From Parcubacteria group bacterium (lineage in GTDB: Bacteria; Patescibacteriota; Minisyncoccia; Phycocordibacterales; DATDWN01): 64,000 nucleotides of DNA. The translations under genes and the position numbers were made by a program. Within the stretch, counting starts at the first letter, position 1; each line of letters begins with the position of its first letter. This document shows positions 1 through 64,000 of the stretch, one piece after another. Below the pieces are notes generated by a model. The model ran no database searches. It had not been told where the DNA came from and saw only the letters and a list, made by a program, of their open reading frames with translations. Where the stretch lies: contig DAORIV010000001.1 of NCBI GenBank assembly GCA_035438705.1, forward strand, positions 43,593-107,592. Reading direction: 5' to 3'.

Positions 1-860
1 TCACAAATTCTATACAAAAAGTTTTACCAGAACCAGAGTCCAGTTTACTTGGGGGACTACTTTTAGGAAGTAAACAAAGTTTGGGGAAAGAGTTACTTAC
101 AGAGTTTCAACGAACTGGTGTTTCACATATAGTGGTTCTCTCTGGTTACAATATTGCCATTGTTAGTGAAAGTATAATTAATTTTCTAAAATTTTTACCC
201 AAAAATGTTTCTTTTGGTTTTGGTGTATTAGGAATTATTTTATTTACAATGCTTGCAGGTAGTGGTGCCTCTGGAGTCCGAGCTTCTATTATGGTTTTGG
301 TTGCACTATTGGCAAAACATTTTAATCGTGAATACAAAGCAAGTAGAGTTTTGGGTTTTACAATTATTTTAATGCTTGCGCCCAATCCACTTCTATTAGT
401 TTTTGATCCTTCTTTTCAATTATCTATTCTGGCTACGATTGGTATTGTGTATGTTTCACCAATTGTTGAAACTTATTTTGAAGGTGTTACAAATAAATGG
501 GGGATAAGAGAAACTCTATCAACTACTGTGGCCACACAAATAACAGTTCTTCCATTTCTAGTATTCAATACAGGTTTGCTTTCACTTGTTTCACTTCCTG
601 TAAATGTTTTGATTCTTGGAACAATACCCATAACTATGTTTCTCGGATTTACAACAGGACTACTTGGATTAATTAATTTTTATCTTTCAGTCATTCCAGG
701 ATTTTTTACCTACTGGCTTTTATGGTATCAATTAAAAGTAGTTCATTTAGGTTCATCAATTTCATTTGGAGCAATAAATCTTCCATTATTCAATCCAGTA
801 ATAGTAATTTTTATCTACGCATTTATTTTTACTGTTTTATATAAACTAAGGAAAGTTTAA
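1..860 (+). CDS. comEC: ComEC/Rec2 competence-domain protein, 5-prime truncated by the window edge; reading frame is open back to nt 3
   Basis: Polytopic membrane protein with a GVSHIVVLSGYNIAIV motif typical of the ComEC competence domain; no stop upstream in frame; stop at 858-860. Confidence 0.65.
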   Translation, partial: TNSIQKVLPEPESSLLGGLLLGSKQSLGKELLTEFQRTGVSHIVVLSGYNIAIVSESIINFLKFLPKNVSFGFGVLGIILFTMLAGSGASGVRASIMVLVALLAKHFNREYKASRVLGFTIILMLAPNPLLLVFDPSFQLSILATIGIVYVSPIVETYFEGVTNKWGIRETLSTTVATQITVLPFLVFNTGLLSLVSLPVNVLILGTIPITMFLGFTTGLLGLINFYLSVIPGFFTYWLLWYQLKVVHLGSSISFGAINLPLFNPVIVIFIYAFIFTVLYKLRKV

Positions 861-1454
861 CTATTTTACTTCCAAGAAATTTTTTTCTATTACACTCCAG
901 TTTAGGTTTGCGAAGAAATCTTCTACATATTGTTTCTTGCCACTTGGTTGGTAGTCTGCGACATATGAATGTTCCCACATATCAAGAGCAAGTATTGGAG
1001 CGCATCCTTGTAGTTGTCCCAAGTGTTGTTCGTCCACCCATGATGTAAGTAGTTTATTTTCTTTTTTATCAAACCAAAGCATTGCCCAGCCAATACCTCT
1101 AATCATCGCGATTGTTTTAAAGTACTTTAGAAAAGTTTCTACTGTTCCATAATTTTCTTCAATAGCTTTTTTCAGTTGTCCATCGGAAAGGGGGGTAGCT
1201 CCACCTGACAAAGACTCAAAATAGATTTCATGATTTCTCATCCCATTGTACTCAAAACTGAATCGTCTAATTAATTCATTCATTACATAAGTATTTTTCT
1301 CAGCATCCTCCGTCCACAATTCAAATAATTTTTGGTTTACTAAATTAGCATTTTTAACATATCCAGAATACAGCTTTAGATGCTCTTCAATATTTTTTGC
1401 CGAAATACCTTTTAACTCCCCAAGATTAAATTTTTTCTCTTCAAATTGTGCCAT
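861..1454 (-). CDS. sodA: Fe/Mn superoxide dismutase
   Basis: DMWEHSYV metal-binding motif and overall SodA/SodB-like sequence; likely true start at MAQFEEKKF (ATG 1452-1454). Confidence 0.85.
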   Translation of the reverse strand: MAQFEEKKFNLGELKGISAKNIEEHLKLYSGYVKNANLVNQKLFELWTEDAEKNTYVMNELIRRFSFEYNGMRNHEIYFESLSGGATPLSDGQLKKAIEENYGTVETFLKYFKTIAMIRGIGWAMLWFDKKENKLLTSWVDEQHLGQLQGCAPILALDMWEHSYVADYQPSGKKQYVEDFFANLNWSVIEKNFLEVK

Positions 1455-1492
1455 GTTTAGTTTTATATTTATTAATATGTATACTATATCAC

Positions 1493-2395
1493 ATGGAGGA
1501 AGTCTCATTTTATAGGAAGTATTTAAAGTGGTATTTTATTTTAGGTCTACTGGTTATAGTAATCCTTCTTTTATATGCAGTATTTTTTAAAAACACTGAG
1601 GGGGTTTTGAAATTCACCATTATGGATGTGGGGCAAGGGGATAGTATATATATCGAGTCTCCAACAGGAGTCCAGATAATTGTAGATGGTGGTCCTGGTA
1701 ATAATCTTTTAAAAGAAATACCAAAAGTTTTGCCATGGTATGACAGAAGTGTGGATATGATTTTTGTGACCAATCCTGATAGTGATCATTATGAAGGGTT
1801 TATTAAGTTTTTAGACAAGTATTCAGTTGGGGGCCTCGTGGAATCCGGAACAACAAATAGTTATAGTGCTTTTGTGGTTTTTCAGGAAAAGATAAAAGAA
1901 AAAGGTATTACAAAAACTCTAGCTCGTAGAGGGCTGACAATAGATATAGGTGGAGGAGCATATATTCAGATACTTTTTCCAGATAGAAATGTTTCTGAGG
2001 TCAGTCCAAACACAGGCTCAATTGTAATGAAGCTTGTATATGGAGACACTTCAGTTTTGCTACAAGGTGATTCTGTTGCAAGTATTGAGCAATACCTATT
2101 AGAAATTGATGGCGATTATTTAAATAGTGATATTTTAAAAGTGGGGCATCATGGTTCCAAGACTAGCAGTGTAAAAGAGTATGTTGAAAAAGTGTCACCA
2201 GACTATGCTGTTATTTCTGCGGGTTCGGATAATAGTTACGGGCATCCACATAAAGAAGTTATCGAGACGTTAAGAGATTTGAACATTAAAATAATAACAA
2301 CATGCAATAATGGTGCTATATATTTTGAATCAGATGGTAAAGATTTTGTTTTAAAAAATAGAAATACAGAAGAGGTTGAAGTGGGTTGCAAATAA
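1493..2395 (+). CDS. ComEC-type metallo-beta-lactamase domain protein with N-terminal TM helix (the ComEC C-terminal module as a separate ORF)
   Basis: FTIMDVGQGDSIYIE ... VGHHGS motifs typical of the ComEC MBL domain; ATG at 1493 within the GTG-initiated ORF 1448. Confidence 0.7.
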   Translation: MEEVSFYRKYLKWYFILGLLVIVILLLYAVFFKNTEGVLKFTIMDVGQGDSIYIESPTGVQIIVDGGPGNNLLKEIPKVLPWYDRSVDMIFVTNPDSDHYEGFIKFLDKYSVGGLVESGTTNSYSAFVVFQEKIKEKGITKTLARRGLTIDIGGGAYIQILFPDRNVSEVSPNTGSIVMKLVYGDTSVLLQGDSVASIEQYLLEIDGDYLNSDILKVGHHGSKTSSVKEYVEKVSPDYAVISAGSDNSYGHPHKEVIETLRDLNIKIITTCNNGAIYFESDGKDFVLKNRNTEEVEVGCK

Positions 2396-2403
2396 TTGAC
2401 TAA

Positions 2404-2655
2404 ATGACAAAAAATGTTATTGTGTGTTTGGAGGGTATTCATTTGGCGTACGAACTCAGGTACAGGGTAGCGGGTGAGAGTGTGATGAGTGGTATCGAGA
2501 AGTTGTCTGGGAGTCACGACTCAGCACTCGCACAAGCAAAACATCTGGCACAGAATCTTGCCTTTTCACCGAACAATCTCTCGGATTTCACTTTCTGTGG
2601 TCCAAACGGAGAAAGGATCCCGATCCAAGTGACCAGAGAAAGAGTTCCAGGGTAA
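2404..2655 (+). CDS. hypothetical 83-aa protein in a conspicuously GC-rich (~50%) segment; could instead be a structured RNA
   Basis: ORF fills the whole GC-rich island, starts 9 nt after the ComEC-MBL stop, ends just before the terminator hairpin. Confidence 0.3.
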   Translation: MTKNVIVCLEGIHLAYELRYRVAGESVMSGIEKLSGSHDSALAQAKHLAQNLAFSPNNLSDFTFCGPNGERIPIQVTRERVPG

Positions 2656-2657
2656 TA

Positions 2658-2697
2658 CAAAACGACCGGTTCCATTAGGACCCGGTCGTTTTTAGTT
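2658..2697. terminator. bidirectional rho-independent terminator (ACGACCGG-loop-CCGGTCGT, A-run before, T-run after)
   Basis: perfect 8-bp stem with flanking A/T runs between convergent genes. Confidence 0.6.
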
Positions 2698-2706
2698 TTG
2701 TATAAA

Positions 2707-2949
2707 CTATACTATTCCTGCTTTATGGAGAGTTGCGTAAGCCCCGTTCTTTTGAATGGTTTTTATTCCTTTTGCAGATAGTGTTAAAGTCACTGACTTT
2801 TTAAGTTCAGGTATGTATATTCTCTTTTTTTGAAGGTTAGGATATCTTCTTCTGATACCAGTTGGGTTAAACTGGGTTGCACGAGTTCTGTTAGAGTATC
2901 CTCCTCCTAATTTAGACGTCTTTCCTGTAATGTCGCATACTTTTGCCAT
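2707..2949 (-). CDS. rpmB: 50S ribosomal protein L28
   Basis: MAKVCDITGK... 80 aa, L28-like. Confidence 0.8.
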   Translation of the reverse strand: MAKVCDITGKTSKLGGGYSNRTRATQFNPTGIRRRYPNLQKKRIYIPELKKSVTLTLSAKGIKTIQKNGAYATLHKAGIV

Positions 2950-2981
2950 AGTGTGGAATATGTTAGCATATTATCTACATA

Positions 2982-3596
2982 ATGCAAATAGATTTCATAT
3001 TCTCAATAGTAATATTAATATTTTCCGTAGTTGTTCATGAGGTGGCTCATGGCTATATGGCGTATATGCTAGGGGACAACACAGCTAAATATGAAGGTAG
3101 ATTAAATCTCAATCCACTGAACCATTTAGAACTTTTTGGTTCATTTTTATTGCCAGTTGCCTCATATTTTCTAGGAGGTTTCATTATCGGTTGGGCAAAA
3201 CCAGTGCCATTTAACCCATATAATCTAAGGGACCAAAAATGGGGTGAAGCTAAGGTTGCAATGGCAGGACCTCTTTCAAATATACTAATAGCTCTATTTT
3301 TCGGATTACTAATACGCTTCGGTATCCTCACTTCACTAGGAGAATCCTTTTTATATATAGGGACAATGATTGTGTTTATTAATCTTGTACTTGCTACATT
3401 TAATTTAATCCCGATACCTCCACTAGATGGCTCGAAAATACTGTTTTCATTTTTACCGTATAGTAAAAACAACATAAGAGACTGGATGGAACAGAATGGT
3501 ATTTTCCTCATGTTGTTTTTTGTATTTTTCTTGTGGAAGTTTATTGTGCCTATTGTTTACTGGGAATTCATACTCATTACCGGTTTGAGTATATAA
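2982..3596 (+). CDS. M50 family (site-2 protease-like) zinc metalloprotease
   Basis: HEVAHG (HExxH) in a TM helix, polytopic membrane protein of 204 aa. Confidence 0.7.
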   Translation: MQIDFIFSIVILIFSVVVHEVAHGYMAYMLGDNTAKYEGRLNLNPLNHLELFGSFLLPVASYFLGGFIIGWAKPVPFNPYNLRDQKWGEAKVAMAGPLSNILIALFFGLLIRFGILTSLGESFLYIGTMIVFINLVLATFNLIPIPPLDGSKILFSFLPYSKNNIRDWMEQNGIFLMLFFVFFLWKFIVPIVYWEFILITGLSI

Positions 3597-3616
3597 ATTG
3601 ATATATAGAAGAACAG

Positions 3617-3645
3617 TTGCATTTTTCTCAAGGATATATTAGAGT
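3617..3645 (+). promoter_or_regulatory. candidate promoter TTGCAT-17-TAGAGT ending 9 nt before the rpsL ATG
   Basis: -35/-10 hexamers with 17-bp spacer. Confidence 0.3.
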
Positions 3646-3654
3646 AACCCGTAC

Positions 3655-4068
3655 ATGTCAACGATAAATCAATTGGTTAGAAGAAGAAGAAAGAATGTTA
3701 AAACAAAGCCGAAGGCCGTGGCTCTTACTCGTGGTTTCAATAACCTTACAAACAGACCTGTATTTTATCCTGCACCTTTTAAAAGAGGTGTGTGTACAAA
3801 GGTGACTACAAAAACTCCAAAGAAACCTAACTCAGCTATTCGAAAGATTGCGAGAGTCAGACTTACAAATGGTATGGAAGTAACAGCATATATTCCTGGA
3901 ATGGGACACAACCTGCAAGAACACTCAGTTGTTCTACTTAGAGGTGGAAAGGTTAAAGACGTTGGCGTTAGATACACTATAGTTAGAGGTATGCTAGATG
4001 CTACAGGAGTAGAGAAGAGAATGAAGGGTCGTTCAAGATACGGTGCAAAGAGACCAAAAGCTAAATAA
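3655..4068 (+). CDS. rpsL: 30S ribosomal protein S12
   Basis: [10 protein letters not shown]..., [29 protein letters not shown] hallmark. Confidence 0.95.
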
Positions 4069-4079
4069 TTTAAAAACAA

Positions 4080-4550
4080 ATGCGAAGAAAAGTTACAAAT
4101 AGAAATATAGTTGGACCAGATAGTAAATACAACTCAGAAAAGGTTGGTAAATTTGTTAATTACATAATGTGGAGAGGTCAAAAAGAAACAGCAAGAGGTA
4201 TTGTTTATGAGGCAATGGATATAGTAAAGGATACTGCCAAAGTAGAGGATCCGATGGAAGTTTTTGATACAGCCTTGAAAAACTCCGGACCACTTACAGA
4301 AGTAAGAAGTAGAAGAGTTGGAGGTGCTAACTACCAAATTCCGAGAGAAGTAAGACCAGAAAGAAGAACTTTCCTTGCTATGAAATGGATTATAGAAGCA
4401 GCAAGAGATGGAAAGGGAGCTCCTATGGCAAAAAGACTAGCTGATGAAATACTACTAGCAGCTAAAAACGAAGGTAAGGCGGTGAAGAAGAGAGAAGATA
4501 CACATAAGATGGCAGAAGCTAACAAAGCTTTCGCACACCTTGCATGGTAA
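4080..4550 (+). CDS. rpsG: 30S ribosomal protein S7
   Basis: S7 family sequence, 156 aa, directly downstream of rpsL. Confidence 0.95.
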   Translation: MRRKVTNRNIVGPDSKYNSEKVGKFVNYIMWRGQKETARGIVYEAMDIVKDTAKVEDPMEVFDTALKNSGPLTEVRSRRVGGANYQIPREVRPERRTFLAMKWIIEAARDGKGAPMAKRLADEILLAAKNEGKAVKKREDTHKMAEANKAFAHLAW

Positions 4551-4552
4551 AA

Positions 4553-4578
4553 GAAAATCCCCTGAAGGGGATTTTTTA
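4553..4578 (+). terminator. rho-independent terminator (AAATCCCC-GAA-GGGGATTTTTT)
   Basis: hairpin plus T-run after rpsG. Confidence 0.6.
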
Positions 4579-4597
4579 TAATGAAACTTTGCAATAA

Positions 4598-4628
4598 AAA
4601 CAAAGGCCTCATGACGAGGCCTTTTGTA
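4598..4628. terminator. bidirectional terminator (AGGCCTC-ATGAC-GAGGCCT flanked by A-run and T-run)
   Basis: hairpin located between rpsG (+) and the 3-prime end of minus-strand ORF 4630..4860. Confidence 0.55.
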
Positions 4629-4629
4629 A

Positions 4630-4860
4630 CTATTGTTCTGGTGGAAATTCGATCTGTTCGACCGGTTTCCATTCAGCGAGTTCACGAGTCAGAACATGAC
4701 CTTTCCTTTCTCCTTCTTTTGCGACAACAGTTATGGTAACTGTCATGCCTCTCGGCGTAAATGTTGCCGAAACAGGGTTGAATAGGATGAGGTTTCTGGT
4801 GACACCACTGTTACGAGCCCCACCAGCACGTCGTACAATTTCGGGGATAGTTGCTTTCAA
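4630..4860 (-). CDS. hypothetical 76-aa protein, antisense insertion in str operon, GC-richer than surroundings
   Basis: only ORF in a 450-bp gap between rpsG and fusA; ends at bidirectional terminator. Confidence 0.4.
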   Translation of the reverse strand: MKATIPEIVRRAGGARNSGVTRNLILFNPVSATFTPRGMTVTITVVAKEGERKGHVLTRELAEWKPVEQIEFPPEQ

Positions 4861-4903
4861 GTTTCCTCCGTCTTTTATGGATTTTTACATATGATAAATT
4901 CAA

Positions 4904-4932
4904 TTGCAATATGGGTGTTTTTAGTATATAGT
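4904..4932 (+). promoter_or_regulatory. candidate promoter TTGCAA-17-TATAGT upstream of fusA
   Basis: hexamers with 17-bp spacer. Confidence 0.4.
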
Positions 4933-4944
4933 TTTCGTTGAATT

Positions 4945-4963
4945 ACCCAATTGGGTTTTTTCT
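4945..4963 (+). promoter_or_regulatory. palindrome ACCCAATTGGGT followed by T-run in fusA leader (attenuator-like)
   Basis: perfect 12-nt palindrome plus TTTTTTCTTT about 40 nt before the fusA ATG. Confidence 0.35.
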
Positions 4964-4998
4964 TTACTTTAGTAAAATTAATAATTATAAATTTATTT

Positions 4999-7140
4999 AT
5001 GAATCGCGATTATACATTAGATAAGGTTAGAAATTTTGGGATCATTGCTCACATTGATGCAGGTAAAACTACTACATCAGAACGTGTACTTTTCTACACA
5101 GGAATGACGCACAAAATTGGTGAAGTGCATGAGGGAGAAACAGTTACTGACTGGATGGAGCAGGAGCGTGAAAGAGGAATTACGATCACGGCCGCTGCTA
5201 TTACTTGTTTCTGGAATCCAACATACATGCCTAAGGGCCAAAGACCTGAGTACCGTTTCAACATTATTGATACTCCAGGTCACATTGATTTTACAGCAGA
5301 AGTAAAGAGATCTCTTCGAGTGCTAGACGGTGCAGTGGTTGTGTTTGACGGAGTTGCTGGGGTAGAACCGCAGTCAGAAACTAACTGGAGATATGCTGAT
5401 GATGGAAATGTTCCAAGAATTTGTTTTATCAATAAACTAGATAGAACAGGAGCATCTTTTGAAAGAAGTTACGCATCTATTTTAGACAGACTTACAAAAA
5501 ATGCTGTAAGAGTTCAAATACCAATTGGACTAGAAGAAAACTTCCAGGGAGTTATTGATCTTTTGAAAATGAAAGCATTCTACTTTGAGGGTAATATGGG
5601 TATGAACATTCGTGAGGAAGAAATTCCAGCAGAATTTCTGGAGGAGGCTAAAAAATATAGAGCTGAACTTGTTGAAAAAATTGTAGAACAAGATGATGCT
5701 TTGATGTCAGCATATCTAGATGGAAAGGAGCCTTCATTTGAGGATATGAAGAAAACTTTAAGAGCAGCTACTCTTAAGGTAAAACTTATTCCTGTTTTCG
5801 CTGGCTCAGCATTGAAAAACAAAGGTGTACAACTTGTACTGGATGGTGTTGTTGATTATCTACCAAGTCCTATTGATGTTCCGCCAGTTCACGGTATTGA
5901 TCCAAAAACAAATGCAGAAATATTTAGAAACTCATCTGATACAGAACCTTTTGCTGCTCTTGCTTTCAAACTTCAAAACGATCCATTCGTAGGACAACTT
6001 ACTTTCTTCAGAGTTTATTCAGGAAGTATAGAAGCTGGTACATACATATATAATGCAACTACAGGAGAGAAAGAAAGACTAGGTCGTATTGTGCGATTGC
6101 AAGCTGACAAACGTGAAGAAGTTAAAAAAGTTTTCGCAGGAGAAATCGCTGCAGCTGTAGGACTAAAGTCTGCGAAAACTTCTCATACACTTTGTGATGA
6201 AAACAATCCTATAATTCTAGATCCAATCAAGTTCGTAGCTCCTGTGGTGTCTCTACGTATTGAACCAAAAACTAAAGCAGACCAAGAAAAAATGGGTATG
6301 GCTTTGAAGAAACTTTCTGATGAAGATCCAACTTTCGTGATCTCTTCAAACACAGATACTGGTGAATCAATTATTTCAGGAATGGGTGAGCTACACCTTG
6401 AAATCATGGTTGATCGTATGAAAAGAGAGTTTGGTGTAGAAGTAAATGTTGGTAAGCCACAAGTTGCATATAGAGAAACTATTCTTGGAGAGGCAGAGGC
6501 TGAACACAAATACATCAAGCAAACTGGAGGTAAGGGTCAATACGGTCACGTTAAACTTACAATTAAGCCAATGCAAGCTATTGAAGAGGGAGAAAAGATT
6601 CCTAAAAATGTTAAAAGATATGAAGATTTTGAATTCATCGATAACATTAAAGGAGGAGTTATCCCACAAGAATTTATTCCAGCTGTTGAAAAGGGAGTGT
6701 ATGAAGCTATGGAAAGAGGAATTGTTGCTGGTTATAAAATGGTAAATATTTCATGTGATCTGACTTTCGGTTCATACCACGATGTGGATTCATCTGAAAT
6801 CGCATACAAAATTGCAGCTTCACAAGCTTTCCAAGAAGCAGCTAAAAAGGCAAGACCAGTTATTCTCGAGCCTATCATGAAAGTTGAAGCTATAATGCCA
6901 GAGCAATTCATGGGAGACGTAACAGGTTCACTTTCAGGTAAAAGAGGACAAATAGAAGGAATGGCAGAGAGAGGAATGCTAAGAGTTATTCATGCAAAAG
7001 TTCCTCTATCTGAAATGTTTGGTTATACAACTGATATTAGATCAATGACACAAGGAAGAGGAAGTGTGCAAATGGAATTTGATCACTATGAAGTGGTACC
7101 ACCTAACGTAGAGAAGCAAATTGTTGAATCAAGAAAATAA
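4999..7140 (+). CDS. fusA: elongation factor G
   Basis: [10 protein letters not shown]-domain, full EF-G architecture; ATG at 4999 ([15 protein letters not shown]) inside the longer predicted ORF. Confidence 0.95.
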
Positions 7141-7146
7141 TTAAAA

Positions 7147-7185
7147 TAAAAATCTCACAAAAAGTGAGATTTTTATTTTTTTTAT
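7147..7185 (+). terminator. rho-independent terminator (ATCTCAC-AAAAA-GTGAGAT + T-run)
   Basis: hairpin plus T-run after fusA. Confidence 0.65.
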
Positions 7186-7218
7186 TAACATCTTATCCAG
7201 ATATTTATATCATTTTGT

Positions 7219-7247
7219 TTGATACTAAAATTCTTAAGATATATAAT
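7219..7247 (+). promoter_or_regulatory. promoter TTGATA-17-TATAAT ending 7 nt before the ATG at 7255 (leaderless arrangement)
   Basis: consensus-like hexamers, 17-bp spacer. Confidence 0.5.
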
Positions 7248-7254
7248 ATGTGTT

Positions 7255-10200
7255 ATGAGTCTCTCTACTTCTGAAGATTATACTCCACATAGTGGTAATG
7301 AAAGAGTGATTGATCTAGATCATCTAGATGATTTGCCATTAAATGTAAAACAAGATGATAAAGATGTTTTGGGTGATTTTGATATCTTACATAAACAACT
7401 AGACCCTGAAGAAAGAAAATCCGCAGTCGTACATGATTTTTCTGCATATAAAAAACCAACAGAAATAATTGAAGGACCAGTTTCAGAATCTATTGACGGT
7501 TTAGATATCGAAGATTTGAGAACTAAAATTAATTCTAATTTAGAAGATAATAATTTTGATGCTGCATACAATATAATTCAAAAAATTGACAGTGAAAGTG
7601 TTTTACATGCTGTTTTAAGTGAAGCTATCACTTTTCTCATAAGAAAAAAAGAATTTTCAGTTGCAAAGAAATTTGTGCGACTTATTCATAACATGGACGT
7701 GTACACGACTGAACTTAATTACATATTGGAGAAAGAGAGGAATACTGACCCACTTTCAGATTTTAAATCTCAAAATGACGAGGTGGTGGTAAATAAAATT
7801 GAAATTAAAAAACCAAAAAAAGAAGTTGAACCGGTTTTTGCAAATACTGAGAAGGGAAGCATTTCGGATATTAATGAACGCACAATTGACGAGACTAACG
7901 AGGAACTTATCTCTGATGAAGATTATGATAATTTTGTTAAAAAAGGTGATGTCTCAGGCGATATACTGGTAAACATAGCTGACAGAATGGCAAGAGGAGA
8001 AAAAACAACTGAAAGAGAGCTGGCTATTTACCAAACCTTTGGCCCAAAAATTGAATTACTTTTGAGGAATAGAAAAGGTGATAAAGAAGCTGTGGTTGAA
8101 GGGGAAACTGTGGAAACAGAAGACTCACATGAGGTTGTTCCTTCAGTACCAGAAGTAAGTAGTAGTATTGAAAACACCGAAAAACTAGAAAAAGATCTTG
8201 AGGATTCTAGAAAAGAATTTGTTGCACAAGAAGCTGTTTGGAGGGCAAAAAACCAACAAAGTAAAAGTTGGTTTAGAAAAAATGTTCTAGGGAATTTAGG
8301 TATGGACAAACAAACTCCTTTAATCCCAGAACAATCAGAGCTTGAAGAAGCCAGAATTGTGTATAATCTCGCAAAGAAAAATAAACTTAGAGAAACTATA
8401 GGTATGGGGGACATCACTGTCTTATTAGAAGAAACAGAAAGAGAAAGAAAGACTCTCGAATCTTTAAAGTCTAGTTATTCACCAAAAGTTATTAAAGAGT
8501 CCCAACTTAATAGAGATATAAGAACTGGTTTTTTGGGACTTAATTCAAAAGAAGAAGATGGGGTTGTGTACGAAGTGGAAAAGGGAGTGTTTGCAGAAAA
8601 GTTTGAATCTATGTCCCAAAAAGCCATGGATAAATGGTCTAAACTTCCTAAGCCAGTTCAGATAGCTACAAGTACAGCACTTGTTACTGGAACAAGCTTT
8701 ACATTTGGTTTAGCTGCAGCAGCAGGCCCTTTGGGTTATGCAGGATATAGAGTTGCAAAAAGTGCACTATTTGGAGGAGTAGTAGCTCAACCACTTGGAA
8801 AATTTGTTGACAATATACACAATAGAAAAAATAAAGCTTCAGAAGAAGAAAGTCTGGAAGAATTTTCAGAGGGGATAAATATAGATAATTTTGAAGAAAA
8901 AGAAGCAGAAAGAATGGCTCGAGATGAAAAGATGGTGGATGAAAAGAAAAAGCAGAGATTTGTAAAGGCAATGACAAAAGTTGCTGCGGGAGGAATAGTA
9001 TCTGCTGGAATGGAAATGAGCGGTGCATCTAGTTTACTTTTTGATAAGGGAGACATAGACCTTCCTGGAAAAGGCACACTAAATGTTCCAAATGATTTCG
9101 GAGATGTAGATAAAAATTTAGATAAATTAGAAAAATTCAGACTAAATGCAAAAGAAGTTTTACCTACAGATGATAAATTAGATAACCTTCAGGAGTTTAA
9201 GCCTGCAGTTTCAAGTAATTTGGATACAACACAAGTAGTAAATGAAGCACCTTCAGACCTAATTATCCAGGATATTCATAATCTAAAGGCACAGATAATG
9301 TCACAGTATGGGGGAGAGGTACCAGATAGTCTAAAGCCAATCATGGAAAAAACTCCAAAAGAATTAATAAAAATATTTGATTTCAATAATCCAGGTAATA
9401 CTGATTTTAAACCTGGTGTAGATACTGAGGATTTAACTATAGATAGTAATGGAAATGTTTATTATGTACACCAAGATGGAAGCAGGCAAACTCTTTTTGA
9501 TTCACAAAAAGGAAAATTTTACCGATTTGATGGCACTGAAGCTGAAAAAACTATTTCTAGTATAGGAACTGATGGTTCAGAGATTTATCCAAATGGTCAG
9601 ATAGGAGATAAAGTTTATTCCAAACTAGATTTTGGAGGAAATAAGATTTTGACACCAGATCCTGTTGTTCAGACTGTTGGAACAGAAGTGCTGGAGGGTG
9701 ATCCAATTTTCAAAACTGAAGCTGTCTCTGTTTTGGATGTGAAAGATACCACCGAAGAAGAAGTAGCAAATAACACAGTTTCTCACACAGAACTTTCACA
9801 GGGTAAATCTGTAGATGTATTCAGAATGGGAGAAGATAAAATTGTTTCATATGATGGGGCAAGAATTGGTCAGGAGGTATTACAAAATGGTAAAAAAACT
9901 CTAGTTCTTGATGATACTTACCAAGACGGTGAACAGTATAGAAGTACAAGAGAAGCTTTTTCAAAAGCATTTGAGGCAAATGCAACAGTGGAAAACGTTG
10001 GTACGAATCCAATAGCAGAATCTTTTGAAGGTGGTAAAATATATATTACATACAACATTCCAAACGATCCTAATTCAGTTAGAGTTTATTTAAATGGTAA
10101 AGAGATAGCAGTTGGAGATACTACAGTCGTTGATAGTAAGGGAATTCCAAAGATAAAAATGCATGGCAATTTAAAAGGGGGTTGGTTTCTTGTCGACAAT

Positions 10201-10269
10201 GCGTACGAGAGGGCTTTCAAGCACATCGATAAGTTGATAAAAGCTGGCACTTTTAATTTTAAGAATTAA
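7255..10269 (+). CDS. large (~1004 aa) highly acidic hypothetical protein with central hydrophobic segment, inserted between fusA and tuf
   Basis: long uninterrupted ORF, D/E-rich, putative TM pair near residues 470-520; no recognisable family. Confidence 0.6.
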   Translation: MSLSTSEDYTPHSGNERVIDLDHLDDLPLNVKQDDKDVLGDFDILHKQLDPEERKSAVVHDFSAYKKPTEIIEGPVSESIDGLDIEDLRTKINSNLEDNNFDAAYNIIQKIDSESVLHAVLSEAITFLIRKKEFSVAKKFVRLIHNMDVYTTELNYILEKERNTDPLSDFKSQNDEVVVNKIEIKKPKKEVEPVFANTEKGSISDINERTIDETNEELISDEDYDNFVKKGDVSGDILVNIADRMARGEKTTERELAIYQTFGPKIELLLRNRKGDKEAVVEGETVETEDSHEVVPSVPEVSSSIENTEKLEKDLEDSRKEFVAQEAVWRAKNQQSKSWFRKNVLGNLGMDKQTPLIPEQSELEEARIVYNLAKKNKLRETIGMGDITVLLEETERERKTLESLKSSYSPKVIKESQLNRDIRTGFLGLNSKEEDGVVYEVEKGVFAEKFESMSQKAMDKWSKLPKPVQIATSTALVTGTSFTFGLAAAAGPLGYAGYRVAKSALFGGVVAQPLGKFVDNIHNRKNKASEEESLEEFSEGINIDNFEEKEAERMARDEKMVDEKKKQRFVKAMTKVAAGGIVSAGMEMSGASSLLFDKGDIDLPGKGTLNVPNDFGDVDKNLDKLEKFRLNAKEVLPTDDKLDNLQEFKPAVSSNLDTTQVVNEAPSDLIIQDIHNLKAQIMSQYGGEVPDSLKPIMEKTPKELIKIFDFNNPGNTDFKPGVDTEDLTIDSNGNVYYVHQDGSRQTLFDSQKGKFYRFDGTEAEKTISSIGTDGSEIYPNGQIGDKVYSKLDFGGNKILTPDPVVQTVGTEVLEGDPIFKTEAVSVLDVKDTTEEEVANNTVSHTELSQGKSVDVFRMGEDKIVSYDGARIGQEVLQNGKKTLVLDDTYQDGEQYRSTREAFSKAFEANATVENVGTNPIAESFEGGKIYITYNIPNDPNSVRVYLNGKEIAVGDTTVVDSKGIPKIKMHGNLKGGWFLVDNAYERAFKHIDKLIKAGTFNFKN

Positions 10270-10272
10270 TAC

Positions 10273-10569
10273 ATGAAAAACATTTTACCAAACGACATAA
10301 TCAAAGAGTGGGGATTGCAATCTTTGCCACAAGAAAAACAACTTGAAATGGTTGAAAGAATAGGGAAGATAATATATCAAGCTCTTATGGTCAGATCATT
10401 AGACATACTTTCTTTAGACGAGCAGGAAGAATTTGACGAGCTGTTAGATCAAGATTCGACTACTCCAGATGATGTTTTGGGTTTTTTACAAAAGAAAATC
10501 AAGAATTTCGACAAGATAGTTTTGGAGGAAAGAAGGAGTCTAAAAAATGATTTATTGATTGAGGTTTGA
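10273..10569 (+). CDS. hypothetical 98-aa acidic protein
   Basis: ORF starting 4 nt after the large protein's stop; likely co-transcribed. Confidence 0.45.
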   Translation: MKNILPNDIIKEWGLQSLPQEKQLEMVERIGKIIYQALMVRSLDILSLDEQEEFDELLDQDSTTPDDVLGFLQKKIKNFDKIVLEERRSLKNDLLIEV

Positions 10570-10572
10570 GGT

Positions 10573-10601
10573 TTGACTATTTCATTATTTTTGTCTAGTA
10601 T
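10573..10601 (+). promoter_or_regulatory. promoter TTGACT-17-TAGTAT for tuf
   Basis: matches the TTGACA-17-TAGTAT element recurring at 15437 and 19316. Confidence 0.5.
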
Positions 10602-10721
10602 AGTAATGCCGTCGGTGTTTTTTTGCATACGGTCCATTTTTAAGTTCCCAAAATTCAGGTTTTCTCGAACACTGAGTTTTTGGAATTTCTCTCTGGTATT
10701 TATATACAGGAGGAAGACAAA

Positions 10722-10742
10722 ATGGCAATTATTAATTATTAA
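10722..10742 (+). other. mini-ORF MAIINY preceded by GGAGG (8-nt spacer) in the tuf leader
   Basis: the only clear SD-like motif seen in the window; 6-codon ORF ending 16 nt before the tuf ATG. Confidence 0.2.
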
Positions 10743-10758
10743 TTAATTTATAAATATT

Positions 10759-11955
10759 ATGGCAGATTTTGATAGATCAAAACCTCACATAAACGTGGGA
10801 ACAATTGGTCACGTTGACCATGGAAAGACAACATTAACAGCAGCTATCCTAAACACATTGGGTAGACAAGGAGCAGGCTACAGCGCAAAAGTTGTAGGTA
10901 TCGATGGTATCGATAAAGCTCCTGAAGAAAAAGCAAGAGGAATCACTATTGCTCTTTCTCACAACGAGTATGAGACACCTACAAGACACTATGCTCACGT
11001 AGATGCTCCAGGACACGCCGACTACATCAAGAACATGATTACTGGTGCCGCTCAAATGGATGGTGCCATCCTAGTGGTTGCTGCAACTGATGGAGTTATG
11101 CCACAAACAAGAGAACACGTTCTTTTGGCAAAACAAGTTGGAGTACCAAAACTTATCGTATTCCTAAACAAATGCGACATGGTACCTGATAAGGAGCTTA
11201 TTGATCTAGTTGAAGAGGAAGTTCGAGAGTTGCTTACAAAACAAGGTTTCGACGGAGCAGGAGCTCCAGTTATCAGAGGTTCAGGACTAAAAGCTCTTGA
11301 GTCAGCTAATAATGATGATGAATGGGCAAAGAAGGTTCTAGAGCTTGCAAACGCACTAGATACATACTTCCCAGTTCCAGAAAGAGATCTTGATAAACCA
11401 TTCCTAATGCCAGTTGAAGACATCTTCTCAATTGAAGGAAGAGGAACAGTGGTAACAGGAAGAATTGAAAGAGGAATTGTTAAGGTTGGAGAGGAAATTG
11501 AATGTGTTGGTCTACACGAGACACAAAAATACACAGTTACTGGTATTGAAATGTTCAATAAATCTCTACAACAAGGACAAGCTGGAGATAACGCAGGTAT
11601 CCTACTTAGAGGTGCTTCAAAGGATGGTGTTCACAGAGGACAAGTTCTTGCTAAGCCAAAATCTGTAACTCCTCACACAGAATTTACAGCTGAGGTGTAC
11701 ATCCTAAAGAAAGAGGAAGGAGGAAGACACACTCCATTCTTCTCTGGATACAAACCACAATTCTACATCAGAACAACAGACGTTACAGGAGATGTGACTC
11801 TAAATGAAGGAGTAGAAATGGTTATGCCAGGAGACCAAGTAACTTTCAAAGTTAAACTTGTTGCCCCAGTAGCTCTAGAAGACAACACTAAGTTTGCTAT
11901 TAGAGAGGGAGGTAAGACTGTGGGAGCGGGAGTTGTAACTAAAATTATAGCCTAA
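10759..11955 (+). CDS. tuf: elongation factor Tu
   Basis: [22 protein letters not shown] motifs; 398 aa. Confidence 0.97.
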
Positions 11956-11997
11956 GCCACAGCGTTTCCAAATTTGGTCAATCTCATTGGCTAATAT

Positions 11998-12025
11998 CAA
12001 AAAACCACCATGAGGTGGTTTTTTG
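11998..12025 (+). terminator. rho-independent terminator AAAACCACC-ATGA-GGTGGTTTTTT
   Basis: hairpin plus T-run after tuf. Confidence 0.65.
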
Positions 12026-12044
12026 ATATTTATAATAAAAACAC

Positions 12045-12073
12045 TTGAAATAAAAACACATATCTGTTAGTAT
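12045..12073 (+). promoter_or_regulatory. promoter TTGAAA-17-TAGTAT upstream of rpsJ
   Basis: hexamers with 17-bp spacer. Confidence 0.4.
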
Positions 12074-12095
12074 TCTGAAATCAACAAATTGACAT

Positions 12096-12473
12096 ATGGC
12101 AACTAAAGAAACAACAAAAAAAGCACCTGCAAAGAAAGCTGTAAAAGCTAAATCTAACCCAGATGTTATTTCAAAACTTAGAATACGTGTAAGAGCTTAT
12201 GAATATAAGATTCTAGATGTTTCTGTAAGACAAATCATAGATACAGCTCTTAGATATGATGCTAAAGTAGAGGGTCCTATACCACTTCCTACTGAAGTTA
12301 AGAAATACACTGTAAACCGATCATCATTCGTTTACAAAAACGCTAGAGAGCAGTTTGAGATGCGAGTTCACAAGAGAGTTATCGACATACTAAACCCAAC
12401 TCCAAAGATTATGGAGGCACTGACAAACTTGTCGCTACCTTCAGGAGTAAACATCGACGTAAAGATAATCTAA
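12096..12473 (+). CDS. rpsJ: 30S ribosomal protein S10 with N-terminal K/A-rich extension
   Basis: S10/NusE core (RIRVRAYEYKILD...). Confidence 0.9.
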   Translation: MATKETTKKAPAKKAVKAKSNPDVISKLRIRVRAYEYKILDVSVRQIIDTALRYDAKVEGPIPLPTEVKKYTVNRSSFVYKNAREQFEMRVHKRVIDILNPTPKIMEALTNLSLPSGVNIDVKII

Positions 12474-12476
12474 ACT

Positions 12477-12500
12477 AAAAACCACCGGTAGGTGGTTTTT
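12477..12500 (+). terminator. terminator AAAACCACC-GGTA-GGTGGTTTTT
   Basis: hairpin plus T-run after rpsJ. Confidence 0.6.
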
Positions 12501-12523
12501 AGTTTTGTTTATGATAATGTGAT

Positions 12524-12763
12524 TTGGGGTTATTAATAGTGCACAAACTTATAATTGGGAGTTTTACCAAGCGAGAAATTGGCGAGGTATATACATCTCT
12601 AACTGATCACAGAAGAATTCTTCACAAAGGTCAGAGGTTTAAAGTTGTAGGTATAAGTAATCTAGAAGATTGGATTGCTTGCATGAAAGCTTTGGGCAGT
12701 GAGCCTTACTGGGAAGAGATTGCTATACCTTGTGATTTTTACTACGAAATTGAAACGGACTGA
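12524..12763 (+). CDS. hypothetical ~75-aa protein between rpsJ and rplC (start uncertain, TTG/GTG)
   Basis: ORF with its own downstream hairpin AACGGAC...GTCCGTT + T-run (12754-12790). Confidence 0.3.
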   Translation: MGLLIVHKLIIGSFTKREIGEVYTSLTDHRRILHKGQRFKVVGISNLEDWIACMKALGSEPYWEEIAIPCDFYYEIETD

Positions 12764-12794
12764 CAGGTGTTGTCGGTCCGTTTTCTTTTAGGAC

Positions 12795-12823
12795 TTGATA
12801 TTAAATTCACTTTCTGCTAATGT
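12795..12823 (+). promoter_or_regulatory. promoter TTGATA-17-TAATGT upstream of rplC (followed by ~105-nt leader)
   Basis: hexamers with 17-bp spacer. Confidence 0.4.
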
Positions 12824-12933
12824 ATGCAAATCGCCTTTTGGGGCTAGTTTTGAAGGAGACTATCGATGGGCAATGTTGAGGAAAATCTTTCCTCGTTACT
12901 GTCCGAAAAATGTCTCCAAATTAAATAAATAAT

Positions 12934-13542
12934 ATGAAATTTTTATTGGGTACAAAAGTAAATATGACACAAATCTTCGATGAGAAGGGTATTGTGCATC
13001 CTGCAACTGTTATAAAAACAGGTCCTATGACTGTTACTCAAGTAAAGACAGTTGAAACTGATGGATACAATGCTGTCCAAGTAGGTTTTGGTGTAAGAAA
13101 TGCAAAGAATATAAACAAAGCTCTTAAGGGTCATATGAAGGAAGGAAATTTTGCAAACTTAGTAGAATTCAGATTGGATGATGTTTCTGGATTTAAAGTT
13201 GGAGATGTTTTACCACTGTCATTTGTTGCAGGAGATGTAGTTACAACTTCAAGTATTTCAAAAGGAAAAGGATTCCAAGGAGGTGTTAAGAGACACGGTT
13301 TCAAAGGAGGTCCAAGATCTCACGGTCAAAAGCACTCAGAGAGAGAACCAGGTTCACTTGGAGGAGGAGGAAGAGATGGAGGAAGAGTTGCTAAGGGAAA
13401 GAGAATGGCAGGAAGAATGGGTGGGGATGTTATTACCTCAAAAGGTCTTACAATAGTTTCTGTGAATGCAGATACAAATGAAGTATTTGTTAGAGGTGCA
13501 GTGGCTGGTAGAAAAGGAACTCTTGTAGAGATTCTAGGTTAG
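12934..13542 (+). CDS. rplC: 50S ribosomal protein L3
   Basis: L3 family, 202 aa. Confidence 0.93.
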   Translation: MKFLLGTKVNMTQIFDEKGIVHPATVIKTGPMTVTQVKTVETDGYNAVQVGFGVRNAKNINKALKGHMKEGNFANLVEFRLDDVSGFKVGDVLPLSFVAGDVVTTSSISKGKGFQGGVKRHGFKGGPRSHGQKHSEREPGSLGGGGRDGGRVAKGKRMAGRMGGDVITSKGLTIVSVNADTNEVFVRGAVAGRKGTLVEILG

Positions 13543-13562
13543 GATAAATAGAAAATAAAAAT

Positions 13563-14234
13563 ATGGAAACAATAGTTTACAACTTAAAAGGAAAAGAAGC
13601 GGGAAAGGTAAAACTACCTGAATCTGTTTTTGGTCTAAAATGGAATGCAGACTTGGTTCACCAGGTTGTAACTTCTATGCAGTCTAGTGCTAGAGTTAAT
13701 GTTGCTCATACTAAAACTAGAGGAGAAGTTTCTGGAGGAGGAAAGAAGCCATGGCAACAAAAGGGAACAGGAAGAGCTAGACATGGTTCTACACGTTCAC
13801 CTATCTGGAGACATGGAGGTATTACTCATGGTCCTAGAAATGACAAAGACTATACAAGAAAGATAAACAAGAAAATGAAAGCTAAAGCTTTGTATACTAT
13901 TCTTTCTGCAAAATTCTCAAAAGGCCAGATTTTCTTTGTTGATGACCTATCTTTAAAATCAATTAAGACTAAAGATGCCAGAGAGACACTTGCTTCTTTT
14001 GCGAAAGTGGAAGGGTTCAAGGATATTCTTTCAAAGAAGAAAAATTCAGCTTATATTGCTTTATCTAATAAAGACGTAAATACAGAAAAAAGTTTCAGAA
14101 ATCTAAACAACTTACTTGTTGATGAAATTAGAAATATGAGCCCTCTAGATTTGATGAAATATAAATATGTTGTTATCTCTAATCCAGAAAAAGGTCTACC
14201 TCAAATAACAGAGAAACTTACTGCTAAAAAATAA
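13563..14234 (+). CDS. rplD: 50S ribosomal protein L4
   Basis: L4 family, conserved gene order. Confidence 0.9.
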   Translation: METIVYNLKGKEAGKVKLPESVFGLKWNADLVHQVVTSMQSSARVNVAHTKTRGEVSGGGKKPWQQKGTGRARHGSTRSPIWRHGGITHGPRNDKDYTRKINKKMKAKALYTILSAKFSKGQIFFVDDLSLKSIKTKDARETLASFAKVEGFKDILSKKKNSAYIALSNKDVNTEKSFRNLNNLLVDEIRNMSPLDLMKYKYVVISNPEKGLPQITEKLTAKK

Positions 14235-14239
14235 AAATT

Positions 14240-14521
14240 ATGAAGAAAGACTTAAACAAAGTAATAATTCGCCCACACATTACAGAGAAAGCAACAATTT
14301 CTTCTGAGAAATCTGTTTATGTTTTTGAAGTAGATTCAAAATCAACTAAAGCTTCTATAACTAGATCTTTTGAAGAGAAATATAAAATATCTCCAGTAAA
14401 AGTTTCAACAGTTACAATCCCAGCTAAATCTGTTTTTGTAAGAGGTAAAAAGGGGAGTAAGTCTGGATACAAAAAAGCTTATGTTTATCTAAAACCAGGA
14501 ACTAAGATAGAGAATCTATAA
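14240..14521 (+). CDS. rplW: 50S ribosomal protein L23
   Basis: L23 family, 93 aa. Confidence 0.85.
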   Translation: MKKDLNKVIIRPHITEKATISSEKSVYVFEVDSKSTKASITRSFEEKYKISPVKVSTVTIPAKSVFVRGKKGSKSGYKKAYVYLKPGTKIENL

Positions 14522-14537
14522 TATTTAATACAAGATT

Positions 14538-15380
14538 ATGAAACGATATAAACCAACATCAAAATCACGAAGAGCAATGACCACTATTTCTTTTGGTGAT
14601 TTTGTAACTGTAAATGAGCCAGTTAAGTCTCTAACTCACGGTTTTAGAAGACAAATGGGAAGAAACCATCATGGTAAAGTTACAACTCGACATAAGGGCG
14701 GAGGACACAAGAGGCTATTTAGAGAGATTGATTTTAGATATAACAAAATAGATGTTCCTTACACTATAAAAACAGTAGAGTATGATCCAAATAGATCAGG
14801 ATTCATCGGTCTAGCTCAATATCATGATGGTGAGAAAAGATATGTTCTACTTCCACAATCTGTAAAAGTTGGTGATGTTAGAATTACATCTAGTAATGCT
14901 GAGCAAATACCTGGAAACAGACTACAACTTAAAAATATAAACGCTGGTACATTTATATATAACGTAGAAGTTAAGCCAGAAGGTGGGGCTAAACTAGGAA
15001 GATCAGCAGGGAACTATGTAGAACTTGTGGCTAAAGATGCTGGAATGGTAGACATAAAGCTTCCTTCTACTGAAGTTAGAAAAATAAAGGATACTGCTTG
15101 GGCATCTATCGGAGAAGTTTCAAATAATGAAAACAGATTAGTAAATCTTGGAAAAGCTGGAAGAAGTAGATGGCTTGGTATACGACCTACGGTTAAAGGT
15201 ACAGCTCAAAACCCTGTTGACCACCCACACGGAGGAGGAGAAGGAAGACAAGGTAGAGGTAGAAAGAGAGCAATCTCAGTTTATGGTAAACCAACAGGTA
15301 AAGGACAAAAATCTAGAACACCTAAGAAATACTCAAACAAATTCATCGTGTCTCGCCGAAAGGTTGGAAAGAGAAAGTAA
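14538..15380 (+). CDS. rplB: 50S ribosomal protein L2
   Basis: L2 family (GRNHHGK..TTRHKGGGHKR, DHPHGGGEG). Confidence 0.95.
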   Translation: MKRYKPTSKSRRAMTTISFGDFVTVNEPVKSLTHGFRRQMGRNHHGKVTTRHKGGGHKRLFREIDFRYNKIDVPYTIKTVEYDPNRSGFIGLAQYHDGEKRYVLLPQSVKVGDVRITSSNAEQIPGNRLQLKNINAGTFIYNVEVKPEGGAKLGRSAGNYVELVAKDAGMVDIKLPSTEVRKIKDTAWASIGEVSNNENRLVNLGKAGRSRWLGIRPTVKGTAQNPVDHPHGGGEGRQGRGRKRAISVYGKPTGKGQKSRTPKKYSNKFIVSRRKVGKRK

Positions 15381-15393
15381 GAGTTTTCAAAAC

Positions 15394-15419
15394 AAAAGCG
15401 CCGAAAGGCGTTTTTGTTT
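15394..15419 (+). terminator. terminator AAGCGCC-GAAA-GGCGTTTTT inside the S10 cluster
   Basis: GNRA-looped hairpin plus T-run directly after rplB. Confidence 0.6.
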
Positions 15420-15436
15420 GAAATAGTGAATAAGTG

Positions 15437-15465
15437 TTGACATTTAACCTGCTTTTGTATAGTAT
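15437..15465 (+). promoter_or_regulatory. promoter TTGACA-17-TAGTAT (internal, before rpsS)
   Basis: perfect -35, 17-bp spacer, TAGTAT -10. Confidence 0.55.
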
Positions 15466-15686
15466 GACTGGCACTGAAGTGAAATTGGGTAGGGACCCAA
15501 TTGTAAAACCTTGAGTGTTCTGCTATTTAATTAATAGCAGAAAGCGAAAGGTGTACAGAACCTGTAAGGTTTTGCTTCGATCCATTAGGGATTTGAAGTA
15601 AGTCAGTACCACACGATTTAAATTTACTGAGTGGTTTTCTTTTTGCCAGTAGGCTTATACGGGCAGGGAATTAAAATAGACAAAAT
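15466..15686 (+). ncRNA. ~220-nt structured leader / candidate regulatory RNA upstream of rpsS
   Basis: perfect hairpins ATTGGGT-AGGG-ACCCAAT and CTGCTATT-..-AATAGCAG plus further stems between promoter and rpsS ATG. Confidence 0.3.
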
Positions 15687-16031
15687 ATGACAAGATCATC
15701 AAAAAAAGGTCCATATGTAGACGAAAGACTCCTTAAGAAAATTGAGGGTAAAAAGCCTATAGAAACAGGTGTTATTAAAACATGGTCAAGAGCATGTGTT
15801 ATTTCTCCTGAAATGGTAGGTTTTATTTTTGGTGTACATAACGGTAAGTCTCACATAGAGGTTTTGGTTTCTGAAGATATGGTGGGTCACAGACTAGGCG
15901 AGTTTTCTCCTACTAAGAAATTCATAAAACACGGAGGTAAGATGCAAAAAGAGCTAGAAATCAAGAAGAAGGAAAGTGAAATCGCTTCTGCTCAGGCAGC
16001 AAAGGCGGCTACTTCTGATGCAAAGAAATAA
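15687..16031 (+). CDS. rpsS: 30S ribosomal protein S19 with K/A-rich C-terminal extension
   Basis: S19 core, 114 aa. Confidence 0.9.
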
Positions 16032-16044
16032 TTAATAAACGAAT

Positions 16045-16479
16045 ATGAAGACAGCACAAGCAACATTAAGAAACTTTAGACAATCACCTCGAAAAATGAG
16101 AATGGTTGTTAATGCTGTGAGAGGTAAAAAAGTCTCAGACGTTTTAGTTAACCTTGATTTCGTCGCAAAAAGAGCTTCACTTCCAGTAAAGAATCTTATT
16201 CTTTCTGCTTTAGCAAATGCTAAGAACCTAGATATTCCTACAGAGAATTTGGTAATAAAAACAATAAAAGTTGATGGTGGAAGTATAATGTATAGAAGAA
16301 GACCAGCTTCTAGAGGAAGTGCTCACCCTATTAGAAAAAGAACAAGTTCTATCTTTGTTGAATTAGGAGAAGTAGAATCAAAAAAGAAAACAAAGGTAGT
16401 TAAGGAAGAAGTTTCAGAAGAGTCTAAGGAGGTTAAGGTAAAAGCAAAAAAGCCAAGAGCTAAAAAAGCAACAAAATAA
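16045..16479 (+). CDS. rplV: 50S ribosomal protein L22 (with basic C-terminal extension)
   Basis: L22 family, conserved order. Confidence 0.9.
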   Translation: MKTAQATLRNFRQSPRKMRMVVNAVRGKKVSDVLVNLDFVAKRASLPVKNLILSALANAKNLDIPTENLVIKTIKVDGGSIMYRRRPASRGSAHPIRKRTSSIFVELGEVESKKKTKVVKEEVSEESKEVKVKAKKPRAKKATK

Positions 16480-16483
16480 TAAT

Positions 16484-17143
16484 ATGACACATACAGTTCA
16501 CCCATATTCACATAGACTTGGAATCATAAGAGATTGGAAATCTCGATGGTTTGGAGTAAAAAGTAAATACAAAGACTTTCTAAAGAGTGACGTTTTGCTT
16601 AGAGAATATCTTGAAAAGAAGTTTAGAGGATTTTACGTAAGTAATGTTGAAATGGAAAGAGGAGAAAAATTCCTAAGAATCATAATTGAAACTTCAAGAC
16701 CTGGAATGATTATCGGCAGAAGTGGAGATGGTGCTGTAAAACTAAAAAATGATATTTTGAAATTTATCAATAGAAATAAACTTGTTTCAGGTGGAGAGGT
16801 GAAGGTTGATATAAAGGAAATAAAATCTCCAGAATCTAACGCTTCTATCGTTGCTCAAATGGTAGCTGATGGTCTAGAAAAGAGATTACCTTTCAGAAGA
16901 GTTACAAAACAAATGGTAGAGAAAGTAATGGCAAATAGAGATGTAAAGGGTGTAAGAATCATCCTTTCTGGAATTCTAGGTGGTAACTCAATGGCAAGAA
17001 CAGAAATGATTAAGAAGGGAAGAGTGCCTCTACAGACTTTTAGAGCAGATATTGATTATGCACAATCTACTGCAAGACTTACTCTCGGAGCTGTTGGAGT
17101 AAAAGTTTGGATATATAAGGGAGATATTTTTGCAAAGAAATAA
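16484..17143 (+). CDS. rpsC: 30S ribosomal protein S3
   Basis: S3 family (KH domain), 219 aa. Confidence 0.93.
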   Translation: MTHTVHPYSHRLGIIRDWKSRWFGVKSKYKDFLKSDVLLREYLEKKFRGFYVSNVEMERGEKFLRIIIETSRPGMIIGRSGDGAVKLKNDILKFINRNKLVSGGEVKVDIKEIKSPESNASIVAQMVADGLEKRLPFRRVTKQMVEKVMANRDVKGVRIILSGILGGNSMARTEMIKKGRVPLQTFRADIDYAQSTARLTLGAVGVKVWIYKGDIFAKK

Positions 17144-17166
17144 TTTAAGTATTAATAATAAATACC

Positions 17167-17589
17167 ATGTTGTTACCAAAAAAAGTAAAATATAGAAAAT
17201 GGCACACTATGAGAAAAAACCCTAATAAGGTTGGGGTTGCTTCTCGTGGAGCTACTATCTCATTTGGTTCACATGCTATTAAAGCAGTTCAAGGTGCAAG
17301 AATAATGTCTAATCAAATTGAGGCCGCAAGAAAGGCATTGTCTAGAGCTTTAGGTAAAACTGGAAAAATCTGGATCAGAGTTTTCCCAGATATGCCACTT
17401 ACAAAAAAGCCTGCTGAAGTAAAACTTGGAAAAGGAAAGGGAGATTTGTTTGGATATTGTGCTCCAGTAAAACCTGGAAGAATAATATTTGAAGTGGATG
17501 GTGTTACAGATGCTGTTGCTAGAGAAGCTTTGAGAAAGGCGGGAACAAAGCTTCCTTTGAATACAAAAATCATAGCAAAAGCGCACTAG
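17167..17589 (+). CDS. rplP: 50S ribosomal protein L16
   Basis: L16 family, 140 aa. Confidence 0.93.
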   Translation: MLLPKKVKYRKWHTMRKNPNKVGVASRGATISFGSHAIKAVQGARIMSNQIEAARKALSRALGKTGKIWIRVFPDMPLTKKPAEVKLGKGKGDLFGYCAPVKPGRIIFEVDGVTDAVAREALRKAGTKLPLNTKIIAKAH

Positions 17590-17604
17590 AATAATATAAA
17601 TACT

Positions 17605-17790
17605 ATGAAGATAAAAGAATTAGTAAAAAAGAATAATGCGGAACTAGTTAAGACTCTTTCAGAAAAGAGAACAGCTTTGAGGGACTTTAGATTTTCTGTA
17701 AGCGGAAGTAATGTTAGAAATGTTAAAGAGGGTAAAGTTCTTAAGAAAGATATTGCTAGAATTCTTACTTTGTTAAACAAGAAAGCATAA
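17605..17790 (+). CDS. rpmC: 50S ribosomal protein L29
   Basis: 61 aa, L29-like, conserved position. Confidence 0.85.
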   Translation: MKIKELVKKNNAELVKTLSEKRTALRDFRFSVSGSNVRNVKEGKVLKKDIARILTLLNKKA

Positions 17791-17804
17791 TCTAAAAAAA
17801 GTAT

Positions 17805-18053
17805 ATGAAAAAAACTGAAAATAAAACAAAATATGCAGGTAAGATGGATGGTGTGGTAGTTTCTGACAAAATGAAAGACACTGTGGTGGTTAAGGTAAAA
17901 AGATTTGTAAAACACCCGAAATATGATAAATATACATCTATCGATAAGAGATATAAGGCTCATGATGCTGGAAATACGAAGAAAGTAGGGGACAAAGTAA
18001 CAATTGTAGAAACAGCACCAGTTTCAAAAGATAAGAGACACAAGGTAATTTAA
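17805..18053 (+). CDS. rpsQ: 30S ribosomal protein S17
   Basis: S17 family, 82 aa. Confidence 0.9.
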
Positions 18054-18070
18054 AACATAAACTTAATTAT

Positions 18071-18442
18071 ATGATACAACCAAGATCAATCGTAAAAATT
18101 GCTGATAACTCCGGAGGTAAAATCGGAAGAGTTTTCAAGGTGCTTGGTTCATCTAAAAAAAGATATGCAAGAATAGGTGAGGTCGTAGTTATTTCAGTTC
18201 AGAAAGCTGAGCCTAGAAAAACTACAAAGAAAAAAGATGTTCTATACGCTTTAGTTGTTAGACAAAAAGCTCCATTTAGAAGAAAAGATGGGTCATATAT
18301 TAGATTTGATGAAAATGCGGTTGTAATCGTAATGAAAGACAAGCCGGAACCAGTTGCAGGAAGAATCTTTGGACCTATTCCAAGAGAGATTGGAGAGGTT
18401 GGATATCAAAAAATTATCTCTCTAGCTCCAGAAGTTGTATAA
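18071..18442 (+). CDS. rplN: 50S ribosomal protein L14
   Basis: L14 family, 123 aa. Confidence 0.93.
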   Translation: MIQPRSIVKIADNSGGKIGRVFKVLGSSKKRYARIGEVVVISVQKAEPRKTTKKKDVLYALVVRQKAPFRRKDGSYIRFDENAVVIVMKDKPEPVAGRIFGPIPREIGEVGYQKIISLAPEVV

Positions 18443-18460
18443 GGTATAACTTTAAATATT

Positions 18461-18679
18461 ATGCATATAAAAAAAGACGACAAAGTAATAGTGTTAACAG
18501 GAAAAGATAAGGGTAAAACTGGTTCTGTTATTAAATCTATGCCTAAAGAGGGTAAGGTTATTGTTTCAGGAATAAATATTTCAAAGAAGCACCAAAGAGC
18601 AAGAAAGTCTGGAGAAACTGGACAAGTTTTGGATAAAGCGATGCCAATAAGTAGTTCAAATGTTAAAAAGGTAAAATAA
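18461..18679 (+). CDS. rplX: 50S ribosomal protein L24 (short, KOW domain only)
   Basis: KKDDKVIVLTGKDKGKTG KOW motif, 72 aa. Confidence 0.85.
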   Translation: MHIKKDDKVIVLTGKDKGKTGSVIKSMPKEGKVIVSGINISKKHQRARKSGETGQVLDKAMPISSSNVKKVK

Positions 18680-18690
18680 TATATAAAAAG

Positions 18691-19284
18691 ATGGAAACTA
18701 TTAAACAAAAAACAGAAAAGGCCTTTGATGTTCTAAAGAGTGAATTTGGCTATAAAAATGCAATGCAAGCTCCTCACATAATGAAGGTGGTTATATCTTC
18801 TGGTATAGGATCTGTTAAAGATAAAAAGAAAATTGAACTTATTGCTGATAGACTTTCAAAAATTACCGGTCAAAAGCCTGTTAGAAAGGGAGCAAAGATT
18901 TCTATTGCTGCATTTAAGGTTAGAGAGGGCGATCCAGTAGGTATGCAAGTAACATTAAGAGGAGCTAGAATGTATGATTTTCTAGATAAGTTGATAAATA
19001 TAGCTCTACCTAGAACAAAAGACTTTAGGGGCATTTCAAGTAATGGTATAGATGAAATGGGCAACTATACTCTAGGAATAAAGGAAAATACTATTTTCCC
19101 AGAATCTGGAGATGAAGATTTGAAAGACATCTTTGGACTTGCAGTTACAGTAGTAACAAACGTTAAGGATCCAAAGGAAACAAAAGCGTTCCTTACTCAT
19201 CTAGGATTCCCATTTAAAAAAGTGGAAACTAAAGAAGCAAGAGCAAAAGTAGAAGTAAAGAAGGGGGGATTTAGAAAGAAATAA
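18691..19284 (+). CDS. rplE: 50S ribosomal protein L5
   Basis: L5 family, 197 aa. Confidence 0.93.
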   Translation: METIKQKTEKAFDVLKSEFGYKNAMQAPHIMKVVISSGIGSVKDKKKIELIADRLSKITGQKPVRKGAKISIAAFKVREGDPVGMQVTLRGARMYDFLDKLINIALPRTKDFRGISSNGIDEMGNYTLGIKENTIFPESGDEDLKDIFGLAVTVVTNVKDPKETKAFLTHLGFPFKKVETKEARAKVEVKKGGFRKK

Positions 19285-19311
19285 AAAGAGGCTCGAAAGA
19301 GCCCTTTTTAT
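19284..19311 (+). terminator. terminator GAGGCTC-GAAA-GAGCCCTTTTT after rplE
   Basis: hairpin plus T-run. Confidence 0.55.
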
Positions 19312-19315
19312 ATTG

Positions 19316-19344
19316 TTGACATTCATAGGCAGAATTGCTAGTAT
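19316..19344 (+). promoter_or_regulatory. promoter TTGACA-17-TAGTAT (internal, before rpsN)
   Basis: identical architecture to the 15437 promoter. Confidence 0.55.
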
Positions 19345-19377
19345 GAACCCCGAGCTTAAAGGCTCTATTTTAATTCA

Positions 19378-19563
19378 ATGGCAAAAACATCAGTATTAGC
19401 AAGAGCAGCAAAGAAGCCAAAGTTTTCTACTCGGGCTACAAACCGATGTTTTAAATGTGGTCGTGGAAGAGCATTTATGAGAGATTTCGGTCTCTGCAGA
19501 ATATGCTTCCGTGAACTTGCTAATGAAGGTAAGATACCAGGAGTGAAGAAATCGTCTTGGTAA
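19378..19563 (+). CDS. rpsN: 30S ribosomal protein S14, type Z (zinc-binding)
   Basis: 61 aa with CxxC...CxxC. Confidence 0.93.
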
Positions 19564-19632
19564 AATATTAAGTCAGTTTAGGTAAGTCCAAATCGCTAGA
19601 AGAGGAAACTACCTAAATATAATAAAAACAAA

Positions 19633-20019
19633 ATGGATCCAATTTCAAACATGATAGTAATGATAAAGAATGCATCTGATTCAAAGAAAGAGTCAGTAGT
19701 TTTTTCTTATTCTAAAATAAAATTAGCAATATTAGATCTTTTGCAAAAAGAAGGTTTTATTAAATCTTTTGGGAAAAAGGGCAAAAAGGTGGTTAAGTTT
19801 ATTGAAGTAGAATTAATGTATTCTGGTAAAGAGCCAAGGATTAATGGTGTAAAAAGAGTTTCAAAAACTTCTAAAAGAGTTTATTTTGGAACAAAGGAAA
19901 TAAAGAAGGTTAAAAATGGTTTGGGTAGCTTGATAATGTCAACTCCGAAAGGAATTATGACAGATAAAATGGCTCGTGAAGCAAAGGTCGGAGGAGAGGC
20001 ATTGTTTGAAATATGGTAA
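19633..20019 (+). CDS. rpsH: 30S ribosomal protein S8
   Basis: S8 family, 128 aa. Confidence 0.93.
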   Translation: MDPISNMIVMIKNASDSKKESVVFSYSKIKLAILDLLQKEGFIKSFGKKGKKVVKFIEVELMYSGKEPRINGVKRVSKTSKRVYFGTKEIKKVKNGLGSLIMSTPKGIMTDKMAREAKVGGEALFEIW

Positions 20020-20030
20020 TTTAAAAAAAT

Positions 20031-20564
20031 ATGTCAAGAATAGGTAAAAAAGTAATAAGTATCCCAGCTGGAGTTGAAGTGAGTTACAATCACCCAGTTT
20101 TTACTGTAAAAGGCAAAGAAGGGACTCTAATTAAGAATTTCAATAATAGTATAGATATAAAAATAGAAGGCAATGAAATAACTCTTGCTCCAAAAGTAGT
20201 TACACTACAAAACAAGGCTCTTTGGGGAACATATTCTTCTCACATACAAAATATGGTAAAAGGTGTCGTCGCTCCTTTCGTTAAGAAACTTATCCTTGAA
20301 GGTATCGGTTATAAATCTGAAGTAAAAGGTACAAATCTTGTACTTGCTTTAGGATTTTCTCACCAAGTAAATGTGCCTATTCCTGAAGGATTAAAAGTTA
20401 CAGCTGAGAAGAACCTAATTACTATGTCAGGGGCTGATAAGGAAGTAGTAGGTAGTTTTGCAGCAAAAGTAAGATCTCTTAAGAAACCAGAGCCATATAA
20501 AGGTAAGGGTATGAGATATGAAGGGGAGGTAATAAAGAGAAAACAAGGTAAGAAAACTGCTTAG
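20031..20564 (+). CDS. rplF: 50S ribosomal protein L6
   Basis: L6 family, 177 aa. Confidence 0.93.
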   Translation: MSRIGKKVISIPAGVEVSYNHPVFTVKGKEGTLIKNFNNSIDIKIEGNEITLAPKVVTLQNKALWGTYSSHIQNMVKGVVAPFVKKLILEGIGYKSEVKGTNLVLALGFSHQVNVPIPEGLKVTAEKNLITMSGADKEVVGSFAAKVRSLKKPEPYKGKGMRYEGEVIKRKQGKKTA

Positions 20565-20589
20565 TCTAGAGTAATGAATAAAGAATAAA

Positions 20590-20940
20590 ATGAAAACATT
20601 AAATTCAAAAATAACAAATAGAATCAGAAGAAGAAACAGAATTAGATCTAAAATTTCTGGAACTACTTCGGTGCCTAGACTTTCAGTATTTAAATCAAAT
20701 ACAAGTATTTCAGCTCAACTTATCGATGATACAAAGGGTGCTACTATAGCTTCAGCACACAGTAGAGAAGTAAAGGGCAAGGGTCTCCTAGCTAAGGCAA
20801 CTGAAGTCGGTAAACTTATTGCTGAAAGAGCTTCAAAGAATAAAGTTACTAAGGTAGTTTTTGATAGAGGAGGTTTTATTTATACAGGAAACGTGAAAGC
20901 TTTGGCTGAAGCAGCTAGATCAGGAGGTTTGAAGTTTTAA
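20590..20940 (+). CDS. rplR: 50S ribosomal protein L18
   Basis: L18 family, 116 aa. Confidence 0.9.
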   Translation: MKTLNSKITNRIRRRNRIRSKISGTTSVPRLSVFKSNTSISAQLIDDTKGATIASAHSREVKGKGLLAKATEVGKLIAERASKNKVTKVVFDRGGFIYTGNVKALAEAARSGGLKF

Positions 20941-20954
20941 TTTATAATAAAAAT

Positions 20955-21521
20955 ATGGAAACAGAAGTAAAAAATGAAGAAATAATATCTGAGGCTCTAC
21001 CACAAGAAACTACGAGCGATCGTGCTCCTAGAGAGTTTAAGAGAAACAGTAGAAAACCTGCTCCAAAAAGAGAAGCTAGAGTTAAACCTGAATTCGATCA
21101 AAAAATAATCGATATTAGGAGAGTAACACGTGTTGTAACCGGAGGAAGAAGATTTAGTTTTTCTGTAGCAGTTGTTATTGGTGACAGAAAGGGGAGAGTT
21201 GGGGTTGGTATGGGTAAGGCAGGAGATACTCCAGTAGCTATAGATAAGGCCGTTAGAGACGCTAAGAAGAATATGATAAAAGTTAATCTAACTAAACATT
21301 CTTCACCTTTGCATGAAGTAAGTGCAAAATACTCTAGCTCTAGGGTTCTAATAATGAAGGCACCAGGAAAAGGAGTTTTGGCAGGTTCATCAGTTCGTGT
21401 AGTATTAGAATTGGCTGGTATTAAAGAGGTTAGTTCAAAGATTTTCTCTAGAAGTAAAAACAAGATTAATAACGCTAAAGCTGCTGTGAAAGCTCTTTCA
21501 TTAATGAAAGCACCTAAGTAA
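20955..21521 (+). CDS. rpsE: 30S ribosomal protein S5 (with N-terminal extension)
   Basis: S5 family, 188 aa. Confidence 0.93.
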   Translation: METEVKNEEIISEALPQETTSDRAPREFKRNSRKPAPKREARVKPEFDQKIIDIRRVTRVVTGGRRFSFSVAVVIGDRKGRVGVGMGKAGDTPVAIDKAVRDAKKNMIKVNLTKHSSPLHEVSAKYSSSRVLIMKAPGKGVLAGSSVRVVLELAGIKEVSSKIFSRSKNKINNAKAAVKALSLMKAPK

Positions 21522-21528
21522 TAAAAAT

Positions 21529-21969
21529 ATGCAAAATAATAATTTAAAAAGAAAGACACCTAACAAGAAATCCAAACAAGTTGGAAGAGGTGGTAAACAT
21601 GCAAAAACTTCTGGTAGAGGTACAAAAGGCCAAAATGCAAGAGCTGGACACAAAAAGAGACCAGAAATCAGAGATTTTATTAAGAGAATACCTAAGCTTA
21701 GAGGAAGAGGTAAAAATATAAATACTTCTATACAATCAAAGCCTGCTGTAATAAAACTATCTGTATTAAACAAGTTATGTAAAAATGGAGACACAGTCTC
21801 TCCAGTAACTTTGGTTAAACACAACCTGGTAAAAACTTTTGGTAATGTTACTCCTAAAATTAAAATCCTAGGGGGAGGGGATTTTGATAAGAAATTGATA
21901 TTTGAAGGTTGCCAAGTGTCTACTTCTGCAAAAGAGGCTATAATAAAGGCTGGTGGTAGTATTAATTAA
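21529..21969 (+). CDS. rplO: 50S ribosomal protein L15 (follows rpsE directly; no L30 gene)
   Basis: L15 family (KRKTPNKKSKQVGRGGKHAKTSGRGTKGQ). Confidence 0.9.
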   Translation: MQNNNLKRKTPNKKSKQVGRGGKHAKTSGRGTKGQNARAGHKKRPEIRDFIKRIPKLRGRGKNINTSIQSKPAVIKLSVLNKLCKNGDTVSPVTLVKHNLVKTFGNVTPKIKILGGGDFDKKLIFEGCQVSTSAKEAIIKAGGSIN

Positions 21970-21988
21970 TTTCTAAGCCTAAAACAAA

Positions 21989-23260
21989 ATGAAAGATTTT
22001 TTCGGTAAAATAAGCCTAGTTTTTCAAGATAGTATTTTAAGAAAAAAGATACTATTTACATTAGGAGCTCTAGTTTTGTTTAGAGTTCTTTCTGCTGTAC
22101 CTATTTCTGGTGTGGATGCGGGCAGACTAGCTCAGTTTTTTTCAAATAATCAATTTCTAGGTTTGCTAAACGTCTTTTCTGGAGGTGGCCTTTCACAACT
22201 TTCTATAGTTATGCTTGGTGTAGGTCCTTATATTACTGGATCTATAATAATGCAACTTCTTACAATAATGTCTCCTAAACTAAAGGCGATGTATCAAGAG
22301 GATGGAGAAGCAGGCAGAAGAAAATTTGCTCAATATGGAAGAATAATTACTATTCCACTTGCAATACTTCAATCATTTTCATTCCTAAAAATACTTGAAA
22401 ATCAGCAAATTATAACCAATCTTTCAGGTATGACATTATTCGTAAACTTGGCTGTTATCACAGCAGGTTCACTTCTACTTATGTGGATTGGAGAACTTGT
22501 TTCTGAATATGGTATCGGAAATGGTATTAGTTTGATCATATTTGCAGGTATAGTAGCCTCTCTTCCAAGTGCTATAGGTCAACTCATATTTGCTTTTGAC
22601 CCATCACAGATTGTGGTTTATCTAACTCTTCTTTTCGCTTCTATACTAGTTATTATAGGGGTGGTTGTGGTTACAGAAGCAGAAAGACCAATACCAGTTA
22701 CATATGCAAAGCAGGTTAGGGGTAATAGGGTTTTTGGGGGAACATCAACATATCTTCCTCTAAGAATAAACCAAGCTGGAGTTATTCCAATAATCTTTGC
22801 TTCATCTATACTACTATTTCCTCAAATGATTTTAAGTTTTCTTCAAAACTTAAATAATGAAGTAGTTAAAAATGTATCTACAACTATCTTATCCTTACTA
22901 AACAATAGCTGGTTTTATGGGGTAGCTTATTTCTTGCTTGTATTCATATTCACTTACTTCTACACAGCTGTAACTTTTGACCCAGATCAAATTTCTACAA
23001 ATTTACAAAAGAATGGAGCATTTATTCCTGGTGTAAGACCTGGAAAATCTACTTCTGATCATATTTCTAGAATACTAACTAGACTTACTCTTGTCGGAGC
23101 TTCATTTTTGGCAGTTATAGCTTTATTGCCTATAGTTGTTGCACAAACAACTGGTATTACAGCAATATCTATTGGAGGTACTTCACTTCTTATTATAGTG
23201 TCAGTTGTAATTGATTTGGTTAAGAAAGTTGACGCTCAAGTATCTATAAGAGAATATTAA
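21989..23260 (+). CDS. secY: preprotein translocase subunit SecY
   Basis: 10-TM SecY family, 423 aa. Confidence 0.95.
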   Translation: MKDFFGKISLVFQDSILRKKILFTLGALVLFRVLSAVPISGVDAGRLAQFFSNNQFLGLLNVFSGGGLSQLSIVMLGVGPYITGSIIMQLLTIMSPKLKAMYQEDGEAGRRKFAQYGRIITIPLAILQSFSFLKILENQQIITNLSGMTLFVNLAVITAGSLLLMWIGELVSEYGIGNGISLIIFAGIVASLPSAIGQLIFAFDPSQIVVYLTLLFASILVIIGVVVVTEAERPIPVTYAKQVRGNRVFGGTSTYLPLRINQAGVIPIIFASSILLFPQMILSFLQNLNNEVVKNVSTTILSLLNNSWFYGVAYFLLVFIFTYFYTAVTFDPDQISTNLQKNGAFIPGVRPGKSTSDHISRILTRLTLVGASFLAVIALLPIVVAQTTGITAISIGGTSLLIIVSVVIDLVKKVDAQVSIREY

Positions 23261-23288
23261 AAAAAGACCTCCCTCGGGAGGTCTTTTT
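23259..23288 (+). terminator. terminator AGACCTCCC-TCG-GGAGGTCTTTTT after secY
   Basis: hairpin plus T-run. Confidence 0.6.
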
Positions 23289-23296
23289 GTTTACAT

Positions 23297-23306
23297 CTGG
23301 TATAAT
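23297..23306 (+). promoter_or_regulatory. extended -10 (TGgTATAAT) ending 7 nt before the adk ATG at 23314
   Basis: TGnTATAAT element; leaderless arrangement. Confidence 0.4.
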
Positions 23307-23313
23307 ATTCTTT

Positions 23314-23901
23314 ATGACACCACAAACCTTTATATTTATTGGACGTTCAGGATGCGGAAAGGGAACTCAAGCAGAATTATTAATGCAGAAACTAAAGGAA
23401 AAAGATGACAGTAATGAAATATTCTATTTAGAAACAGGTCAAAAATTTAGGGATTTTACAAGTAGTGGGGGTTACACAAGTGGTCTTTCAAAAGAAATAC
23501 AAAGTAAGGGTGGATTACAACCTTCATTTCTTGCAGTATGGATATGGTCAAGTATATTTGTTGAAAAAATAAATAAAGATCAGCATTTGTTCATTGATGG
23601 AACTCCGAGGAAATTTAATGAAGCTCTTATTTTAGCAGAGGCAATGAAATTTTATGGTAGAAAACCATATGTGGTATACATAGATGTAGGGAGAACATGG
23701 GCTGAAGAAAGACTGTCTTCAAGACACAGAGAAGATGATTTAACTTTGATGGTTAAAAGTAGACTAGATTGGTTCGATACTGATGTAGTTCCAGTTGTTG
23801 AATACTTTAAAAGTAATACCGATGTGGATTTTATAAGTGTTAACGGGGAGCAGTCTATAGAAGAAGTTCACAACGAGTTATTATCTAAGCTAGGTTGGTA
23901 A
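23314..23901 (+). CDS. adk: adenylate kinase
   Basis: GRSGCGKGTQA P-loop; ATG at 23314 inside the predicted ORF 23287. Confidence 0.85.
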   Translation: MTPQTFIFIGRSGCGKGTQAELLMQKLKEKDDSNEIFYLETGQKFRDFTSSGGYTSGLSKEIQSKGGLQPSFLAVWIWSSIFVEKINKDQHLFIDGTPRKFNEALILAEAMKFYGRKPYVVYIDVGRTWAEERLSSRHREDDLTLMVKSRLDWFDTDVVPVVEYFKSNTDVDFISVNGEQSIEEVHNELLSKLGW

Positions 23902-23938
23902 GTTTTACAAGTTCTGATTTTGATGTATTGTTAGGGTA

Positions 23939-24709
23939 TTGATGATAAATATAAAGAAAAAAGAGGAAATTGAAATAATGAAAGAAGGTGGAAAACGCCA
24001 TTCATTTATACTGTCCGAACTATCTAAACTGGTGGTGCCTGGAGTTTCTACTCAAGAACTTGAGGATGCCGCTCGAAAGTATATAGAAGAGGGTGGAGAT
24101 AAGGCAGCTTTTCTAAACTACACTCCAAGGGGTGCAAAAAGACCATATCCAGCTGGTTTGTGTGTGTCAGTTAATGATGAAATAGTTCATGGAATACCGA
24201 ATGAGAATCCTAAAGTTCTAAAAGAGGGTGACGTTGTAACTCTGGATCTCGGTTTAGTTCATAAGGGTCTAATAACCGATAGTGCAGTGACTTTACCAGT
24301 TGGAGAAGTTTCAAATGAAAATCAAAAAATGATTGAGCATTGTAAAGAGGCATTATATTTGGGTATAAATGCAGCCCGTGGAGGAAATACTGTGGGTGAT
24401 ATCGGTCATGCCATTGAGTCATTTATTAAACCCTTAGGTTACGGCTTATCAGAGGGATTGGCTGGTCATGGGGTTGGTTATAAGGTTCATGAAGATCCGT
24501 TCGTTCCAAATGAGGGAAATAGGGGGCAAGGAGAGAAACTCGTTCCTGGTATGGTGATAGCTATTGAGCCAATGATTACACTAGGTAGTAGTAAAATCAC
24601 GTTAGCAAAAGATGGTTATACATACAAGACCAGAGATGGTTCAAATGCTGCACATTTTGAACACACGGTGGCAATTACTGACGGAAATCCTATAATACTT
24701 ACAAAATAA
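23939..24709 (+). CDS. map: methionine aminopeptidase type I
   Basis: MetAP family (pita-bread fold motifs), 256 aa. Confidence 0.9.
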   Translation: MMINIKKKEEIEIMKEGGKRHSFILSELSKLVVPGVSTQELEDAARKYIEEGGDKAAFLNYTPRGAKRPYPAGLCVSVNDEIVHGIPNENPKVLKEGDVVTLDLGLVHKGLITDSAVTLPVGEVSNENQKMIEHCKEALYLGINAARGGNTVGDIGHAIESFIKPLGYGLSEGLAGHGVGYKVHEDPFVPNEGNRGQGEKLVPGMVIAIEPMITLGSSKITLAKDGYTYKTRDGSNAAHFEHTVAITDGNPIILTK

Positions 24710-24718
24710 TATAAATTT

Positions 24719-25318
24719 ATGCATCCAAAAAAAGAAAGAACATTTGTGATAATTAAACCAGATGGTATTCAGAGATCATTGATTGGAGAAATTATAACTA
24801 GGTTAGAAAAAGTCGGATTAAAATTTATTGCAGTGAAGTTCTTTGTTCCTACCATAGAACAATGTATGGAGCATTATAAAAAAGACGATGTCTGGCTTAG
24901 AGAAAAAGGTCAAAGAATACTAGATAATAGAAAAGAAAAAGGACTTGCTGTGGAAAAAGATGCAATGGGTTATGGTAATGAAATTATAGAGAGGTTGGTT
25001 AAATTTATGACATCAGGACCTGTTTTAGCCATGGTGCTCGAGGGTAATAAGGCAGTGGGTGTTGTCAGAAAGCTTGTTGGTGGTACTGAACCATTAACAT
25101 CAGATGTGGGAACAATAAGGGGAGATCTGACACTTGATTCATATGATATATCTGGTACAGACGGTAGAGCGGTGAGAAATTTAATCCATTGTTCAGATAA
25201 AGTAGAAGAGGCAGAAAGAGAGATAAAAATATGGTTTAAGGAAAATGAAATAGTAAATTATAGATTCGCACACGAAGAAATATTATATGATATCGATTTA
25301 AATGGTATTTTGGAATAA
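24719..25318 (+). CDS. ndk: nucleoside diphosphate kinase, unusually long (199 aa)
   Basis: FVIIKPDGIQR ... NLIHCSD (N-x-x-H-x-S-D active-site region) with insertions. Confidence 0.75.
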   Translation: MHPKKERTFVIIKPDGIQRSLIGEIITRLEKVGLKFIAVKFFVPTIEQCMEHYKKDDVWLREKGQRILDNRKEKGLAVEKDAMGYGNEIIERLVKFMTSGPVLAMVLEGNKAVGVVRKLVGGTEPLTSDVGTIRGDLTLDSYDISGTDGRAVRNLIHCSDKVEEAEREIKIWFKENEIVNYRFAHEEILYDIDLNGILE

Positions 25319-25574
25319 GTTCTGACACATTTTAAGATTTTCTCAAGTTACATAATTAAAAAGTAGGGATATAATAATAAATAGGGTAGTGAATGATATT
25401 TTCTACCTAAAATTTATTTTTGGGAGTCTTAAATTTCTAGAGTTCTTGGACCCTAGGTGCGGACACCCACCTACTATCACAGTAGGCAAATATCTTTACT
25501 ACCCCACTAGTAAACCCACGAAAGTGGGATTTCTAGTTTAAGAAAAATAAAGTACAATTATAAATAGTAATTTT

Positions 25575-25970
25575 ATGAACAAAAGACTTTTTCGAAATAC
25601 TGCTATTTTGTTTTTTATAATTGGAGGTTCTAACTATTTAGGTAATAAACTGTATTTATATTGGACTACTTGGTGGCACGATATGATAATGCATTTTATT
25701 GCGGGTGTAGTGGTAGCAATGACATCTATTTTGTTCTATCAATTATTCTTTAAAAAATCAGAATGGTCTAAAAGTAAACTAGTCATGTTTTCTGTGGCAG
25801 TTACTATGATCGTCGGTTTGCTTTGGGAGTATTTTGAACTTTATTTTGAGATAACATCATTTGCTGACGGCTTGTCTTTCTGGACTGATACTTTGTCAGA
25901 TTTATTTCTGGATACTGTAGGAGGTTATCTGGGTGCTTTATATTCTATTAAAATATCAAAAAATGAGTAA
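25575..25970 (+). CDS. hypothetical small polytopic membrane protein
   Basis: 131 aa, 3-4 predicted TM helices. Confidence 0.5.
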   Translation: MNKRLFRNTAILFFIIGGSNYLGNKLYLYWTTWWHDMIMHFIAGVVVAMTSILFYQLFFKKSEWSKSKLVMFSVAVTMIVGLLWEYFELYFEITSFADGLSFWTDTLSDLFLDTVGGYLGALYSIKISKNE

Positions 25971-27336
25971 ATTACAAATTACATTCTATTCTGGTGTTGG
26001 AACAGTAACTGGCGCGAATTTTTTACTGGAAAGCTTGAGAACAAGAATATTAGTTGATTGTGGCTTAATACAGGGAACTCCGGATTCATACATTTTAAAT
26101 AAAAAATCTTTTGAATATGATCCAAAATCTGTAGATTATTTATTTATAACCCATGCACATATGGATCACATCGGTAGGGTGTGTAAGCTAGTTAGAGAGG
26201 GGTTTAGTGGAACTATTTATTCTACAGAAGAAACAAAAAGTTTGGCGAATGTAATGATAGCTGATGCCCTGAAGGTTATGAGTATGAAAGAAAAAGATCT
26301 AAATGCTGAAGTAAAAGAGGAGCCACTATATACATTGAATGATTTTAATAAAACCATGGCATTATGGAGAACTTTGCCATATTACAAAAAAACTAAAATC
26401 AACAATGAGTTTGAAGTTTTTCTAAAGGATGCTGGACATATACTTGGATCAAGTATGTATGAGTTCTTTTTTGAGGGCAAGAAAATTGTTTTTACTGGAG
26501 ATTCAGGCAATTCTCCGGCCCCACTTTTGAAAAATACAGATAGTATTACCGATGCCGATTTTCTTATAGTTGATAGTGTTTATGGAGATAGAAATCATGA
26601 AGATAAGGAAGTTAGAGATGAGAGGTTTAAAGAAGTTCTTTTAGATACAGTAAAAAGGGGAGGGGCATTGGTTATTCCAGCTTTTTCTATTGAAAGAACT
26701 CAAGTGGTTTTGTATATTCTTAATAATTTAATTGAAGAAAAACAAATACCATCAATTCCAGTTTTTCTAGATTCTCCATTGGCACTAAAGGTGACTGATA
26801 TTTATAAGCATTTTACAAAAGATTTTAATAAAAATGTTAAAGAAGAAATATCTTCTGGAGACAATATATTTAATTTCCCAAAGTTAAATATAATCCACAG
26901 TAAAGAGGAGTCGAATGAGATATTTAAAACTCCTAATCCCAAAATTATTATTGCTGGAAGTGGAATGTCTTCTGGTGGAAGAGTGGTTGGTCACGAAATG
27001 CAGTTTTTGCCAGATCCAAATTCAACCATTTTATTAATGGGTTACCAGGCTGTAGGTACTTTAGGCAGAAGAATTCAAGAAAAGCCTTCGTATGTTGAAA
27101 TAAATGGTCAAAATATACCTGTAAAAGCAAGAATAGAGAATATTACAGGTTACTCATCTCATAAAGATTCAGATGGTATTGTGGATATGGTTTCAAATAC
27201 AGCAAATACAGTTAAGAAAGTGTTCGTGGTAATGGGGGAGCCAAAATCTGCTTTGTTTCTAGCACAAAGATTGAGAGATGAGTTGGGGGTTAGTGTAACA
27301 TACCCAGAGCAAGGCATAAACTACAAACTATTTTAA
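25963..27336 (+). CDS. MBL-fold beta-CASP family RNA-metabolising hydrolase (RNase J / CPSF73-like)
   Basis: FITHAHMDHIG metal-binding motif, beta-CASP-like length; start at MSKLQITFYSG overlaps the upstream gene by 8 nt. Confidence 0.75.
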   Translation: MSKLQITFYSGVGTVTGANFLLESLRTRILVDCGLIQGTPDSYILNKKSFEYDPKSVDYLFITHAHMDHIGRVCKLVREGFSGTIYSTEETKSLANVMIADALKVMSMKEKDLNAEVKEEPLYTLNDFNKTMALWRTLPYYKKTKINNEFEVFLKDAGHILGSSMYEFFFEGKKIVFTGDSGNSPAPLLKNTDSITDADFLIVDSVYGDRNHEDKEVRDERFKEVLLDTVKRGGALVIPAFSIERTQVVLYILNNLIEEKQIPSIPVFLDSPLALKVTDIYKHFTKDFNKNVKEEISSGDNIFNFPKLNIIHSKEESNEIFKTPNPKIIIAGSGMSSGGRVVGHEMQFLPDPNSTILLMGYQAVGTLGRRIQEKPSYVEINGQNIPVKARIENITGYSSHKDSDGIVDMVSNTANTVKKVFVVMGEPKSALFLAQRLRDELGVSVTYPEQGINYKLF

Positions 27337-27366
27337 AAAAACCGGCATATGCTGGTTTTTTTAAAA
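27335..27366. terminator. bidirectional terminator (ACCGGCATATGCTGGT hairpin with A-run / T-run)
   Basis: between convergent beta-CASP gene and rplT. Confidence 0.55.
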
Positions 27367-27367
27367 G

Positions 27368-27712
27368 TTATTTAACTTGAGCGACTATTTTCTTGAATAC
27401 TTCTGGATTTTCTGTTGCTAGAGTAGCGAGTATTTTTCTATCTAGTAGGATGCCTTTCTTCTTAAGCCCTCCCATTAGTTTAGAGTATGAAGTTCCAAGT
27501 TCCTTTGCACCGTATGAAATCTTCACATTCCACATATTTCTAGCATCGCCTTTTTTGTCTCTTCTGTGAGCAAATGCGTAAGCTCCAGCGTGGTATAGAG
27601 CATCCCAAGCTTGTCTTTCTTTAGACTTTCTACCATGTCTAAAACCTTTTGTTCTTTTTAGAACATTTTTTCTTCCTTTCAGTGCATTTACTCCTTTTTT
27701 AACTCTTGTCAT
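27368..27712 (-). CDS. rplT: 50S ribosomal protein L20
   Basis: L20 family, 114 aa. Confidence 0.93.
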   Translation of the reverse strand: MTRVKKGVNALKGRKNVLKRTKGFRHGRKSKERQAWDALYHAGAYAFAHRRDKKGDARNMWNVKISYGAKELGTSYSKLMGGLKKKGILLDRKILATLATENPEVFKKIVAQVK

Positions 27713-27767
27713 GGTATTTCTTTAAAATTTAATTACTTAATATGCTATTTAAATTATTTTATATCAA

Positions 27768-27953
27768 TTATTTGATATAAAATGCCTTGTCTTTGTTACT
27801 CATAGGGAAGTTAACTCCTCTTTTCTTTGAAAGTTGTGATCTTCGAGACTCCTTAGCATTGAAATGGTTTTGGCCAGTTTTTCTAGCTTTTATTTTTCCA
27901 TTCTTACTAACTTTCAATCTTTTAGTGAATGATTTGTTTGTTTTTGTGCTCAT
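27768..27953 (-). CDS. rpmI: 50S ribosomal protein L35
   Basis: 61-aa basic protein between infC and rplT. Confidence 0.8.
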   Translation of the reverse strand: MSTKTNKSFTKRLKVSKNGKIKARKTGQNHFNAKESRRSQLSKKRGVNFPMSNKDKAFYIK

Positions 27954-27976
27954 AATTTTGTATTCAAATTTATATT

Positions 27977-28513
27977 TTATGCTCGTTCTATCACAATACT
28001 TAGTCCCTTAGGAGACTTTTTGGCAGGGTCAGCCACTTTGTATTCCTCAGTTATTAACTTTAGAACTCTCGCCATTCTTTCCTCTAGGAACTTAATATCC
28101 ATGTATTTAGTCCTTCCTGGCAAAAATAGGTCTATTTTTATACGATTTCCTTCCTTTAGCCAGCTACTTGCTTTTTTAGCCTTTAGCTCTAGGTCGTGGT
28201 CCCCAGTACCTACTTTTACCTGTATATTCTTGACTTCTACAGTATGAGCCTTGGTTTTAGCCACCTTTAGCTTCTTGTTTTCGGCATACTGAAATTTACC
28301 ATAATCCATGATTTTTGCAACTGGTGGAATGGCTTTTGGCGATATTTCAATAAGATCCATTGCTAGCTCTCTTGCTTTGTCTAAAGCTTCTTTGAAGGAG
28401 ATAACTCCAAGGTTTGAACCGTCCTCGAGTATTACACGTAGTTCTGGTGCTTGGATTTGGTTATTTATTCTTATGTGTGTGGACAATTTATTGTTATTTA
28501 ATATTAAAATCAA
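27977..28513 (-). CDS. infC: translation initiation factor IF-3 (non-ATG start likely)
   Basis: IF-3 N and C domains (INNQIQAPELRVIL...), classic infC-rpmI-rplT operon. Confidence 0.9.
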   Translation of the reverse strand: MILILNNNKLSTHIRINNQIQAPELRVILEDGSNLGVISFKEALDKARELAMDLIEISPKAIPPVAKIMDYGKFQYAENKKLKVAKTKAHTVEVKNIQVKVGTGDHDLELKAKKASSWLKEGNRIKIDLFLPGRTKYMDIKFLEERMARVLKLITEEYKVADPAKKSPKGLSIVIERA

Positions 28514-28633
28514 TTATGAATATAACACATTTATTTGGTGTTTACAATGAACTTTAACTTTAGTCTATTGCCTACCTTTTAAAAAAGTATATGATTATAG
28601 TTATTATAAGAATTTAATATTTCATCAAACAAT

Positions 28634-29203
28634 ATGAAGAATTCACTAATTTGGGCAGGGGTTATCGTAGTTATACTAGGTCTATTTATTTGGAGGATGG
28701 GTCAGGATACAAATACAAGCTTAGACTCTACCTTGGAAACACAAGAAGTCAGCACAACAACTGAAAAAGTTACTAAAACTCAACCTGTTGCAACAAAACC
28801 TGCGCCAGTAACTGGGATGAAAGTATCTCTAGGAGGAATTTTTGCTGAAAAGGGTAACTATCAATGTGATTATGAGCAAGCTACTCAACAAAATAGAAGT
28901 AAACATGTCATTTATATTTCAAATGGAAAAATGCGAGCAGAGTTTAGGACTTCTGAGGGTCTAAATAGTGATAATACATTAATGGTTTATGATGGTAGAT
29001 ACTTGTATGTTTGGACAGAAGGTAAGTCAACTGGAACTATTTCAGAACCAAAAACTATAAAAGATCTTCCTTCTCTAATACCAGAGGATATAAGTAGTGG
29101 AAGAATACTTGGCTCAGGTATAAATAATGTAAGTTGGAACTGTCACGCTTGGTCACTTGATAAGAGTAAGCTTGTACCGCCATCTTACGTGAGGTTTAAC
29201 TAA
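28634..29203 (+). CDS. hypothetical membrane-anchored/secreted protein (189 aa)
   Basis: N-terminal TM/signal anchor, Thr-rich linker. Confidence 0.5.
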   Translation: MKNSLIWAGVIVVILGLFIWRMGQDTNTSLDSTLETQEVSTTTEKVTKTQPVATKPAPVTGMKVSLGGIFAEKGNYQCDYEQATQQNRSKHVIYISNGKMRAEFRTSEGLNSDNTLMVYDGRYLYVWTEGKSTGTISEPKTIKDLPSLIPEDISSGRILGSGINNVSWNCHAWSLDKSKLVPPSYVRFN

Positions 29204-29245
29204 TAATACCATAAAACCACCTCTACGGTGGTTTTATGGTATTAT
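29203..29245 (+). terminator. terminator with long stem (ATACCATAAAACCACC-TCTA-CGGTGGTTTTATGGTAT)
   Basis: core AAAACCACCTCTACGGTGGTTTTA repeats at 31587. Confidence 0.6.
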
Positions 29246-29274
29246 TAGAATATTAAAATTTAATTAATCAAAAT

Positions 29275-31581
29275 ATGAATTTTAGGATTCTCTTTTTATT
29301 TGCGTTCATACTTTTAACAACACCATTTCATGTTCAAGCTAAAGATTTGTACGTAGACCCAAATGGAAATGATGCTGTTTCTTATGCAAACAACTCAGCA
29401 TCGACTCCTTGGAGAACTATCGGTCGTGCGGCATGGGGAAGTACGAATAGAGAGGCAAGAAATGGTTCTGAGGCCGCTAGAGCAGGAGATATTGTTATAG
29501 TTAATGCTGGCACATATACAGGAGTCGGAACGAACTCTAGAAATGAAATTTTGTATTACCAAGAAAACAATGGTACAGCTGGGAATCCTATTACGTTCAG
29601 AGCAAATGGTACTGTAAATCTAACTCAGACAGGGGCGGGTGCAATGATAGGTTCATACAGAAGAAATTATATTGTATGGGATGGTTTCACAATAAATGAA
29701 GCAACTGCAGCATCTGTGGCTGATACTGGCCCTGTTACAGTGTATGAGTGTACTGGATGTGTATTGCAAAACTTAAATATAAATGGGAACGGAGATGGAA
29801 ACGGCAGAATGGACAACCACAATGGAATTAGAATTGAAGCATCAAATAATATAACTATAAAAAATAATAGAATTCAAAATGTTTACACAGATCACAATGT
29901 TTATAACGGTGCTTGTGTTATGACATACTCCAGTCAGGGTCTGACTATTGAAAACAACCATTTTTCTGAATGTGGTTCAGGTGTGTTTATAAAAGGAGGT
30001 CCGTTCGGATCTCAAATCACAAACACTTCATATATAAGATACAACCTTTTTGAAAATGTGTATGAAAATAGAGGAGGGGATCTTTCTGGCGGTTGTATAG
30101 CACTTCATGCTGGGGCACCATATTCTGCATCAGCACCAATTCTTATATATCAAAACATCATGAAAAATTGTGGTTGGGCAGGTGTGAGAATATGGGCTTT
30201 TGATAGCACTAATCCGCTAAACAATCCGACTAACGCAAAAATATTTAACAATGTAATAGATAATGCTACAAACGGTATTTGGGTTACAGGAGGCCTTTTA
30301 ACAAATGCTGGTCATCAGTTTTGGAATAACATTATTACAAATACTACTGGAGATGCTATAGCATTTGGAACAACCCCATCAGAAAATGTAAAGAGTCGTT
30401 TTGATTCTGAACACAACCTATTCTATAGCAATTCTAGTATTGCTCAAGATGCTCCAGGAACTAGATATACTTTGGCAACATGGAAAGCAACCGGCCAAGA
30501 TTCTGCTTCGCCTGAGTCTGTAAACGCAAATCCACTATTTATAGGTCCATCATCAAATAATTATAGACTTCAGTCTGGTTCACCAGCATCATCTCTGGGT
30601 AGAGCTATATATGGAATTGGTGGTGTAACTGGTGCTGTAATACCTGTTGGAGCATATATAACAGGCAGTGAGCTGATTGGAATATCTAATGGAGGCAATA
30701 TACAAAACTCTAATCCAATTACACCAGTAACACCAGCCCCGACAGCAGATATTAGGATAAATAATTCCTCAACGGGTGTAAGTGTTAATGTGGGAACTTC
30801 AGTCGTTATTTCTTGGACATCAACTAATGCTACTTCTTGTACTGTTTCACCTAGCTCATGGAGTGGAACAGCTGGGACACAAACTGTCACCCCTATTTCA
30901 AGTGCCACTTATACCATTTCTTGTTCTGGTGCGGGTGGTTCGGTAACTGATTCTGTTTCAGTGACCGTAAATCCTGTTGTTGTAGATCCGGTACCAGTTA
31001 CTCCAGTTGCAACATCTACAGAAGAGTGGGTATTTTGTTCGAATGAAAATGGAACATGTACTTTTTCTGGAACTAAGGATGTTAGATATGGAGCACAAAA
31101 TTCATATAATATAAGAACAGTAACTGGTTCAATAGGATGTAACAATGATGTTTTTGGAGACCCTATTTTAAATGTCGTAAAGCAATGTCAATATAAAAAT
31201 ATTGTCACAAATACTACACCCACAACTACAACTCCAACAACTCCGACTGCCACAACAACTACTAGTAATGATAATTTAATTAAGGTTGGAGATAGAATAA
31301 AAACAACAGCTACAATAAATGTAAGATCATCTGCTGGGGGAAGAATTGTGGGTACTCAAAGAACTGGTAGGGTAGGAAGTGTTACCACAGGACCTTCTAC
31401 AGTTAGTAGGAGGGATTGGTTTAGAGTTAATTTTGAATCAGGAGTAGATGGTTGGGTTGCGGTGGATTATATAACTAAAATTTCTACAACCACACTTTCT
31501 CAAGAAGAAATATTAAATCAAATTGCAAATCTGTTCATACTTATTAAACAACTTCAACAACAACTTAATAATCTAAGATAA
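29275..31581 (+). CDS. secreted multidomain protein: signal peptide, right-handed parallel beta-helix (pectate-lyase-like), PKD/Ig-like domain, T/P linker, SH3b-like domain, C-terminal amphipathic helix
   Basis: beta-helix repeats (NNRIQN, NNHFSE, IMKN...), WTSTNATSCTVS..YTISCSGAGGS Ig-like, WFRVNFESGVDGWV SH3b-like. Confidence 0.65.
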   Translation: MNFRILFLFAFILLTTPFHVQAKDLYVDPNGNDAVSYANNSASTPWRTIGRAAWGSTNREARNGSEAARAGDIVIVNAGTYTGVGTNSRNEILYYQENNGTAGNPITFRANGTVNLTQTGAGAMIGSYRRNYIVWDGFTINEATAASVADTGPVTVYECTGCVLQNLNINGNGDGNGRMDNHNGIRIEASNNITIKNNRIQNVYTDHNVYNGACVMTYSSQGLTIENNHFSECGSGVFIKGGPFGSQITNTSYIRYNLFENVYENRGGDLSGGCIALHAGAPYSASAPILIYQNIMKNCGWAGVRIWAFDSTNPLNNPTNAKIFNNVIDNATNGIWVTGGLLTNAGHQFWNNIITNTTGDAIAFGTTPSENVKSRFDSEHNLFYSNSSIAQDAPGTRYTLATWKATGQDSASPESVNANPLFIGPSSNNYRLQSGSPASSLGRAIYGIGGVTGAVIPVGAYITGSELIGISNGGNIQNSNPITPVTPAPTADIRINNSSTGVSVNVGTSVVISWTSTNATSCTVSPSSWSGTAGTQTVTPISSATYTISCSGAGGSVTDSVSVTVNPVVVDPVPVTPVATSTEEWVFCSNENGTCTFSGTKDVRYGAQNSYNIRTVTGSIGCNNDVFGDPILNVVKQCQYKNIVTNTTPTTTTPTTPTATTTTSNDNLIKVGDRIKTTATINVRSSAGGRIVGTQRTGRVGSVTTGPSTVSRRDWFRVNFESGVDGWVAVDYITKISTTTLSQEEILNQIANLFILIKQLQQQLNNLR

Positions 31582-31616
31582 AAAATAAAACCACCTCTAC
31601 GGTGGTTTTATTTTTG
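31581..31616. terminator. bidirectional terminator AAAACCACC-TCTA-CGGTGGTTTTATTTTT
   Basis: identical core to the 29215 terminator; flanked by convergent genes. Confidence 0.6.
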
Positions 31617-32654
31617 GATGTGTTGAGTGATGCTGTAAATTGGTGAGATTATTGATATGGAGACGAACCCGATTATAATACCTACAATTATCATCATGAT
31701 TGGCTCAATTAGACTCGAGATATTTTTGGTGAATTCATCTATTTCCTGTTCATAATTTTTTGAGACGTAAATCAAAGATTCCGAAAGATTCCCGCTTTTT
31801 TCACCAGATGAAATTAATGCTGTCATTTCGTGAGGGAATAAAAAATTATTTTTTTGAGTATAAGAAGATAGTTGTTCGCCTTTTTCTGATATAGAAAGTA
31901 ATTTCTTTAGTTCTTTTTTGTATATGATATTTTGAGTGGTCCTTTCGGTTACAAGTATGCCTTCACTAAGAGACATACCACTCTGGAGTAGAACCCCGAG
32001 AGTCCTTGTTATGTTGCTTAATATGTATTTTTTTATAACATCACCTATAACAGGTGTAGATAGTGTTTTGTAGAAAGTAAAATATCTCACTCTTTTGTTG
32101 TTTTTAAGTATATATAATAATCCCAAGATAATTAATATTGTTAAGAGTAACAATATTAACCAATTATTTAGCACAAAACTACTAGTGTAGATTAGTATTT
32201 TTGTTGATGTCGGTATCTCAATGTTCATAGTTTTAAAAACCGGGGTAATTTTGGGAAATAAGTATACTATTAGAAAAATAGTAATACACAGTGTAGATAA
32301 ACCGATAACTATTGGATAAATAAGAGAGTTTATTAATTTTTTTCTGATCAAGTTTTTCTTTGTGATTTCCTCTGTGAGATATTCAAGATTTTCACTTAAG
32401 GTTCCACTTGATTCTCCATAATCAATAATATTTATACTAAACTCATTAAATACTTTTGGAAACCTAGCAAGACTTTTTGATAATTTTTTACCATTAGATA
32501 TGTCGGTGATTAGATGATTAATAATGGTTGAATGTTTTTTAGTAGACTGTTTTTGTATAGTACTTAAACTATCTATCAAACCCAAACCAGCTTTTGTAAG
32601 AAAAGTGAGTCTTTTGAAAAAAAATATCTGGTCACTATTTTTCATATTATTCAT
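31608..32654 (-). CDS. GspF/PilC-family platform protein, short (ComGB-like)
   Basis: T2SSF-like domains, 3 TM segments, 348 aa. Confidence 0.7.
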   Translation of the reverse strand: MNNMKNSDQIFFFKRLTFLTKAGLGLIDSLSTIQKQSTKKHSTIINHLITDISNGKKLSKSLARFPKVFNEFSINIIDYGESSGTLSENLEYLTEEITKKNLIRKKLINSLIYPIVIGLSTLCITIFLIVYLFPKITPVFKTMNIEIPTSTKILIYTSSFVLNNWLILLLLTILIILGLLYILKNNKRVRYFTFYKTLSTPVIGDVIKKYILSNITRTLGVLLQSGMSLSEGILVTERTTQNIIYKKELKKLLSISEKGEQLSSYTQKNNFLFPHEMTALISSGEKSGNLSESLIYVSKNYEQEIDEFTKNISSLIEPIMMIIVGIIIGFVSISIISPIYSITQHIQK

Positions 32655-33867
32655 TTGTTACTCTGAGTATTTCATCTATGGTTGTGACTCCATTCATAAC
32701 TTTTTCCAGCCCATCCATTAGTAGTGTTTTTGTATTGTTTCCTAAAGCAATTTTTTTCAATTCATTTAAACTTTTTTTATCATGAATTGCTTCTCTAATT
32801 TTATCGTCAATTATTAGTATTTCGTTAATTGAAATTCTTCCAGAGTATCCGCTCATACCACATCTTTTGCAACCCTCACCACGATATAAATTTATTACAT
32901 CTTCTGTCCTGTGGGATTTAATGAATTTTTTGTCTATATCGTTAGGTTTATATGTTGATTTACAGTATGTACATATTTTCCTAACCAATCTTTGTCCAAT
33001 TACAAGACTTAGTGTGGATGAAATTAAATACTCTTCAACACCCATATCAATTAGTCTGGGTATTGTGCCTATGGCATCATTTGTATGAATGGTCGATAAG
33101 AGTAGATGTCCTGTGAGAGCCGTATTTACTGCAATTCCAGCTGTTTCTTTGTCTCTTATTTCTCCAACCATTATAATATTGGGGTCTTGGCGCAAAATAC
33201 TCCTAAGTCCGTTTGCAAAACCAAGTCCATTTTTAGTATTAACTTGTATTTGTTCTACATCATCTATTGCATATTCAATAGGGTCTTCTATGGTCACAAT
33301 TGAAACATCAGGGGAATTAAGTAAATTTATTAAAGAATATAAGGTTGTAGTTTTTCCGGAACCTGTTGGTCCAGTAGCTAGTACCATGCCGTGAGGTTTT
33401 TTAAGGCATCTTATAATTTTTTCTTGATCACTATCACTAAAACCTAATTGTTTTAGCGTCACTTTTTGATTGTCCGTTGATAAAAGTCTCATTACTACAT
33501 TTTCTCCATAGTATGTTGGTACCATAGAAACTCTAATATCAACAAAATTATCTGGCTCAACAATAGAATATCTAAAACGTCCATCTTGTGCAGTTTGATG
33601 TTCATCAGTGCGTAGTTTACAGAGAACTTTAATTCTGGAAATTATTTCTTCATGAGTTTTCTTTGGGAGAAAAAATGGTTTTTGTAAAACCCCATCAATT
33701 CTAAATCTTACTTTTACAGTATCTGAGTTTGGGTCAATGTGGATATCTGAGACCTTATTTTTAATTGCTTTTTCAATTAGGTATTCAATTAGGTTTATGA
33801 TAGAAATATCTAGGTTTTCTTCAATTTCCTTTTCTAGTTGAGCCTGTTTTTCCTCAATGTTGGGCAT
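32647..33867 (-). CDS. GspE/PilB-family secretion ATPase, short form lacking N-terminal domain (ComGA-like)
   Basis: Walker A ATGPTGSGKTTTLYS, Asp box, Walker B, C-terminal CxxC pairs; 406 aa. Confidence 0.8.
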   Translation of the reverse strand: MPNIEEKQAQLEKEIEENLDISIINLIEYLIEKAIKNKVSDIHIDPNSDTVKVRFRIDGVLQKPFFLPKKTHEEIISRIKVLCKLRTDEHQTAQDGRFRYSIVEPDNFVDIRVSMVPTYYGENVVMRLLSTDNQKVTLKQLGFSDSDQEKIIRCLKKPHGMVLATGPTGSGKTTTLYSLINLLNSPDVSIVTIEDPIEYAIDDVEQIQVNTKNGLGFANGLRSILRQDPNIIMVGEIRDKETAGIAVNTALTGHLLLSTIHTNDAIGTIPRLIDMGVEEYLISSTLSLVIGQRLVRKICTYCKSTYKPNDIDKKFIKSHRTEDVINLYRGEGCKRCGMSGYSGRISINEILIIDDKIREAIHDKKSLNELKKIALGNNTKTLLMDGLEKVMNGVTTIDEILRVTNE

Positions 33868-33942
33868 GTTGGGTAGGGTTATTCACCGAACTCTACTCCC
33901 ATTCAAAGGTAAACACAAGTATTTGATGATACAATTGTCTTT

Positions 33943-36900
33943 ATGAAAAAAGTATATTTTATTGTATTTATATTGGGAGCATTATTGTTTAATAATTCAG
34001 TTTATTCTGCAACTGCGACATTTCAACACGGGGTCAATGGTTATACGGGTGGAGAGGACTTAGAAATAAGTAGTGATAACCCAAATACCAATTATATTTC
34101 AGGAGGAAGTAATTATTCTGATAGAAGTGGACTGCGTTTCTGTGGTTCGAAGTGTAATAAAATACTCTTACGTTTTAATTCTCTTGGAATAACGGGCAAC
34201 ATAACAAATGTTAGGCTCGAACTAAAAGAAAGTGGAAGACAAGGTGGGGCAAGTAATATATATGCATATAAAATATCTAAAAATGACTGGGTAAATAGTC
34301 AAACTACTTGGAATACATATAAGACTGGAAGCAATTGGGCATCTGCAGGAGGTGATATAGGTTCAGTATTATCTACAATATCTGCACCTGGGACAAACAA
34401 TTGGGCTAGTTTTGATCTCGGTGCAAACTGGACTATTACAGAATTACAACAAAATGGTATATTAATTGATACTGATATACCCGGATGGAATTATGTCTGG
34501 TTTTATACGAATGAGGCAAGTAATGTAACTGATAGACCAAAACTTATTGTTACCTATGATGGAACAACTCCCACAACCCCAACAACTCCAGCTCCAACTG
34601 TTACAATTTCTGCTTCACCTACATCTATAACTTCAGGTGGAAGTTCAACACTAACTTGGTCTTCAACAAATGCGACATCTTGTACTGCAAGTGGTTCATG
34701 GACTGGAAGTAGAGGAACTTCAGGAACACAATCAACTGGAACACTTACAACAAACTCAACTTTTACACTTTCATGTAGTGGAGCTGGGGGCACAACGAAT
34801 CAGTCTGTCACAGTAATTATCAATTCAACAACACCAGTAACACCAACATCTGGAGGATTAGAAATAGATCTTTCTTATGTAAATCAAAGTTCTCCAGAGT
34901 TTATAAGATTTAAGTCTGTAGTAGATGCTGCGTTAGCTGGAAATCCTGATTATGGTTTTTCAGGCGAACATGCTGCTCTTATGTATAAAATTACTGGTGA
35001 TGTAAGGTATGCTGATTATGCCATCGGTTTTATTGAGAATTGCCAAAATTCAAGATACGCAGGTGCTAATTGTGGAGTACAAGGTGCTGAAGCTTTAATT
35101 TCTAATGGAAACAGACCTCCAGTTGCTGGGGATTCGTATCTTGAAGTTGGTGATATTATAGGTTCTCTTGCACTTGTATATGATTGGGCTGGGTCTAGAA
35201 TGACACAATCTCAGAAAACAAGATGGGCTAATTATGCAAACCAGACAATTTATAATGTTTGGAATCCGAATCAAGCTTCATGGGGAGGAGTATCTCATCC
35301 CTGGACAGGATGGTCTATAAATAATCCTGGAAATAACTATTATTACAGTTTCGTTCAAGCGACAATGTACTGGGCTCTTGCAACAAATGATACAACACTA
35401 CTTTCTTTTGTTAGAAATCAAAAATTACAACCTTTGGTAAATTATTTCAATCAAATCCCAGGTGGAGGAAGTCTTGAAGGAACTGGTTACGGAACTGCTC
35501 ATATGAGAATGTTTCATCTGTATCAGGTCTGGAAAGATTCAACAGGAGAGGATCTTGCAAATGCGAATAGCCACTTAACAGATAGTATAAGACTTTGGTT
35601 ACATCAAACAACACCAAATAGAGCTTATTATGCACCAATAGGAGATTTATCTAGAAGTTCTTTCCCAGATCTATTTGATTATCATAGAAGACTTGTGCTT
35701 GAAGCTCGTAATCTAACAAATAATAACTCTGCAAAAGATACTGCTTCATGGTGGTTAAATAATATTTCTGTGACACAAATGTCTAGACGTATTGATTCTC
35801 AATATGATTTATTACCGAAAGGAATAAATACTAGTGTTGCGCCAAATGAACCTCTGTCATATAGAGCAAGCGGGATAGGTAGAGTATTTGCTAGAACAGG
35901 TTGGGATACAAATGCATTATGGATGTCATTTGCTGCAGGAAAATATAATGAAAGTCACGCACATCAAGATCAAGGATCGTTTACTTTAGCAAACAATGCA
36001 TGGCTTGCTGTTACAAATAATATTTATACGAATAGTGGAATTGAGCAGTCAACCGATTACCACAATATTATCAGATTTGTTCAAAATGGATCAGTAGTCC
36101 CACAAAGAGAGGGTACTGAATCTGTGATGACAGTAAATCAACTTGGAACAAATGGTGAAGTAGATGTAACTGGAAATATCACTCCAGCTTATGGAGGAAG
36201 TTCAGCTGTCCAAAGTTGGGTTAGAAATATTAGATTTTCTGGAAGGAAACTCACAGTTAATGATGGCTTTTCTGTGGCAGCAGGGACTCAAGCAATATTT
36301 CAAATTCATGTACCTGTTCAACCTGTCGTGAGTGGAAACACAATAACAGCAGGTAATTTAAGAGTAAGAGTCCTTGTTCCAGCATCTCCTACGATAACAG
36401 TAGTAAATCAAGGTAGGTATAGAATTGATATAAGTGGTGGAACAAATCAATATGTTGTCGAACTTTCGGATCAAGCAATTACTGGTACGACGATAATACC
36501 AGCACCCCCAGTTTCAGGTAGTCCAACAACTCCCACAACCCCAACAACTCCAGCTCCAACTGTTACAATTTCTGCTTCACCTACATCTATAACTTCAGGT
36601 GGAAGTTCAACACTAACTTGGTCTTCAACAAATGCGACATCTTGTACTGCAAGTGGTTCATGGACTGGAAGTAGAGGAACTTCAGGAACATTGTCTGTAA
36701 CCCCCACAACAACATCAACATATACATTGTCTTGTACAGGCATAGGCGGAAGTATAAATCAATCTACTACAGTTACAGTGAATACTGTGATTCCGACAAC
36801 ACCAGCATCAACACTATTTACATCAGGTCAAAGAGTTCAAACAACAGCCAACCTAAATGTTAGAGCAACTGCTTCATCAAACGGAACACTACTAGGCACG

Positions 36901-38799
36901 CAAAGCACTAGTGCATTAGGAACAATCACAGGAACATCAGTATATGCAAACAGTATAAACTGGTGGAATGTTAACTATGATACTGGAGTAGATGGGTGGT
37001 CATCAGAGCAATTCTTGCAAAATTATGTTGCGCCTACTACTCCAACAACACCTACTGCTCCGACACAACCGACAACACCAAGTGGCACAGGTAGTACTTT
37101 CTACCCTCCAATAAATACTAGTGACACATCAGATGCTCCTCTAATTAACTTTGCTGAAACATGGGCAAGAAACTGGAACTTTGGTGGACACAGTGTAACT
37201 ACTACAAACTGGAGTGGTTGGTGGGATTACAGTGATACTTCTTACGAGCCTTGGTTGTTCGATAGAGCATCAGTTGGTTACTATTTATACAAGAGAACAA
37301 ATGATTCTAAATGGTTAGATAAGTTTATGTCTGACTTTGCTTGGTACAGAGCAAGAATAGATGCAAATGGATTCTTTACACCTACATCCTATGACGATAA
37401 CAAATATGCTTACGTTAGACCATTTCTTTTATATGAAAGACAAACAGGTGACAATCAATATAGAAGTCAAGCACTAAATATTTATAATATGTGGCTTAGA
37501 GAATTTTCTAACACATATAGTACTTCTATTGGACTTTGGACTGAAAGAGAAATTGGTTTAGCTCTTGAAGTTGCTGTAGATTATTACGATCTTACAGGAA
37601 GTCAGGCAGCGCTTACTCGTGCGAATGCACTTGTTACTCAGTGGTCAGTTATGTCGGCAAATAATGGAGGTGCACCACTTCACACTGTAACTCAACATGA
37701 AGGTGGTGGGGGATCTCAAATGATTACTAGTCCGTGGATGAGTGCACTTTATTTTCAAGCTGCATATAAACTTTATGCATTAACCGGTAATACAGAAGTG
37801 TTACAACAAATAAGTAGATATGCTGATTGGATGGAGCAATATGGTTACTTCTCTGGAAATACAGTGGGGGTTTCAAGTGTTCCTACTGCAGCATATTATT
37901 TAGCTGGCCCAAACGGTCCTTACACTGCCGAGACACCTAGTACAGGAGATTTTTCTCACTGTTTAGATATCTCAAATATGATTAAGTTCGCAGTGGTTGC
38001 AAAACAAGCTCTTGGAGAGTCAACTACAGCAGTTGCAAACAGACAAGCACAATTAAAAACATGCGCAGCATATTATTTTGCTGACGCAACAAGAACTACA
38101 ACAAGTCTTCCAAGATACAGAGTAAATCCGGCCAGATCATTTAACTGGTGGGTGCGTTCAACAGTTGAGTACAGAACATCTGGAACAAACTCAACTCCAA
38201 TACCTACTCCAACAGTAACACCAACAATACCACCCACCACAACAACTCCAACTACACCTACATCAGGAGGAGCAGGTGGTGGAAGTTCAGCACCAAGTAC
38301 ACCATCTACACCAGTAACACCTACAACACCGAGTGCAGGGTCAGGAGCTGGGGTAGGTGGAGGAGGCGGAGTGCAAACTCCTAGCTTACCAAGTACAGGT
38401 GGCGGAGGAACATCTTCCACACCTAAACCAGTTATCACTCGCAATTTGTCACCAGGAACAAAGGGAACTGATGTAACACAATTACAAAACTTCCTAATCT
38501 CTACAGGATATCTAGCATCAGGACTAAACACAGGATACTATGGTAATGCTACCAAAGAAGCTGTACAGAAGTATCAATGTGCCACACTTAAACTATGTTC
38601 AGGAACACAAACAACTAATGGTTACGGAGTAGTAGGAACAAAGACAAGAACAGCACTAACTACAACAAACACTCCTGTGCAAACCATAACCTCTACACTT
38701 ACTGCAGAACAAAGAGTTGCAATACAGAAACAGATTAGTGATTTACTTGTAGTTGTCGCACAACTTATGGAGCAACTAAAAGCAATGCAGGGGAACTAG
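33943..38799 (+). CDS. giant (1618 aa) secreted multidomain protein: signal peptide, two near-identical PKD/Ig-like modules, heparinase II/III-like polysaccharide-lyase region, SH3b-like domain, second alpha/alpha-toroid-like region, T/P/G-rich linkers, C-terminal peptidoglycan-binding domain and amphipathic helix
   Basis: ESHAHQDQGSFTL (heparinase II/III-like H-x-H-x-D-x-GSF), PG_binding_1-like LSPGTKGTDVTQLQNFLISTGYL...TKEAVQKYQ, repeated Ig-like WSSTNATSCTASGSW modules. Confidence 0.7.
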   Translation: MKKVYFIVFILGALLFNNSVYSATATFQHGVNGYTGGEDLEISSDNPNTNYISGGSNYSDRSGLRFCGSKCNKILLRFNSLGITGNITNVRLELKESGRQGGASNIYAYKISKNDWVNSQTTWNTYKTGSNWASAGGDIGSVLSTISAPGTNNWASFDLGANWTITELQQNGILIDTDIPGWNYVWFYTNEASNVTDRPKLIVTYDGTTPTTPTTPAPTVTISASPTSITSGGSSTLTWSSTNATSCTASGSWTGSRGTSGTQSTGTLTTNSTFTLSCSGAGGTTNQSVTVIINSTTPVTPTSGGLEIDLSYVNQSSPEFIRFKSVVDAALAGNPDYGFSGEHAALMYKITGDVRYADYAIGFIENCQNSRYAGANCGVQGAEALISNGNRPPVAGDSYLEVGDIIGSLALVYDWAGSRMTQSQKTRWANYANQTIYNVWNPNQASWGGVSHPWTGWSINNPGNNYYYSFVQATMYWALATNDTTLLSFVRNQKLQPLVNYFNQIPGGGSLEGTGYGTAHMRMFHLYQVWKDSTGEDLANANSHLTDSIRLWLHQTTPNRAYYAPIGDLSRSSFPDLFDYHRRLVLEARNLTNNNSAKDTASWWLNNISVTQMSRRIDSQYDLLPKGINTSVAPNEPLSYRASGIGRVFARTGWDTNALWMSFAAGKYNESHAHQDQGSFTLANNAWLAVTNNIYTNSGIEQSTDYHNIIRFVQNGSVVPQREGTESVMTVNQLGTNGEVDVTGNITPAYGGSSAVQSWVRNIRFSGRKLTVNDGFSVAAGTQAIFQIHVPVQPVVSGNTITAGNLRVRVLVPASPTITVVNQGRYRIDISGGTNQYVVELSDQAITGTTIIPAPPVSGSPTTPTTPTTPAPTVTISASPTSITSGGSSTLTWSSTNATSCTASGSWTGSRGTSGTLSVTPTTTSTYTLSCTGIGGSINQSTTVTVNTVIPTTPASTLFTSGQRVQTTANLNVRATASSNGTLLGTQSTSALGTITGTSVYANSINWWNVNYDTGVDGWSSEQFLQNYVAPTTPTTPTAPTQPTTPSGTGSTFYPPINTSDTSDAPLINFAETWARNWNFGGHSVTTTNWSGWWDYSDTSYEPWLFDRASVGYYLYKRTNDSKWLDKFMSDFAWYRARIDANGFFTPTSYDDNKYAYVRPFLLYERQTGDNQYRSQALNIYNMWLREFSNTYSTSIGLWTEREIGLALEVAVDYYDLTGSQAALTRANALVTQWSVMSANNGGAPLHTVTQHEGGGGSQMITSPWMSALYFQAAYKLYALTGNTEVLQQISRYADWMEQYGYFSGNTVGVSSVPTAAYYLAGPNGPYTAETPSTGDFSHCLDISNMIKFAVVAKQALGESTTAVANRQAQLKTCAAYYFADATRTTTSLPRYRVNPARSFNWWVRSTVEYRTSGTNSTPIPTPTVTPTIPPTTTTPTTPTSGGAGGGSSAPSTPSTPVTPTTPSAGSGAGVGGGGGVQTPSLPSTGGGGTSSTPKPVITRNLSPGTKGTDVTQLQNFLISTGYLASGLNTGYYGNATKEAVQKYQCATLKLCSGTQTTNGYGVVGTKTRTALTTTNTPVQTITSTLTAEQRVAIQKQISDLLVVVAQLMEQLKAMQGN
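34565..34730 (+). repeat. intragenic direct repeat copy 1 (~166 bp, PKD/Ig-like module)
   Basis: apparently identical to 36526..36691 (by reading, and by identical antisense ORF translations). Confidence 0.85.
36526..36691 (+). repeat. intragenic direct repeat copy 2 (~166 bp)
   Basis: apparently identical to 34565..34730. Confidence 0.85.
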
Positions 38800-38805
38800 A
38801 GAAAT

Positions 38806-38834
38806 AAAAAAACCGCCACATAGCGGTTTTTTTA
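38806..38834. terminator. bidirectional terminator AAACCGCCACATAGCGGTTT with A/T runs
   Basis: between the giant gene (+) and the malic enzyme gene (-). Confidence 0.55.
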
Positions 38835-39989
38835 TTTGCTAACCTTTTTTACTGCATTTGCTACAGCTTTAGCAACTCTTTTATCAAATGGACTTGGAAT
38901 AATGTAACTAGGGGATAGCTCCTTGTAAGTGACTAGTTTAGCTATAGCTAAAGCTGATGCTAACTTCATTTCGGTGGTTATTTGTTTTGCACCACTATCT
39001 AATGCGCCCCGGAAAATCCCAGGAAATACTAAAACATTATTTATTTGGTTTGGGTAATCACTTCTGCCTGTTCCAAAAACTTTTATTTTGGTTTTCTTTG
39101 CATTCTCCATACTTATCTCTGGATTAGGATTTGCCAAAGCAAGAACTATTGGGTCTTTGGCCATTTTTTCTATCCATTCAGGTTTTAAAATATCTGCAAC
39201 TGAAACACCAATAAAAACATCAGCATCTTCCAGCACTTGTTCCAGGTTTCCTTCCATTGTCTTACTATTTGTTTTATCAGCAATAGCTTTTTTGTATTTG
39301 TTTAAGTCAGTTCTTTTTCTATGTAAGGCACTTTTACTATCTAACATGATAATATTCTTTGCATTCACGCCATAATCAATAAGTAGATTACATATTGCTA
39401 TTGCTGCAGAACCAGCACCGTTAATTATAGTTTTAATACTGTTCTTATCTTTTTTAACGACTTTTAATGCGTTTATTAATGAAGCAAGAACCACAATTGC
39501 TGTGCCATGCTGATCGTCGTGCATTACAGGTATGTTCAATTCTTTTTTTAGTCGTTCTTCTATCTCAAAACATTTTGGCGCTGAAATATCCTCTAAATTT
39601 ATTCCACCAAATCCAACTGAGATTATTTTGATTGTTCTAATAATTTCTTCTGTATCTTGTGTGTCTAAACAAATAGGGTAGGCATCTATTCCAGCAAACT
39701 CTTTAAATAATATTGCCTTACCTTCCATAACAGGCAGAGCACCGTAAGGTCCAATATTTCCAAGTCCCAGAACTGATGACCCATCGGATATTACAGCCAC
39801 AGAGTTTGATTTAACTGTGAGTTTATTAGCTAAATCTTTATTTTTTTTTAAAACTCTTGATACTTCTGCTATCCCTGGTGTGTATGCAACAGATAGCTCG
39901 TATTTATTAGTTACTTTTAATTTAGAATAAGTACCAATTTTACCTTTAATTTTTTTATGCAATTCAAGTGATTTTTTAAAATAATTCAT
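38832..39989 (-). CDS. NAD(P)-dependent malic enzyme (short bacterial form)
   Basis: YTPGIAEV, ISDGSSVLGLGNIGPYGALPVMEGK malic-enzyme motifs; start at MNYFKK (ATG 39987-39989); upstream in-frame extension to 40055 runs into repeat/hairpin sequence. Confidence 0.8.
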   Translation of the reverse strand: MNYFKKSLELHKKIKGKIGTYSKLKVTNKYELSVAYTPGIAEVSRVLKKNKDLANKLTVKSNSVAVISDGSSVLGLGNIGPYGALPVMEGKAILFKEFAGIDAYPICLDTQDTEEIIRTIKIISVGFGGINLEDISAPKCFEIEERLKKELNIPVMHDDQHGTAIVVLASLINALKVVKKDKNSIKTIINGAGSAAIAICNLLIDYGVNAKNIIMLDSKSALHRKRTDLNKYKKAIADKTNSKTMEGNLEQVLEDADVFIGVSVADILKPEWIEKMAKDPIVLALANPNPEISMENAKKTKIKVFGTGRSDYPNQINNVLVFPGIFRGALDSGAKQITTEMKLASALAIAKLVTYKELSPSYIIPSPFDKRVAKAVANAVKKVSK

Positions 39990-39992
39990 ACT

Positions 39993-40003
39993 GTGTTGGC
40001 GGG
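39993..40003. repeat. 11-bp direct repeat TGTGTTGGCGG (copy of the tRNA-Ser 3-prime end/flank; second copy 43133..43143)
   Basis: region reads GGCCCGCCAACACA on the minus strand, versus GGCTCCGCCAACACA at the intact tRNA-Ser 3-prime end. Confidence 0.6.
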
Positions 40004-40074
40004 CCACTCGGGTTAAGTACCGTCCGAGTGAGACGTTGTAAGGATATTTTAACACATTTATTGACGGTCAATTG

Positions 40075-40088
40075 AAGCACTCGGGTCA
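40075..40088. repeat. 14-bp direct repeat AAGCACTCGGGTCA (second copy 43105..43118)
   Basis: exact 14-mer at both ends of the GC-rich islet. Confidence 0.6.
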
Positions 40089-40234
40089 GGGTCTCAGTAG
40101 ACACGATAGACACTATAAAAAGAAAATCTAAAACTTATTTTTCTGTATAAAATATGATAGTATTATTAAAACACTTACCATTTACAAAACCAATTTTTTA
40201 TGATTATATAACCTCGGAGGTTATTTGAAAAACT

Positions 40235-40960
40235 ATGGAAAAACCCAAGATCTTACTTATCCACGGCTGGAACTATACGAACTACACATCCTCAGGATGT
40301 AAGAGTGCGTGGTCAAACCGATTAAAATTTGTGGAAGCATTGTCTCAACATTTCAATGTTGTGACTATCAACCTGCCTGGGTTTTGTGGTCAGGCCGATC
40401 CAGAAAAACCTTGGACTATTGATGATTATGTTGACCATGTCAACACGGTTGTCAGAGCAGAGAACCCGAACTTTGTCCTCGGATATTCTTTTGGAGGAGC
40501 GATTGTCCTTCGTTGGAAAAGCAGAACAAAAGATACAGTGACTGGAGTGATTCTTGTTTCTCCTGCAATTATTCGCAGGTACGAGAATAAGGATCTAAGT
40601 CTTGTTCAGGAGATTCTCAAGAAGGTTCTCCCAAACAGACTGATTTCTACTCTCAGGGATCTGTATCTAACACAGTTCGTGAAGAATCCGTATTACTCAA
40701 AAGCAACGAAGGTGATGCGCGAAACGTATCGCAATATCGTTGCTGTTGATTTGCGGAAAGACCTACAAGAACTTACCCAGCCAATCACGCTTATCTATGG
40801 TGAATTCGACAGTGCAACACCTGTCGAATTGGTCAAAGAGGTTCTTTCAAGCTCAAAAACGAAACACAAACTGAATGTGATTCCTGCTGGTGGGCATGAC
40901 ATTGCAAATTCTCACACAGCGGAGCTCATTTCCCTGATCACAAGAGAAATTGGAGGATAG
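40235..40960 (+). CDS. alpha/beta-hydrolase fold protein (esterase/lipase-like); GC-rich (~46%) relative to the genome
   Basis: LLIHGW ... GYSFGG nucleophile elbow, His near C-terminus. Confidence 0.65.
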   Translation: MEKPKILLIHGWNYTNYTSSGCKSAWSNRLKFVEALSQHFNVVTINLPGFCGQADPEKPWTIDDYVDHVNTVVRAENPNFVLGYSFGGAIVLRWKSRTKDTVTGVILVSPAIIRRYENKDLSLVQEILKKVLPNRLISTLRDLYLTQFVKNPYYSKATKVMRETYRNIVAVDLRKDLQELTQPITLIYGEFDSATPVELVKEVLSSSKTKHKLNVIPAGGHDIANSHTAELISLITREIGG

Positions 40961-40962
40961 AA

Positions 40963-42336
40963 ATGGTATTTGACCTTGAGACCTTAAGAAGAATCCTTCC
41001 GGATTCAAGATTTGTAAATTTGAGTGGTAATGAGATCTTCACAGTTCTCAATATCGCTCATCTAAAGCAGTTTGAAGCTACATCTTCAGAAGACAGAATT
41101 CTGTATTTCTGTGTGTATGAAGATGATCCTAATCTTATGGGTTGGTACAACAATCCATTTGACCGATCTCTCAACATTCAGAAAATCAGGACTGACGAGA
41201 GAGTTACTTTCGTTGTTGACCAGAGAGTCCCTGAAGACCGAGTTCATCGTATACGACACATTCGCGTCGGTAATATCTACGATGCGATTGATTGTATTCG
41301 CCGACACGTCCTATCCCAAATCAATCCTCAGGTGATTGGTGTGACAGGAAGTGTTGGAAAAACCACAGGAGTGGCTCTTATCCAAAGCATTTTGGAGAAG
41401 GGGTTGAGTTGCGGAAGGATATATTCAAAACGCCTCACTCCATTGACCTTGTCTTCGTGGCTGGTCAACTTTCTAGATTCATCACACCGTGTGTTGGCTC
41501 TAGAATATTCAATGTACCGAAAGGATCACATTGATAGACTGACTGACATCCTAACTCCTGATATTGGTGTATTCCTGAATGTGAAAAGGATGCATCTGGG
41601 AGTACAAGGGATAAACAGCTTGCAAGATATCGTTGAAGGCAAAGAGGCTCTGGTGCGTAAATCAAAGTTGGGAGTACTCAATATTGATGAGCCACTAGTG
41701 TCTCAACTCAAGAGGCATGGAGATCTGACTTTCTCACTTAGAGACAAGCAAGCAGATGCCTTCATATTCACTGATGGTGATGAAGCAGTGCTTATCTTGA
41801 ATAGCACGGGTCATGAAATCAGATTTGTGCCATACATCAAGACAAGTCTGTTTTACTACCAAGCGTCTGTTGCTGGTCTCATTGGAGTACAGTTCGGAAT
41901 TTCTCCTGAACTTATCACTAATGCTCTTGAGGATTTCAGACCAGCAGAAAACAGGATCAATTGGATTGATGTTAAGGGCCACCAAGTGCTGTTTGATGGT
42001 GATGTAACTGTAAGTGGCAGAATGGCCTCTCTATCAGAACATCACTACACAACCAGTATTTTGATGATCCATAGTTTTGACTTTGGTGAGGAAAATATCG
42101 ACTTGCAAGTCGATGATTTTTCTCAGGTTTTCTCAACATTTTCTGAAGTTAGAGTTCTAGACACTGAAGAAAATAGGACAATTATTTCAAAGTATTCATT
42201 GAGAAATATTATCTTTGTAACAAAAGATGACTTCCTCTCTGGACTTTCGAAATTTGAGTTCAAAGTTCTTCACTTCGGGACATACTTCAGGAAGTATAAG
42301 GACCTGAGTTTCCTCATGCAATTCATAGCCGTCTGA
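40963..42336 (+). CDS. Mur ligase family protein (MurF/MurE-like ATP-dependent amide ligase) with N-terminal extension; GC-rich
   Basis: GVTGSVGKTT Mur-ligase P-loop, central and C-terminal Mur-ligase-like regions. Confidence 0.6.
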   Translation: MVFDLETLRRILPDSRFVNLSGNEIFTVLNIAHLKQFEATSSEDRILYFCVYEDDPNLMGWYNNPFDRSLNIQKIRTDERVTFVVDQRVPEDRVHRIRHIRVGNIYDAIDCIRRHVLSQINPQVIGVTGSVGKTTGVALIQSILEKGLSCGRIYSKRLTPLTLSSWLVNFLDSSHRVLALEYSMYRKDHIDRLTDILTPDIGVFLNVKRMHLGVQGINSLQDIVEGKEALVRKSKLGVLNIDEPLVSQLKRHGDLTFSLRDKQADAFIFTDGDEAVLILNSTGHEIRFVPYIKTSLFYYQASVAGLIGVQFGISPELITNALEDFRPAENRINWIDVKGHQVLFDGDVTVSGRMASLSEHHYTTSILMIHSFDFGEENIDLQVDDFSQVFSTFSEVRVLDTEENRTIISKYSLRNIIFVTKDDFLSGLSKFEFKVLHFGTYFRKYKDLSFLMQFIAV

Positions 42337-42353
42337 GTAAAATCAGACGGCTA
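42328..42353 (+). terminator. hairpin AGCCGTCTGA-GTAAAA-TCAGACGGCT overlapping the stop of the Mur-ligase-like gene
   Basis: 10-bp perfect stem; weak T-run. Confidence 0.4.
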
Positions 42354-42490
42354 TTCGTTTAAATTATTATATTAATTTTTTATACAAATCAGCTTTCAAA
42401 AACTTATGTTTCTTAAAAGATTTACATCTTTTACAAACCAGAATCACATTACTCATATTAGAGAGTACAAGGATAAAACACTCGCACTAA

Positions 42491-43090
42491 TTAACAAATG
42501 ATATAATTTATAAAAGTAGAAAATATTATATATAAAGTGCCTAATGTAAAAAGAGATATGATCCATTTGTGATATTTAATAAATGAAGCTCTGTTTTTTA
42601 TTATATTAATATCCAAATGGTTTGTGCCCAGAGTATTATCCATTTTAAATGTTTCTTGAACATACTCCGACATGCTTGTAACCCGATCGTTAGATGGTTT
42701 ATTTTTATCTAAAATTATGGACTTGGCACCGTTTGATATTATCCAGGATATTTCAGCACTAGATATTTTTTTATTTTCTGATTCAAGATGATAGTTTAGA
42801 AAAACATACGACAATACAATATTTACTAAAAGGACAACAAATCCTATAAGTAAAACTACAACATTTATGTTGAGTTTATCTACATCAAGCAACATTAAAG
42901 AAAATGGTGCTATAACCCCAGAAACTACTGCAATATCTTTAATTTGTTCTCTATAAGAATCAATCAATATTTTGATATTTGAATTAAGTAATATCCTTCT
43001 TGAAATATCATCTTCTTCTAGATTTGCGGAAAAATTAGAGATCAAATCCTGTATTTCAGCTTCTAGTTTTTTTATATTTTCATCTTGCAT
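42491..43090 (-). CDS. hypothetical membrane protein with N-terminal coiled-coil segment
   Basis: 199 aa, 3-4 TM helices, AT-rich like host. Confidence 0.45.
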   Translation of the reverse strand: MQDENIKKLEAEIQDLISNFSANLEEDDISRRILLNSNIKILIDSYREQIKDIAVVSGVIAPFSLMLLDVDKLNINVVVLLIGFVVLLVNIVLSYVFLNYHLESENKKISSAEISWIISNGAKSIILDKNKPSNDRVTSMSEYVQETFKMDNTLGTNHLDINIIKNRASFIKYHKWIISLFTLGTLYIIFSTFINYIIC

Positions 43091-43137
43091 GTTAGTTAAA
43101 ACTAAAGCACTCGGGTCACACCGATACTAAATTGTGT

Positions 43138-43230
43138 TGGCGGAGCCGGATGGATTCGAACCATCGGTACCTTATTAAAGGGTACACCTCTTTAGCAAAG
43201 AGGCACGTTAGACCACTCTGACACGGCTCC
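43138..43230 (-). tRNA. tRNA-Ser (anticodon GCU), class II with long variable arm, CCA encoded
   Basis: GGAGCCG acceptor, anticodon loop TTGCTAA, T-arm GATGGTTCGAATCCATC, 3-prime CGGCTCCGCCA. Confidence 0.85.
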
Positions 43231-43257
43231 AATAAAATAACATTCAACATGCTTTCT

Positions 43258-43386
43258 TTTTAGCAAAGAGGCACGTTAGGTCAGGAATAGTTTTTTTTAA
43301 AAACTTTCCCGACCCGGACTCGCGTCTAGACGCTCCGTCTCTAAATTACTATCCCATAGTAATTTAGCACTCTGACACGGCTCCAA
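43258..43386 (-). repeat. partial duplicate of the tRNA-Ser 5-prime half (positions ~1-38) interrupted in the D-loop by an ~80-bp insert made of two perfect palindromes
   Basis: GGAGCCGTGTCAGAGTG...[CTAAATTACTAT-GGG-ATAGTAATTTAG ; GCGTCTAGACGC]...CTAACGTGCCTCTTTGCTAAA matches the intact tRNA, then diverges. Confidence 0.7.
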
Positions 43387-43444
43387 TTAATTTCAAGGTT
43401 AGCATATTTTATGTATTAGGTATATTATAGCGCACGGAGGACTT

Positions 43445-43894
43445 ATGCCAGATAGACACGGTTACACCGTTGAAGAATTTGCTCTTTTACTTTCTGTTGG
43501 TGAGTGTACTGTCTACAGATGGATTTACGAGGACACTATCCTGTACTTTAATTCTCGCATACCAAAGAAATATGCAAATAAAATAATAAAGCTTTGGTCA
43601 AAAACATGTACACCTTCTGAATTTTCAAGGCACCTTGGAGTCAGTCCTTCCAAGGTAGACATACTGATTAAAAAAGGAAAACTTCGAACTATTCGAGTGG
43701 TCAGAAAACCTCGGGTTTTTCTAAGAGATCTGGAGAAAATCAAAAATGATAAAAATCTGGTACAAAAGACAGATGTAATTAACAAAAATAAAATAGGTTT
43801 TGCTAGATATTCAAAAAAAAGAAAAACAGCAATTGCTCTATTGGGCTGTTATTCTCCAAATAGAAAAAAGCGGGGTAAAAGAGATATATTTTAA
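43445..43894 (+). CDS. small DNA-binding protein with two HTH (excisionase/MerR-like HTH_17) motifs
   Basis: YTVEEFALLLSVGECTVYRWI and SEFSRHLGVSPSKVDILIKKGKL helix-turn-helix signatures. Confidence 0.5.
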   Translation: MPDRHGYTVEEFALLLSVGECTVYRWIYEDTILYFNSRIPKKYANKIIKLWSKTCTPSEFSRHLGVSPSKVDILIKKGKLRTIRVVRKPRVFLRDLEKIKNDKNLVQKTDVINKNKIGFARYSKKRKTAIALLGCYSPNRKKRGKRDIF

Positions 43895-43896
43895 TT

Positions 43897-43929
43897 AAGG
43901 CGCCCGTCATTACTACGGGCGCCTGTTCT
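43897..43929 (+). terminator. terminator GGCGCCCGT-CATTACT-ACGGGCGCC + T-rich tail
   Basis: 9-bp GC-rich stem after the HTH gene. Confidence 0.55.
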
Positions 43930-43968
43930 ATTACATTTTTTAAAAAAATTCTGTATACTGGAAAAATT

Positions 43969-44055
43969 GGATAGGTGGATGAGTGGTTTAAATCAACGGT
44001 TTACTAAACCGTCGTAGGGTAAAACCTACCGAGAGTTCGAATCTCTCCCTATCCG
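43969..44055 (+). tRNA. class II tRNA (Ser-like, long variable arm) with anticodon loop UUACUAA, apparent anticodon ACU
   Basis: acceptor GGATAGG/CCTATCC, D-stem GAT/ATC, anticodon stem ACGGT/ACCGT, variable arm GTAGG..CCTAC, T-arm GAGAGTTCGAATCTCTC, discriminator G. Confidence 0.6.
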
Positions 44056-44058
44056 CAT

Positions 44059-44703
44059 TTAATGTGCAATTGTAAAGCCAATTACATCTTTTGCCCCCTT
44101 ACCAATCAGTATTTTTCTAGCTTCAGTTAGTGTGGTGCCAGTTGTAACAACATCATCAATCAGGAATATATATTTACCAAAAACCCTCTCATCAGCATCA
44201 AAACAATCAGATAAGTTTTTTACTCGTTCTTCTTTTGAGTTGCTATGACTTTGTTTTGGAGTCTCTTTCACTTTGCCAAGCCATTGTGGTGCATAAATAA
44301 GTAGTCTCTGGGTATCACAATCTATTATTGATTTGGCAATTAATTCACTTTGGTTATATCCACGTTGGACTCTTGATTCTGTGGTTATGGGAATCGGTAT
44401 TAACAAAAATTCAGCATTATTGTTGAATAATGATATATCAGAAATTACAGAAATAATTTCTTCGAATATAATTTTTCCAATAGTTTCTAATGGTGAGACA
44501 TTTTCTTTGTATTTCAATTCCCAAATTATTGCTTTTACTCTAGTGTCTTTATATTGAAATAAGGGGGTTATCCATTCTATATCGGTTACTTTTTGAGATT
44601 TGGGTAATGAATATATAGTTTTTTCGTCGAGCTTCTTCACTATTTCATAATTAGATCTTGGTGGAATGATAAAATCCAAGATACTTTTTCCGATCTCAAT
44701 CAT
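44059..44703 (-). CDS. comFC: ComF-family phosphoribosyltransferase-domain protein
   Basis: C-terminal PRTase motif FLIDDVVTTGTT; likely start at MIEIGKS. Confidence 0.7.
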   Translation of the reverse strand: MIEIGKSILDFIIPPRSNYEIVKKLDEKTIYSLPKSQKVTDIEWITPLFQYKDTRVKAIIWELKYKENVSPLETIGKIIFEEIISVISDISLFNNNAEFLLIPIPITTESRVQRGYNQSELIAKSIIDCDTQRLLIYAPQWLGKVKETPKQSHSNSKEERVKNLSDCFDADERVFGKYIFLIDDVVTTGTTLTEARKILIGKGAKDVIGFTIAH

Positions 44704-44779
44704 TCTATTTACAACAGTATTTACCATTATGGTATTTATTATACACCTAATATTGTGATACAATATTTTAAATATATTT

Positions 44780-45907
44780 ATGGCAAATTTCCTATCTCAA
44801 ATAACAGATTTATTTGCAAAGAAAAGTGGAAGTGTCTTAGGCATCGACATAGGTTCATCTTCTATAAAAGTAGTGCAAATAAGTAGAAAAAATGGTCATG
44901 CTATTTTAGAAACATACGGGGAACTTGCTCTCGGACCTTACACTGGGAAGGGGGTTGGGGAGTCTGTAGCTCTACCTCAAGAAAAAGTAATTGAAGCAGT
45001 TAAGGATATGCTTAAAGAAAAAGAGGTAAATATTACGACTATGTCTTGTGGAGTTGCCATACCTTTTGCATCAAGTTTGATGGCGGTAATTGAAATGCCA
45101 GATGTATCGAGGAAAGAATTGGAGCAAATGATTCCTATTGAAGCTAGAAAGTATGTTCCGGTGCCAATATCTGAGGTTACATTAGATTGGTATGTGATAC
45201 CAAAAGATAAAAATGCTGAACCTCTTGTTCCTGCGGACCCAAATGCTCCTAAACCAAAATCAACCATTGAAGTATTAATTGTTGCATTGCACAACGACAC
45301 TATAAATAAATACAAAAATATTGTAACAAATACTGGTTTAGATGTTGGATTTTTTGAGATTGAAATATTCAGTACTATGCGTTCTGTTTTGGATGATGAA
45401 ACTAAACCGGTTTTAGTTGTTGATATGGGAGCATCTAGCACAAAGTTATATATGGTTGAAAGGGGGATACTTAGAGCATCACATATGGTTGAAAGAGGTT
45501 CATATGACATAACAGATGAGTTGTCAAAATCACTTGGTATTTCTCTTACTGATGCAGAATATTTGAAAAGAGAAAAGGGTTTGATAGGAGAAACAAATGG
45601 AATTGCTTTAAAAAATGTTGCTTCCTTTACATTAAACTATATTTTTACAGAAGCAGATCGCTTTATACTTACTTATCAAAAAAAATACAATAAGGATGTC
45701 AGTAAGGTGATTCTTGTGGGGGGTGGTAGTGCATTAAAAGGTGTGGTTCCGTTTGCAAAAGAAATACTTGAAACAGAAGTTTTGGCAGGAGATCCTTTTT
45801 CAAAAGTGGTAGCACCTGCATTTCTAGAACAAGTTCTTAAAGAGACAGGTCCTGAGTTCGCTGTGGCAGTTGGAGTGGCTCTTCGAAAGTTGCAAGAAGT
45901 ACGTTAG
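44780..45907 (+). CDS. pilM: type IV pilus assembly protein PilM (actin-like ATPase fold)
   Basis: GIDIGSSSIKVVQ N-terminus, 375 aa, first gene of pilMNO set. Confidence 0.8.
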   Translation: MANFLSQITDLFAKKSGSVLGIDIGSSSIKVVQISRKNGHAILETYGELALGPYTGKGVGESVALPQEKVIEAVKDMLKEKEVNITTMSCGVAIPFASSLMAVIEMPDVSRKELEQMIPIEARKYVPVPISEVTLDWYVIPKDKNAEPLVPADPNAPKPKSTIEVLIVALHNDTINKYKNIVTNTGLDVGFFEIEIFSTMRSVLDDETKPVLVVDMGASSTKLYMVERGILRASHMVERGSYDITDELSKSLGISLTDAEYLKREKGLIGETNGIALKNVASFTLNYIFTEADRFILTYQKKYNKDVSKVILVGGGSALKGVVPFAKEILETEVLAGDPFSKVVAPAFLEQVLKETGPEFAVAVGVALRKLQEVR

Positions 45908-45962
45908 TTTGACTATTGCAAAATCAAGTATAAAATTTAATAAGATTTTTGGGAGGACTATT

Positions 45963-46145
45963 ATGCCTGAAGTCCAGTCATGTGATTGTAGGCAGGTAGG
46001 AAACGACGAAATGTTTGACCTCGGTCAGTCCTCAAGGGAACTGAGGAGTGTAAAATCCACAAGAAGGGGAATTCTGGTTTGTTTTTTTGTAGTATTTCTT
46101 ATTGCTTTTGGGATTATAACAAAAAGAATTCCCGTTCCTTTCTAA
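45963..46145 (+). CDS. hypothetical ~60-aa tail-anchored protein in GC-richer insert between pilM and pilN (could instead be an sRNA)
   Basis: ATG at 45963 within ORF 45870; C-terminal TM; followed by a strong terminator. Confidence 0.25.
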   Translation: MPEVQSCDCRQVGNDEMFDLGQSSRELRSVKSTRRGILVCFFVVFLIAFGIITKRIPVPF

Positions 46146-46148
46146 GTT

Positions 46149-46199
46149 AGCTCTGCACAAAATATTCGTAAGTATTTTGTGCAGAGCTTTCTGTTTTTA
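46149..46199 (+). terminator. strong terminator (17-bp stem AGCTCTGCACAAAATAT/ATATTTTGTGCAGAGCT + T-run)
   Basis: long perfect inverted repeat then TTTCTGTTTTT. Confidence 0.65.
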
Positions 46200-46253
46200 T
46201 ACACAGTTAATATAGTTTTTTGGGATAGCATATACTATAATTACGTATATATT

Positions 46254-46862
46254 ATGGAACCAAAGTTTCAAACTTCTTTTATTCCGAAAAAAATTGCAGA
46301 AGATGATTCTAGAAATAGAGTTAGCATCTCTGCTGAAACAAATATTTTTACACTTGCCGCCACAGTTGTATTTGTGGTCATTTCACTTCTCTATGGGGGA
46401 TTATTCTTTTATAAAGGGGTAATCATAAAACAAGTAGAAAAAGCTAGACAAGATTTGATAAGTGCTAGTGATGCCATACAGCCGGATAAAATTCAAGAAA
46501 TAATTGATAACAATACTAGAATAAATAATTCCTTGGAAATTTTAGATAAACACTTAGCAACATCTAGATTGATGATGTTTTTAAGTGATTCCACGATAAA
46601 AAAATTAAAATTTAATGAGTTTCTATATCAAAACAAAGATGGTGTTGCGTCTGTAATTATAGACAGTGAGGTTCAGACATACAATGCTTTTGCATATCAA
46701 CAAGAAGTTTTGGCTAAAAGTGAATATGTTAAAAATCCTACATTTACTGACATATCACTCTCTGATGATGGAAATGTTAAGTTTAAGTTTTCTGGAAGAA
46801 TAGAGCAAAGTCTTGTTTCTTACAAAAAAGCTCTTGAGTCAACAATAACAATAAACCAATAA
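46254..46862 (+). CDS. pilN: PilN-like pilus assembly protein
   Basis: N-terminal TM then coiled/periplasmic domain; ATG at 46254. Confidence 0.6.
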   Translation: MEPKFQTSFIPKKIAEDDSRNRVSISAETNIFTLAATVVFVVISLLYGGLFFYKGVIIKQVEKARQDLISASDAIQPDKIQEIIDNNTRINNSLEILDKHLATSRLMMFLSDSTIKKLKFNEFLYQNKDGVASVIIDSEVQTYNAFAYQQEVLAKSEYVKNPTFTDISLSDDGNVKFKFSGRIEQSLVSYKKALESTITINQ

Positions 46863-46863
46863 A

Positions 46864-47418
46864 ATGAAATCTTTATTATCGATACTAGTTATAGCAGTTT
46901 CAGTTGGAGTATATTTTGTATATATCAAACCACTTACTTTGGATATTAGAGTACAGATGGCAAAGAAACAGGAAATTGAAAAAGTGTTGAATAGAGTTAA
47001 AGAGATTAAAGAGAAAAGAGATTCTATATTGGATGAGTACAATGCAATTAGCGTTGAAGATATAGAAAAACTTAATAAAATCATTCCTGAAACCATTAAT
47101 TCAGTTGAAATATTTAATGATCTGGCTTCTGCAGGTGCCGGATACGGTTTAACTGTGCAGGAGTATAAGGCCGATGAAGATAATTCAAACCAAAACTCTG
47201 TTTCAGAAACAGTATCTGATCTTCCGTATAAAAAAACTAAACTCACGATTAAATTTACAGGACCATATTCTCAGTTTGTTGGATTTTTAGAAAAAATTGA
47301 GTCAAGTTTAAGAATAATAGATATAAATTCATTGAGTATAAAACAGGGGTCATCTTCTGATAGGGGTCCTGTTACCCTTGATTATGTGTTGGAAGCAAAC
47401 GTTTATTCTTTAAGATAA
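46864..47418 (+). CDS. pilO: PilO-like pilus assembly protein
   Basis: N-terminal TM, coiled-coil, 184 aa, position after pilN. Confidence 0.6.
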   Translation: MKSLLSILVIAVSVGVYFVYIKPLTLDIRVQMAKKQEIEKVLNRVKEIKEKRDSILDEYNAISVEDIEKLNKIIPETINSVEIFNDLASAGAGYGLTVQEYKADEDNSNQNSVSETVSDLPYKKTKLTIKFTGPYSQFVGFLEKIESSLRIIDINSLSIKQGSSSDRGPVTLDYVLEANVYSLR

Positions 47419-47422
47419 AAAT

Positions 47423-47746
47423 ATGAATGTAACACCCGCAATACAAAAATTAATTGTTACCATAGTGATATTAGTAGGTTTGGGTTATTTACTTTTCAAT
47501 ACTTTGACAAGTGATATTCCAGTGGATGACACTATGGTTGCAACTAAAGCTGAAGGGGAGGAGATACTTATATTGGCAGATAAACTCGATGCAGTTAACA
47601 TTAATGACTCTATTTTTTCATCACCACTTTTTACAAGCTTGGTTGATATTTCTGTTCCAGTTGTAGAAGAACCAAAAGGTAGACCAAATCCATTTTCACA
47701 AATAGGTAATGATACTGTTTCTACAGGACCAGGTGGAGTACGTTAA
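47423..47746 (+). CDS. hypothetical pilus assembly protein (PilP-position)
   Basis: N-terminal TM, 107 aa, within pil operon. Confidence 0.4.
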   Translation: MNVTPAIQKLIVTIVILVGLGYLLFNTLTSDIPVDDTMVATKAEGEEILILADKLDAVNINDSIFSSPLFTSLVDISVPVVEEPKGRPNPFSQIGNDTVSTGPGGVR

Positions 47747-47760
47747 TAACACAGCAAAAT

Positions 47761-49485
47761 ATGGATATTATTCAAATACTAGTACAAAAAGGACTACTGG
47801 ATAAAAAGGATGTTGATTCTATAAAAGATGAAGCCGTTTCATCCGGCTCAACTATTGAACAAGCGCTAATAAAAAGAGGTATCTCTCCTCACGATATTCT
47901 TCTCGCAAAAGGGGAATATTTTGATGTTCCTACTAAAAATCTTGGCGATATTGTAATTACAGAAAAAATTCTAAAATACATTCCAGAAGACTCTGCTTCA
48001 CACTATCATTTTATTCCAATAGCAGTGACTAAGGGTGTTTTGGAGGTTGGAATGGTTAATCCAGACGATATTGAAGCTAGGGACGCATTAAACTTTATTT
48101 CCTCAAAAACAGGTTTGCCATTTAAGATTTACTTAATAACAGAAACTGATTTTGAAAAAGTATTTTCACAGTACAAAGGTTTTTCAGCGGAAGTTTCTAA
48201 ATCTCTTTCTGAACTTGAGAATGAGTTAAAAATGGAAACTACATTAGCCGAAGAAAGAGTAAAAGCTGAAAATGCAGATACTACAGCTCAAGATACACAA
48301 CTTGCTGAAGACGCTCCGGTTACTAAAATAGTGGCTACAGTCCTTCGATATGCTACAGACGGCAATGCTTCCGATGTTCATATAGAGCCATGGAGAGAAA
48401 ATGTAAAAGTTAGATTTCGTGTAGATGGAACCATGAATACAAGTTTACTTCTTCCAATTAAAGTACATCCTGCTGTGGTTGCTCGTATTAAAATACTAAG
48501 TGAAATGAGACTTGATGAAAAAAGAAAGCCTCAAGACGGAAGATTTACAACTAGAATTGATGATAGAAAAATAGATTTTCGTGTTTCAACATTTCCAACA
48601 TATTTTGGAGAAAAAGTGGTGATGAGACTTCTTGATCAAGAGAAGGGTGTAAAAGGTTTAGATAAGTTGGGACTTAGTGAGAGAAACATTAGTATGATTA
48701 GAGCAGCAATTAAAAAACCTTTCGGATTAATACTTATTTCTGGTCCTACCGGATCTGGAAAAACAACCACATTGTATTCCATGTTGAATGAGTTGGATAG
48801 GGAACACCAAAATGTTCTTTCACTAGAAGATCCTATAGAGTATAACATTGAAGGTATTTCCCAATCTCAGGTACAAGCAGATATAGGTTACACTTTTGCT
48901 TCTGGACTTAGAACAACTCTTCGTCAGGACCCAGATGTAATCATGGTGGGAGAGATTCGTGATAAAGAAACTGCTCAGCTTGCTATACAGGCAGCATTGA
49001 CCGGTCACTTGGTGCTTTCTACTATTCACACCAATACAGCTACTGGAGTAATTCCTAGACTCATAGATATGGGTGTTGATCCTTACCTTATTGCGCCTAC
49101 ACTAATACTGGCAATGGCACAAAGACTTACCCAAGCCCTTTGTCCGGATGCTGGCAAGCCTGAAAAAATCGAGGGAAGTTTGAAGGCAATGATTGATAAA
49201 CAGTTCAGTGACCTACCTCAGAAATATGTAGATGAGTTAAATTTAAAAGATGTTGTGTATCATGTCGGCTCAAGTGATGAGTGTCCAAATGGTACAAGGG
49301 GCAGAATGGCGGTAATGGAAGTGTTTGAAATGGATAAGGATTTGGAAAATGCAATACTTAAGGGGGCAAACGAGTTGGATATTGCAAAAATAGTAAGACA
49401 AAAAGGAATGATAACAATGAAGGAGGATGCGATTGTTAAATCCATGAACAAACTAGTTCCTTTTGAAGAAGTTAACATGCTATAA
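47761..49485 (+). CDS. pilB: type IV pilus assembly ATPase PilB (full length with N-terminal GspE_N domain)
   Basis: Walker A ISGPTGSGKTTTLYS, Asp/His boxes, tetracysteine motif; 574 aa. Confidence 0.9.
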   Translation: MDIIQILVQKGLLDKKDVDSIKDEAVSSGSTIEQALIKRGISPHDILLAKGEYFDVPTKNLGDIVITEKILKYIPEDSASHYHFIPIAVTKGVLEVGMVNPDDIEARDALNFISSKTGLPFKIYLITETDFEKVFSQYKGFSAEVSKSLSELENELKMETTLAEERVKAENADTTAQDTQLAEDAPVTKIVATVLRYATDGNASDVHIEPWRENVKVRFRVDGTMNTSLLLPIKVHPAVVARIKILSEMRLDEKRKPQDGRFTTRIDDRKIDFRVSTFPTYFGEKVVMRLLDQEKGVKGLDKLGLSERNISMIRAAIKKPFGLILISGPTGSGKTTTLYSMLNELDREHQNVLSLEDPIEYNIEGISQSQVQADIGYTFASGLRTTLRQDPDVIMVGEIRDKETAQLAIQAALTGHLVLSTIHTNTATGVIPRLIDMGVDPYLIAPTLILAMAQRLTQALCPDAGKPEKIEGSLKAMIDKQFSDLPQKYVDELNLKDVVYHVGSSDECPNGTRGRMAVMEVFEMDKDLENAILKGANELDIAKIVRQKGMITMKEDAIVKSMNKLVPFEEVNML

Positions 49486-49508
49486 TTAAATTACTTTATA
49501 CTCAAGTT

Positions 49509-49901
49509 ATGGAAGCTGATAAAAAAAATTTAAAAATACTACTTGTTGATGATGATCGTTTTCTGTTGGATATGTATATTTTGAAATTTAAGAAATCAGG
49601 TCTAGATATTGATACTGCATCAAATGGTGCTGCAGCATTAGAAAAAATAAAATCTGGGGTAGAGTATGACATAGTGCTTTCTGACATAATTATGCCAAGC
49701 ATGGATGGACTAGAGCTTTTAAAGACCATGAGAACGGAAAAAATACTTCCAAATGCAACTGTCATAATGCTAACAAATCAAGCAGATGATTATGATAAAG
49801 CAAAGGCTTTGGGAGTTGATGGTTATATTATAAAAGCCACAACAATCCCATCTGAAGTTGTAGAAAAAGTATTAACCATTTATAAAAATAAGAAAAAATA
49901 A
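49509..49901 (+). CDS. stand-alone response-regulator receiver (CheY-like) protein
   Basis: LLVDDD...D(S)D..MP..DG REC motifs, 130 aa. Confidence 0.8.
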   Translation: MEADKKNLKILLVDDDRFLLDMYILKFKKSGLDIDTASNGAAALEKIKSGVEYDIVLSDIIMPSMDGLELLKTMRTEKILPNATVIMLTNQADDYDKAKALGVDGYIIKATTIPSEVVEKVLTIYKNKKK

Positions 49902-49903
49902 AA

Positions 49904-50971
49904 ATGTCAGCTGATTATAAAAAAGATTTTGAAAACTTAGTTTCAATAATGGTGCAAGAAGAGGCATCAGATTTACACTTGTCTGAAGGAAGAAAACCTA
50001 CAGTAAGAGCATCGGGGATATTGATACAACTTGAGAATTATCCAGTTATGGCTCATGCAGATATGAAAGGTATACTTGACGCGTTGCTTGATGAAGTTAA
50101 GAAAGAAGTTTTTGAACAAAAAAAAGAAGTTGATTTTTCTTACTTAACAACTGAAGGTTCACGTTTGAGAGGAAACGCTTTTCACAGAATGGATAAAATA
50201 AGTATTGCATTTAGACTTATCCCAAAACAAATAAAAACTTTAGCTGAATTAAAAATTCCTACTATTCTAGAGACATTTACAAGAAAAAAACAAGGTTTCT
50301 TTTTGGTGGTAGGTCCAACAGGTCAGGGTAAAAGTACAACTCTTGCTGCTCTAATTGAAATGATTAACCAAGAAAGACTTGCTCATATTGTTACCATTGA
50401 AGATCCTGTAGAGTATGTTTTTGAATCAAAAAAATCAATTATTGACCAAAGAGAAGTTCTAGAAGACACACCAGATTTTCATACGGCTTTACAAGGCGCC
50501 TTTAGACAGGATATAGATGTGCTTATGATTGGAGAAATGCGAACACCAGAAGATATAGCTACTGCTGTTACTGCTGCAGAAACAGGACATTTGGTTTTTT
50601 CTACGCTTCACACTAACAATGCTGCTCAAACTATAGATCGTATTATTGATTCATTTGACACCATGGCTCAGAAACAAATACGTACACAATTAGCTTCCTC
50701 TTTGCTTGCAGTATTTTCTCAAAGACTCATACCTACAGTTTCAAAAGGATTAGTTCCATCTGTAGAATTACTTATAAACAACAGTGCAGTCGCAAATCTT
50801 ATTCGTGAGGGTAGGACTCATGAAATCAATTCTGTTATTGAGACAAGTTCAGAGCAGGGAATGATAGATTCAAATAGGTATTTAAGTGATTTGGTTCGGG
50901 CGGGAGAGATATCTATCGAAAATGCTTTCTTGTATTCTCAAAATTCAAAAGGTCTAGAAAGAATGTTGTAG
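49904..50971 (+). CDS. pilT: twitching motility / pilus retraction ATPase PilT
   Basis: Walker A VVGPTGQGKSTTL, 355 aa PilT-size. Confidence 0.85.
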   Translation: MSADYKKDFENLVSIMVQEEASDLHLSEGRKPTVRASGILIQLENYPVMAHADMKGILDALLDEVKKEVFEQKKEVDFSYLTTEGSRLRGNAFHRMDKISIAFRLIPKQIKTLAELKIPTILETFTRKKQGFFLVVGPTGQGKSTTLAALIEMINQERLAHIVTIEDPVEYVFESKKSIIDQREVLEDTPDFHTALQGAFRQDIDVLMIGEMRTPEDIATAVTAAETGHLVFSTLHTNNAAQTIDRIIDSFDTMAQKQIRTQLASSLLAVFSQRLIPTVSKGLVPSVELLINNSAVANLIREGRTHEINSVIETSSEQGMIDSNRYLSDLVRAGEISIENAFLYSQNSKGLERML

Positions 50972-50988
50972 AATAAGAATACTTAAAT

Positions 50989-52197
50989 ATGATTTTTAAA
51001 TACAAAGCCATAACAAATACTGGAGAACAGAGAACAGGTACTATTGAGGCTTTTAATGTTGATATAGCAATTAATCAACTACAGAAATCTGGTTTAATTA
51101 TTTCTCAGATTTCTTCCAATGAAGAAGAAAAGGGTTTTAAGATTCCACTCATGTCTTTTTTTAATAAAATATCCAATAAAGACATTGTTATTTTATCAAG
51201 ACAAATAGCCACACTCTTTCAAGCCCAGGTTTCAGCTTTAAGAATTTTTAGATTACTTAGCGAGCAAGCCGAGAATCCTACTTTAAAAAAATATTTAGTT
51301 ACTATTTCTGAAGATATACAAGGTGGAAGTTCTATCTCAAAAGCAATTGAAAAATACCCAACAGCTTTTTCTAGTTTTTATGTAAACATGGTTCGTTCAG
51401 GAGAGGAATCGGGAAAGTTGGATGAGATTTTTAACTATCTGGCAGATTATATGGATAGAACTTATGAAGTTACTTCAAAAGCAAAAAATGCACTTATTTA
51501 TCCAGCTTTCATTATACTGACTTTCATAGGTGTTATGGTGTTGATGTTTACAGTTATTATTCCAAAAATTGCTTTGATGATTGAAGATTCAGGTCAACCA
51601 ATACCTTTTTATACTAAAGTAGTTTTGTGGGTGAGTGACCTTTTGGTAAACAATATAATTCTAATTGGTATAGGAGTTATAGTTATTTCATATTTAACTT
51701 GGCGTTATGCAAGAACTGAAGAAGGTTCATTATATTTGGATAAGCTAAAACTAGATGTCCCATATATCGGTAGTTTATATAGAAAACTATATCTCTCCAG
51801 AATATCAGACAACCTAAACACAATGATTATTTCTGGTATACCAATTATTAAAGCACTTGAAATTACATCCGCTGTTGTAGATAACAAAATTTATCAGGGA
51901 ATACTAACTGATGCATTAAAGAAGGTTAAAGAAGGTACACCACTCTCTGAGGCGTTTTCTCAACATAAGGAGATTCCTGTTTTGTTAAGTCAGATGATAA
52001 AGGTCGGAGAGGAGACAGGAGAATTGGGAAGTATTTTAAAATCATTGGCCAAATTTTATCAAAGAGAGGTTACTGGGGCTGTGGATACATTAGTAGGTTT
52101 AATTGAGCCAGTAATGATAGTGGGTCTTGGATTAGGAGTAGGTTTCTTGCTTGCGGCTGTGCTGATGCCAATCTATAACATCGCCTCCGCAACATAA
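50989..52197 (+). CDS. pilC: type IV pilus platform protein PilC
   Basis: two T2SSF repeats, 402 aa. Confidence 0.85.
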   Translation: MIFKYKAITNTGEQRTGTIEAFNVDIAINQLQKSGLIISQISSNEEEKGFKIPLMSFFNKISNKDIVILSRQIATLFQAQVSALRIFRLLSEQAENPTLKKYLVTISEDIQGGSSISKAIEKYPTAFSSFYVNMVRSGEESGKLDEIFNYLADYMDRTYEVTSKAKNALIYPAFIILTFIGVMVLMFTVIIPKIALMIEDSGQPIPFYTKVVLWVSDLLVNNIILIGIGVIVISYLTWRYARTEEGSLYLDKLKLDVPYIGSLYRKLYLSRISDNLNTMIISGIPIIKALEITSAVVDNKIYQGILTDALKKVKEGTPLSEAFSQHKEIPVLLSQMIKVGEETGELGSILKSLAKFYQREVTGAVDTLVGLIEPVMIVGLGLGVGFLLAAVLMPIYNIASAT

Positions 52198-52398
52198 AAC
52201 TTCCAAATCTGGCGAACTTCTTGTTTCGAGTTTGTAAATTTTCGTCAACGTATATCTAATACGTTTTCTCAGATTTATAAACTCTCAACATCGAATTTCA
52301 TTCAGATTTGAAAGTTTTACTTAAAAATTGGAATTATGTGTTGGGAAGATAAATCAGATTATGAAAGTTTTATCAAATTAAGATATAATTATCTGAAT

Positions 52399-52839
52399 AT
52401 GAATCATAAAAAAGGTTTTACCATAATTGAGTTACTTATGGTTATCGCAATAATAGGTTTACTTTCTACAATCGTGCTTACTTCATTAAGTGGTGCTAGA
52501 AATAGAGGTAGTGATGCTGCTGTAAAAAGCAACTTAAACAGTATACGTTCTGCTGCAGATCTATTTTATGATAACAATGGCACTTCTTATGGAACATTTG
52601 CAATTGGTAATTGCGTTTCAGGTTCTGGAATGTTCGGCAATTCAACAATAATTTCTGCTATCAATGCAGCTATTTCTGCAGGTGACGGCACCTCGAGGTG
52701 TGTATCTTCTGGAACAGCATATGCTGTGGCTGTAGGCATGAAAACCATAGGTCAGTCATGGTGCATAGATAGTTTGGGTAGATCTAAGCTGTATCTTGGT
52801 AATCCAGTTTCAGCTATTTCTGGGTCTAGCTGTAATTAG
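52399..52839 (+). CDS. type IV pilin (major pilin paralog 1)
   Basis: class III signal KKGF|TIIELLMVIAIIG with Glu+5; C-terminal Cys pair (WCIDS...SSCN). Confidence 0.85.
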   Translation: MNHKKGFTIIELLMVIAIIGLLSTIVLTSLSGARNRGSDAAVKSNLNSIRSAADLFYDNNGTSYGTFAIGNCVSGSGMFGNSTIISAINAAISAGDGTSRCVSSGTAYAVAVGMKTIGQSWCIDSLGRSKLYLGNPVSAISGSSCN

Positions 52840-53008
52840 CTTGTGCCTTATCCACAGTGCCACTTTTAATGGGTTTGAAGCAGAAGTATAATATGTATAT
52901 TCGTTTAGTAAAAACGGTAAACTCTCAAAATGTAAATAGCGAGAGGAACGGTCGAGTGGTAAAATTAAATTTATTTATAAGAAAAAATAATAATTTTTAA
53001 AATTAATT

Positions 53009-53446
53009 ATGTCAAAAAGATTTTCACAAGGTTTTACACTTATTGAGTTGTTGGTTGTTATTGCAATTATCGGTATTCTATCATCAGTTGTTCTAGCTTC
53101 TCTTAACACAGCAAGAGGAAAGGGAGCAAACGTTGCTGTAAAAAGTAACCTAAACAACATGAGAGCAGCAGCAGAACTTTTCTACGATAACAACTCTAAT
53201 GTTTACACAGGTTTCTGTGCTACACAAACAGCAGCTATGGCTTCAGCGGCTTCAGCGGGAGGTGGAACAGCAGGAGCATCATCAAACGATTGTAATGATG
53301 CTGCCGGTGCGTGGGCTGCTTACTCTCTACTAAAGGTAGCAGAAGGAACAACAGTTCTATGGTGCGTAGACTCAACAGGAGCATCAAAGGGACAAACAGC
53401 AGCTAACCAAACATCACTTGGTACAACAGCTACAGCTTGTATATAA
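53009..53446 (+). CDS. type IV pilin (major pilin paralog 2, Ala-rich, GC-richer)
   Basis: SQGF|TLIELLVVIAIIG; WCVDS...TACI. Confidence 0.85.
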   Translation: MSKRFSQGFTLIELLVVIAIIGILSSVVLASLNTARGKGANVAVKSNLNNMRAAAELFYDNNSNVYTGFCATQTAAMASAASAGGGTAGASSNDCNDAAGAWAAYSLLKVAEGTTVLWCVDSTGASKGQTAANQTSLGTTATACI

Positions 53447-53468
53447 TATTTATCTTATATAAGTTATC

Positions 53469-53492
53469 AAAACCGGCTAATGGCCGGTTTTG
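53469..53492 (+). terminator. terminator AACCGGC-TAAT-GGCCGGTTTT
   Basis: hairpin plus T-run after pilin 2. Confidence 0.6.
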
Positions 53493-53576
53493 TGTTTATA
53501 AGTTTGTTGTTAATCAAATCAAATCTCTAGTATAATTATAAGTACATAAATTATTATTATTATTATTTTATACATT

Positions 53577-53987
53577 ATGATTGAAACAAAGAAAGGTTTT
53601 ACCCTTATTGAGCTTCTGGTTGTAATTGCAATCATTGGTGTACTTTCAAGTATTACTCTAACTCAACTTAACTCATCCAGAAACAAGGGTGCTGACGCAT
53701 CAGTTAAATCTAATCTGGTAAACATGCGAGGCGTTGCAGAAAACCTGTATGATGCAGCTACTGGAACTAATGGTTTTAACCAAGTCTGTGCCAACTCTTC
53801 TATTTCGGCTATGCAGGCAGCAGCGGTTGCGGCAGGTGGAAACGGTGGTACTTGTGCAAACGCAATAGGATACTGGGTTGCATGGGCAGGACTAAAAACA
53901 AACACAGCAAATGCTTGGTGCGTAGATAGTGTGGGGAATTCAAAACAAATAGTTAAACCAGTCGGAGGCATAACCGTGTGTCCTTAA
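53577..53987 (+). CDS. type IV pilin (major pilin paralog 3)
   Basis: KKGF|TLIELLVVIAIIG; WCVDS...TVCP. Confidence 0.85.
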   Translation: MIETKKGFTLIELLVVIAIIGVLSSITLTQLNSSRNKGADASVKSNLVNMRGVAENLYDAATGTNGFNQVCANSSISAMQAAAVAAGGNGGTCANAIGYWVAWAGLKTNTANAWCVDSVGNSKQIVKPVGGITVCP

Positions 53988-53991
53988 TTAA

Positions 53992-54837
53992 ATGGATCTA
54001 TTTTTTATAACATTAGTTTTTATACTAGGGGCTCTCGTAGGAAGTTTTGTTAATGTAGTTAGTTTGCGTCATGGTACAGGTCTTTCTTCTGCTGTTGGAA
54101 GATCAAGATGCTTTAGTTGTAATACTCAGCTTAAATGGTATGAGCTAGTTCCTATTTTCAGTTTCATATTTCTTAGGGGGGAGTGTAGAACATGTAGGAG
54201 TAGAATATCTATACAATATCCACTGATTGAGTTTTTAACTGGCTTAGTTTTTGTGGGGGTAATTGTGAGACAGATAAGTCTGTGGCCAATCTATAGTGGT
54301 TTTGAAAATGGTCTCATGTTTTCAACACTGCTTGCGGTGTATTATTTTCTAATTTTCAGTATTTTATTCGTGATTATGATTTATGATTTTAAGCATAAAA
54401 TAATTCCGAATTTCTTCGTTTATTCTTTTATACTTCTGAGTCTTTCAAAGCTACTGTTATTTATGTATCTGAAATATCCTGCACTAGAAAAAATAGATTT
54501 ATTTGATATGGCAGCACCTCTCATACTTTTCTTGTTTTTTGCAACTATGTGGATAGTTTCATCGGGAATGTGGATTGGTTTTGGGGATGCAAAGCTCGTT
54601 TTCGGTATCGGGGCATTACTTGGTTTTGCATACGGTATAGGAGCAGTGGTTTTAGGTTTTTGGATAGGGGCAGTATGGAGTATTTTGTTAATAATAAAAA
54701 ATAAAATATATAGAAGTAATAGTAGTATAGGCATGAAAACTGAAATACCGTTTGCACCATTCTTAATACTTGGAACAATAATAGTGTTTATTTTTAGAAT
54801 CGATGTTATGAATTTATCAGCTTTTTTTGGAGTTTAG
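53992..54837 (+). CDS. pilD: prepilin peptidase PilD (A24 family) with N-terminal zinc-finger
   Basis: CFSCNTQL...CRTCRSRI N-terminal Cys tetrad, polytopic membrane peptidase/methyltransferase-like. Confidence 0.8.
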
Positions 54838-54846
54838 ATAAGTAGT

Positions 54847-55419
54847 ATGTTTAAAACAAACAAAGCATTTTCACTAGTAGAGTTGATTGTTACTGTTTCA
54901 ATTATGACAGTAATACTTTCTGTAGTTTTATACAACTATGGTGGTTTTAATGACAAGTTGGCGCTTTCCGCTGGAGCACAGGAACTTGCAGTTTCTATAA
55001 GACAGGCACAAGCATTTGGTATTAATGTTAAGGAATCTGCTGTTAGTAGCGGACAGTTTAACTATGCCTATGGGATATCTTTTAGTAATCAAACACCTGG
55101 AAGTTACTACATATATGTAGATTCAAACTCAAACAATAAATATGATTCAGGTGGAGGAGAGTTGGTAGAAAGAGTAGATTTTAAAAATGGAATAACTATA
55201 AACAATATTTGTGATTCTACGACTTGTCCAGCATCTGGGGTTACTACTATGAGTGTGAGATTTCTAAGACCCAACCCTGATGCACGAATATATTTTTTAA
55301 ATAGTAGTGGGACTGTAGTATCTGGTCCGATCTCATATGGAAGAGTACAACTTCGCTCACCTAAAGGAACTTTTTCATATGTTATTATTGAAAGTACTGG
55401 TCAGATAGTTGTTCAATAA
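54847..55419 (+). CDS. minor pilin/pseudopilin (FimT/GspH-like)
   Basis: KAF|SLVELIVTVSIM prepilin leader. Confidence 0.7.
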   Translation: MFKTNKAFSLVELIVTVSIMTVILSVVLYNYGGFNDKLALSAGAQELAVSIRQAQAFGINVKESAVSSGQFNYAYGISFSNQTPGSYYIYVDSNSNNKYDSGGGELVERVDFKNGITINNICDSTTCPASGVTTMSVRFLRPNPDARIYFLNSSGTVVSGPISYGRVQLRSPKGTFSYVIIESTGQIVVQ

Positions 55420-55987
55420 AATGTGTACCAACAAAGAATTAAAAAAAGGATTTACATTGATTGAGATTATGGTTTCAATTTCAGTGTTTGCAATAGTGAT
55501 GCTTGTCTCAAGTGGATCAATTTTTAGTGTTTTTGATGCAAATAGAAAATCGCAAACTCTTAGAAGTGTTATGGATAACCTGAATCTGTCTTTGGAGTCT
55601 ATGACCAGGACTATTCGTTTTGGAAGTGTTTACCATTGCGACATTACTCAAGGTGGGGCATTGAGTACTACTAGAGATTGTGCGGGTGGGGCTACTTCTA
55701 TTGCTGTTCTGGATTCTGCAGGGCAACAAATTGTATATAGATTAGACGGCACAAGAATTTCTAGAAGTATAAATGGTGGGGCATATCAGTATGTTACCGG
55801 TACAGATGTATCTATTAACAGCCTTAACTTTTTCGTTCTAGGTTCTACACCTTATTCAAGCGGTAGCAATATAATACAACCAAAAGTAATTATTTCCGTA
55901 ACTGGTCATGCGGGTACAAAAACTTCAAGTCGTACGGATTTTAGATTGCAGACTATGGTATCCCAAAGACTTTTTGATTCACAATAA
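55409..55987 (+). CDS. minor pilin (PilW/GspJ-like)
   Basis: KKGF|TLIEIMVSISVFAI prepilin leader. Confidence 0.7.
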   Translation: MFNKMCTNKELKKGFTLIEIMVSISVFAIVMLVSSGSIFSVFDANRKSQTLRSVMDNLNLSLESMTRTIRFGSVYHCDITQGGALSTTRDCAGGATSIAVLDSAGQQIVYRLDGTRISRSINGGAYQYVTGTDVSINSLNFFVLGSTPYSSGSNIIQPKVIISVTGHAGTKTSSRTDFRLQTMVSQRLFDSQ

Positions 55988-55988
55988 A

Positions 55989-56519
55989 ATGAAAAAAATT
56001 ACTAAAAAAACAGGATTTACTTTAGTTGAGACACTTGTAGCAATAAGTATTTTGTCATTGTCTATATTGGCAGGCTTTACTGCAGTACAAAATGGTCTTA
56101 AATCCTCACTCACAGCCAAAAATCAAGTCATTGCTTTTTATTTGGTACAAGAGGCAATGGAATATATCAAGAATAAAAGAGATAACAATGCTTTGGATTT
56201 TATCAATGGGGGAAGCAGTACATGGTTAACAGGTTTATCTTCGTGTGCAAGTCCATCAGTGTGTTATATAGATGTACCAACAGATACAATTACCGCTTGC
56301 TCCGGGGTAAATACTACATGTCCTAATTTGGTTGTTAAAAACTCAAATGGTTTATATGGCTATAATGCAGCGGGTGTCACAACAAATTTTAAAAGGGCAA
56401 TTTCTTATCAAGTAGTTAGTGCTGATGAAGTAACTGTTACCATATGGATAAGTTGGACACAGGGGATTACAACAAAATCATTTCAGGTTACTCATTCTTT
56501 GTTTAACAGACTGCAATAA
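55989..56519 (+). CDS. minor pilin (PilV/GspI-like)
   Basis: KTGF|TLVETLVAISILS prepilin leader; ATG at 55989. Confidence 0.7.
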   Translation: MKKITKKTGFTLVETLVAISILSLSILAGFTAVQNGLKSSLTAKNQVIAFYLVQEAMEYIKNKRDNNALDFINGGSSTWLTGLSSCASPSVCYIDVPTDTITACSGVNTTCPNLVVKNSNGLYGYNAAGVTTNFKRAISYQVVSADEVTVTIWISWTQGITTKSFQVTHSLFNRLQ

Positions 56520-56521
56520 TT

Positions 56522-56983
56522 ATGAATAATAAAAATAAAAAAAAGGCTGGTTTTACTATACTTGTAGCTGTGATAGTTACCGGAATGCTTCTTATAGTAA
56601 GTTTTGCTGTTGTAAATATTGCAGTAAGACAATTGATACTCGCTAATTCAAATGAGGAATCACAACATGCATTTTATGCGGCAGATAGTGGAACAGAGTG
56701 TGCTGTATACTGGGATTTTAGAAATGGTGTGAGTGCTTTTGCAACCACAAGTTCAAGTCTTATTTCCTGTGGAACAATGATAAATCAGTCTGTTGGCGGA
56801 GGGGGGCTAGGGAATGCTACAAGTACATTTCAGCTAAATTTCACAAAAGGATGTGCTGTGGTGCAAGTAGGTAAACACTATATTTCTGGAAATTTGGTTA
56901 CAATAATAGACTCTCGAGGTTATAACACTTGTGCCGTGGGAGCAATAAGAAAACTAGAGAGAGCTGAAAAACTTACCTACTAG
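56522..56983 (+). CDS. minor pilin (PilX-like)
   Basis: KAGF|TILVAVIVTG leader, 153 aa. Confidence 0.6.
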   Translation: MNNKNKKKAGFTILVAVIVTGMLLIVSFAVVNIAVRQLILANSNEESQHAFYAADSGTECAVYWDFRNGVSAFATTSSSLISCGTMINQSVGGGGLGNATSTFQLNFTKGCAVVQVGKHYISGNLVTIIDSRGYNTCAVGAIRKLERAEKLTY

Positions 56984-57003
56984 AAATCATACTTTTTTGG
57001 TAG

Positions 57004-59010
<2,007 letters not shown>

Positions 59011-59046
59011 TTCTTTCATTATTGTGGTATTATCGATTTTAAGGAT

Positions 59047-59325
59047 ATGGTAAATAAAGATGAAGTAAAGAATTTAGCTGATCTGGCTAGAGTCAGGTTA
59101 AGTGATGAGGAGGCTGAGGCTCTATCAAAAGAGATAGATTCTATCTTGGCGTATGTCGGACAAATAAAGGATGCCTCTGTGGAGGATGAGGTTTTGGTTC
59201 CTGTGTTGAAAAATGTAATGAGAGAAGATGAACCTAAAAACAAAGATGATGAATATACAGAAGATATACTAAATAATGCGCCAAGTAGAGAGGGGAGATT
59301 TCTGAAAGTTAAAAAAATTTTATGA
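59047..59325 (+). CDS. gatC: Asp/Glu-tRNA(Asn/Gln) amidotransferase subunit C
   Basis: 92 aa GatC-like, immediately upstream of gatA with 4-nt overlap. Confidence 0.85.
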   Translation: MVNKDEVKNLADLARVRLSDEEAEALSKEIDSILAYVGQIKDASVEDEVLVPVLKNVMREDEPKNKDDEYTEDILNNAPSREGRFLKVKKIL

Positions 59326-60749
59326 TAGATCTACATAAATTAACCATAAAAGAAGCTCGGGAAAATCTTCAAAAAAAAGTATTTTCAGCAAAAGATTTAG
59401 CTCTGAGTTATTTATCTAGAATAAAGGAAGTTAATGGAGATATTAATGCTTATCTGGAAGTATATGATGATGTAATAAAACAGGCTGAAGAAGCTGATAA
59501 AAAAATAGCAAATGGAGAAGATTTGCCACTGCTCGGAATACCTTTGGCTATTAAAGATAACATATTGGTAAGGGGCAAAAGAGCTACTTCAGCATCTAAA
59601 ATTTTGGAAGGTTTTATTTCTCCTTATGATGCGACAGTTATTACCAAGCTAAAAGAAGCTGGGGCAATTTTTCTGGGTAGGGTAAATATGGATGAATTTG
59701 CAATGGGTGGTTCTACAGAGAATTCAGCATTTGGAGTTACAAAAAATCCTCTTGATTTTACCCGTGTTCCAGGGGGTTCTTCTGGGGGCTCTATAGCTGC
59801 CGTGGCAATGGATGGGGCATTAGCTTCGCTTGGTTCTGATACTGGTGGTTCAGTTCGTGAACCAGCTTCATTTTGTGGTGTTGTGGGTTTAAAACCTACA
59901 TATGGAGGTGTTTCAAGACATGGTTTAATGGCACTTGGCTCTTCACTAGATGTTATAGGTCCTATTACAAAGACTGCAACAGATTCAGAAACACTTTTTA
60001 ATTGTATTAAAGGTATTGATCCTATGGATAGTACAACTTACAGTGAAGATACTTATCCAAAAGCAGTTGTAAAAGATAAAATGGTGATCGGTGTTCCATA
60101 TCATATTTTAAATAAAGGGGGTATTTCAAAAGAGGCGAGAGAAGTTTTCGATAATTCAGTAGATAAATTAAAAAAATTAGGTTTTGAAATAAAAGAAATA
60201 GAGTTGCCTAATATAGAATACTCGCTTGCTGTTTACTATATTATTATGCCTGCGGAAGCGTCTTCAAATTTGGCTCGTTTTGACGGAGTAAGGTTTGGTT
60301 TGCATAAAGACGGAGATAATCTGTTAGAAGATTACTTGAAAACAAAGGGGGAAGGATTTGGAAAAGAAGTAAGAAGAAGAATATTAATTGGAACTTATGT
60401 TCTTTCAGCTGGTTATCATGATGCATATTACAACAAAGCACTGAAGCTTAGATCCAAAATTTCAAAAGATTTTGAGAAAGCTTTTAAAGACGTAGATGCG
60501 ATAATTACACCGACAACTACTGGAGTAGCGTTTAAGATTGGTGAAAAAGCAAATGACCCACTATCACTTTACTTAGAAGATATTTTCACAGTTCCTGCCA
60601 ATATTGTGGGTATTCCAGCGATATCTATACCATCAGGAACAATTTCTGTTTCTGAAAAAGAGCTTCCACTTGGTTTGCAAATAATGTCAAAACATAACGC
60701 TGAGAATATTCTGTTTCATATTTCTAAAAAGTTTTTGGGGGAAAACTAG
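59322..60749 (+). CDS. gatA: Asp/Glu-tRNA(Asn/Gln) amidotransferase subunit A
   Basis: amidase signature GGSSGGS..., 475 aa. Confidence 0.93.
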   Translation: MIDLHKLTIKEARENLQKKVFSAKDLALSYLSRIKEVNGDINAYLEVYDDVIKQAEEADKKIANGEDLPLLGIPLAIKDNILVRGKRATSASKILEGFISPYDATVITKLKEAGAIFLGRVNMDEFAMGGSTENSAFGVTKNPLDFTRVPGGSSGGSIAAVAMDGALASLGSDTGGSVREPASFCGVVGLKPTYGGVSRHGLMALGSSLDVIGPITKTATDSETLFNCIKGIDPMDSTTYSEDTYPKAVVKDKMVIGVPYHILNKGGISKEAREVFDNSVDKLKKLGFEIKEIELPNIEYSLAVYYIIMPAEASSNLARFDGVRFGLHKDGDNLLEDYLKTKGEGFGKEVRRRILIGTYVLSAGYHDAYYNKALKLRSKISKDFEKAFKDVDAIITPTTTGVAFKIGEKANDPLSLYLEDIFTVPANIVGIPAISIPSGTISVSEKELPLGLQIMSKHNAENILFHISKKFLGEN

Positions 60750-60783
60750 ATACTCTATAATTACTGCTGTATAATATAAAAAT

Positions 60784-62208
60784 ATGGCGGATGATAAAGC
60801 TAAAAGCGACAAACCTGCAGCGGGTGGAAGTGATCCATTTGTTGAAATTGTATGGACAATCCTAGCTATTTTGCTTTTGGTCACAGCAATAAACAGTATA
60901 TCTGCTTTTCTAAGTCAAAGTAAGTTTTTTTCTAAAGGTTGGAAGTCTTTAACACCACAAGGTTTGCTTGCATCTACAACTAAACCAATTTCTTCACTTA
61001 TAAACCCAATCGGTGCAAAGTTTATAGTTACCTCAAGTAATGCAGATATTTATAACACCCCAGGTGGAGAAAAAATTTCAACAAAAAAACTTGGAGATAA
61101 GGGGGTGATTGTGGGCGGTCCAGTTAATTACAATGGTCAAAAATATTGGCAAGTAAAGTTTGATGATGGTACAACGGGTTGGGTAAATGAAAAGGATATT
61201 GGTGCTATAGTGCAAAAAATTACTCCAATGAGTGAGATGGAAACTCTTATTGGCACACAAGTAGAGACAAATAAAGAGGCTAAAGTATATAGCAGACCTG
61301 GTGAGGATGAAATTGCAACTGTTCCAAAAGGAAGTAAGGCTATTATAATTGAAGGCCCTCTAATTGTAGACGGTGTGAAATACTGGCACGTCCGTTTTGA
61401 TGATGGTACAGAAGGATGGGTAGATGAAGATGCTTTGGATAGTTTGAGTGGAGAAAGGGAACCTCTATCTAAAAAACCAAGCCTAATTGGCGGGAATGTG
61501 GAGACTAGTAAAGATGGCACTAAAATTTATGATAGTCCTGGTGGGAATGTTGTGGGAACAAAAGAAAAAGGTGTGTCGGGTAAAATTATTGAAGGTCCTC
61601 TGGTTGTAGACGGTGTGAAATACTGGCACGTCCGTTTTGATGATGGTACAGAAGGATGGGTTTCTGAAAATGATTTAGTTTACGTGGAACAGGATAACAG
61701 TGGGATAATTTTAAGTATAGTTAAGTTTTTAAGTAACCTATTTTCATTTACTAAATTTTTGTTGGTTGTCGTTTCATTAGGATTAATATTTTGGATAGTT
61801 TATTTATTGAATGGAATAAATAGATTGGCTTCCGAACAAAATAAATTATTGTATCCAAATGGTAGTGTTTCAGAATTACCAAACACTGAGGTTGGTAATC
61901 CAAGATGGGAAAGGGTTCTAAGTCACACTATTTCTCAGAATGAAAATGATTGGAGACTTGCGATCATGGAGGCAGATATAATGTTAGGGGATTTGCTGGA
62001 AACAATGTCACTTCCAGGCAATACTATTGGTGATAAACTTAAAGCCATTGAGAAGTCTGATTTCCTTACACTAGATAATGCTTGGGAGGCCCATAAGGTT
62101 AGAAATCTTATTGCTCATGAAGGCATGAACCATAAAATTACTCAAAAAGAAGTAAATAGAGTTATTGATTTATATAAATCTGTATTTGATGAATTTAAAA
62201 TAATATAA
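60784..62208 (+). CDS. membrane protein with three tandem SH3b-like repeats, a second TM and a C-terminal domain containing an R-x4-H (HEPN-like) motif
   Basis: repeats ...GPLVVDGVKYWHVRFDDGTEGWV...; TM at ~20-45 and ~310-340; KVRNLIAHEG near C-terminus. Confidence 0.6.
   Translation: MADDKAKSDKPAAGGSDPFVEIVWTILAILLLVTAINSISAFLSQSKFFSKGWKSLTPQGLLASTTKPISSLINPIGAKFIVTSSNADIYNTPGGEKISTKKLGDKGVIVGGPVNYNGQKYWQVKFDDGTTGWVNEKDIGAIVQKITPMSEMETLIGTQVETNKEAKVYSRPGEDEIATVPKGSKAIIIEGPLIVDGVKYWHVRFDDGTEGWVDEDALDSLSGEREPLSKKPSLIGGNVETSKDGTKIYDSPGGNVVGTKEKGVSGKIIEGPLVVDGVKYWHVRFDDGTEGWVSENDLVYVEQDNSGIILSIVKFLSNLFSFTKFLLVVVSLGLIFWIVYLLNGINRLASEQNKLLYPNGSVSELPNTEVGNPRWERVLSHTISQNENDWRLAIMEADIMLGDLLETMSLPGNTIGDKLKAIEKSDFLTLDNAWEAHKVRNLIAHEGMNHKITQKEVNRVIDLYKSVFDEFKII
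61348..61421 (+). repeat. SH3b-repeat DNA copy A (~74 bp)
   Basis: near-identical to 61588..61661 (53-nt perfect core). Confidence 0.8.
61588..61661 (+). repeat. SH3b-repeat DNA copy B (~74 bp)
   Basis: near-identical to 61348..61421. Confidence 0.8.
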
Positions 62209-62360
62209 TATTCTATCTCTTCTAGAGCTTTCTCTGTGGAATGTAAAATTCTCTCACGAGGATTTTAAATTATGCCCAACCTCCTCTCGAACCTTACAGG
62301 TTCAGTACACCTTTTGGATTTTTTGTTTCTATTCGAACAAAAAAGTCTCAAAAGGTCTTC

Positions 62361-62410
62361 GAGTCCGGACAAAAGCTGTCCCACAGCTTTTTCCGAGGCA
62401 CGCAAAAATC
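62361..62410. repeat. repeated hairpin element (CAAAAGCTGTCCCACAGCTTTTTCCG...) 3-prime of tRNA-Asp on the minus strand
   Basis: ~80% identical to 62670..62723. Confidence 0.5.
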
Positions 62411-62428
62411 CGCCTTTCAGCGGATTTG
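62400..62428 (-). terminator. terminator AAATCCGC-TGAAAG-GCGGATTTTT following tRNA-Asp
   Basis: hairpin plus T-run on minus strand. Confidence 0.6.
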
Positions 62429-62429
62429 T

Positions 62430-62506
62430 TGGCGCGCCCGGCCGGACTCGAACCGGTAACCTCTCCCGTGACAGGGGAGTGCTCTAACCAGTTGAGCTAC
62501 GAGCGC
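62430..62506 (-). tRNA. tRNA-Asp (anticodon GUC), CCA encoded
   Basis: GCGCTCG acceptor, D-arm TAGCTCAACTGGTTAGAGCA, anticodon loop CTGTCAC, T-arm CCGGTTCGAGTCCGG. Confidence 0.85.
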
Positions 62507-62560
62507 ATTTTCTGGTTAACAGGTAAAATCTACCAGATTTTTAGAAATATATCAATTTGT

Positions 62561-62582
62561 TTGTGTCGGCGGGAGGACTCGA
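62561..62582. repeat. 22-bp duplicate of the tRNA-Met 3-prime end (TTGTGTCGGCGGGAGGACTCGA); remainder not tRNA-like
   Basis: identical to 62727..62748. Confidence 0.6.
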
Positions 62583-62669
62583 CAACAACTCAAAATTCGT
62601 CGTCACTCATTTTGGTTTCTTTCCCAGCTCGCGACCTAGTTTGCTAACTAAGGTGCCCGCTCCGTTTTT

Positions 62670-62723
62670 CTAGTCCTCACAAAAGCTCTCCTAGAGCTTT
62701 TTCCGCGATACAAAAACAAATGC
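62670..62723. repeat. repeated hairpin element (CAAAAGCTCTCCTAGAGCTTTTTCCG...) 3-prime of tRNA-Met on the minus strand
   Basis: paralogous to 62361..62410. Confidence 0.5.
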
Positions 62724-62728
62724 TTTTG

Positions 62729-62802
62729 TGTCGGCGGGAGGACTCGAACCTCCGACCTTGGGCTTATGAGTCCCACGCTCTAACCACCTGAGCTACGCCG
62801 AC
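62729..62802 (-). tRNA. tRNA-Met (anticodon CAU; elongator-like, could be tRNA-Ile2/lysidine)
   Basis: GTCGGCG acceptor, D-arm TAGCTCAGGTGGTTAGAGC, anticodon loop CTCATAA, T-arm GGAGGTTCGAGTCCTCC, discriminator A, no CCA. Confidence 0.8.
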
Positions 62803-63036
62803 AATATAGGAAATATAACAGAAAATAAGGAAAAACGGAATATAAAACATACCAGGGACTTTTTCTAGATTCTTATTCGTCGACACTCATAAGAATCTAG
62901 AACGCAGATTTGCGACAATCCGTACTCGGATTGTAAACCGCAAATCTGTGCAAGTTCTGACGTAAACTACCCCAGGTAGTTTACTGTCCTCGAACAAGTA
63001 AGCAAAAACTCCTAAAAAGGAGTTTTTGCTTACTTG

Positions 63037-63107
63037 TTGCGGGACCAGGACTTGCACCTGGGTCTGCAGGTTATGAGCCTACCGAGATACTGCTTCTCTA
63101 TCCCGCT
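63037..63107 (-). tRNA. second CAU-anticodon tRNA (initiator-like 1:72 mismatch, atypical T-loop TGCAAGT); Met/fMet/Ile2 undetermined
   Basis: AGCGGGA/TCCCGCA acceptor with A1-A72, D-arm GAGA-AGCAGTA-TCTC, anticodon stem-loop GTAGG-CTCATAA-CCTGC. Confidence 0.55.
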
Positions 63108-63184
63108 ATTAAACTGACGGATGTATTCTACCATAAGTAGTTATGTATATCAATAATGGGATATTGCTGTGATATAATTCAATC

Positions 63185-63835
63185 ATGAATAAAATTGGTT
63201 CCGGTGTTCAGTACAATGCTTATGATATTGGAAACAATAGAATCAAAAAGATTCCAACCACTTTTTTTGAAAAAATTATAAGATTTCACAAGATTGCTAG
63301 AAAGTATAAACTCTATCTACACCCATTACATAATATAAAAACCTGTGTGCTTGCTAGTAAACAAACTAAAGAATCTGCTGAAAATTTATTGAAGCATATG
63401 GCAAGTATCGATCAAAGATTATTGGGTAATCCCAAAATCAATTCTGATTATAGTTATGAGCAAGATAAGGTGTATATATTTGGAGAGAAGCTTGATTCTT
63501 ATGACATTTCAAAACAAAAAGCATTAATCGATGCTTATATTGAAAATATATTGTCATGTTTTGATTATGGTTTTAGTGATACTAATTTTAATTTTATGAT
63601 AAACAGTGGTGTAACTGAAGACGGTAAGGTCATACTAATTGATTTAGGGGAGCTTAGTTGGAATAAGGAGGAAATAAGAAAATTGGTTATAAGTAAGCAT
63701 TGGGAAAAAAGGGGATCATTTAACAAATTAGAAGACGGCGAATTGAAAGATTATTTACGCAAGGAGCTAGAACAGAGAGTGAATATAGATAGCTTTGAAA
63801 ATAGATGGGGGTCAAAAATAAATAAGTATGAATAA
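63185..63835 (+). CDS. hypothetical protein (possible atypical kinase-like fold)
   Basis: 216-aa ORF; FSDTNFNF ... ILIDLGE loosely resembles catalytic-loop/DFG spacing of protein-kinase-like folds. Confidence 0.4.
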   Translation: MNKIGSGVQYNAYDIGNNRIKKIPTTFFEKIIRFHKIARKYKLYLHPLHNIKTCVLASKQTKESAENLLKHMASIDQRLLGNPKINSDYSYEQDKVYIFGEKLDSYDISKQKALIDAYIENILSCFDYGFSDTNFNFMINSGVTEDGKVILIDLGELSWNKEEIRKLVISKHWEKRGSFNKLEDGELKDYLRKELEQRVNIDSFENRWGSKINKYE

Positions 63836-64000
63836 GTTTAACTACTCCAAAGAGGAAGTATCTTTATTTAAGAAACTTTCTGCTCCTGCAAAAATTCAAG
63901 ATTATTTAAATTCAATATCTTTTAATTTTGAAAAGAATGGTCAGACTTGTTACTCACCTAGAGAAGTAATAAAAAATAAAACTGCACATTGTACAGAGGG
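63828..64000 (+). CDS. hypothetical protein, 3-prime truncated by window end
   Basis: ATG at 63828 overlapping upstream stop; MNKFNYSKEEVSLFKKL...AHCTEG. Confidence 0.35.
   Translation, partial: MNKFNYSKEEVSLFKKLSAPAKIQDYLNSISFNFEKNGQTCYSPREVIKNKTAHCTE

What the first reader, a model, noticed from the sequence alone, without database searches (positions are those of the whole stretch)
31480..38799. Shared C-terminal amphipathic helix on both giant surface proteins
Protein 29275-31581 ends ...QIANLFILIKQLQQQLNNLR. Protein 33943-38799 ends ...QISDLLVVVAQLMEQLKAMQGN. Both follow the pattern Q-I-x-(N/D)-L-(hydrophobic x4)-x-Q-L-x-(Q/E)-Q-L at the extreme C-terminus. This is a candidate sorting or anchoring signal, or a recognition tag for the adjacent GspE/GspF-like machinery.
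Basis: seen in the sequence. Interest (0 to 1): 0.55.

Follow-up and report, generated by a model that had tools for sequence, protein, structure and literature searches.

The report
Conserved C-terminal helix on Parcubacteria surface enzymes
Two large exported proteins of an uncultured Parcubacteria bacterium end in the same conserved 25-30-residue helix, always placed after a cell-wall-binding domain, and it looks like a coiled-coil association or retention handle, not a secretion tag for the neighbouring pilus-type ATPase.

Summary
Both ORFs (29275-31581 and 33943-38799) end in a related helix. A tail profile scores them 53-55 bits, against 23 bits or less for noise. The same tail ends at least 12 distinct proteins from close relatives, always 4-6 residues before the stop codon. 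Every member with an intact N-terminus has a Sec signal peptide.

The tail is rare: 10 hits among 1.84 billion representative proteins. No Pfam or NCBIfam model covers it.

It comes in two module types. Type A is an SH3b fold plus tail. Type B is PG_binding_1, a Thr-rich linker, then the tail. These modules sit on varied glycan-enzyme or lectin-like N-terminal parts and can be swapped.

AlphaFold2 predicts one confident helix after a flexible linker. Hydrophobic residues keep an a/d heptad register over about 3.5 heptads. There is no transmembrane stretch and no basic cluster.

Related helices occur after signal peptides or internally in other proteins, again near PG_binding_1. Adjacency to the GspE/GspF-like pair holds at only some loci, and those are syntenic.

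Best reading: an extracellular coiled-coil association handle completing a wall-binding retention module. The sorting-signal and secretion-tag readings are not supported. Interest is moderate.

The parts
29275..31581 (+). 768-aa exported right-handed beta-helix protein (P0001). Order of parts: signal peptide, beta-helix, Ig-like domain, Cys-containing domain, SH3b fold, type-A tail.
   Evidence: ORF and translation. It is identical to P0001, which NCBI names 'right-handed parallel beta-helix repeat-containing protein [Parcubacteria group bacterium]'. The homologs are beta-helix/NosD proteins.
29275..29340 (+). Predicted Sec signal peptide (MNFRILFLFAFILLTTPFHVQA, followed by KD). The boundary is approximate.
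   Evidence: Read from the sequence. A crude hydrophobic h-region screen supports it.
31294..31479 (+). SH3b-like beta-barrel directly upstream of the tail (aa ~674-735).
   Evidence: The AF2 model has strands at model residues 11-72 with pLDDT ~95. Foldseek finds SH3 folds, including the SH3b domains of peptidoglycan hydrolases 9a7d, 2evr, 2hbw, 4krt and 4q2w. Sequence matches are weak: SH3_3 at E 0.017 and TIGR04211 at 2.8e-5.
31492..31578 (+). Type-A C-terminal tail TLSQEEILNQIANLFILIKQLQQQLNNLR. It consists of an N-cap followed by a helix of about 25 residues.
   Evidence: Sequence and motif uniqueness. The AF2 helix spans model residues 80-104 with pLDDT 86-95. Heptad register.
33943..38799 (+). 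1618-aa exported multi-domain protein (HRH26617.1, 'peptidoglycan-binding protein'). Order of parts: signal peptide, Ig-like repeats, heparinase-like region, SH3b-like segment, GH127-like alpha/alpha region, Gly/Thr/Pro linker, PG_binding_1, type-B tail.
33943..34011 (+). Predicted Sec signal peptide (MKKVYFIVFILGALLFNNSVYSA). The boundary is approximate.
   Evidence: Read from the sequence and supported by the crude h-region screen.
38464..38577 (+). PG_binding_1 match (aa 1508-1545). The domain probably extends to about aa 1575.
   Evidence: Pfam PF01471 at 1.2e-7, and at 8.2e-9 when only the C-terminal piece is scanned.
38695..38796 (+). Type-B C-terminal tail TLTAEQRVAIQKQISDLLVVVAQLMEQLKAMQGN.
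   Evidence: Sequence and motif uniqueness. The AF2 helix spans model residues 95-124 with pLDDT ~90.
31608..32654 (-). GspF/PilC-like platform protein (348 aa). This is a neighbour and is not shown to be functionally linked.
   Evidence: Pfam T2SSF at 3.9e-47. NCBIfam GspF scores 250 bits, below the 424-bit cut-off.
32647..33867 (-). GspE/PilB-like ATPase (406 aa) that lacks the N-terminal domain. It is transcribed divergently from the big protein across a 75-bp gap. This is a neighbour and is not shown to be functionally linked.
   Evidence: Pfam T2SSE at 4.4e-125. The NCBIfam GspE match starts at profile position 92 and scores 513 bits, below the 630-bit cut-off.

Best explanation
The tail is a self-contained, capped alpha-helix of about 25-30 residues at the end of a C-terminal module. 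The module is either SH3b + tail (type A) or PG_binding_1 + flexible Thr-rich linker + tail (type B).

Proposed mechanism:
1. The proteins are exported by Sec. (Inferred from signal peptides.)
2. The SH3b or PG_binding_1 domain binds the cell wall. (Inferred from domain family.)
3. The terminal helix, which keeps a continuous a/d heptad pattern, associates with the same helix of other copies or of other tail-bearing enzymes as a short coiled coil. This would multimerise the wall-binding domains to raise avidity, and would hold glycan-active enzymes together on the cell surface. (Inferred.)

What is shown: the module is conserved, modular and swappable; it is always terminal in this lineage; a helix with a heptad pattern is predicted; the peptide is under purifying selection.

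What is inferred: oligomerisation, wall binding and surface retention.
For: 1. The tail is a real homologous module. It ends at least 12 distinct proteins, all 4-6 residues before the stop codon.

2. The search patterns did not include the stop codon. Even so, no chance match showed this arrangement: 16 of 17 genome-collection hits and 42 of 45 metagenome hits were chance matches, almost all in short or out-of-frame ORFs, and the few inside ORFs of more than 130 aa are unrelated proteins.

3. The domain immediately upstream is always a wall-binding type.
- SH3b fold: AF2 pLDDT ~95, Foldseek hits to SH3b domains of peptidoglycan hydrolases, and an SH3_3 match in L021a.
- PG_binding_1.

4. The modules are shuffled. 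P0128 shares the window big protein's catalytic region but ends in a type-A module. The N-terminal parts include beta-helix, Laminin_G, PL14-like and heparinase-like domains.

5. AF2 predicts a single confident helix after a lower-confidence linker in both types.

6. The a/d positions are almost invariant and hydrophobic over 3.5 heptads: I, I, L/I, I/V, L, L. An S/T-x-x-E N-cap is conserved, and many tails end in a Gly-Asn C-cap.

7. The nearest PDB sequence matches are designed Alphabody coiled coils.

8. Related helices in other exported proteins lie 40-60 aa from PG_binding_1 but at N-terminal or internal positions. The helix therefore works as an extracellular structural unit and not as a terminal processing signal.

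9. Synonymous codon differences exceed non-synonymous ones in the tail.
Against: - No oligomer could be modelled or measured.
- The central pentad (LFILI, LLVVV and similar) is hydrophobic even at the solvent-facing f position. This is atypical for simple dimers or trimers and specific to the C-terminal subfamily.
- Polar positions N/D (c), Q (c) and Q (g) are conserved more strictly than a generic coiled coil requires. This hints at a specific partner surface.
- The strict terminal position within this lineage is not explained by oligomerisation alone.
- Wall binding by these SH3b and PG_binding_1 domains is untested. They could bind a host cell's wall instead of the cell's own wall.
Confidence: 0.45

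Rival explanations
1. Docking tag for a distinct receptor, analogous to a dockerin. The helix would plug diverse enzymes onto a scaffold such as the type IV pilus, an S-layer protein or a membrane-anchored receptor.
For: - The tail sits on many different enzyme-like N-terminal parts, as dockerins do.
- Surface polar residues are conserved and a hydrophobic belt surrounds the middle of the helix.
- Several tail genes lie next to a GspE/GspF-like pair or near pilus genes.
Against: - No candidate partner carrying a related helix was found. In 2147 ORFs from about 155 kb of this lineage, everything but the known tails scored 6 bits or less.
- Adjacency to pilus genes was not seen in the available flanks at the PfkB/FBA and RecA sites.
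- Where adjacency exists, it lies within one syntenic region that also holds the main pilus cluster.
Confidence: 0.2
2. In-plane amphipathic membrane anchor, as in the C-terminal helices of low-molecular-weight penicillin-binding proteins. The helix would lie on the outer leaflet of the cytoplasmic membrane and tether the exported protein.
For: - It is a terminal helix on Sec-exported proteins.
- Its hydrophobic moment is moderate (0.37-0.49) and it has a hydrophobic pentad.
- There is a weak match to TIGR04211 SH3_and_anchor, in which an SH3 domain is followed by a helical region and a membrane anchor.
Against: - Net charge is -1 to +1. The polar face is Gln/Asn/Glu-rich, not Lys/Arg/aromatic-rich.
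- Hydrophobic residues follow a narrow a/d stripe typical of coiled coils.
- Related helices occur internally and in several copies per protein.
- The wall-binding domain upstream already provides a retention mechanism.
Confidence: 0.15
3. Secretion or recognition tag read by the adjacent GspE/GspF-like ATPase/platform pair.
For: Tail genes flank the pair in the window. A tail gene is divergent from the ATPase gene in L005 and L007.
Against: - All tail proteins have Sec signal peptides, and none gives a prepilin N_methyl match in Pfam.
- In the syntenic locus L025 the pair has no adjacent tail gene.
- The PfkB/FBA and RecA sites show no such genes in the available flanks.
- From established knowledge, Patescibacteria are generally described as lacking an outer membrane, so a second translocation step is not expected. 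Known type II secretion substrates also carry no linear C-terminal signal.
Confidence: 0.05
4. Classical C-terminal sorting signal that is cleaved and attached by a sortase- or exosortase-like enzyme.
For: The tail is at the extreme C-terminus of several unrelated exported proteins per genome.
Against: - There is no transmembrane stretch (longest hydrophobic run 5-6 residues) and no basic tail.
- No NCBIfam sorting-domain model matches.
- The helix has its own N- and C-caps, and relatives occur at non-terminal positions.
Confidence: 0.04

Closest known systems
Short coiled-coil (leucine/isoleucine-zipper) association helices, including designed Alphabody scaffolds (PDB 6zie, 5mj3)
   Same: Capped helix starting S/T-x-E-E-I-x-x-Q-I-A, with hydrophobic a/d positions over about 3.5 heptads. 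These are the best PDB sequence matches to the tail profile.
   Different: The tail has a fully hydrophobic central pentad (positions d-e-f-g-a) and conserved N/D and Q positions. Its oligomeric state is unknown. The resemblance is probably one of structural type and not of ancestry.
TIGR04211 'SH3_and_anchor' family (E. coli YgiM type)
   Same: An SH3 domain is followed directly by a helical segment near the C-terminus of an exported protein. There is a weak match across the SH3 end plus helix.
   Different: The score is 19-24 bits against a cut-off of 65. The tail proteins have no C-terminal transmembrane anchor and are large multi-domain enzymes.
C-terminal cell-wall-binding modules of monoderm surface enzymes and endolysins (SH3b, PG_binding_1)
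   Same: A wall-binding domain sits at the C-terminal end of modular, glycan-active exported proteins. Foldseek hits include such SH3b domains.
   Different: Here an extra conserved terminal helix always follows the binding domain. No Pfam or NCBIfam model describes it.
Dockerin modules of cellulosomal enzymes
   Same: A small C-terminal module is shared by many enzymes with different catalytic parts.
   Different: No dockerin match was found in Pfam at E of 0.001 or better, and the duplicated calcium-binding loop-helix segments are not evident in the tail sequence. No cohesin-like partner was found. The resemblance is functional analogy only.
Braun lipoprotein (Lpp) trimeric coiled coil
   Same: A short extracytoplasmic coiled coil involved in connecting envelope layers to peptidoglycan (established knowledge).
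   Different: Lpp is a lipoprotein whose C-terminal Lys is covalently bound to peptidoglycan. The tails end in R, GN, IN or QN and are appended to large enzymes.

Membership tests
Tripartite C-terminal sorting signals (LPXTG/sortase, PEP-CTERM/exosortase and relatives) | Hydrophobic transmembrane stretch of about 15-20 residues after the signature motif | tested here: not met
   The longest uninterrupted hydrophobic run is 5-6 residues in all 7 tails analysed.
Tripartite C-terminal sorting signals (LPXTG/sortase, PEP-CTERM/exosortase and relatives) | Cluster of basic residues at the extreme C-terminus | tested here: not met
   Net charge of the tails is -1 to +1. They end in LR, KGN, QGN, AQN or KIN.
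Tripartite C-terminal sorting signals (LPXTG/sortase, PEP-CTERM/exosortase and relatives) | Match to a curated sorting-domain model | tested here: not met
   An NCBIfam scan at E up to 10 of both proteins and both C-terminal pieces gave no sorting-signal model.
Tripartite C-terminal sorting signals (LPXTG/sortase, PEP-CTERM/exosortase and relatives) | Co-occurrence with a dedicated processing enzyme in the genome | not tested
   Only 64 kb of the genome plus short related contigs were available.
Coiled-coil association helix | Continuous heptad pattern with hydrophobic a and d positions over at least 3 heptads | tested here: met
   The a/d positions are I, I, L/I, I/V, L, L and nearly invariant across 11 non-redundant tails.
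Coiled-coil association helix | Segment forms a single uninterrupted alpha-helix | tested here: met
   The AF2 helix spans model residues 80-104 (pLDDT 86-95) in type A and 95-124 (pLDDT ~90) in type B.
Coiled-coil association helix | Helices actually associate, as homo- or hetero-oligomers | not testable with these tools
In-plane amphipathic membrane anchor (PBP5/MinD type) | High hydrophobic moment with a cationic or aromatic polar-apolar boundary | tested here: inconclusive
   The hydrophobic moment is moderate at 0.37-0.49. Net charge is about 0, there are few aromatic residues, and the polar face is Gln/Asn-rich.
TIGR04211 SH3_and_anchor | Score at or above the curated cut-off (65 bits) | tested here: not met
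   The score is 19.4 bits for the whole protein and 23.8 bits for the C-terminal piece.
TIGR04211 SH3_and_anchor | C-terminal transmembrane anchor | tested here: not met
   No transmembrane stretch is present.
Type IV pilin / type II pseudopilin substrates of GspE/GspF-type machines | N-terminal class III (prepilin) signal with an N-methylation motif | tested here: not met
   Pfam finds no N_methyl match in any tail protein. The real pilins of the window do match it. The N-termini of the tail proteins look like Sec signal peptides.
Dockerin | Duplicated calcium-binding loop-helix segments (Pfam Dockerin_1) | tested here: not met
   No dockerin match was found in the Pfam scans of the tail proteins at E of 0.001 or better, nor in the C-terminal pieces at E up to 10.

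The most novel reading that the evidence does not exclude
The tail is a lineage-specific docking module. It would assemble several glycan-degrading enzymes into a multi-enzyme surface complex, either by hetero-association of type-A and type-B helices or by attachment to a pilus or S-layer receptor. This would give an ultra-small Parcubacteria cell a cellulosome-like attack or feeding apparatus built on a single terminal helix. The conserved polar positions and the hydrophobic belt specific to the C-terminal subfamily are what a specific interface would look like. The evidence does not exclude this reading.
Probability: 0.15. Interest if true: 0.7.

Novelty: new variant of a known kind. Interest (0 to 1): 0.4.

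Why it matters
How uncultured Patescibacteria hold large enzymes and adhesins on their surface is poorly understood. This work defines a compact terminal module that is easy to recognise: a wall-binding domain followed by a capped helix. The module marks a set of exported glycan-active proteins in one Parcubacteria lineage and is missing from domain databases. It can be tested with a 30-residue peptide. If it mediates assembly or retention, it could be used to list the surface enzymes of these organisms. It also corrects an appealing but unsupported link to the neighbouring pilus-type ATPase.

Tried and rejected
1. Two word-index homology searches returned nothing: one with the tail alignment and one with the PG_binding + tail piece. 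The index cannot handle these short, compositionally biased queries. Searches were parameter errors.

2. A degenerate DNA-pattern scan of 185,579 species genomes gave 17 hits, of which one was real (L021).

3. The same kind of scan of metagenome contigs gave 45 hits, of which three were real.

4. A scan of viral contigs gave one hit, a chance match. A phage origin is therefore not supported.

5. A search for weaker helix relatives, meaning possible partner proteins, in the window and seven related loci found none.

6. The AF2 model of the type-B module folded only the helix with confidence. The PG_binding_1 part was poor because the alignment had two sequences.

7. Two literature searches found no description of this tail.

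8. Explanations considered and rejected: chance similarity, recent duplication within the window, transmembrane tail anchor, T1SS-type signal (the proteins have Sec signal peptides) and modular pilin (no prepilin motif).
Full report
**Observation**

The two ORFs exist as described. They end in ...TLSQEEILNQIANLFILIKQLQQQLNNLR* and ...TLTAEQRVAIQKQISDLLVVVAQLMEQLKAMQGN*.

Several tests show the match is not chance:
- Among all 243 stop-to-stop ORFs of 60 aa or more in the window, a strict and a loose motif each hit only these two, both at the extreme C-terminus.
- A degenerate DNA pattern that omits the stop codon hits only these two sites. It hit none in 100 shuffles.
- A profile HMM of the tails scores them 52.8 and 54.8 bits. 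The best noise score is 22.7 bits.
- The two tails are only about 55% identical at the DNA level, so they are not a recent internal duplication.

**Organism and setting**

The small protein is identical to a protein that NCBI names as a right-handed parallel beta-helix repeat protein of a Parcubacteria group MAG. The big one is HRH26617.1, 'peptidoglycan-binding protein [Parcubacteria group bacterium]'.

Between the two genes, on the minus strand, lie a GspF/PilC-like platform gene and a GspE/PilB-like ATPase gene that lacks the usual N-terminal domain.

The window also carries a complete type IV pilus cluster at about 44.8-57 kb. It includes PilM, PilO, PilB, PilT, PilC, pilins and, by position, a probable prepilin peptidase gene (not scanned).

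A crude screen found cleavable Sec-type signal peptides only on the two tail proteins.

**The tail is a real, recurrent, narrowly distributed module**

Of the 120 best homologs of the small protein, most are beta-helix proteins of about 490 aa without any extension. Only P0002, P0003 and P0114 end with the tail.

Further members came from several sources:
- A second large protein in locus L005.
- A 1235-aa protein, plus a frameshifted second copy, in L021.
- P0121/P0128, P0123 and P0124 from an exhaustive profile search.
- L057 and L058 from a metagenome scan.

The exhaustive search of 1.84 billion representative proteins gave only 10 proteins at E of 0.001 or better.

The DNA patterns used for the collection scans did not include a stop codon. 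Every true match nonetheless lies 4-6 codons before the stop of a long ORF. The 16 of 17 genome hits and 42 of 45 metagenome hits that were chance matches are almost all in short or out-of-frame ORFs, and the few inside longer ORFs are unrelated proteins. This is an independent confirmation of the terminal position.

All ten members with an intact N-terminus, including the frameshifted L021b, start with a Sec-type signal peptide.

In the tail codons, synonymous differences outnumber non-synonymous ones: 10-15 against 4-9 of 28 codons among most type-B pairs. The peptide is therefore under purifying selection.

**Anatomy**

There are two module types.
- Type A: a small beta-barrel followed within about 10 residues by ...S/T-x-E-E-I-x-N-x-I-A-N-hhhh-I-K-Q-L-Q-x-Q-L...
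- Type B: PG_binding_1, then a Thr-rich linker of about 25 residues, then ...E-Q-R-x-x-I-Q-K-Q-I-x-D-L-L-h-h-V-x-Q-L-M-x-Q-L-K-x-x-Q-G-N.
- The window has one of each.

The type-A barrel is modelled with pLDDT ~95. It matches SH3 folds, including the SH3b domains of peptidoglycan hydrolases and an endolysin. Sequence support is weak: SH3_3 and TIGR04211.

PG_binding_1 is significant in all type-B members scanned.

The N-terminal parts differ widely. They include beta-helix/NosD-like, Laminin_G_3, PL14-like, heparinase-like, GH127-like, fn3 and Ig-like domains.

P0128 shares the catalytic region of the window's big protein but ends in a type-A module instead of a type-B one. The modules are therefore exchangeable.

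**The helix**

AF2 predicts one continuous helix in both types. It spans model residues 80-104 at pLDDT 86-95 in type A, and 95-124 at pLDDT ~90 in type B. A lower-confidence linker precedes it.

Hydrophobic residues occupy a and d heptad positions without a break for about 3.5 heptads. They are nearly invariant across 11 non-redundant tails.

The helix has a conserved S/T-x-x-E N-cap, and many tails end in Gly-Asn.

The longest hydrophobic run is 5-6 residues, net charge is -1 to +1, and the hydrophobic moment is moderate at 0.37-0.49.

Two features go beyond a generic coiled coil:
- The pentad at positions d-e-f-g-a is hydrophobic throughout.
- N/D at one c position and Q at a c and a g position are almost invariant.

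The closest PDB sequence matches are designed Alphabody coiled coils. No Pfam or NCBIfam family covers the tail.

**Relatives that are not C-terminal**

The exhaustive search also found weaker matches (E 5e-7 to 6e-4) in other exported proteins. There the helix sits directly after the signal peptide (P0122, P0126/P0129, P0127) or internally and in several copies (P0122, P0125).

In P0122, P0125 and P0129 the helix lies 40-60 residues upstream of PG_binding_1. These helices have polar residues in the central pentad.

Whether they are homologous or only of the same structural type is uncertain. Either way, they show this helix type working as an extracellular unit beside peptidoglycan-binding domains regardless of position.

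**Link to the ATPase/platform pair**

- A tail gene is divergent from the ATPase gene in the window, in L007 (which is syntenic with the window, including the malic enzyme gene) and in L005.
- In L025, also syntenic, the pair lies directly beside the malic enzyme gene. The only tail gene there sits 1.8 kb away, beyond the L20/L35/IF3 genes.
- In L021 the tail genes are on the other side of the malic enzyme gene.
- No pilus-type genes appear in the available flanks at the PfkB/FBA site (L001-4, L026, L058) or the RecA site (L073-75).
- The loci that do show adjacency are versions of one chromosomal neighbourhood in close relatives, and that neighbourhood is rich in pilus genes anyway.

Given the Sec signal peptides and the absence of prepilin motifs, a role as a tag for this machinery is not supported. 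A full phylogenetic profile could not be run.

**Mechanism**

The best-supported reading is that the tail is an extracellular coiled-coil association handle that completes a C-terminal wall-binding module. Sec exports the protein, the SH3b or PG_binding_1 domain binds peptidoglycan, and the helix associates with like helices. This would raise avidity and cluster enzymes on the surface.

Module conservation, terminal position, helix prediction, heptad pattern and purifying selection are shown. Association and wall binding are inferred.

Rivals, in order of likelihood:
1. A docking tag for a distinct receptor.
2. An in-plane membrane anchor.
3. A tag for the GspE/GspF-like pair.
4. A cleaved sorting signal.

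**Verdict**

The tail is a new, uncatalogued variant of a known kind of element: a short coiled-coil-type helix attached to cell-wall-binding domains. It is restricted to a narrow Parcubacteria lineage. Interest is moderate.

Noticed in passing
window 44780-57000: A complete type IV pilus gene cluster is present. PilM, PilO, PilB with an MshEN domain, PilT, PilC and three pilins are confirmed by Pfam. The prepilin peptidase at 53992 and the minor pilins are guessed from position and N-termini. This cluster is separate from the short ATPase/platform pair at 31608-33867.
   Followed up: partly
window 31608-33867 (- strand): The GspE-like ATPase (406 aa) and GspF-like platform protein (348 aa) are both shorter at the N-terminus than the reference models, with matches starting at profile positions ~92 and ~59. 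In this genome no pilin gene is attached to them, whereas the L005 ortholog pair is followed by two pilin-like genes.
   Followed up: partly
L021 4324-4700: A small ORF (signal peptide plus SH3 end) carries a second tail that is broken by a frameshift: ...TDEDYRQN, then in another frame NIYLIIKYLQERIAGQN*. It is either a pseudogene or an assembly error.
   Followed up: partly
L021 (CAYRHZ010000002.1): The record title says Candidatus Saccharibacteria. However, the locus is syntenic with the window, and its PilM scores 681 bits against the window's PilM. The organism therefore looks like a close relative of this Parcubacteria MAG, and the label may be wrong.
   Followed up: no
window 34590-34850 and 36570-36830 (big protein), 30760-31000 (small protein); coordinates approximate: Near-identical Ig-like repeats of about 85 aa (…TISASPTSITSGGSSTLTWSSTNATSCTASGSWTG…) are shared within and between the tail proteins. 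P0135 is a 1702-aa variant of the big protein with one extra repeat, so repeat number varies between strains.
   Followed up: partly
window 25933-40055 compared with L025, L007, L021: Gene order is conserved (beta-CASP, L20/L35/IF3, hypothetical, GspF, GspE, malic enzyme). The large tail-bearing genes, however, are inserted at different points in each genome. The PfkB/FBA site recurs in three loci and a RecA site was seen once. Together these look like hot spots for surface-protein gene turnover.
   Followed up: partly
P0138 (cluster of the big protein): One metagenomic variant of the big protein reads through a frameshift within the tail (…QLMEQLKAICRYLTSQ…). This is probably a sequencing error.
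   Followed up: no
window 28634-29203: A 189-aa protein with an N-terminal membrane anchor has no family match. It is conserved in L025 at the same position, upstream of the GspF-like gene.
   Followed up: no

Follow-up and report, generated by a model that had tools for sequence, protein, structure and literature searches.

A short ATPase and its platform as the probable motor of a second, minimal type IV filament in a Parcubacteria group bacterium

Type IV pili are believed to play a central part in host finding, host attachment and DNA uptake by the ultra-small Patescibacteria, and to our knowledge experiments on Patescibacteria pili have to date been carried out in Saccharibacteria only. 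In a stretch of 64,000 nucleotides (referred to as the window) from a bacterium of the Parcubacteria group, whose members are ultra-small and uncultivated, a two-gene unit encodes a GspE/PilB-family assembly ATPase of 406 aa (32647..33867, minus strand) and a PilC/GspF-family inner-membrane platform of 348 aa (31608..32654, minus strand). We consider, with moderate confidence, that this pair is the core motor of a second, stripped-down type IV filament, probably adhesive, with a shared PilD and with pilins encoded elsewhere. In the mechanism that we propose, the N1-less hexameric ATPase would dock directly on the polytopic membrane platform, and this motor would lift PilD-processed pilins from the membrane and assemble them into a filament, with neither an alignment complex nor a retraction ATPase of its own. 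The genes for these pilins would either lie beyond the window or be those at 52.3-57 kb in the main type IV pilus (T4P) locus, and the filament would most likely serve host or surface attachment.

When the sequence was read directly, the stop of the ATPase gene was found to overlap the start of the platform gene by 8 bp (ATGAATAA, 32647-32654), an arrangement that couples translation of the platform to that of the ATPase. The ATPase matched Pfam PF00437 (T2SSE) over residues 20-402 (E 4e-125; 417.6 bits against a cutoff of 24.9), and its Walker A (G166PTGSGKT), Asp box (E194DPIE), Walker B (I231IMVGEIRD) and His box (T252GHL) motifs are all intact, as is a zinc site (C299xxC302...C333xxC336) that is kept in 39 of 39 short-clade relatives and absent from PilT. 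By these motifs and the tetracysteine site, the protein is placed in the GspE/PilB superfamily, as a member of the assembly subgroup rather than PilT. It has an N2 domain and a catalytic C-terminal domain and lacks the N1/MshEN domain of about 150 aa, because the alignment to the GspE model is confined to positions 92-486 and that to the PilB model to positions 164-563. The best PDB match was 1p9r, the EpsE crystal construct without N1, to which residues 16-409 align. The platform matched PF00482 (T2SSF) in two stretches corresponding to two repeats (E 4e-47; 159.8 bits), which assigns it to the GspF/PilC platform family, and it aligned to GspF positions 59-401, its N-terminus being about 55 residues shorter than that of GspF/PilC. 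The open reading frames, the Pfam matches and the sequence confirm what the preliminary description had reported of the pair, namely the two protein lengths, the missing N-terminal domain of the ATPase and the 8-bp overlap.

A database search returned more than 8000 relatives of the ATPase, the best 120 of which were mostly about 400-430 aa in length, with those carrying an organism name belonging to the Parcubacteria group. In a neighbour-joining tree of 102 sequences with 200 bootstraps, the short ATPases formed a clade of 38 sequences (support 0.965; 0.83 for 40 sequences when two outliers are included) that was nested within Patescibacterial clades of 46 (0.93) and 76 (0.82) sequences, the added members being long-form ATPases. 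Inside the short clade, the window ATPase grouped with the relatives L001-L004 (bootstrap 1.0). The six ComGA proteins fell outside the 76-member clade, together with GspE, HofB, the PilBs of Myxococcus and Geobacter, Firmicutes PilB and the window's own PilB; deep nodes beyond the Patescibacterial clade had a support below 0.1 in this neighbour-joining tree. As defined here, the short-motor clade is monophyletic, with an ATPase of about 405-435 aa without MshEN, a platform of about 350-380 aa directly downstream, and an operon without PilM, PilT and PilD, and from its sequence the window pair is assigned to this clade. The lineage of the ATPase appears to be Patescibacteria-specific and PilB-derived, and the short clade appears to have been derived within it by loss of MshEN. 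A phylogeny had been proposed earlier as a check on kinship with ComGA, and it instead placed the ATPase inside this PilB lineage (bootstrap 0.82-0.97).

Operon content was compared at 23 short-clade loci with at least 6 kb of downstream sequence, PilM being the component of the PilM/N/O set that was scored. Short ATPases were encoded at 21 of the 23 loci and at least two downstream pilins at 16, while none (0/23) had PilT or PilD, and PilM was present solely at L007, as part of the adjacent main locus; the long sister clade had no short ATPases (0/25) and had PilM at 20 of 25 loci. Across the relatives, loss of MshEN/N1 coincides with an operon that has no PilM of its own. Most relatives have a seven-gene operon in which the ATPase and the platform are followed by a cassette of five pilin-like genes, encoding by weak best matches a GspH/ComGD-like pilin, a PilV-like pilin fused to an LVIVD beta-propeller, a GspJ-like pilin, a small unclassified pilin-like protein and a major pilin. 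The best match of the first cassette pilin was ComGD, over the full length and sub-threshold, and no cassette protein of the relatives reached the cutoffs for ComGC-GG. When all six frames of the window were scanned for class III signal peptides, the pilins identified were confined to 52.4-56.5 kb, with none less than 18 kb from the pair, and tblastn of the cassette proteins of L005 and L006 against the window yielded no beta-propeller pilin. The ComGC-like pilins that the preliminary description had suggested looking for are not adjacent to the pair in the window, where the two genes do not form a ComG-type operon. Clustering of 102 upstream ORFs, in search of a conserved extra component, gave only small, lineage-restricted families.

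With the cassette gone beside the pair in this lineage, and with a single pilin retained beside it in L008, the two genes could be read as a decaying remnant of a lost second pilus with no current function. However, neither reading frame is interrupted, every motif is preserved, the genes are still translationally coupled, and the cassette-less pair persists in L001-L004 and L007, relatives that range from 98% down to 62% identity. Measured against L001, dN/dS was 0.135 for the ATPase and 0.067 for the platform, comparable to the 0.137 of IF3, and both genes are under purifying selection. Decay of the pair was rejected on dN/dS and the intact motifs, and the remnant reading is extremely improbable.

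The main T4P locus lies at 44.8-57 kb and comprises PilM (44780), PilO, PilB, a response regulator, PilT, PilC, three pilins, PilD and four minor pilins that end at 56983, a gene content which bears out the earlier statement that the pair is separate from a complete locus with its own PilB, PilT and PilC. The main-locus PilB (574 aa) carries MshEN (PF05157, E 5e-14), and the main-locus PilC is 402 aa long. PilD (53992..54837, plus strand; Pfam A24_N_bact and Peptidase_A24) is the sole A24 prepilin peptidase among the window proteins scanned, and we infer that it would be the shared processing enzyme for the pilins of the short motor. Candidate substrates are the three tandem major-pilin paralogues (167, 145 and 136 aa; 52336..53987, plus strand), which have the class III motif G-F-T-[LI]-I-E and a TIGR02532 prepilin domain above its cutoff. 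The three appear to have arisen from one another by recent tandem duplication.

This locus raises the alternative that the pair is another motor for the main T4P, a paralogous PilB/PilC set used for one major pilin or under a different regulatory regime. Such a motor would use the main-locus minor pilins, PilD and perhaps PilT, and there would be no independent second system. The missing cassette beside the pair and the presence of three major-pilin paralogues and four minor pilins at the main locus fit this alternative, as do the distance of about 1.5 kb between the pair and the main locus in L007, the loss of two of the four zinc-site cysteines from the main PilB where the short ATPase has all four, and the suggestion of the authors of the TM7x study that the machinery of one system might assemble the pilins of the other (PMC11623550). 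However, when the three pilins were compared by BLAST with 161 pilin-like ORFs, scores were 40-50 bits for all three, with no orthology signal to the cassette pilins of the relatives; the apparent recency of the pilin duplications also speaks against it, the short ATPase is without the domain expected to contact PilM, and the pilin cassette may simply sit beyond the window. We regard service to the main pilus as quite unlikely.

ComEC (a Competence-domain ORF at 81..860) and ComFC (44059..44763) are both in the window, as had been noted, and on the basis of a ComG-like architecture together with these two genes a DNA-uptake role of the pair is possible. The preliminary description had accordingly taken the pair as probably a DNA-uptake pseudopilus engine, and in its strict form this would mean a short ComG-type competence pilus that supplies ComEC/ComFC with captured DNA, in the manner of ComGA/ComGB in Firmicutes. 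DNA scavenging is assumed for Patescibacteria (PMC6744442), the ATPase is N1-less and the relatives' operons are without PilM, PilT and PilD, and the order of ATPase, platform and five pilins in the relatives, with its sub-threshold ComGD match, mirrors comGA-GG. The profile scores point elsewhere. Against the NCBIfam models the ATPase scored 513 bits for GspE, 467 for PilB and 263.5 for ComGA, all under their cutoffs, with ComGA ranked fifth; the ComGA score falls short of the 300-bit cutoff of NF041000 and is identical to that of the window's own, paralogous PilB (263.5). By comparison, Bacillus-type ComGA scored 348 bits on NF041000 and ranked ComGA first, above GspE, which is the opposite order to that of the ATPase. 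This B. subtilis reference is 99% identical to the closest database ComGA, P0121, and the tree used six database ComGA proteins in its place. The platform scored 250 bits for GspF, its best model (cutoff 424), and 158.5 bits for ComGB (NF041012, cutoff 240), and reached neither cutoff. Thus neither the ATPase, by score and by tree placement, nor the platform, by score, belongs to the ComGA or ComGB family. In addition, identity of the ATPase was 36.7% to ComGA against 48% to Patescibacterial long PilBs, and its tetracysteine CxxC...CxxC zinc subdomain is complete where that of ComGA has collapsed. ComFC lies directly beside PilM in the main locus, the one that contains PilT, and not beside the short pair (in the window, L001 and L007), second-pilus mutants of TM7x retain wild-type competence (PMC11623550), and the large beta-propeller pilin of the cassette points to adhesion. 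A ComG-type competence pilus is therefore an unlikely account on these grounds, and of the earlier claim the pilus or pseudopilus engine apart from the main T4P and the ComGA/ComGB-like architecture stand, while membership of ComGA/ComGB does not.

The pair lies between two giant genes, which we treat as context and not as machine components. The gene for g1618 (1618 aa; 33943..38799, plus strand) is divergent from the ATPase across a 75-bp gap and encodes a heparinase-like region by weak matches (E about 1e-4 to 1e-5), Ig-like repeats, an SH3-like domain and PG_binding_1 (E 1e-7). That for g768 (768 aa; 29275..31581, plus strand) stands tail-to-tail with the platform gene, ending at 31581 next to the platform stop at 31608, and encodes Ig-like and SH3-like C-terminal modules; g768 had no Pfam match and no PDB sequence match and its only resemblance was a faint one to a NosD-like beta-helix (E 3e-4). 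The leaders of both giants are of the ordinary Sec type, in keeping with exported surface proteins. They had been described as polysaccharide-lyase-like and as flanking the pair divergently; the former applies weakly to g1618 and to g768 by the faint beta-helix match only, and the latter holds for g1618, whereas g768 is convergent with the platform. A 25-nt G+C-rich palindromic hairpin, terminator-like by inspection, overlaps the platform stop (31585..31609, minus strand) and recurs at 29211..29235 (minus strand), just 3' of the stop of the gene for a 189-aa protein (28634-29203). These are exactly two matches in the window, where none is expected by chance, and the direct repeat brackets g768; L001 and L002 have it once, in the space that separates the platform gene from that for the 189-aa protein. 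The terminator scan did not flag this hairpin, and promoter and terminator counts in the scan were not above those of shuffled sequence. The 189-aa neighbour is conserved and has an N-terminal membrane anchor and no G-1/E+5 pilin motif.

The giants vary from strain to strain. In the same-species loci L001 and L002 there are gaps of 53 bp and 31 bp at the sites of the giants; window positions 33921-38844 stand in place of 16 bp of L001/L002, which have no g1618, and the 7.6 kb of L002 contain no giant at all. While g768 was found in the window sequence only and is absent from L001-L004, the N-terminal 848 aa of g1618 are 76% identical to the same-position gene of L003, and a homologue is so placed in L004 as well. 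In L001, L008 and L009 the pair has other giant surface-protein genes at a distance of no more than about 1.3 kb, and from one relative to another the neighbouring giants are members of different families. These observations suggest that the pair sits within a fast-diverging, strain-variable surface-protein island. Large genes upstream of the short-clade operons were not significantly enriched (9/33 against a 16% baseline, p = 0.07). The preliminary description had held that firm clustering with PilB paralogues and a neighbourhood that is not conserved would count against its reading; this is largely what we found, with the reservation that a g1618 homologue is kept divergently upstream of the ATPase in L003 and L004, which are more distant relatives.

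It had also been proposed that the pair drives secretion or surface display of the two giants, as a minimal T2SS-like device for two glycan-active enzymes. GspE and GspF are indeed the top-scoring models, g1618 and the ATPase share their intergenic region, and giant genes recur near the pair in some relatives as described. However, the pair is retained under purifying selection in L001 and L002, where neither of the two giants stands beside it, the giants of the relatives are of different families with no significant upstream enrichment, and the Sec-type leaders are ordinary. The GspE and GspF scores are below cutoff (for GspE, 513 bits on TIGR02533 where at least 630 are required), and the GspL-binding N1E domain is evidently absent, because the TIGR02533 alignment begins at model position 92. 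The window proteins scanned and the relatives' operons yielded neither a secretin GspD nor GspC, GspL or GspM. Patescibacteria are without PilQ and an outer membrane (PMC6744442), so that a T2SS would have no second membrane to pass through. The T2SS-like device is thus very unlikely. A variant, in which the cassette-less motor of this genus was captured by the strain-variable island of Sec-exported giants and drives their release through or display on the cell wall, as a monoderm, secretin-less analogue of the T2SS, is comparably improbable; if it were true, the divergent g1618-ATPase pairing in the window, L003 and L004 would be functional and not positional.

Of the roles that a second filament could have, attachment is the most likely by analogy, because the ancestral cassette has a propeller-bearing, tip-type pilin and because T4P-2 of Saccharibacteria, the closest studied analogue, is a host-binding pilus that competence does not require. 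In TM7x (Nanosynbacter lyticus), T4P-2 was shown experimentally to form thin pili and to bind the host, and it was needed for neither competence nor twitching (PMC11623550). Our results suggest that Parcubacteria may widely carry a second minimal filament machine, with a motor without MshEN, an operon without PilM and a propeller-bearing pilin, and at least one lineage keeps the motor under purifying selection without adjacent pilins. If confirmed, this machine would be a concrete candidate for the host-attachment machinery of Parcubacteria and a natural case of the joint loss of an ATPase N-terminal domain and its PilM partner. For annotation, the labels GspE, T2SS or ComGA are misleading for short-clade proteins.

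Compared with known systems, the pair resembles the T2SS motor (Vibrio EpsE, E. coli GspE) in its best HMMs and in an ATPase that corresponds to the N2 and C-terminal part of EpsE, but differs in having no N1E, GspL, GspM, GspC, GspD or outer membrane and in an ATPase that lies outside the GspE references in the tree. With the PilB/PilC of T4aP (Myxococcus, Geobacter, Thermus PilF and the window's own), it shares the catalytic core and the zinc site at 43-48% identity, and operons of the PilB-PilC-pilin-PilM type, whose ATPases bear MshEN, make up the lineage that holds the short clade; the short motor is, however, without MshEN/N1, the relatives' operons are without PilM or PilT, and the ATPase scored 467 bits where T4aP PilB (TIGR02538) has a cutoff of about 675-676 bits and an MshEN domain. 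T4P-2 of TM7x consists of a second PilB2/PilC2 set without PilT and a separate five-pilin locus that includes the beta-propeller pilin PilX2 (PMC11623550). Like our pair, it is a second ATPase/platform set beside a PilT-containing main T4P, has no retraction ATPase of its own, has five pilins including a propeller-bearing minor pilin (in the relatives here) and has pilins that can sit away from the motor; this likeness is drawn from the published system description (PMC11623550). Unlike the short-clade operons, which are without PilM, TM7x keeps PilM2/N2/O2, and its propeller is RCC1-like whereas that of the relatives here is of the LVIVD type. A link between the long sister clade and locus two of TM7x through RecA synteny did not hold, as the downstream gene is a methyltransferase and not RecA. 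With Firmicutes ComG the pair shares an N1-less ATPase, a short platform, the absence of PilM/N/O and PilT and a monoderm envelope, and the relatives share a seven-gene ATPase-platform-five-pilin operon with the prepilin peptidase encoded elsewhere. In contrast to ComGA, the short ATPase is about 50 aa longer, has the complete zinc subdomain and lies outside the ComGA clade, and in contrast to ComG, the relatives' cassette has a propeller-bearing pilin of about 500 aa and no pilins adjoin the pair in the window. The pair is not a member of the ComG family, yet architecturally it operates in the manner of a monoderm ComG machine.

The window has a G+C content of about 35%, and its genes include those for ribosomal proteins, translation factors, SecY and a full type IV pilus (T4P) locus. 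As the preliminary description had stated, it also carries on the minus strand a short ATPase gene (32647..33867; 406 aa; Pfam T2SSE, E 4e-125) and a short platform gene (31608..32654; 348 aa; two T2SSF repeats, E 4e-47), which overlap by 8 bases, ATGAATAA. Among the matches listed, the named closest homologues of the ATPase came from Parcubacteria-group Patescibacteria (Nomurabacteria, Zambryskibacteria, Minisyncoccia). The GspE model aligned to the ATPase from position 92 onward and the PilB model from position 164 onward, and the protein matched residues 16-409 of the N1-deleted EpsE crystal construct 1p9r, indicating that it comprises the N2 and catalytic domains without N1/MshEN and confirming that the N-terminal domain is missing. 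The Walker A, Asp box, Walker B, His box and CxxC...CxxC zinc-site motifs are all present; the 39 relatives in the clade of the short ATPase likewise all have the full zinc site. The complete T4P locus is indeed separate from the pair (44780-56983) and has its own PilM, PilO, PilB (574 aa, with MshEN), response regulator, PilT, PilC (402 aa), three pilins, PilD and four minor pilins. In this locus, PilB (47761-49485, +) has lost two of the four cysteines of the zinc site, PilB and PilT are separated by a stand-alone gene for a response-regulator receiver (49509-49901, +), and the major pilins are three tandem paralogues (52336-53987, +).

The pair had been taken for a ComGA/ComGB-like one, an assignment that failed on four independent tests: model scores, sequence identity, the zinc subdomain and tree position. 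The ATPase scored 263.5 bits on the ComGA model NF041000 (cutoff 300), which ranked fifth, after GspE (513) and PilB (467) among others; the window's own PilB also scored exactly 263.5 bits, while a Bacillus-type ComGA reached 348 bits with ComGA ranked first. The platform scored 158.5 bits on the ComGB model against a cutoff of 240. Over the shared core, the ATPase was 36.7% identical to ComGA, compared to 43% for proteobacterial PilB, 44% for GspE, 47% for Firmicutes PilB and 48% for long Patescibacterial PilBs, and its zinc subdomain is full, whereas that of ComGA is collapsed. A neighbour-joining tree was built from 102 aligned sequences (404 columns, 200 bootstraps, PilT outgroup), including 87 loci, six database ComGA, E. 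coli GspE and HofB, EpsE, Myxococcus PilB and Geobacter PilB. In this tree, ComGA and every other reference fell outside the Patescibacterial clades, and the window ATPase lay inside a clade of 38 nearly all short members (support 0.965), grouping with its homologues from two same-species contigs (L001, L002) and two more distant relatives (L003, L004) at a bootstrap of 1.0. With two outliers the short clade has 40 members (0.83), and it sits inside two successively larger Patescibacterial clades, with 46 (0.93) and 76 members (0.82); the sequences joining at these last two steps are long-form ATPases, and the N-termini read from them were unlike the short form in 8 of 8 cases and looked MshEN-like in 6 of 8. 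The pair is thus placed in a large and unnamed clade of streamlined PilB/PilC motors specific to Patescibacteria, and its identity as a type IV filament motor derived from PilB, rather than a ComGA, is in our view highly probable.

Two "long" members of the short clade, at loci L024 (about 9530-11260) and L032 (about 9464-11170), carry a fused response-regulator receiver domain at the ATPase N-terminus instead of MshEN; in sister operons the receiver is encoded separately, by a gene directly upstream. The Parcubacteria-type operon occurs in many TPA metagenome-assembled genomes whose titles read "uncultured Candidatus Saccharibacteria" or "Gammaproteobacteria", and the record titles of L008-L087 are unfit for taxonomy.

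Relatives were represented by 7 contigs retrieved by exact protein look-up and 80 loci, one genome per species, in which ORFs were called and compared with the window proteins. The operon census was restricted to loci with at least 6 kb downstream, an ATPase of <480 aa being counted as short. The short clade (23 loci) had a short ATPase in 21, PilM in 1 (L007, where it is part of the adjoining main locus) and at least two downstream pilins in 16; the immediate long sister group (5 loci) had 0, 3 and 4, respectively, and the remaining long Patescibacterial clade (25 loci) 0, 20 and 11, with neither PilT nor PilD in any of these three groups. The other loci, with main-type and non-Patescibacterial PilB (10 loci), had a short ATPase in 1, PilM in 2, at least two pilins in 5, PilT in 9 and PilD in 8. 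The N-terminal domain of T2SS/T4P ATPases contacts a PilM/GspL-type partner, and its loss here coincides with the absence of a PilM belonging to the system itself; PilM was the only alignment protein counted, and a Pfam match identified PilN in just one long-clade locus. Operons of the short clade typically comprise seven genes, headed by the ATPase and then the platform (median 365 aa). The five-gene cassette that follows encodes a pilin of about 150 aa (best, sub-threshold match ComGD/GspH), a protein of about 470-550 aa that fuses a PilV-like pilin N-terminus to an LVIVD/"choice-of-anchor B" beta-propeller, a GspJ-like pilin of about 165 aa, a protein of about 130 aa without a family match and a major pilin of about 160 aa. 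Against the Com-, Gsp- and Pil-specific models, none of the cassette proteins reached cutoff, the generic prepilin domain alone passing.

In the window, the streamlined pair stands without an adjacent pilin cassette, as in L001-L004 and L007; L008 retains one pilin next to the pair, and no relocated cassette was visible within the window. Compared to L001, dN/dS was 0.135 for the ATPase, 0.067 for the platform and 0.137 for IF3, so the motor pair is maintained despite the absent cassette, and the motor must either work with pilins encoded elsewhere or serve another role. The pair segment (28634-40055 compared) diverges far faster than its surroundings: identity to L003 is 64% for the ATPase and 55% for the platform but 80-97% for the housekeeping proteins that flank them (SecY 94%), and within the species (compared to L001) dS is 0.29 for the platform and 0.035 for IF3. 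Recombination, or diversifying pressure within a surface-structure island, may account for this divergence. In the window (28634-29203, +) and in L001-L004, the platform gene has a conserved tail-to-tail neighbour (76-97% identity, dN/dS 0.09) that relatives with the pilin cassette lack; its 189-aa product has an N-terminal membrane anchor but matches no family.

Two giant genes, encoding 1618 aa (33943-38799, +) and 768 aa (29275-31581, +), had been described as lyase-like and as divergently flanking the pair, which raised the alternative that the motor is a minimal T2SS-like system for their secretion or display. Only the 1618-aa gene is divergent from the ATPase (gap 75 bp), the 768-aa gene being tail-to-tail with the platform, and lyase likeness is limited to weak heparinase matches in the former and a faint beta-helix match in the latter. 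In L001 and L002 the order is malic enzyme, ATPase, platform and 189-aa gene, with gaps of 53 bp and 31 bp, and the segment holding the 1618-aa gene (33921-38844) stands where L002 has 16 bp. The N-terminal 848 aa of the 1618-aa protein are, however, 76% identical to the product of the gene that L003 and L004 carry upstream of, and divergent from, the ATPase gene, so this giant is probably an old resident here that the L001/L002 strains lost by deletion. The 768-aa gene, seen in the window sequence only, lies between exact copies of a 25-nt palindromic hairpin in direct repeat (29211-29235 and 31585-31609; AAAACCACCGTAGAGGTGGTTTTAT), of which L001 and L002 have a single copy and no such gene, suggesting that the gene was gained or lost when the hairpin recombined. 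Other, unrelated giants occur near the pair in L001, L008 and L009, L002 has none within 7.6 kb, and large upstream neighbours were not significantly enriched in the short clade (9/33 vs 16%, p = 0.07). Both giants have ordinary Sec-type signal peptides, no secretin was found among the window proteins scanned, and Patescibacteria have neither PilQ nor an outer membrane (PMC6744442). Together with the pairs of L001 and L002 that lack these flanking giants, these data argue against T2SS-like secretion, and we read the region as a strain-variable surface-protein island that happens to house the motor pair.

The giants, including those of L001 (2865-8684) and L009 (286-2577), are mosaics with common modules: an SH3-like C-terminal module is shared by all four, the two window giants end in a similar amphipathic helix, and the 1618-aa protein contains an identical 41-aa Ig-like segment twice (at aa 221 and 875). 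Downstream of an amidase-family gene, a further gene (60784-62208, +) encodes 474 aa with SH3, GW and SlpA-like repeats, probably one more surface protein that binds the cell wall. An unusual insertion into the str operon (7219-10269, +), between fusA (4951-7140) and tuf (10759-11955), encodes a highly charged protein of 1016 aa that has an internal hydrophobic segment and matches nothing in Pfam. ComEC appears split into a Competence-domain ORF (81-860) and a metallo-beta-lactamase ORF (1448-2395), the latter being the usual ComEC C-terminal domain, with an antisense Fe/Mn superoxide dismutase gene (861-1508) between them.

The view of the pair as a DNA-uptake pseudopilus engine held for its architecture and not for its role: ComFC lies 16 bp from PilM of the main, PilT-containing locus, and likewise adjoins it in L001 and L007, so genomic context points to the main pilus as the one linked to competence. 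In Southlakia, comEC is not essential but T4P genes are. In Saccharibacteria TM7x, a second ATPase/platform set and a five-pilin locus with a propeller pilin build thin pili that help in binding the host and whose loss affects neither competence nor twitching (PMC11623550). By analogy with TM7x, and given the propeller-bearing pilin of the ancestral cassette, attachment would be the most likely role of the short system; we lean towards this explanation as a whole, adhesive role included. As described for TM7x, its T4P-2 resembles the short system in having a second ATPase/platform set and, like the relatives' cassette, five pilins including a propeller pilin, but differs in retaining PilM/N/O.

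Follow-up and report, generated by a model that had tools for sequence, protein, structure and literature searches.

Members of the CPR (Patescibacteria) are dwellers on other microbes, and to our knowledge almost nothing is known about CPR enzymes acting at the host surface. Concerning the relevant enzymes, the Asn/Tyr/His apparatus of the polysaccharide lyase families PL12, PL15, PL17, PL21, PL33 and PL39 carries out beta-elimination at uronic acids. The roles of the catalytic residues of PL33 (N238, Y291 and H444) have been described, and the heparinase II/III catalytic apparatus is also found in uronate C5-epimerases, e.g. DS-epi1 (PMC11848413). Polysaccharide lyases have already been reported to be common in CPR metagenome-assembled genomes (MAGs) (PMC10031880); a literature search on heparinase-type lyases in CPR found nothing specific.

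The window, i.e. the whole stretch of 64,000 nucleotides analysed here, contains the predicted reading frame of 1618 codons with its ATG start. The protein is an exact match to HRH26617.1 (NCBI, 'peptidoglycan-binding protein'), from a Parcubacteria group bacterium MAG, and an independent JGI contig (L001) carries the gene and both copies of its internal repeat with 100% identity to the window. The protein is real, very large and secreted, and the CPR/Parcubacteria bacterium that encodes it is ultra-small. The order of its parts is: signal peptide, CBM96-like domain, Ig-like module, heparinase II/III-type lyase domain and a further Ig-like module in the N-terminal part; probable SH3b domain, (alpha/alpha)6 barrel (hereafter F), Thr/Pro/Gly linker, PG_binding_1 and a C-terminal helix in the C-terminal part. 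The features are as follows.

33943..38799, + strand: whole open reading frame, ATG start, 1618 aa and stop codon
33943..34008, + strand: Sec-type signal peptide, aa 1-22 (translation read by eye: MKK, hydrophobic core, VYS before AT)
34009..34557, + strand: CBM96-like carbohydrate-binding domain (Pfam match aa 42-161)
34563..34728, + strand: repeat copy 1, exact 166 nt (TTPTTPTTPAP linker and first half of Ig-like module 1)
34588..34833, + strand: Ig-like beta-sandwich module 1, aa 216-297
34855..36477, + strand: heparinase II/III-type polysaccharide lyase domain, aa ~305-845
35332-35337, + strand: candidate catalytic residues N464/N465
35488-35490, + strand: candidate catalytic residue Y516
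35956-35970, + strand: candidate catalytic H672-x-H674-x-D676
36525..36690, + strand: repeat copy 2, exact 166 nt
36550..36795, + strand: Ig-like beta-sandwich module 2, aa 870-951
36826..37032, + strand: probable SH3b domain, aa 962-1030
37120..38262, + strand: enzyme-like domain F, (alpha/alpha)6 six-hairpin barrel, aa ~1060-1440
38263..38454, + strand: Thr/Pro/Ser/Gly low-complexity linker
38455..38658, + strand: PG_binding_1 peptidoglycan-binding domain (Pfam match aa 1508-1545)
38659..38796, + strand: C-terminal tail, predicted amphipathic helix (AEQRVAIQKQISDLLVVVAQLMEQLKAMQGN; read by eye)
38806..38832, no strand assigned: hairpin AAAAAAACCGC-CACATA-GCGGTTTTTTT with A-run/T-run flanks (read by eye; absent from the consensus scan)

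The sequence evidence supports the assignment of the central domain as a heparinase II/III-type lyase domain, as the original prediction had it. Hepar_II_III_C (PF07940), which represents the C-terminal beta-sandwich, scores 24.0 bits, exactly the Pfam cut-off of 24; for the N-terminal toroid half, Alginate_lyase (PF05426) scores 18.1 bits at aa ~344-498, under its cut-off of 22.2. Homologues of the domain number 1631 and many are named heparinase II/III family; a precomputed PF07940 match is present in about half of those listed. A profile built from 46 sequences of the family matches PL33, PL21 and PL12 structures in the PDB at E-values of 1e-9 to 1e-3 (PL33 8r75/8r6z, 1e-9; heparinase II, 6e-5; heparinase III, 1e-3). 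The PL33 match covers profile positions 367-500 only, the N-terminal piece reaching 5.8 bits; membership of CAZy family PL33 was rejected because no family-level similarity extends across the whole catalytic module.

Looking at the residues, the motif ESHAHQDQGSFTL at aa 670-682, from which the heparinase-type signature had been proposed, does align with NESHNHNDVGTFSL, the catalytic motif of the heparinase-type lyases of PL33. In the residue-level alignment Y516 and H672 correspond to Y291 and H444 of PL33, and an offset-based alignment puts N465, or else its neighbour N464, opposite N238; the catalytic Asn, Tyr and His of the heparinase II/III clan are thus all present by sequence alignment. 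Residues N465, Y516, H672 and H674 are invariant in the 46 homologues, and N464 is at least 90% conserved. The fourth clan residue (Y470 in PL33) is Tyr in this protein and Trp in most family members. Lyase chemistry is not proven by this, because the same apparatus is common to uronate C5-epimerases.

Downstream of the second Ig-like module and the SH3b segment, the predicted structure of F is a six-hairpin barrel of an uncharacterised family, enzyme-like in appearance. The AF2 model (pLDDT 85.5) has 12 main helices, and when the family alignment is placed on it the conserved polar and aromatic residues group at the helix N-termini. The family invariants include R1108, D1152, K1154, W1199-T-E1201-R-E1203 (37537-37551), H1252 and H1339, together with six further Arg at positions 148, 172, 313, 330, 339 and 344 of the domain alignment; so many invariant Arg suggest an anionic substrate. 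Weak Pfam matches to GH127, GH76 and GH88 occur across the family, and the F-family profile has no match among PDB sequences at E<=10. Assignment to GH127 (PF07944) was rejected at 22.7 bits over 33 residues only (cut-off 24.9), weak matches of this kind being found in 33 of 55 family members. F was likewise rejected as a GH88/GH105 unsaturated uronyl hydrolase, for which a family profile match together with a catalytic Asp at the helix-cap W-x-D would be required. The original prediction overlooked this barrel of ~380 aa, which probably makes up half of the machine.

The domains at the two ends of the protein concern glycan binding and attachment to the wall. The CBM96 (PF24517) match at aa 42-161 scores 31.4 bits, above the Pfam cut-off of 26, and is followed by a Disaggr_repeat-like tail (aa 163-203). 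The founding member of CBM96 is an alginate-specific binder (PMC9971899). The CBM96-like domain had not been noticed earlier. At the other end, PG_binding_1 (PF01471) at aa 1508-1545 scores 36.0 bits, above the Pfam cut-off of 23, in agreement with the earlier reading of the C-terminus. The SH3b claim stands as probable: SH3_3 (PF08239) aligns to aa 962-1030 over profile positions 2-54 of 54, its score (19.2 bits) being under the cut-off of 27. A profile of 10 orthologous segments finds SH3b domains of cell-wall hydrolases as its best PDB matches (E 0.007-0.14); the single segment as query gave no PDB match. The segment is 55-66% identical across 9 CPR loci, and SH3b and the following barrel F are conserved as one unit in CPR relatives.

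A secreted, peptidoglycan-tethered enzyme is a reasonable reading, since a Sec-type signal peptide is combined with a C-terminal PG_binding_1. Cell-wall anchoring, as originally proposed, would hold in this non-covalent sense and is not supported in the covalent one, as there is no C-terminal membrane anchor. An LPSTG string is present at aa 1482-1486 (38386-38400) inside the low-complexity linker and is probably fortuitous; sortase-type LPXTG anchoring was rejected because 132 residues, including PG_binding_1, follow it and no terminal membrane segment exists.

Concerning the genomic context, the neighbours in the window are pilB/pilC (type IV pilus-type) and a malic-enzyme gene; polysaccharide-synthesis genes adjoining the gene were not seen in the window. 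This gene and the malic-enzyme gene converge; the hairpin at 38806..38832 separates their stop codons and is probably a bidirectional terminator, judging from its sequence. GC3 is 0.12-0.28 per domain and 0.18-0.23 in the neighbouring genes. Recent horizontal acquisition was rejected because GC3 of every domain is in line with these neighbours, and the agreement with the rest of the genome points to a resident gene. The overall GC content (39% for the gene, 35% for the window) fits the Thr/Pro/Gly/Ala-rich composition.

The exact 166-nt repeat is real; the coordinates given for it originally (34565-34730 and 36526-36691) were 1-2 nt off and mutually out of register. The two copies are direct, in the same reading frame and spaced by 1962 nt (654 codons), and the 98-nt repeat core has 0 occurrences in shuffled sequence. 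Contrary to what had been stated, the modules as a whole differ in their DNA: the identical stretch comprises the TTPTTPTTPAP linker and roughly the N-terminal 44 residues of each ~82-residue module, past which identity falls to 9-13 of 30 nt, and overall the two modules have ~75-79% protein identity. This speaks against recent duplication of a whole module; gene conversion or recombination, the other part of the original proposal, is indicated because identity stops sharply in mid-module, and the repeat looks like a gene-conversion tract common to the Ig spacers. The label PKD is not supported by the sequence. Neither module has a PKD or any other Pfam match even at E<=10, and a WDFGDG-like core motif is absent from the sequence; at the level of fold, PKD is indistinguishable from a generic Ig-like sandwich. 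The best relative among PDB sequences is 9ncf ('immunoglobulin-like domain protein', E 3e-4).

A sister strain has a third module and a protein of 1702 aa, the difference being one 252-nt in-frame indel with its junction inside the repeat. The suggestion of a recombination-prone site is partly borne out by this strain, which differs by exactly one module; no evidence of phase variation was found. Homologous recombination inside the repeat would alter the number of spacers among strains (1618 vs 1702 aa). The lyase-less junction pattern (copy-1 upstream joined to copy-2 downstream) had 0 matches in metagenome_contigs, as did the normal-allele control, so these contigs do not contain the locus. 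It must also be asked whether the perfect repeat or the module count is an artefact of assembly, either with the two copies merged or with a tandem module collapsed, so that the true gene would encode 1702 aa. The repeat of 166 nt is longer than the usual assembly k-mers and many reads, several members of the protein cluster (P0242, P0244 and P0248) are contig fragments that end at the repeats, skipping of an R-x-R loop is a classic assembly collapse, and within the gene the 252-nt unit and 2 synonymous SNPs are all that separates the two alleles. We nevertheless consider an artefact improbable: the two-module form came out identically in both the window and L001, the three-module form likewise in two other samples (L002 and L003), and the repeat itself is found in every assembly. 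Moreover, the upstream flanks of the two forms are 98-99% identical and differ by the presence or absence of a 2.3-kb gene; as each form is tied to its own flanking haplotype, they represent different strains and not one population assembled twice.

The explanation we think probable for the whole protein is a Sec-secreted, non-covalently wall-tethered Parcubacteria (CPR) enzyme with two catalytic domains, degrading an acidic polysaccharide. PG_binding_1 and SH3b would keep it on peptidoglycan, its own or that of the host, while the linkers and Ig modules would act as spacers and the CBM would dock onto the glycan. The lyase would cut beside uronic acids by means of N465/Y516/H672, and F may then cleave a second linkage or trim the lyase products, an unsaturated-uronyl-hydrolase-like role being one attractive possibility for it. 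The likely target would be a polysaccharide of the host or of the surrounding biofilm, either extracellular or part of the envelope; the attack on a host capsule or wall, as first suggested, is plausible.

A housekeeping role, in which the enzyme is held on its own peptidoglycan and trims the acidic wall-associated or capsular polymer of its own cell in the manner of AlgL, PslG or an autolysin, appears rather unlikely to us. It draws on the one informative genomic context among the lyase homologues, that of a Dokdonella koreensis protein (52% identical) whose gene lies, together with a convergent paralogue, inside an EPS biosynthesis cluster (Wzx, GT2, GT4, deacetylase, Wza), and on this account processing of a self-made polymer fits equally with attack on a foreign one; PG_binding_1 and SH3b are also typical of autolysins, and the genome-like GC3 is that of a resident gene. 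The EPS context is not general, however: at three other homologue loci, representing two further contexts (Bdellovibrionota and a soil contig), no polysaccharide genes were found, the neighbours in the window are likewise not polysaccharide-synthesis genes, and an N-terminal CBM with two catalytic domains is commoner in degradative exo-enzymes. Even less probable than an assembly artefact, in our judgement, is a heparinase-like domain acting as a polymer-level uronate C5-epimerase or an inert glycan binder, with the protein serving mainly as an adhesin to the host surface. DS-epimerases do share the fold and the Tyr/His apparatus (PMC11848413), binding and spacer modules are many (CBM96, two Ig-like, SH3b and PG_binding_1), and the gene adjoins type IV pilus-type genes; yet the invariance of the Asn/Tyr/His triad across 46 homologues from several phyla argues for retained catalysis, an extracellular epimerase would have no obvious use to a bacterium of reduced biosynthesis, and repeated fusion to a second enzyme-like barrel better fits a degradative pair.

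That fusion recurs elsewhere. SH3b, F and a lyase-family domain occur in 7 of the 26 F-carrying genome loci; that they form a single open reading frame was verified in L012 (1677 aa) and L010. In Magasanikbacteria-type MAGs the same families are fused in the opposite order, which argues for F and the lyase working together, and from its recurrence in distinct CPR lineages a common substrate is predicted. No lyase gene was found within 10 kb of the non-CPR F genes (L017-L034). More speculatively, and with considerable doubt, lyase and F could form a dedicated two-enzyme CPR cassette, assembled at least twice and in both orders, that breaches or harvests an acidic polymer of the host envelope or capsule. 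F would in that case found a new CAZy family, as a hydrolase on the unsaturated ends made by the lyase or as a second lyase, and the Ig-linker repeats would be in-frame recombination sites that vary the number of spacers or excise the lyase; excision of the lyase module in frame is conceivable because the repeat spacing is a whole number of codons.

With its wall-tethered lyase and unassigned six-hairpin domain, the protein under preference here as a degradative enzyme is a concrete, expressible target. Its characterisation could lead to a new CAZy family and name the polymer recognised by these episymbionts, and the module indel between strains offers a small, clean case of a CPR surface protein whose length varies through recombination. 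Current views are not overturned by these findings.

Compared with known systems, the closest solved relatives of the lyase domain are, by sequence, the PL33 enzymes (BtPL33HA; PDB 8r6z, 8r70, 8r75; PMC11848413), and only distantly. Shared with PL33 are the (N)ESHxHxD..G(S/T)F motif on the C-terminal beta-sandwich and the EGT(G/S)Y tyrosine with its upstream Asn, aligned with Y291 and N238. Similarity to PL33 and to the clan families PL12, PL15, PL17, PL21 and PL39 lies mainly in ~130 C-terminal residues, family-level similarity exists to no characterised PL family, PL33 included, and unlike in PL33 the lyase domain here is one part of a wall-binding protein with many domains and 1618 aa. The nearest homologues are 'heparinase II/III family' proteins of Dokdonella, other Xanthomonadales and Bdellovibrionota (P0001, P0017), with 50-73% identity over the ~550-aa domain and the same invariant residues. 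These proteins are uncharacterised, standalone and ~570 aa long, without CBM96, SH3b, F or PG_binding_1; some Bdellovibrionota homologues additionally contain TSP1 repeats.

The proteins of Candidatus Magasanikbacteria MAGs are built as SH3b-F-(InlB B-repeat)-lyase (e.g. L012 8291-13324, 1677 aa; P0320, 1455 aa). Their F and SH3b are 58-64% and 55-66% identical to those described here and a lyase-family domain is present in the same polypeptide, whereas the order is reversed (F ahead of the lyase), the lyase belongs to a different subfamily (36-40% identical), CBM96 and PG_binding_1 are missing, and the N-terminus has Cys-rich repeats and Flg_new_2 domains. F itself shares the six-hairpin (alpha/alpha)6 architecture with AGE-type epimerases/isomerases, GH105 (YteR), GH88, GH76, GH8 and GH127; its identity to these enzymes is at most 14%, no family cut-off is reached, and their catalytic residues cannot be mapped onto it. 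The domain combination is new and built of known kinds, and the system as such is not of a new kind.

The target product is best explained as a secreted, peptidoglycan-tethered degrader of acidic polysaccharides with two predicted catalytic domains. What is new is the combination of domains around a divergent heparinase II/III-type lyase (aa ~305-845) and an uncharacterised six-hairpin family, here called F (aa ~1060-1440). Pfam scans were run segment by segment and the bits compared with the family cut-off:

33943-38799, forward strand: target ORF, 1618 aa, ATG start, uninterrupted
aa 42-161: CBM96, 31.4 bits (cut-off 26)
aa ~344-498: Alginate_lyase, 18.1 bits (cut-off 22.2)
aa ~650-824: Hepar_II_III_C, 24.0 bits (cut-off 24)
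aa 970-1026: SH3_3, 19.2 bits (cut-off 27)
aa 1270-1302: GH127 catalytic, 22.7 bits (cut-off 24.9)
aa 1508-1545: PG_binding_1, 36 bits (cut-off 23)

The C-terminal peptidoglycan-binding domain of the original prediction is thus confirmed above the Pfam cut-off, and two domains are added to it: the N-terminal CBM96-like domain and the ~380-aa second enzyme-like domain F. A putative Sec signal peptide (MKK, hydrophobic core, VYS|AT) was recognised by eye at the N-terminus. LPSTG (aa 1482-1486), located in a Gly/Ser/Thr/Pro linker, was rejected as a sortase signal because 132 residues follow it with no terminal membrane anchor.

The exact protein is present in NCBI as HRH26617.1 ('peptidoglycan-binding protein', Parcubacteria group MAG), and window positions 33859-39019 are 100% identical to a JGI contig (sample 3300045392), both repeat copies included. 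Upstream are divergent pilB/pilC-type genes and downstream a convergent malic-enzyme gene; a hairpin flanked by an A-run and a T-run is found between the convergent stop codons. The GC3 of every target domain matches that of the neighbouring genes, which indicates a resident gene, not a recently acquired one. At 33926-33945, TGATACAAT is an extended -10-like element ending 7 nt before the ATG; this site is not listed by a consensus promoter scan. Given this spacing, and as no Shine-Dalgarno sequence is visible upstream of the ATG, the transcript may be leaderless or nearly so.

Concerning the lyase, a PDB sequence search with the whole target returned the 'Heparinase' chains 8r75, 8r6z and 8r70 (E 1e-4) and heparinase II (0.01); a profile of 46 homologues improved these matches (8r75/8r6z 1e-9, heparinase II of PL21 6e-5, heparinase III of PL12 1e-3). 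The 8r6z-8r75 entries belong to family PL33, whose catalytic residues are N238, Y291 and H444, and the Tyr/His apparatus is common to PL12/15/17/21/39 and DS-epimerases (PMC11848413). In HMMER alignments, Y516 (EGTGY) of the target corresponds to PL33 Y291 and H672 (ESHAHQD) to H444; N238 was placed by offset at N464/N465 (NNYYY). All 46 aligned sequences share N465, Y516, H672 and H674, and D676 is at least 90% conserved; at the position of PL33 Y470 the target has Tyr and most family members have Trp. The motif read earlier as a heparinase II/III catalytic-region signature therefore holds, and HMM searches assigned the lyase region to no non-enzymatic fold. As the lyase resembles the characterised PL families only remotely, it is placed, by sequence, in an uncharacterised family within the heparinase clan. 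The homologue search gave 1631 matches, most of them standalone ~570-aa proteins of Xanthomonadales and Bdellovibrionota (identity to the target lyase ~52% in Dokdonella and relatives, up to 73% in Bdellovibrionota); a few ~850-aa members also carry PG_binding_1.

In L004 (Dokdonella koreensis, CP015249.1), a lyase homologue and its convergent paralogue, both 49-51% identical to the target lyase, belong to an EPS biosynthesis cluster (Wzx, CapK-like, GT4, polysaccharide deacetylase, two GT2, epimerases and Wza):

8001-9713, forward strand: lyase paralogue
9946-11652, reverse strand: lyase paralogue

An EPS-type context was not seen in two Bdellovibrionota contexts (three loci) or on one soil-metagenome contig. 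In both Bdellovibrionota contexts a convergent DUF4423 gene follows the lyase homologue (9774-10595 in L005/L006; 11107-11958 in L008).

The F segment (aa 1055-1445) has 177 word-index homologues, and in a library of 1.84 billion proteins it matches no more than 466 representative clusters at E<=1e-3; almost without exception these are secreted proteins that lack a name and carry Ig, cadherin-like, He_PIG or TSP1 domains. The F-family profile found no relative among PDB sequences at E<=10. The AlphaFold2 model (55-sequence alignment; pLDDT 85.5, pTM 0.86) has twelve main helices, and Foldseek ranked GH76 at the top (E 5e-6, TM ~0.5), followed by GH8, a PL27 lyase, YteR, AGE and GH88. Since identity to every match is at most 14%, the modelled domain can be assigned robustly to the six-hairpin superfamily only. 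Among the invariant residues are R1108, D1152, K1154, the cap W1199-T-E-R-E1203, H1252, H1339 and six further Arg, and in the model most of the conserved residues sit at a helix N-terminus or immediately before it; from this placement we infer that F may hold a catalytic pocket for an anionic ligand.

The two repeated modules (aa 216-297 and 870-951) were labelled PKD, for which we find no specific support: they have no Pfam match at E<=10, and their closest sequence relative in the PDB is an 'immunoglobulin-like domain protein' (E 3e-4). The module model (56-sequence alignment; pLDDT 93.8) has eight strands, and the modules are regarded as generic Ig-like spacers. The target gene contains an exact direct repeat of 166 nt with a spacing of 1962 nt, in the same codon phase:

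34563-34728, forward strand: first copy
36525-36690, forward strand: second copy

The perfect repeat of the original prediction is exact, with coordinates 1-2 nt off. Its 98-nt core has exactly two occurrences in the window and none in 100 shuffles, and beyond the 166 nt gapless identity drops at once to 9-13/30 nt. The modules are not identical at the DNA level as wholes: the repeat encodes the TTPTTPTTPAP linker and about the first half of the ~82-residue module, and the modules have diverged over their second halves. This mid-module boundary argues for gene conversion rather than the very recent whole-module duplication proposed; the suggested phase variation is unsupported.

A 1702-aa form (P0243) belongs to the same 90% protein cluster and is found on contigs L002 and L003, from two other JGI samples. 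Its allele differs from the window gene by synonymous SNPs at 34194 and 34455 and by one in-frame insertion of 252 nt, which adds precisely one Ig module. Over 213 nt the added module is exactly identical to module 2. The flanks are 98-99.3% identical to the window upstream and 99.96% downstream, and L002, the three-module contig which reaches far enough upstream, lacks 29238-31583. The two- and three-module forms belong to different strains, each linked to its own haplotype. Across 33664-42315, divergence from L002/L003 shifts sharply inside the target gene: it is ~2% on the upstream side of the repeat, where most of the 21 mismatches in 1133 nt precede the start codon, against only 3 mismatches over 7.7 kb on the downstream side. 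This change suggests an inter-strain recombination breakpoint within the 5' part of the gene or close to it.

The insertion junction can be placed anywhere in 34572-34728, within the repeat, which fits homologous recombination between repeat copies. Assembly collapse also fits the difference in module number, as it leaves the same signature, and several database fragments end at the repeats, where assemblers therefore struggle. Recombination between the two distant repeat copies would delete 654 codons in frame, comprising the lyase and one module. A pattern search of metagenome contigs for this deletion allele gave no match, and neither did a control pattern taken from the normal allele, which indicates that the locus is missing from those contigs.

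Other features of the window are the following:

29275-31581, forward strand: 768-aa protein, NCBI 'right-handed parallel beta-helix repeat-containing', in the insert 29238-31583
60784-62208, forward strand: 474-aa protein with several SH3b/GW-like repeats (weak Pfam SH3_3, GW and SlpA matches)
43969-44056, forward strand: tRNA-Ser, anticodon ACT (ARAGORN; Rfam tRNA 56 bits)
7219-10269, forward strand: 1016-aa ORF, TTG start

The window strain has the gene of the 768-aa protein and the sister strain (L002) lacks it. A duplicated terminator-like hairpin, AAAACCACC-TCTAC-GGTGGTTTT (29213-29235 and 31587-31609), borders the insert; L002 has one copy of this hairpin. The protein has no Pfam or PDB sequence match; its C-terminal SH3b-like domain (31276-31473) is 37% identical to the target SH3b, and the protein may represent a second secreted glycan enzyme that varies between strains. 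The 474-aa protein, with three SH3b-like segments at 60979-61677 (tblastn), is predicted to be another wall-binding protein of this genome. The tRNA-Ser(ACT) adjoins a normal tRNA-Ser(GCT) at 43138-43230; a Ser anticodon with A34 is unusual in bacteria. The 1016-aa ORF has no Pfam match, and its exact sequence was not found in a collection of 15 billion proteins, possibly through a different start-codon call there.

According to one survey (PMC10031880), most CPR MAGs encode polysaccharide lyases, which makes the target less surprising; the part most worth pursuing is the recurrent lyase-F fusion. An F-profile scan of one genome per GTDB species gave 26 loci, and in seven of them (L009-L015; Candidatus Magasanikbacteria/Magasanikiibacteriota MAGs and three MAGs with a Gammaproteobacteria label) tblastn with target segments found tandem SH3b, F and lyase-family domains. 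Around the F loci from outside the CPR, no lyase gene occurs within 10 kb. SH3b-F forms a conserved cassette (SH3b 55-66% identical), and a profile of its SH3b segments best matches the SH3b of cell-wall hydrolases in the PDB (E 0.007-0.14). The lyase domains of the seven loci are 36-40% identical to that of the target; single-ORF fusions are found in L012 (1677 aa) and L010 (1304 aa), and the L012 lyase retains NNYYY, EGTGYG and QSHAHKDQGSF. The L012 protein (8291-13324, Magasanikiibacteriota MAG) also carries three or four N-terminal Cys-rich units of ~45 aa (NGVCGSANNT..SSAPTSNLCSTGSASSVTGSGPWSWTCAGSNGGTSASCSA), two InlB B-repeat (Flg_new_2) domains and, near the N-terminus, a run of masked bases (X in translation). 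The domain order is SH3b-F-lyase in the L012 type and reversed, lyase-Ig-SH3b-F, in the target, and the L012-type lyase is of another subfamily; the two families were therefore joined at least twice, and this repeated joining is the strongest evidence here that lyase and F act on one substrate.
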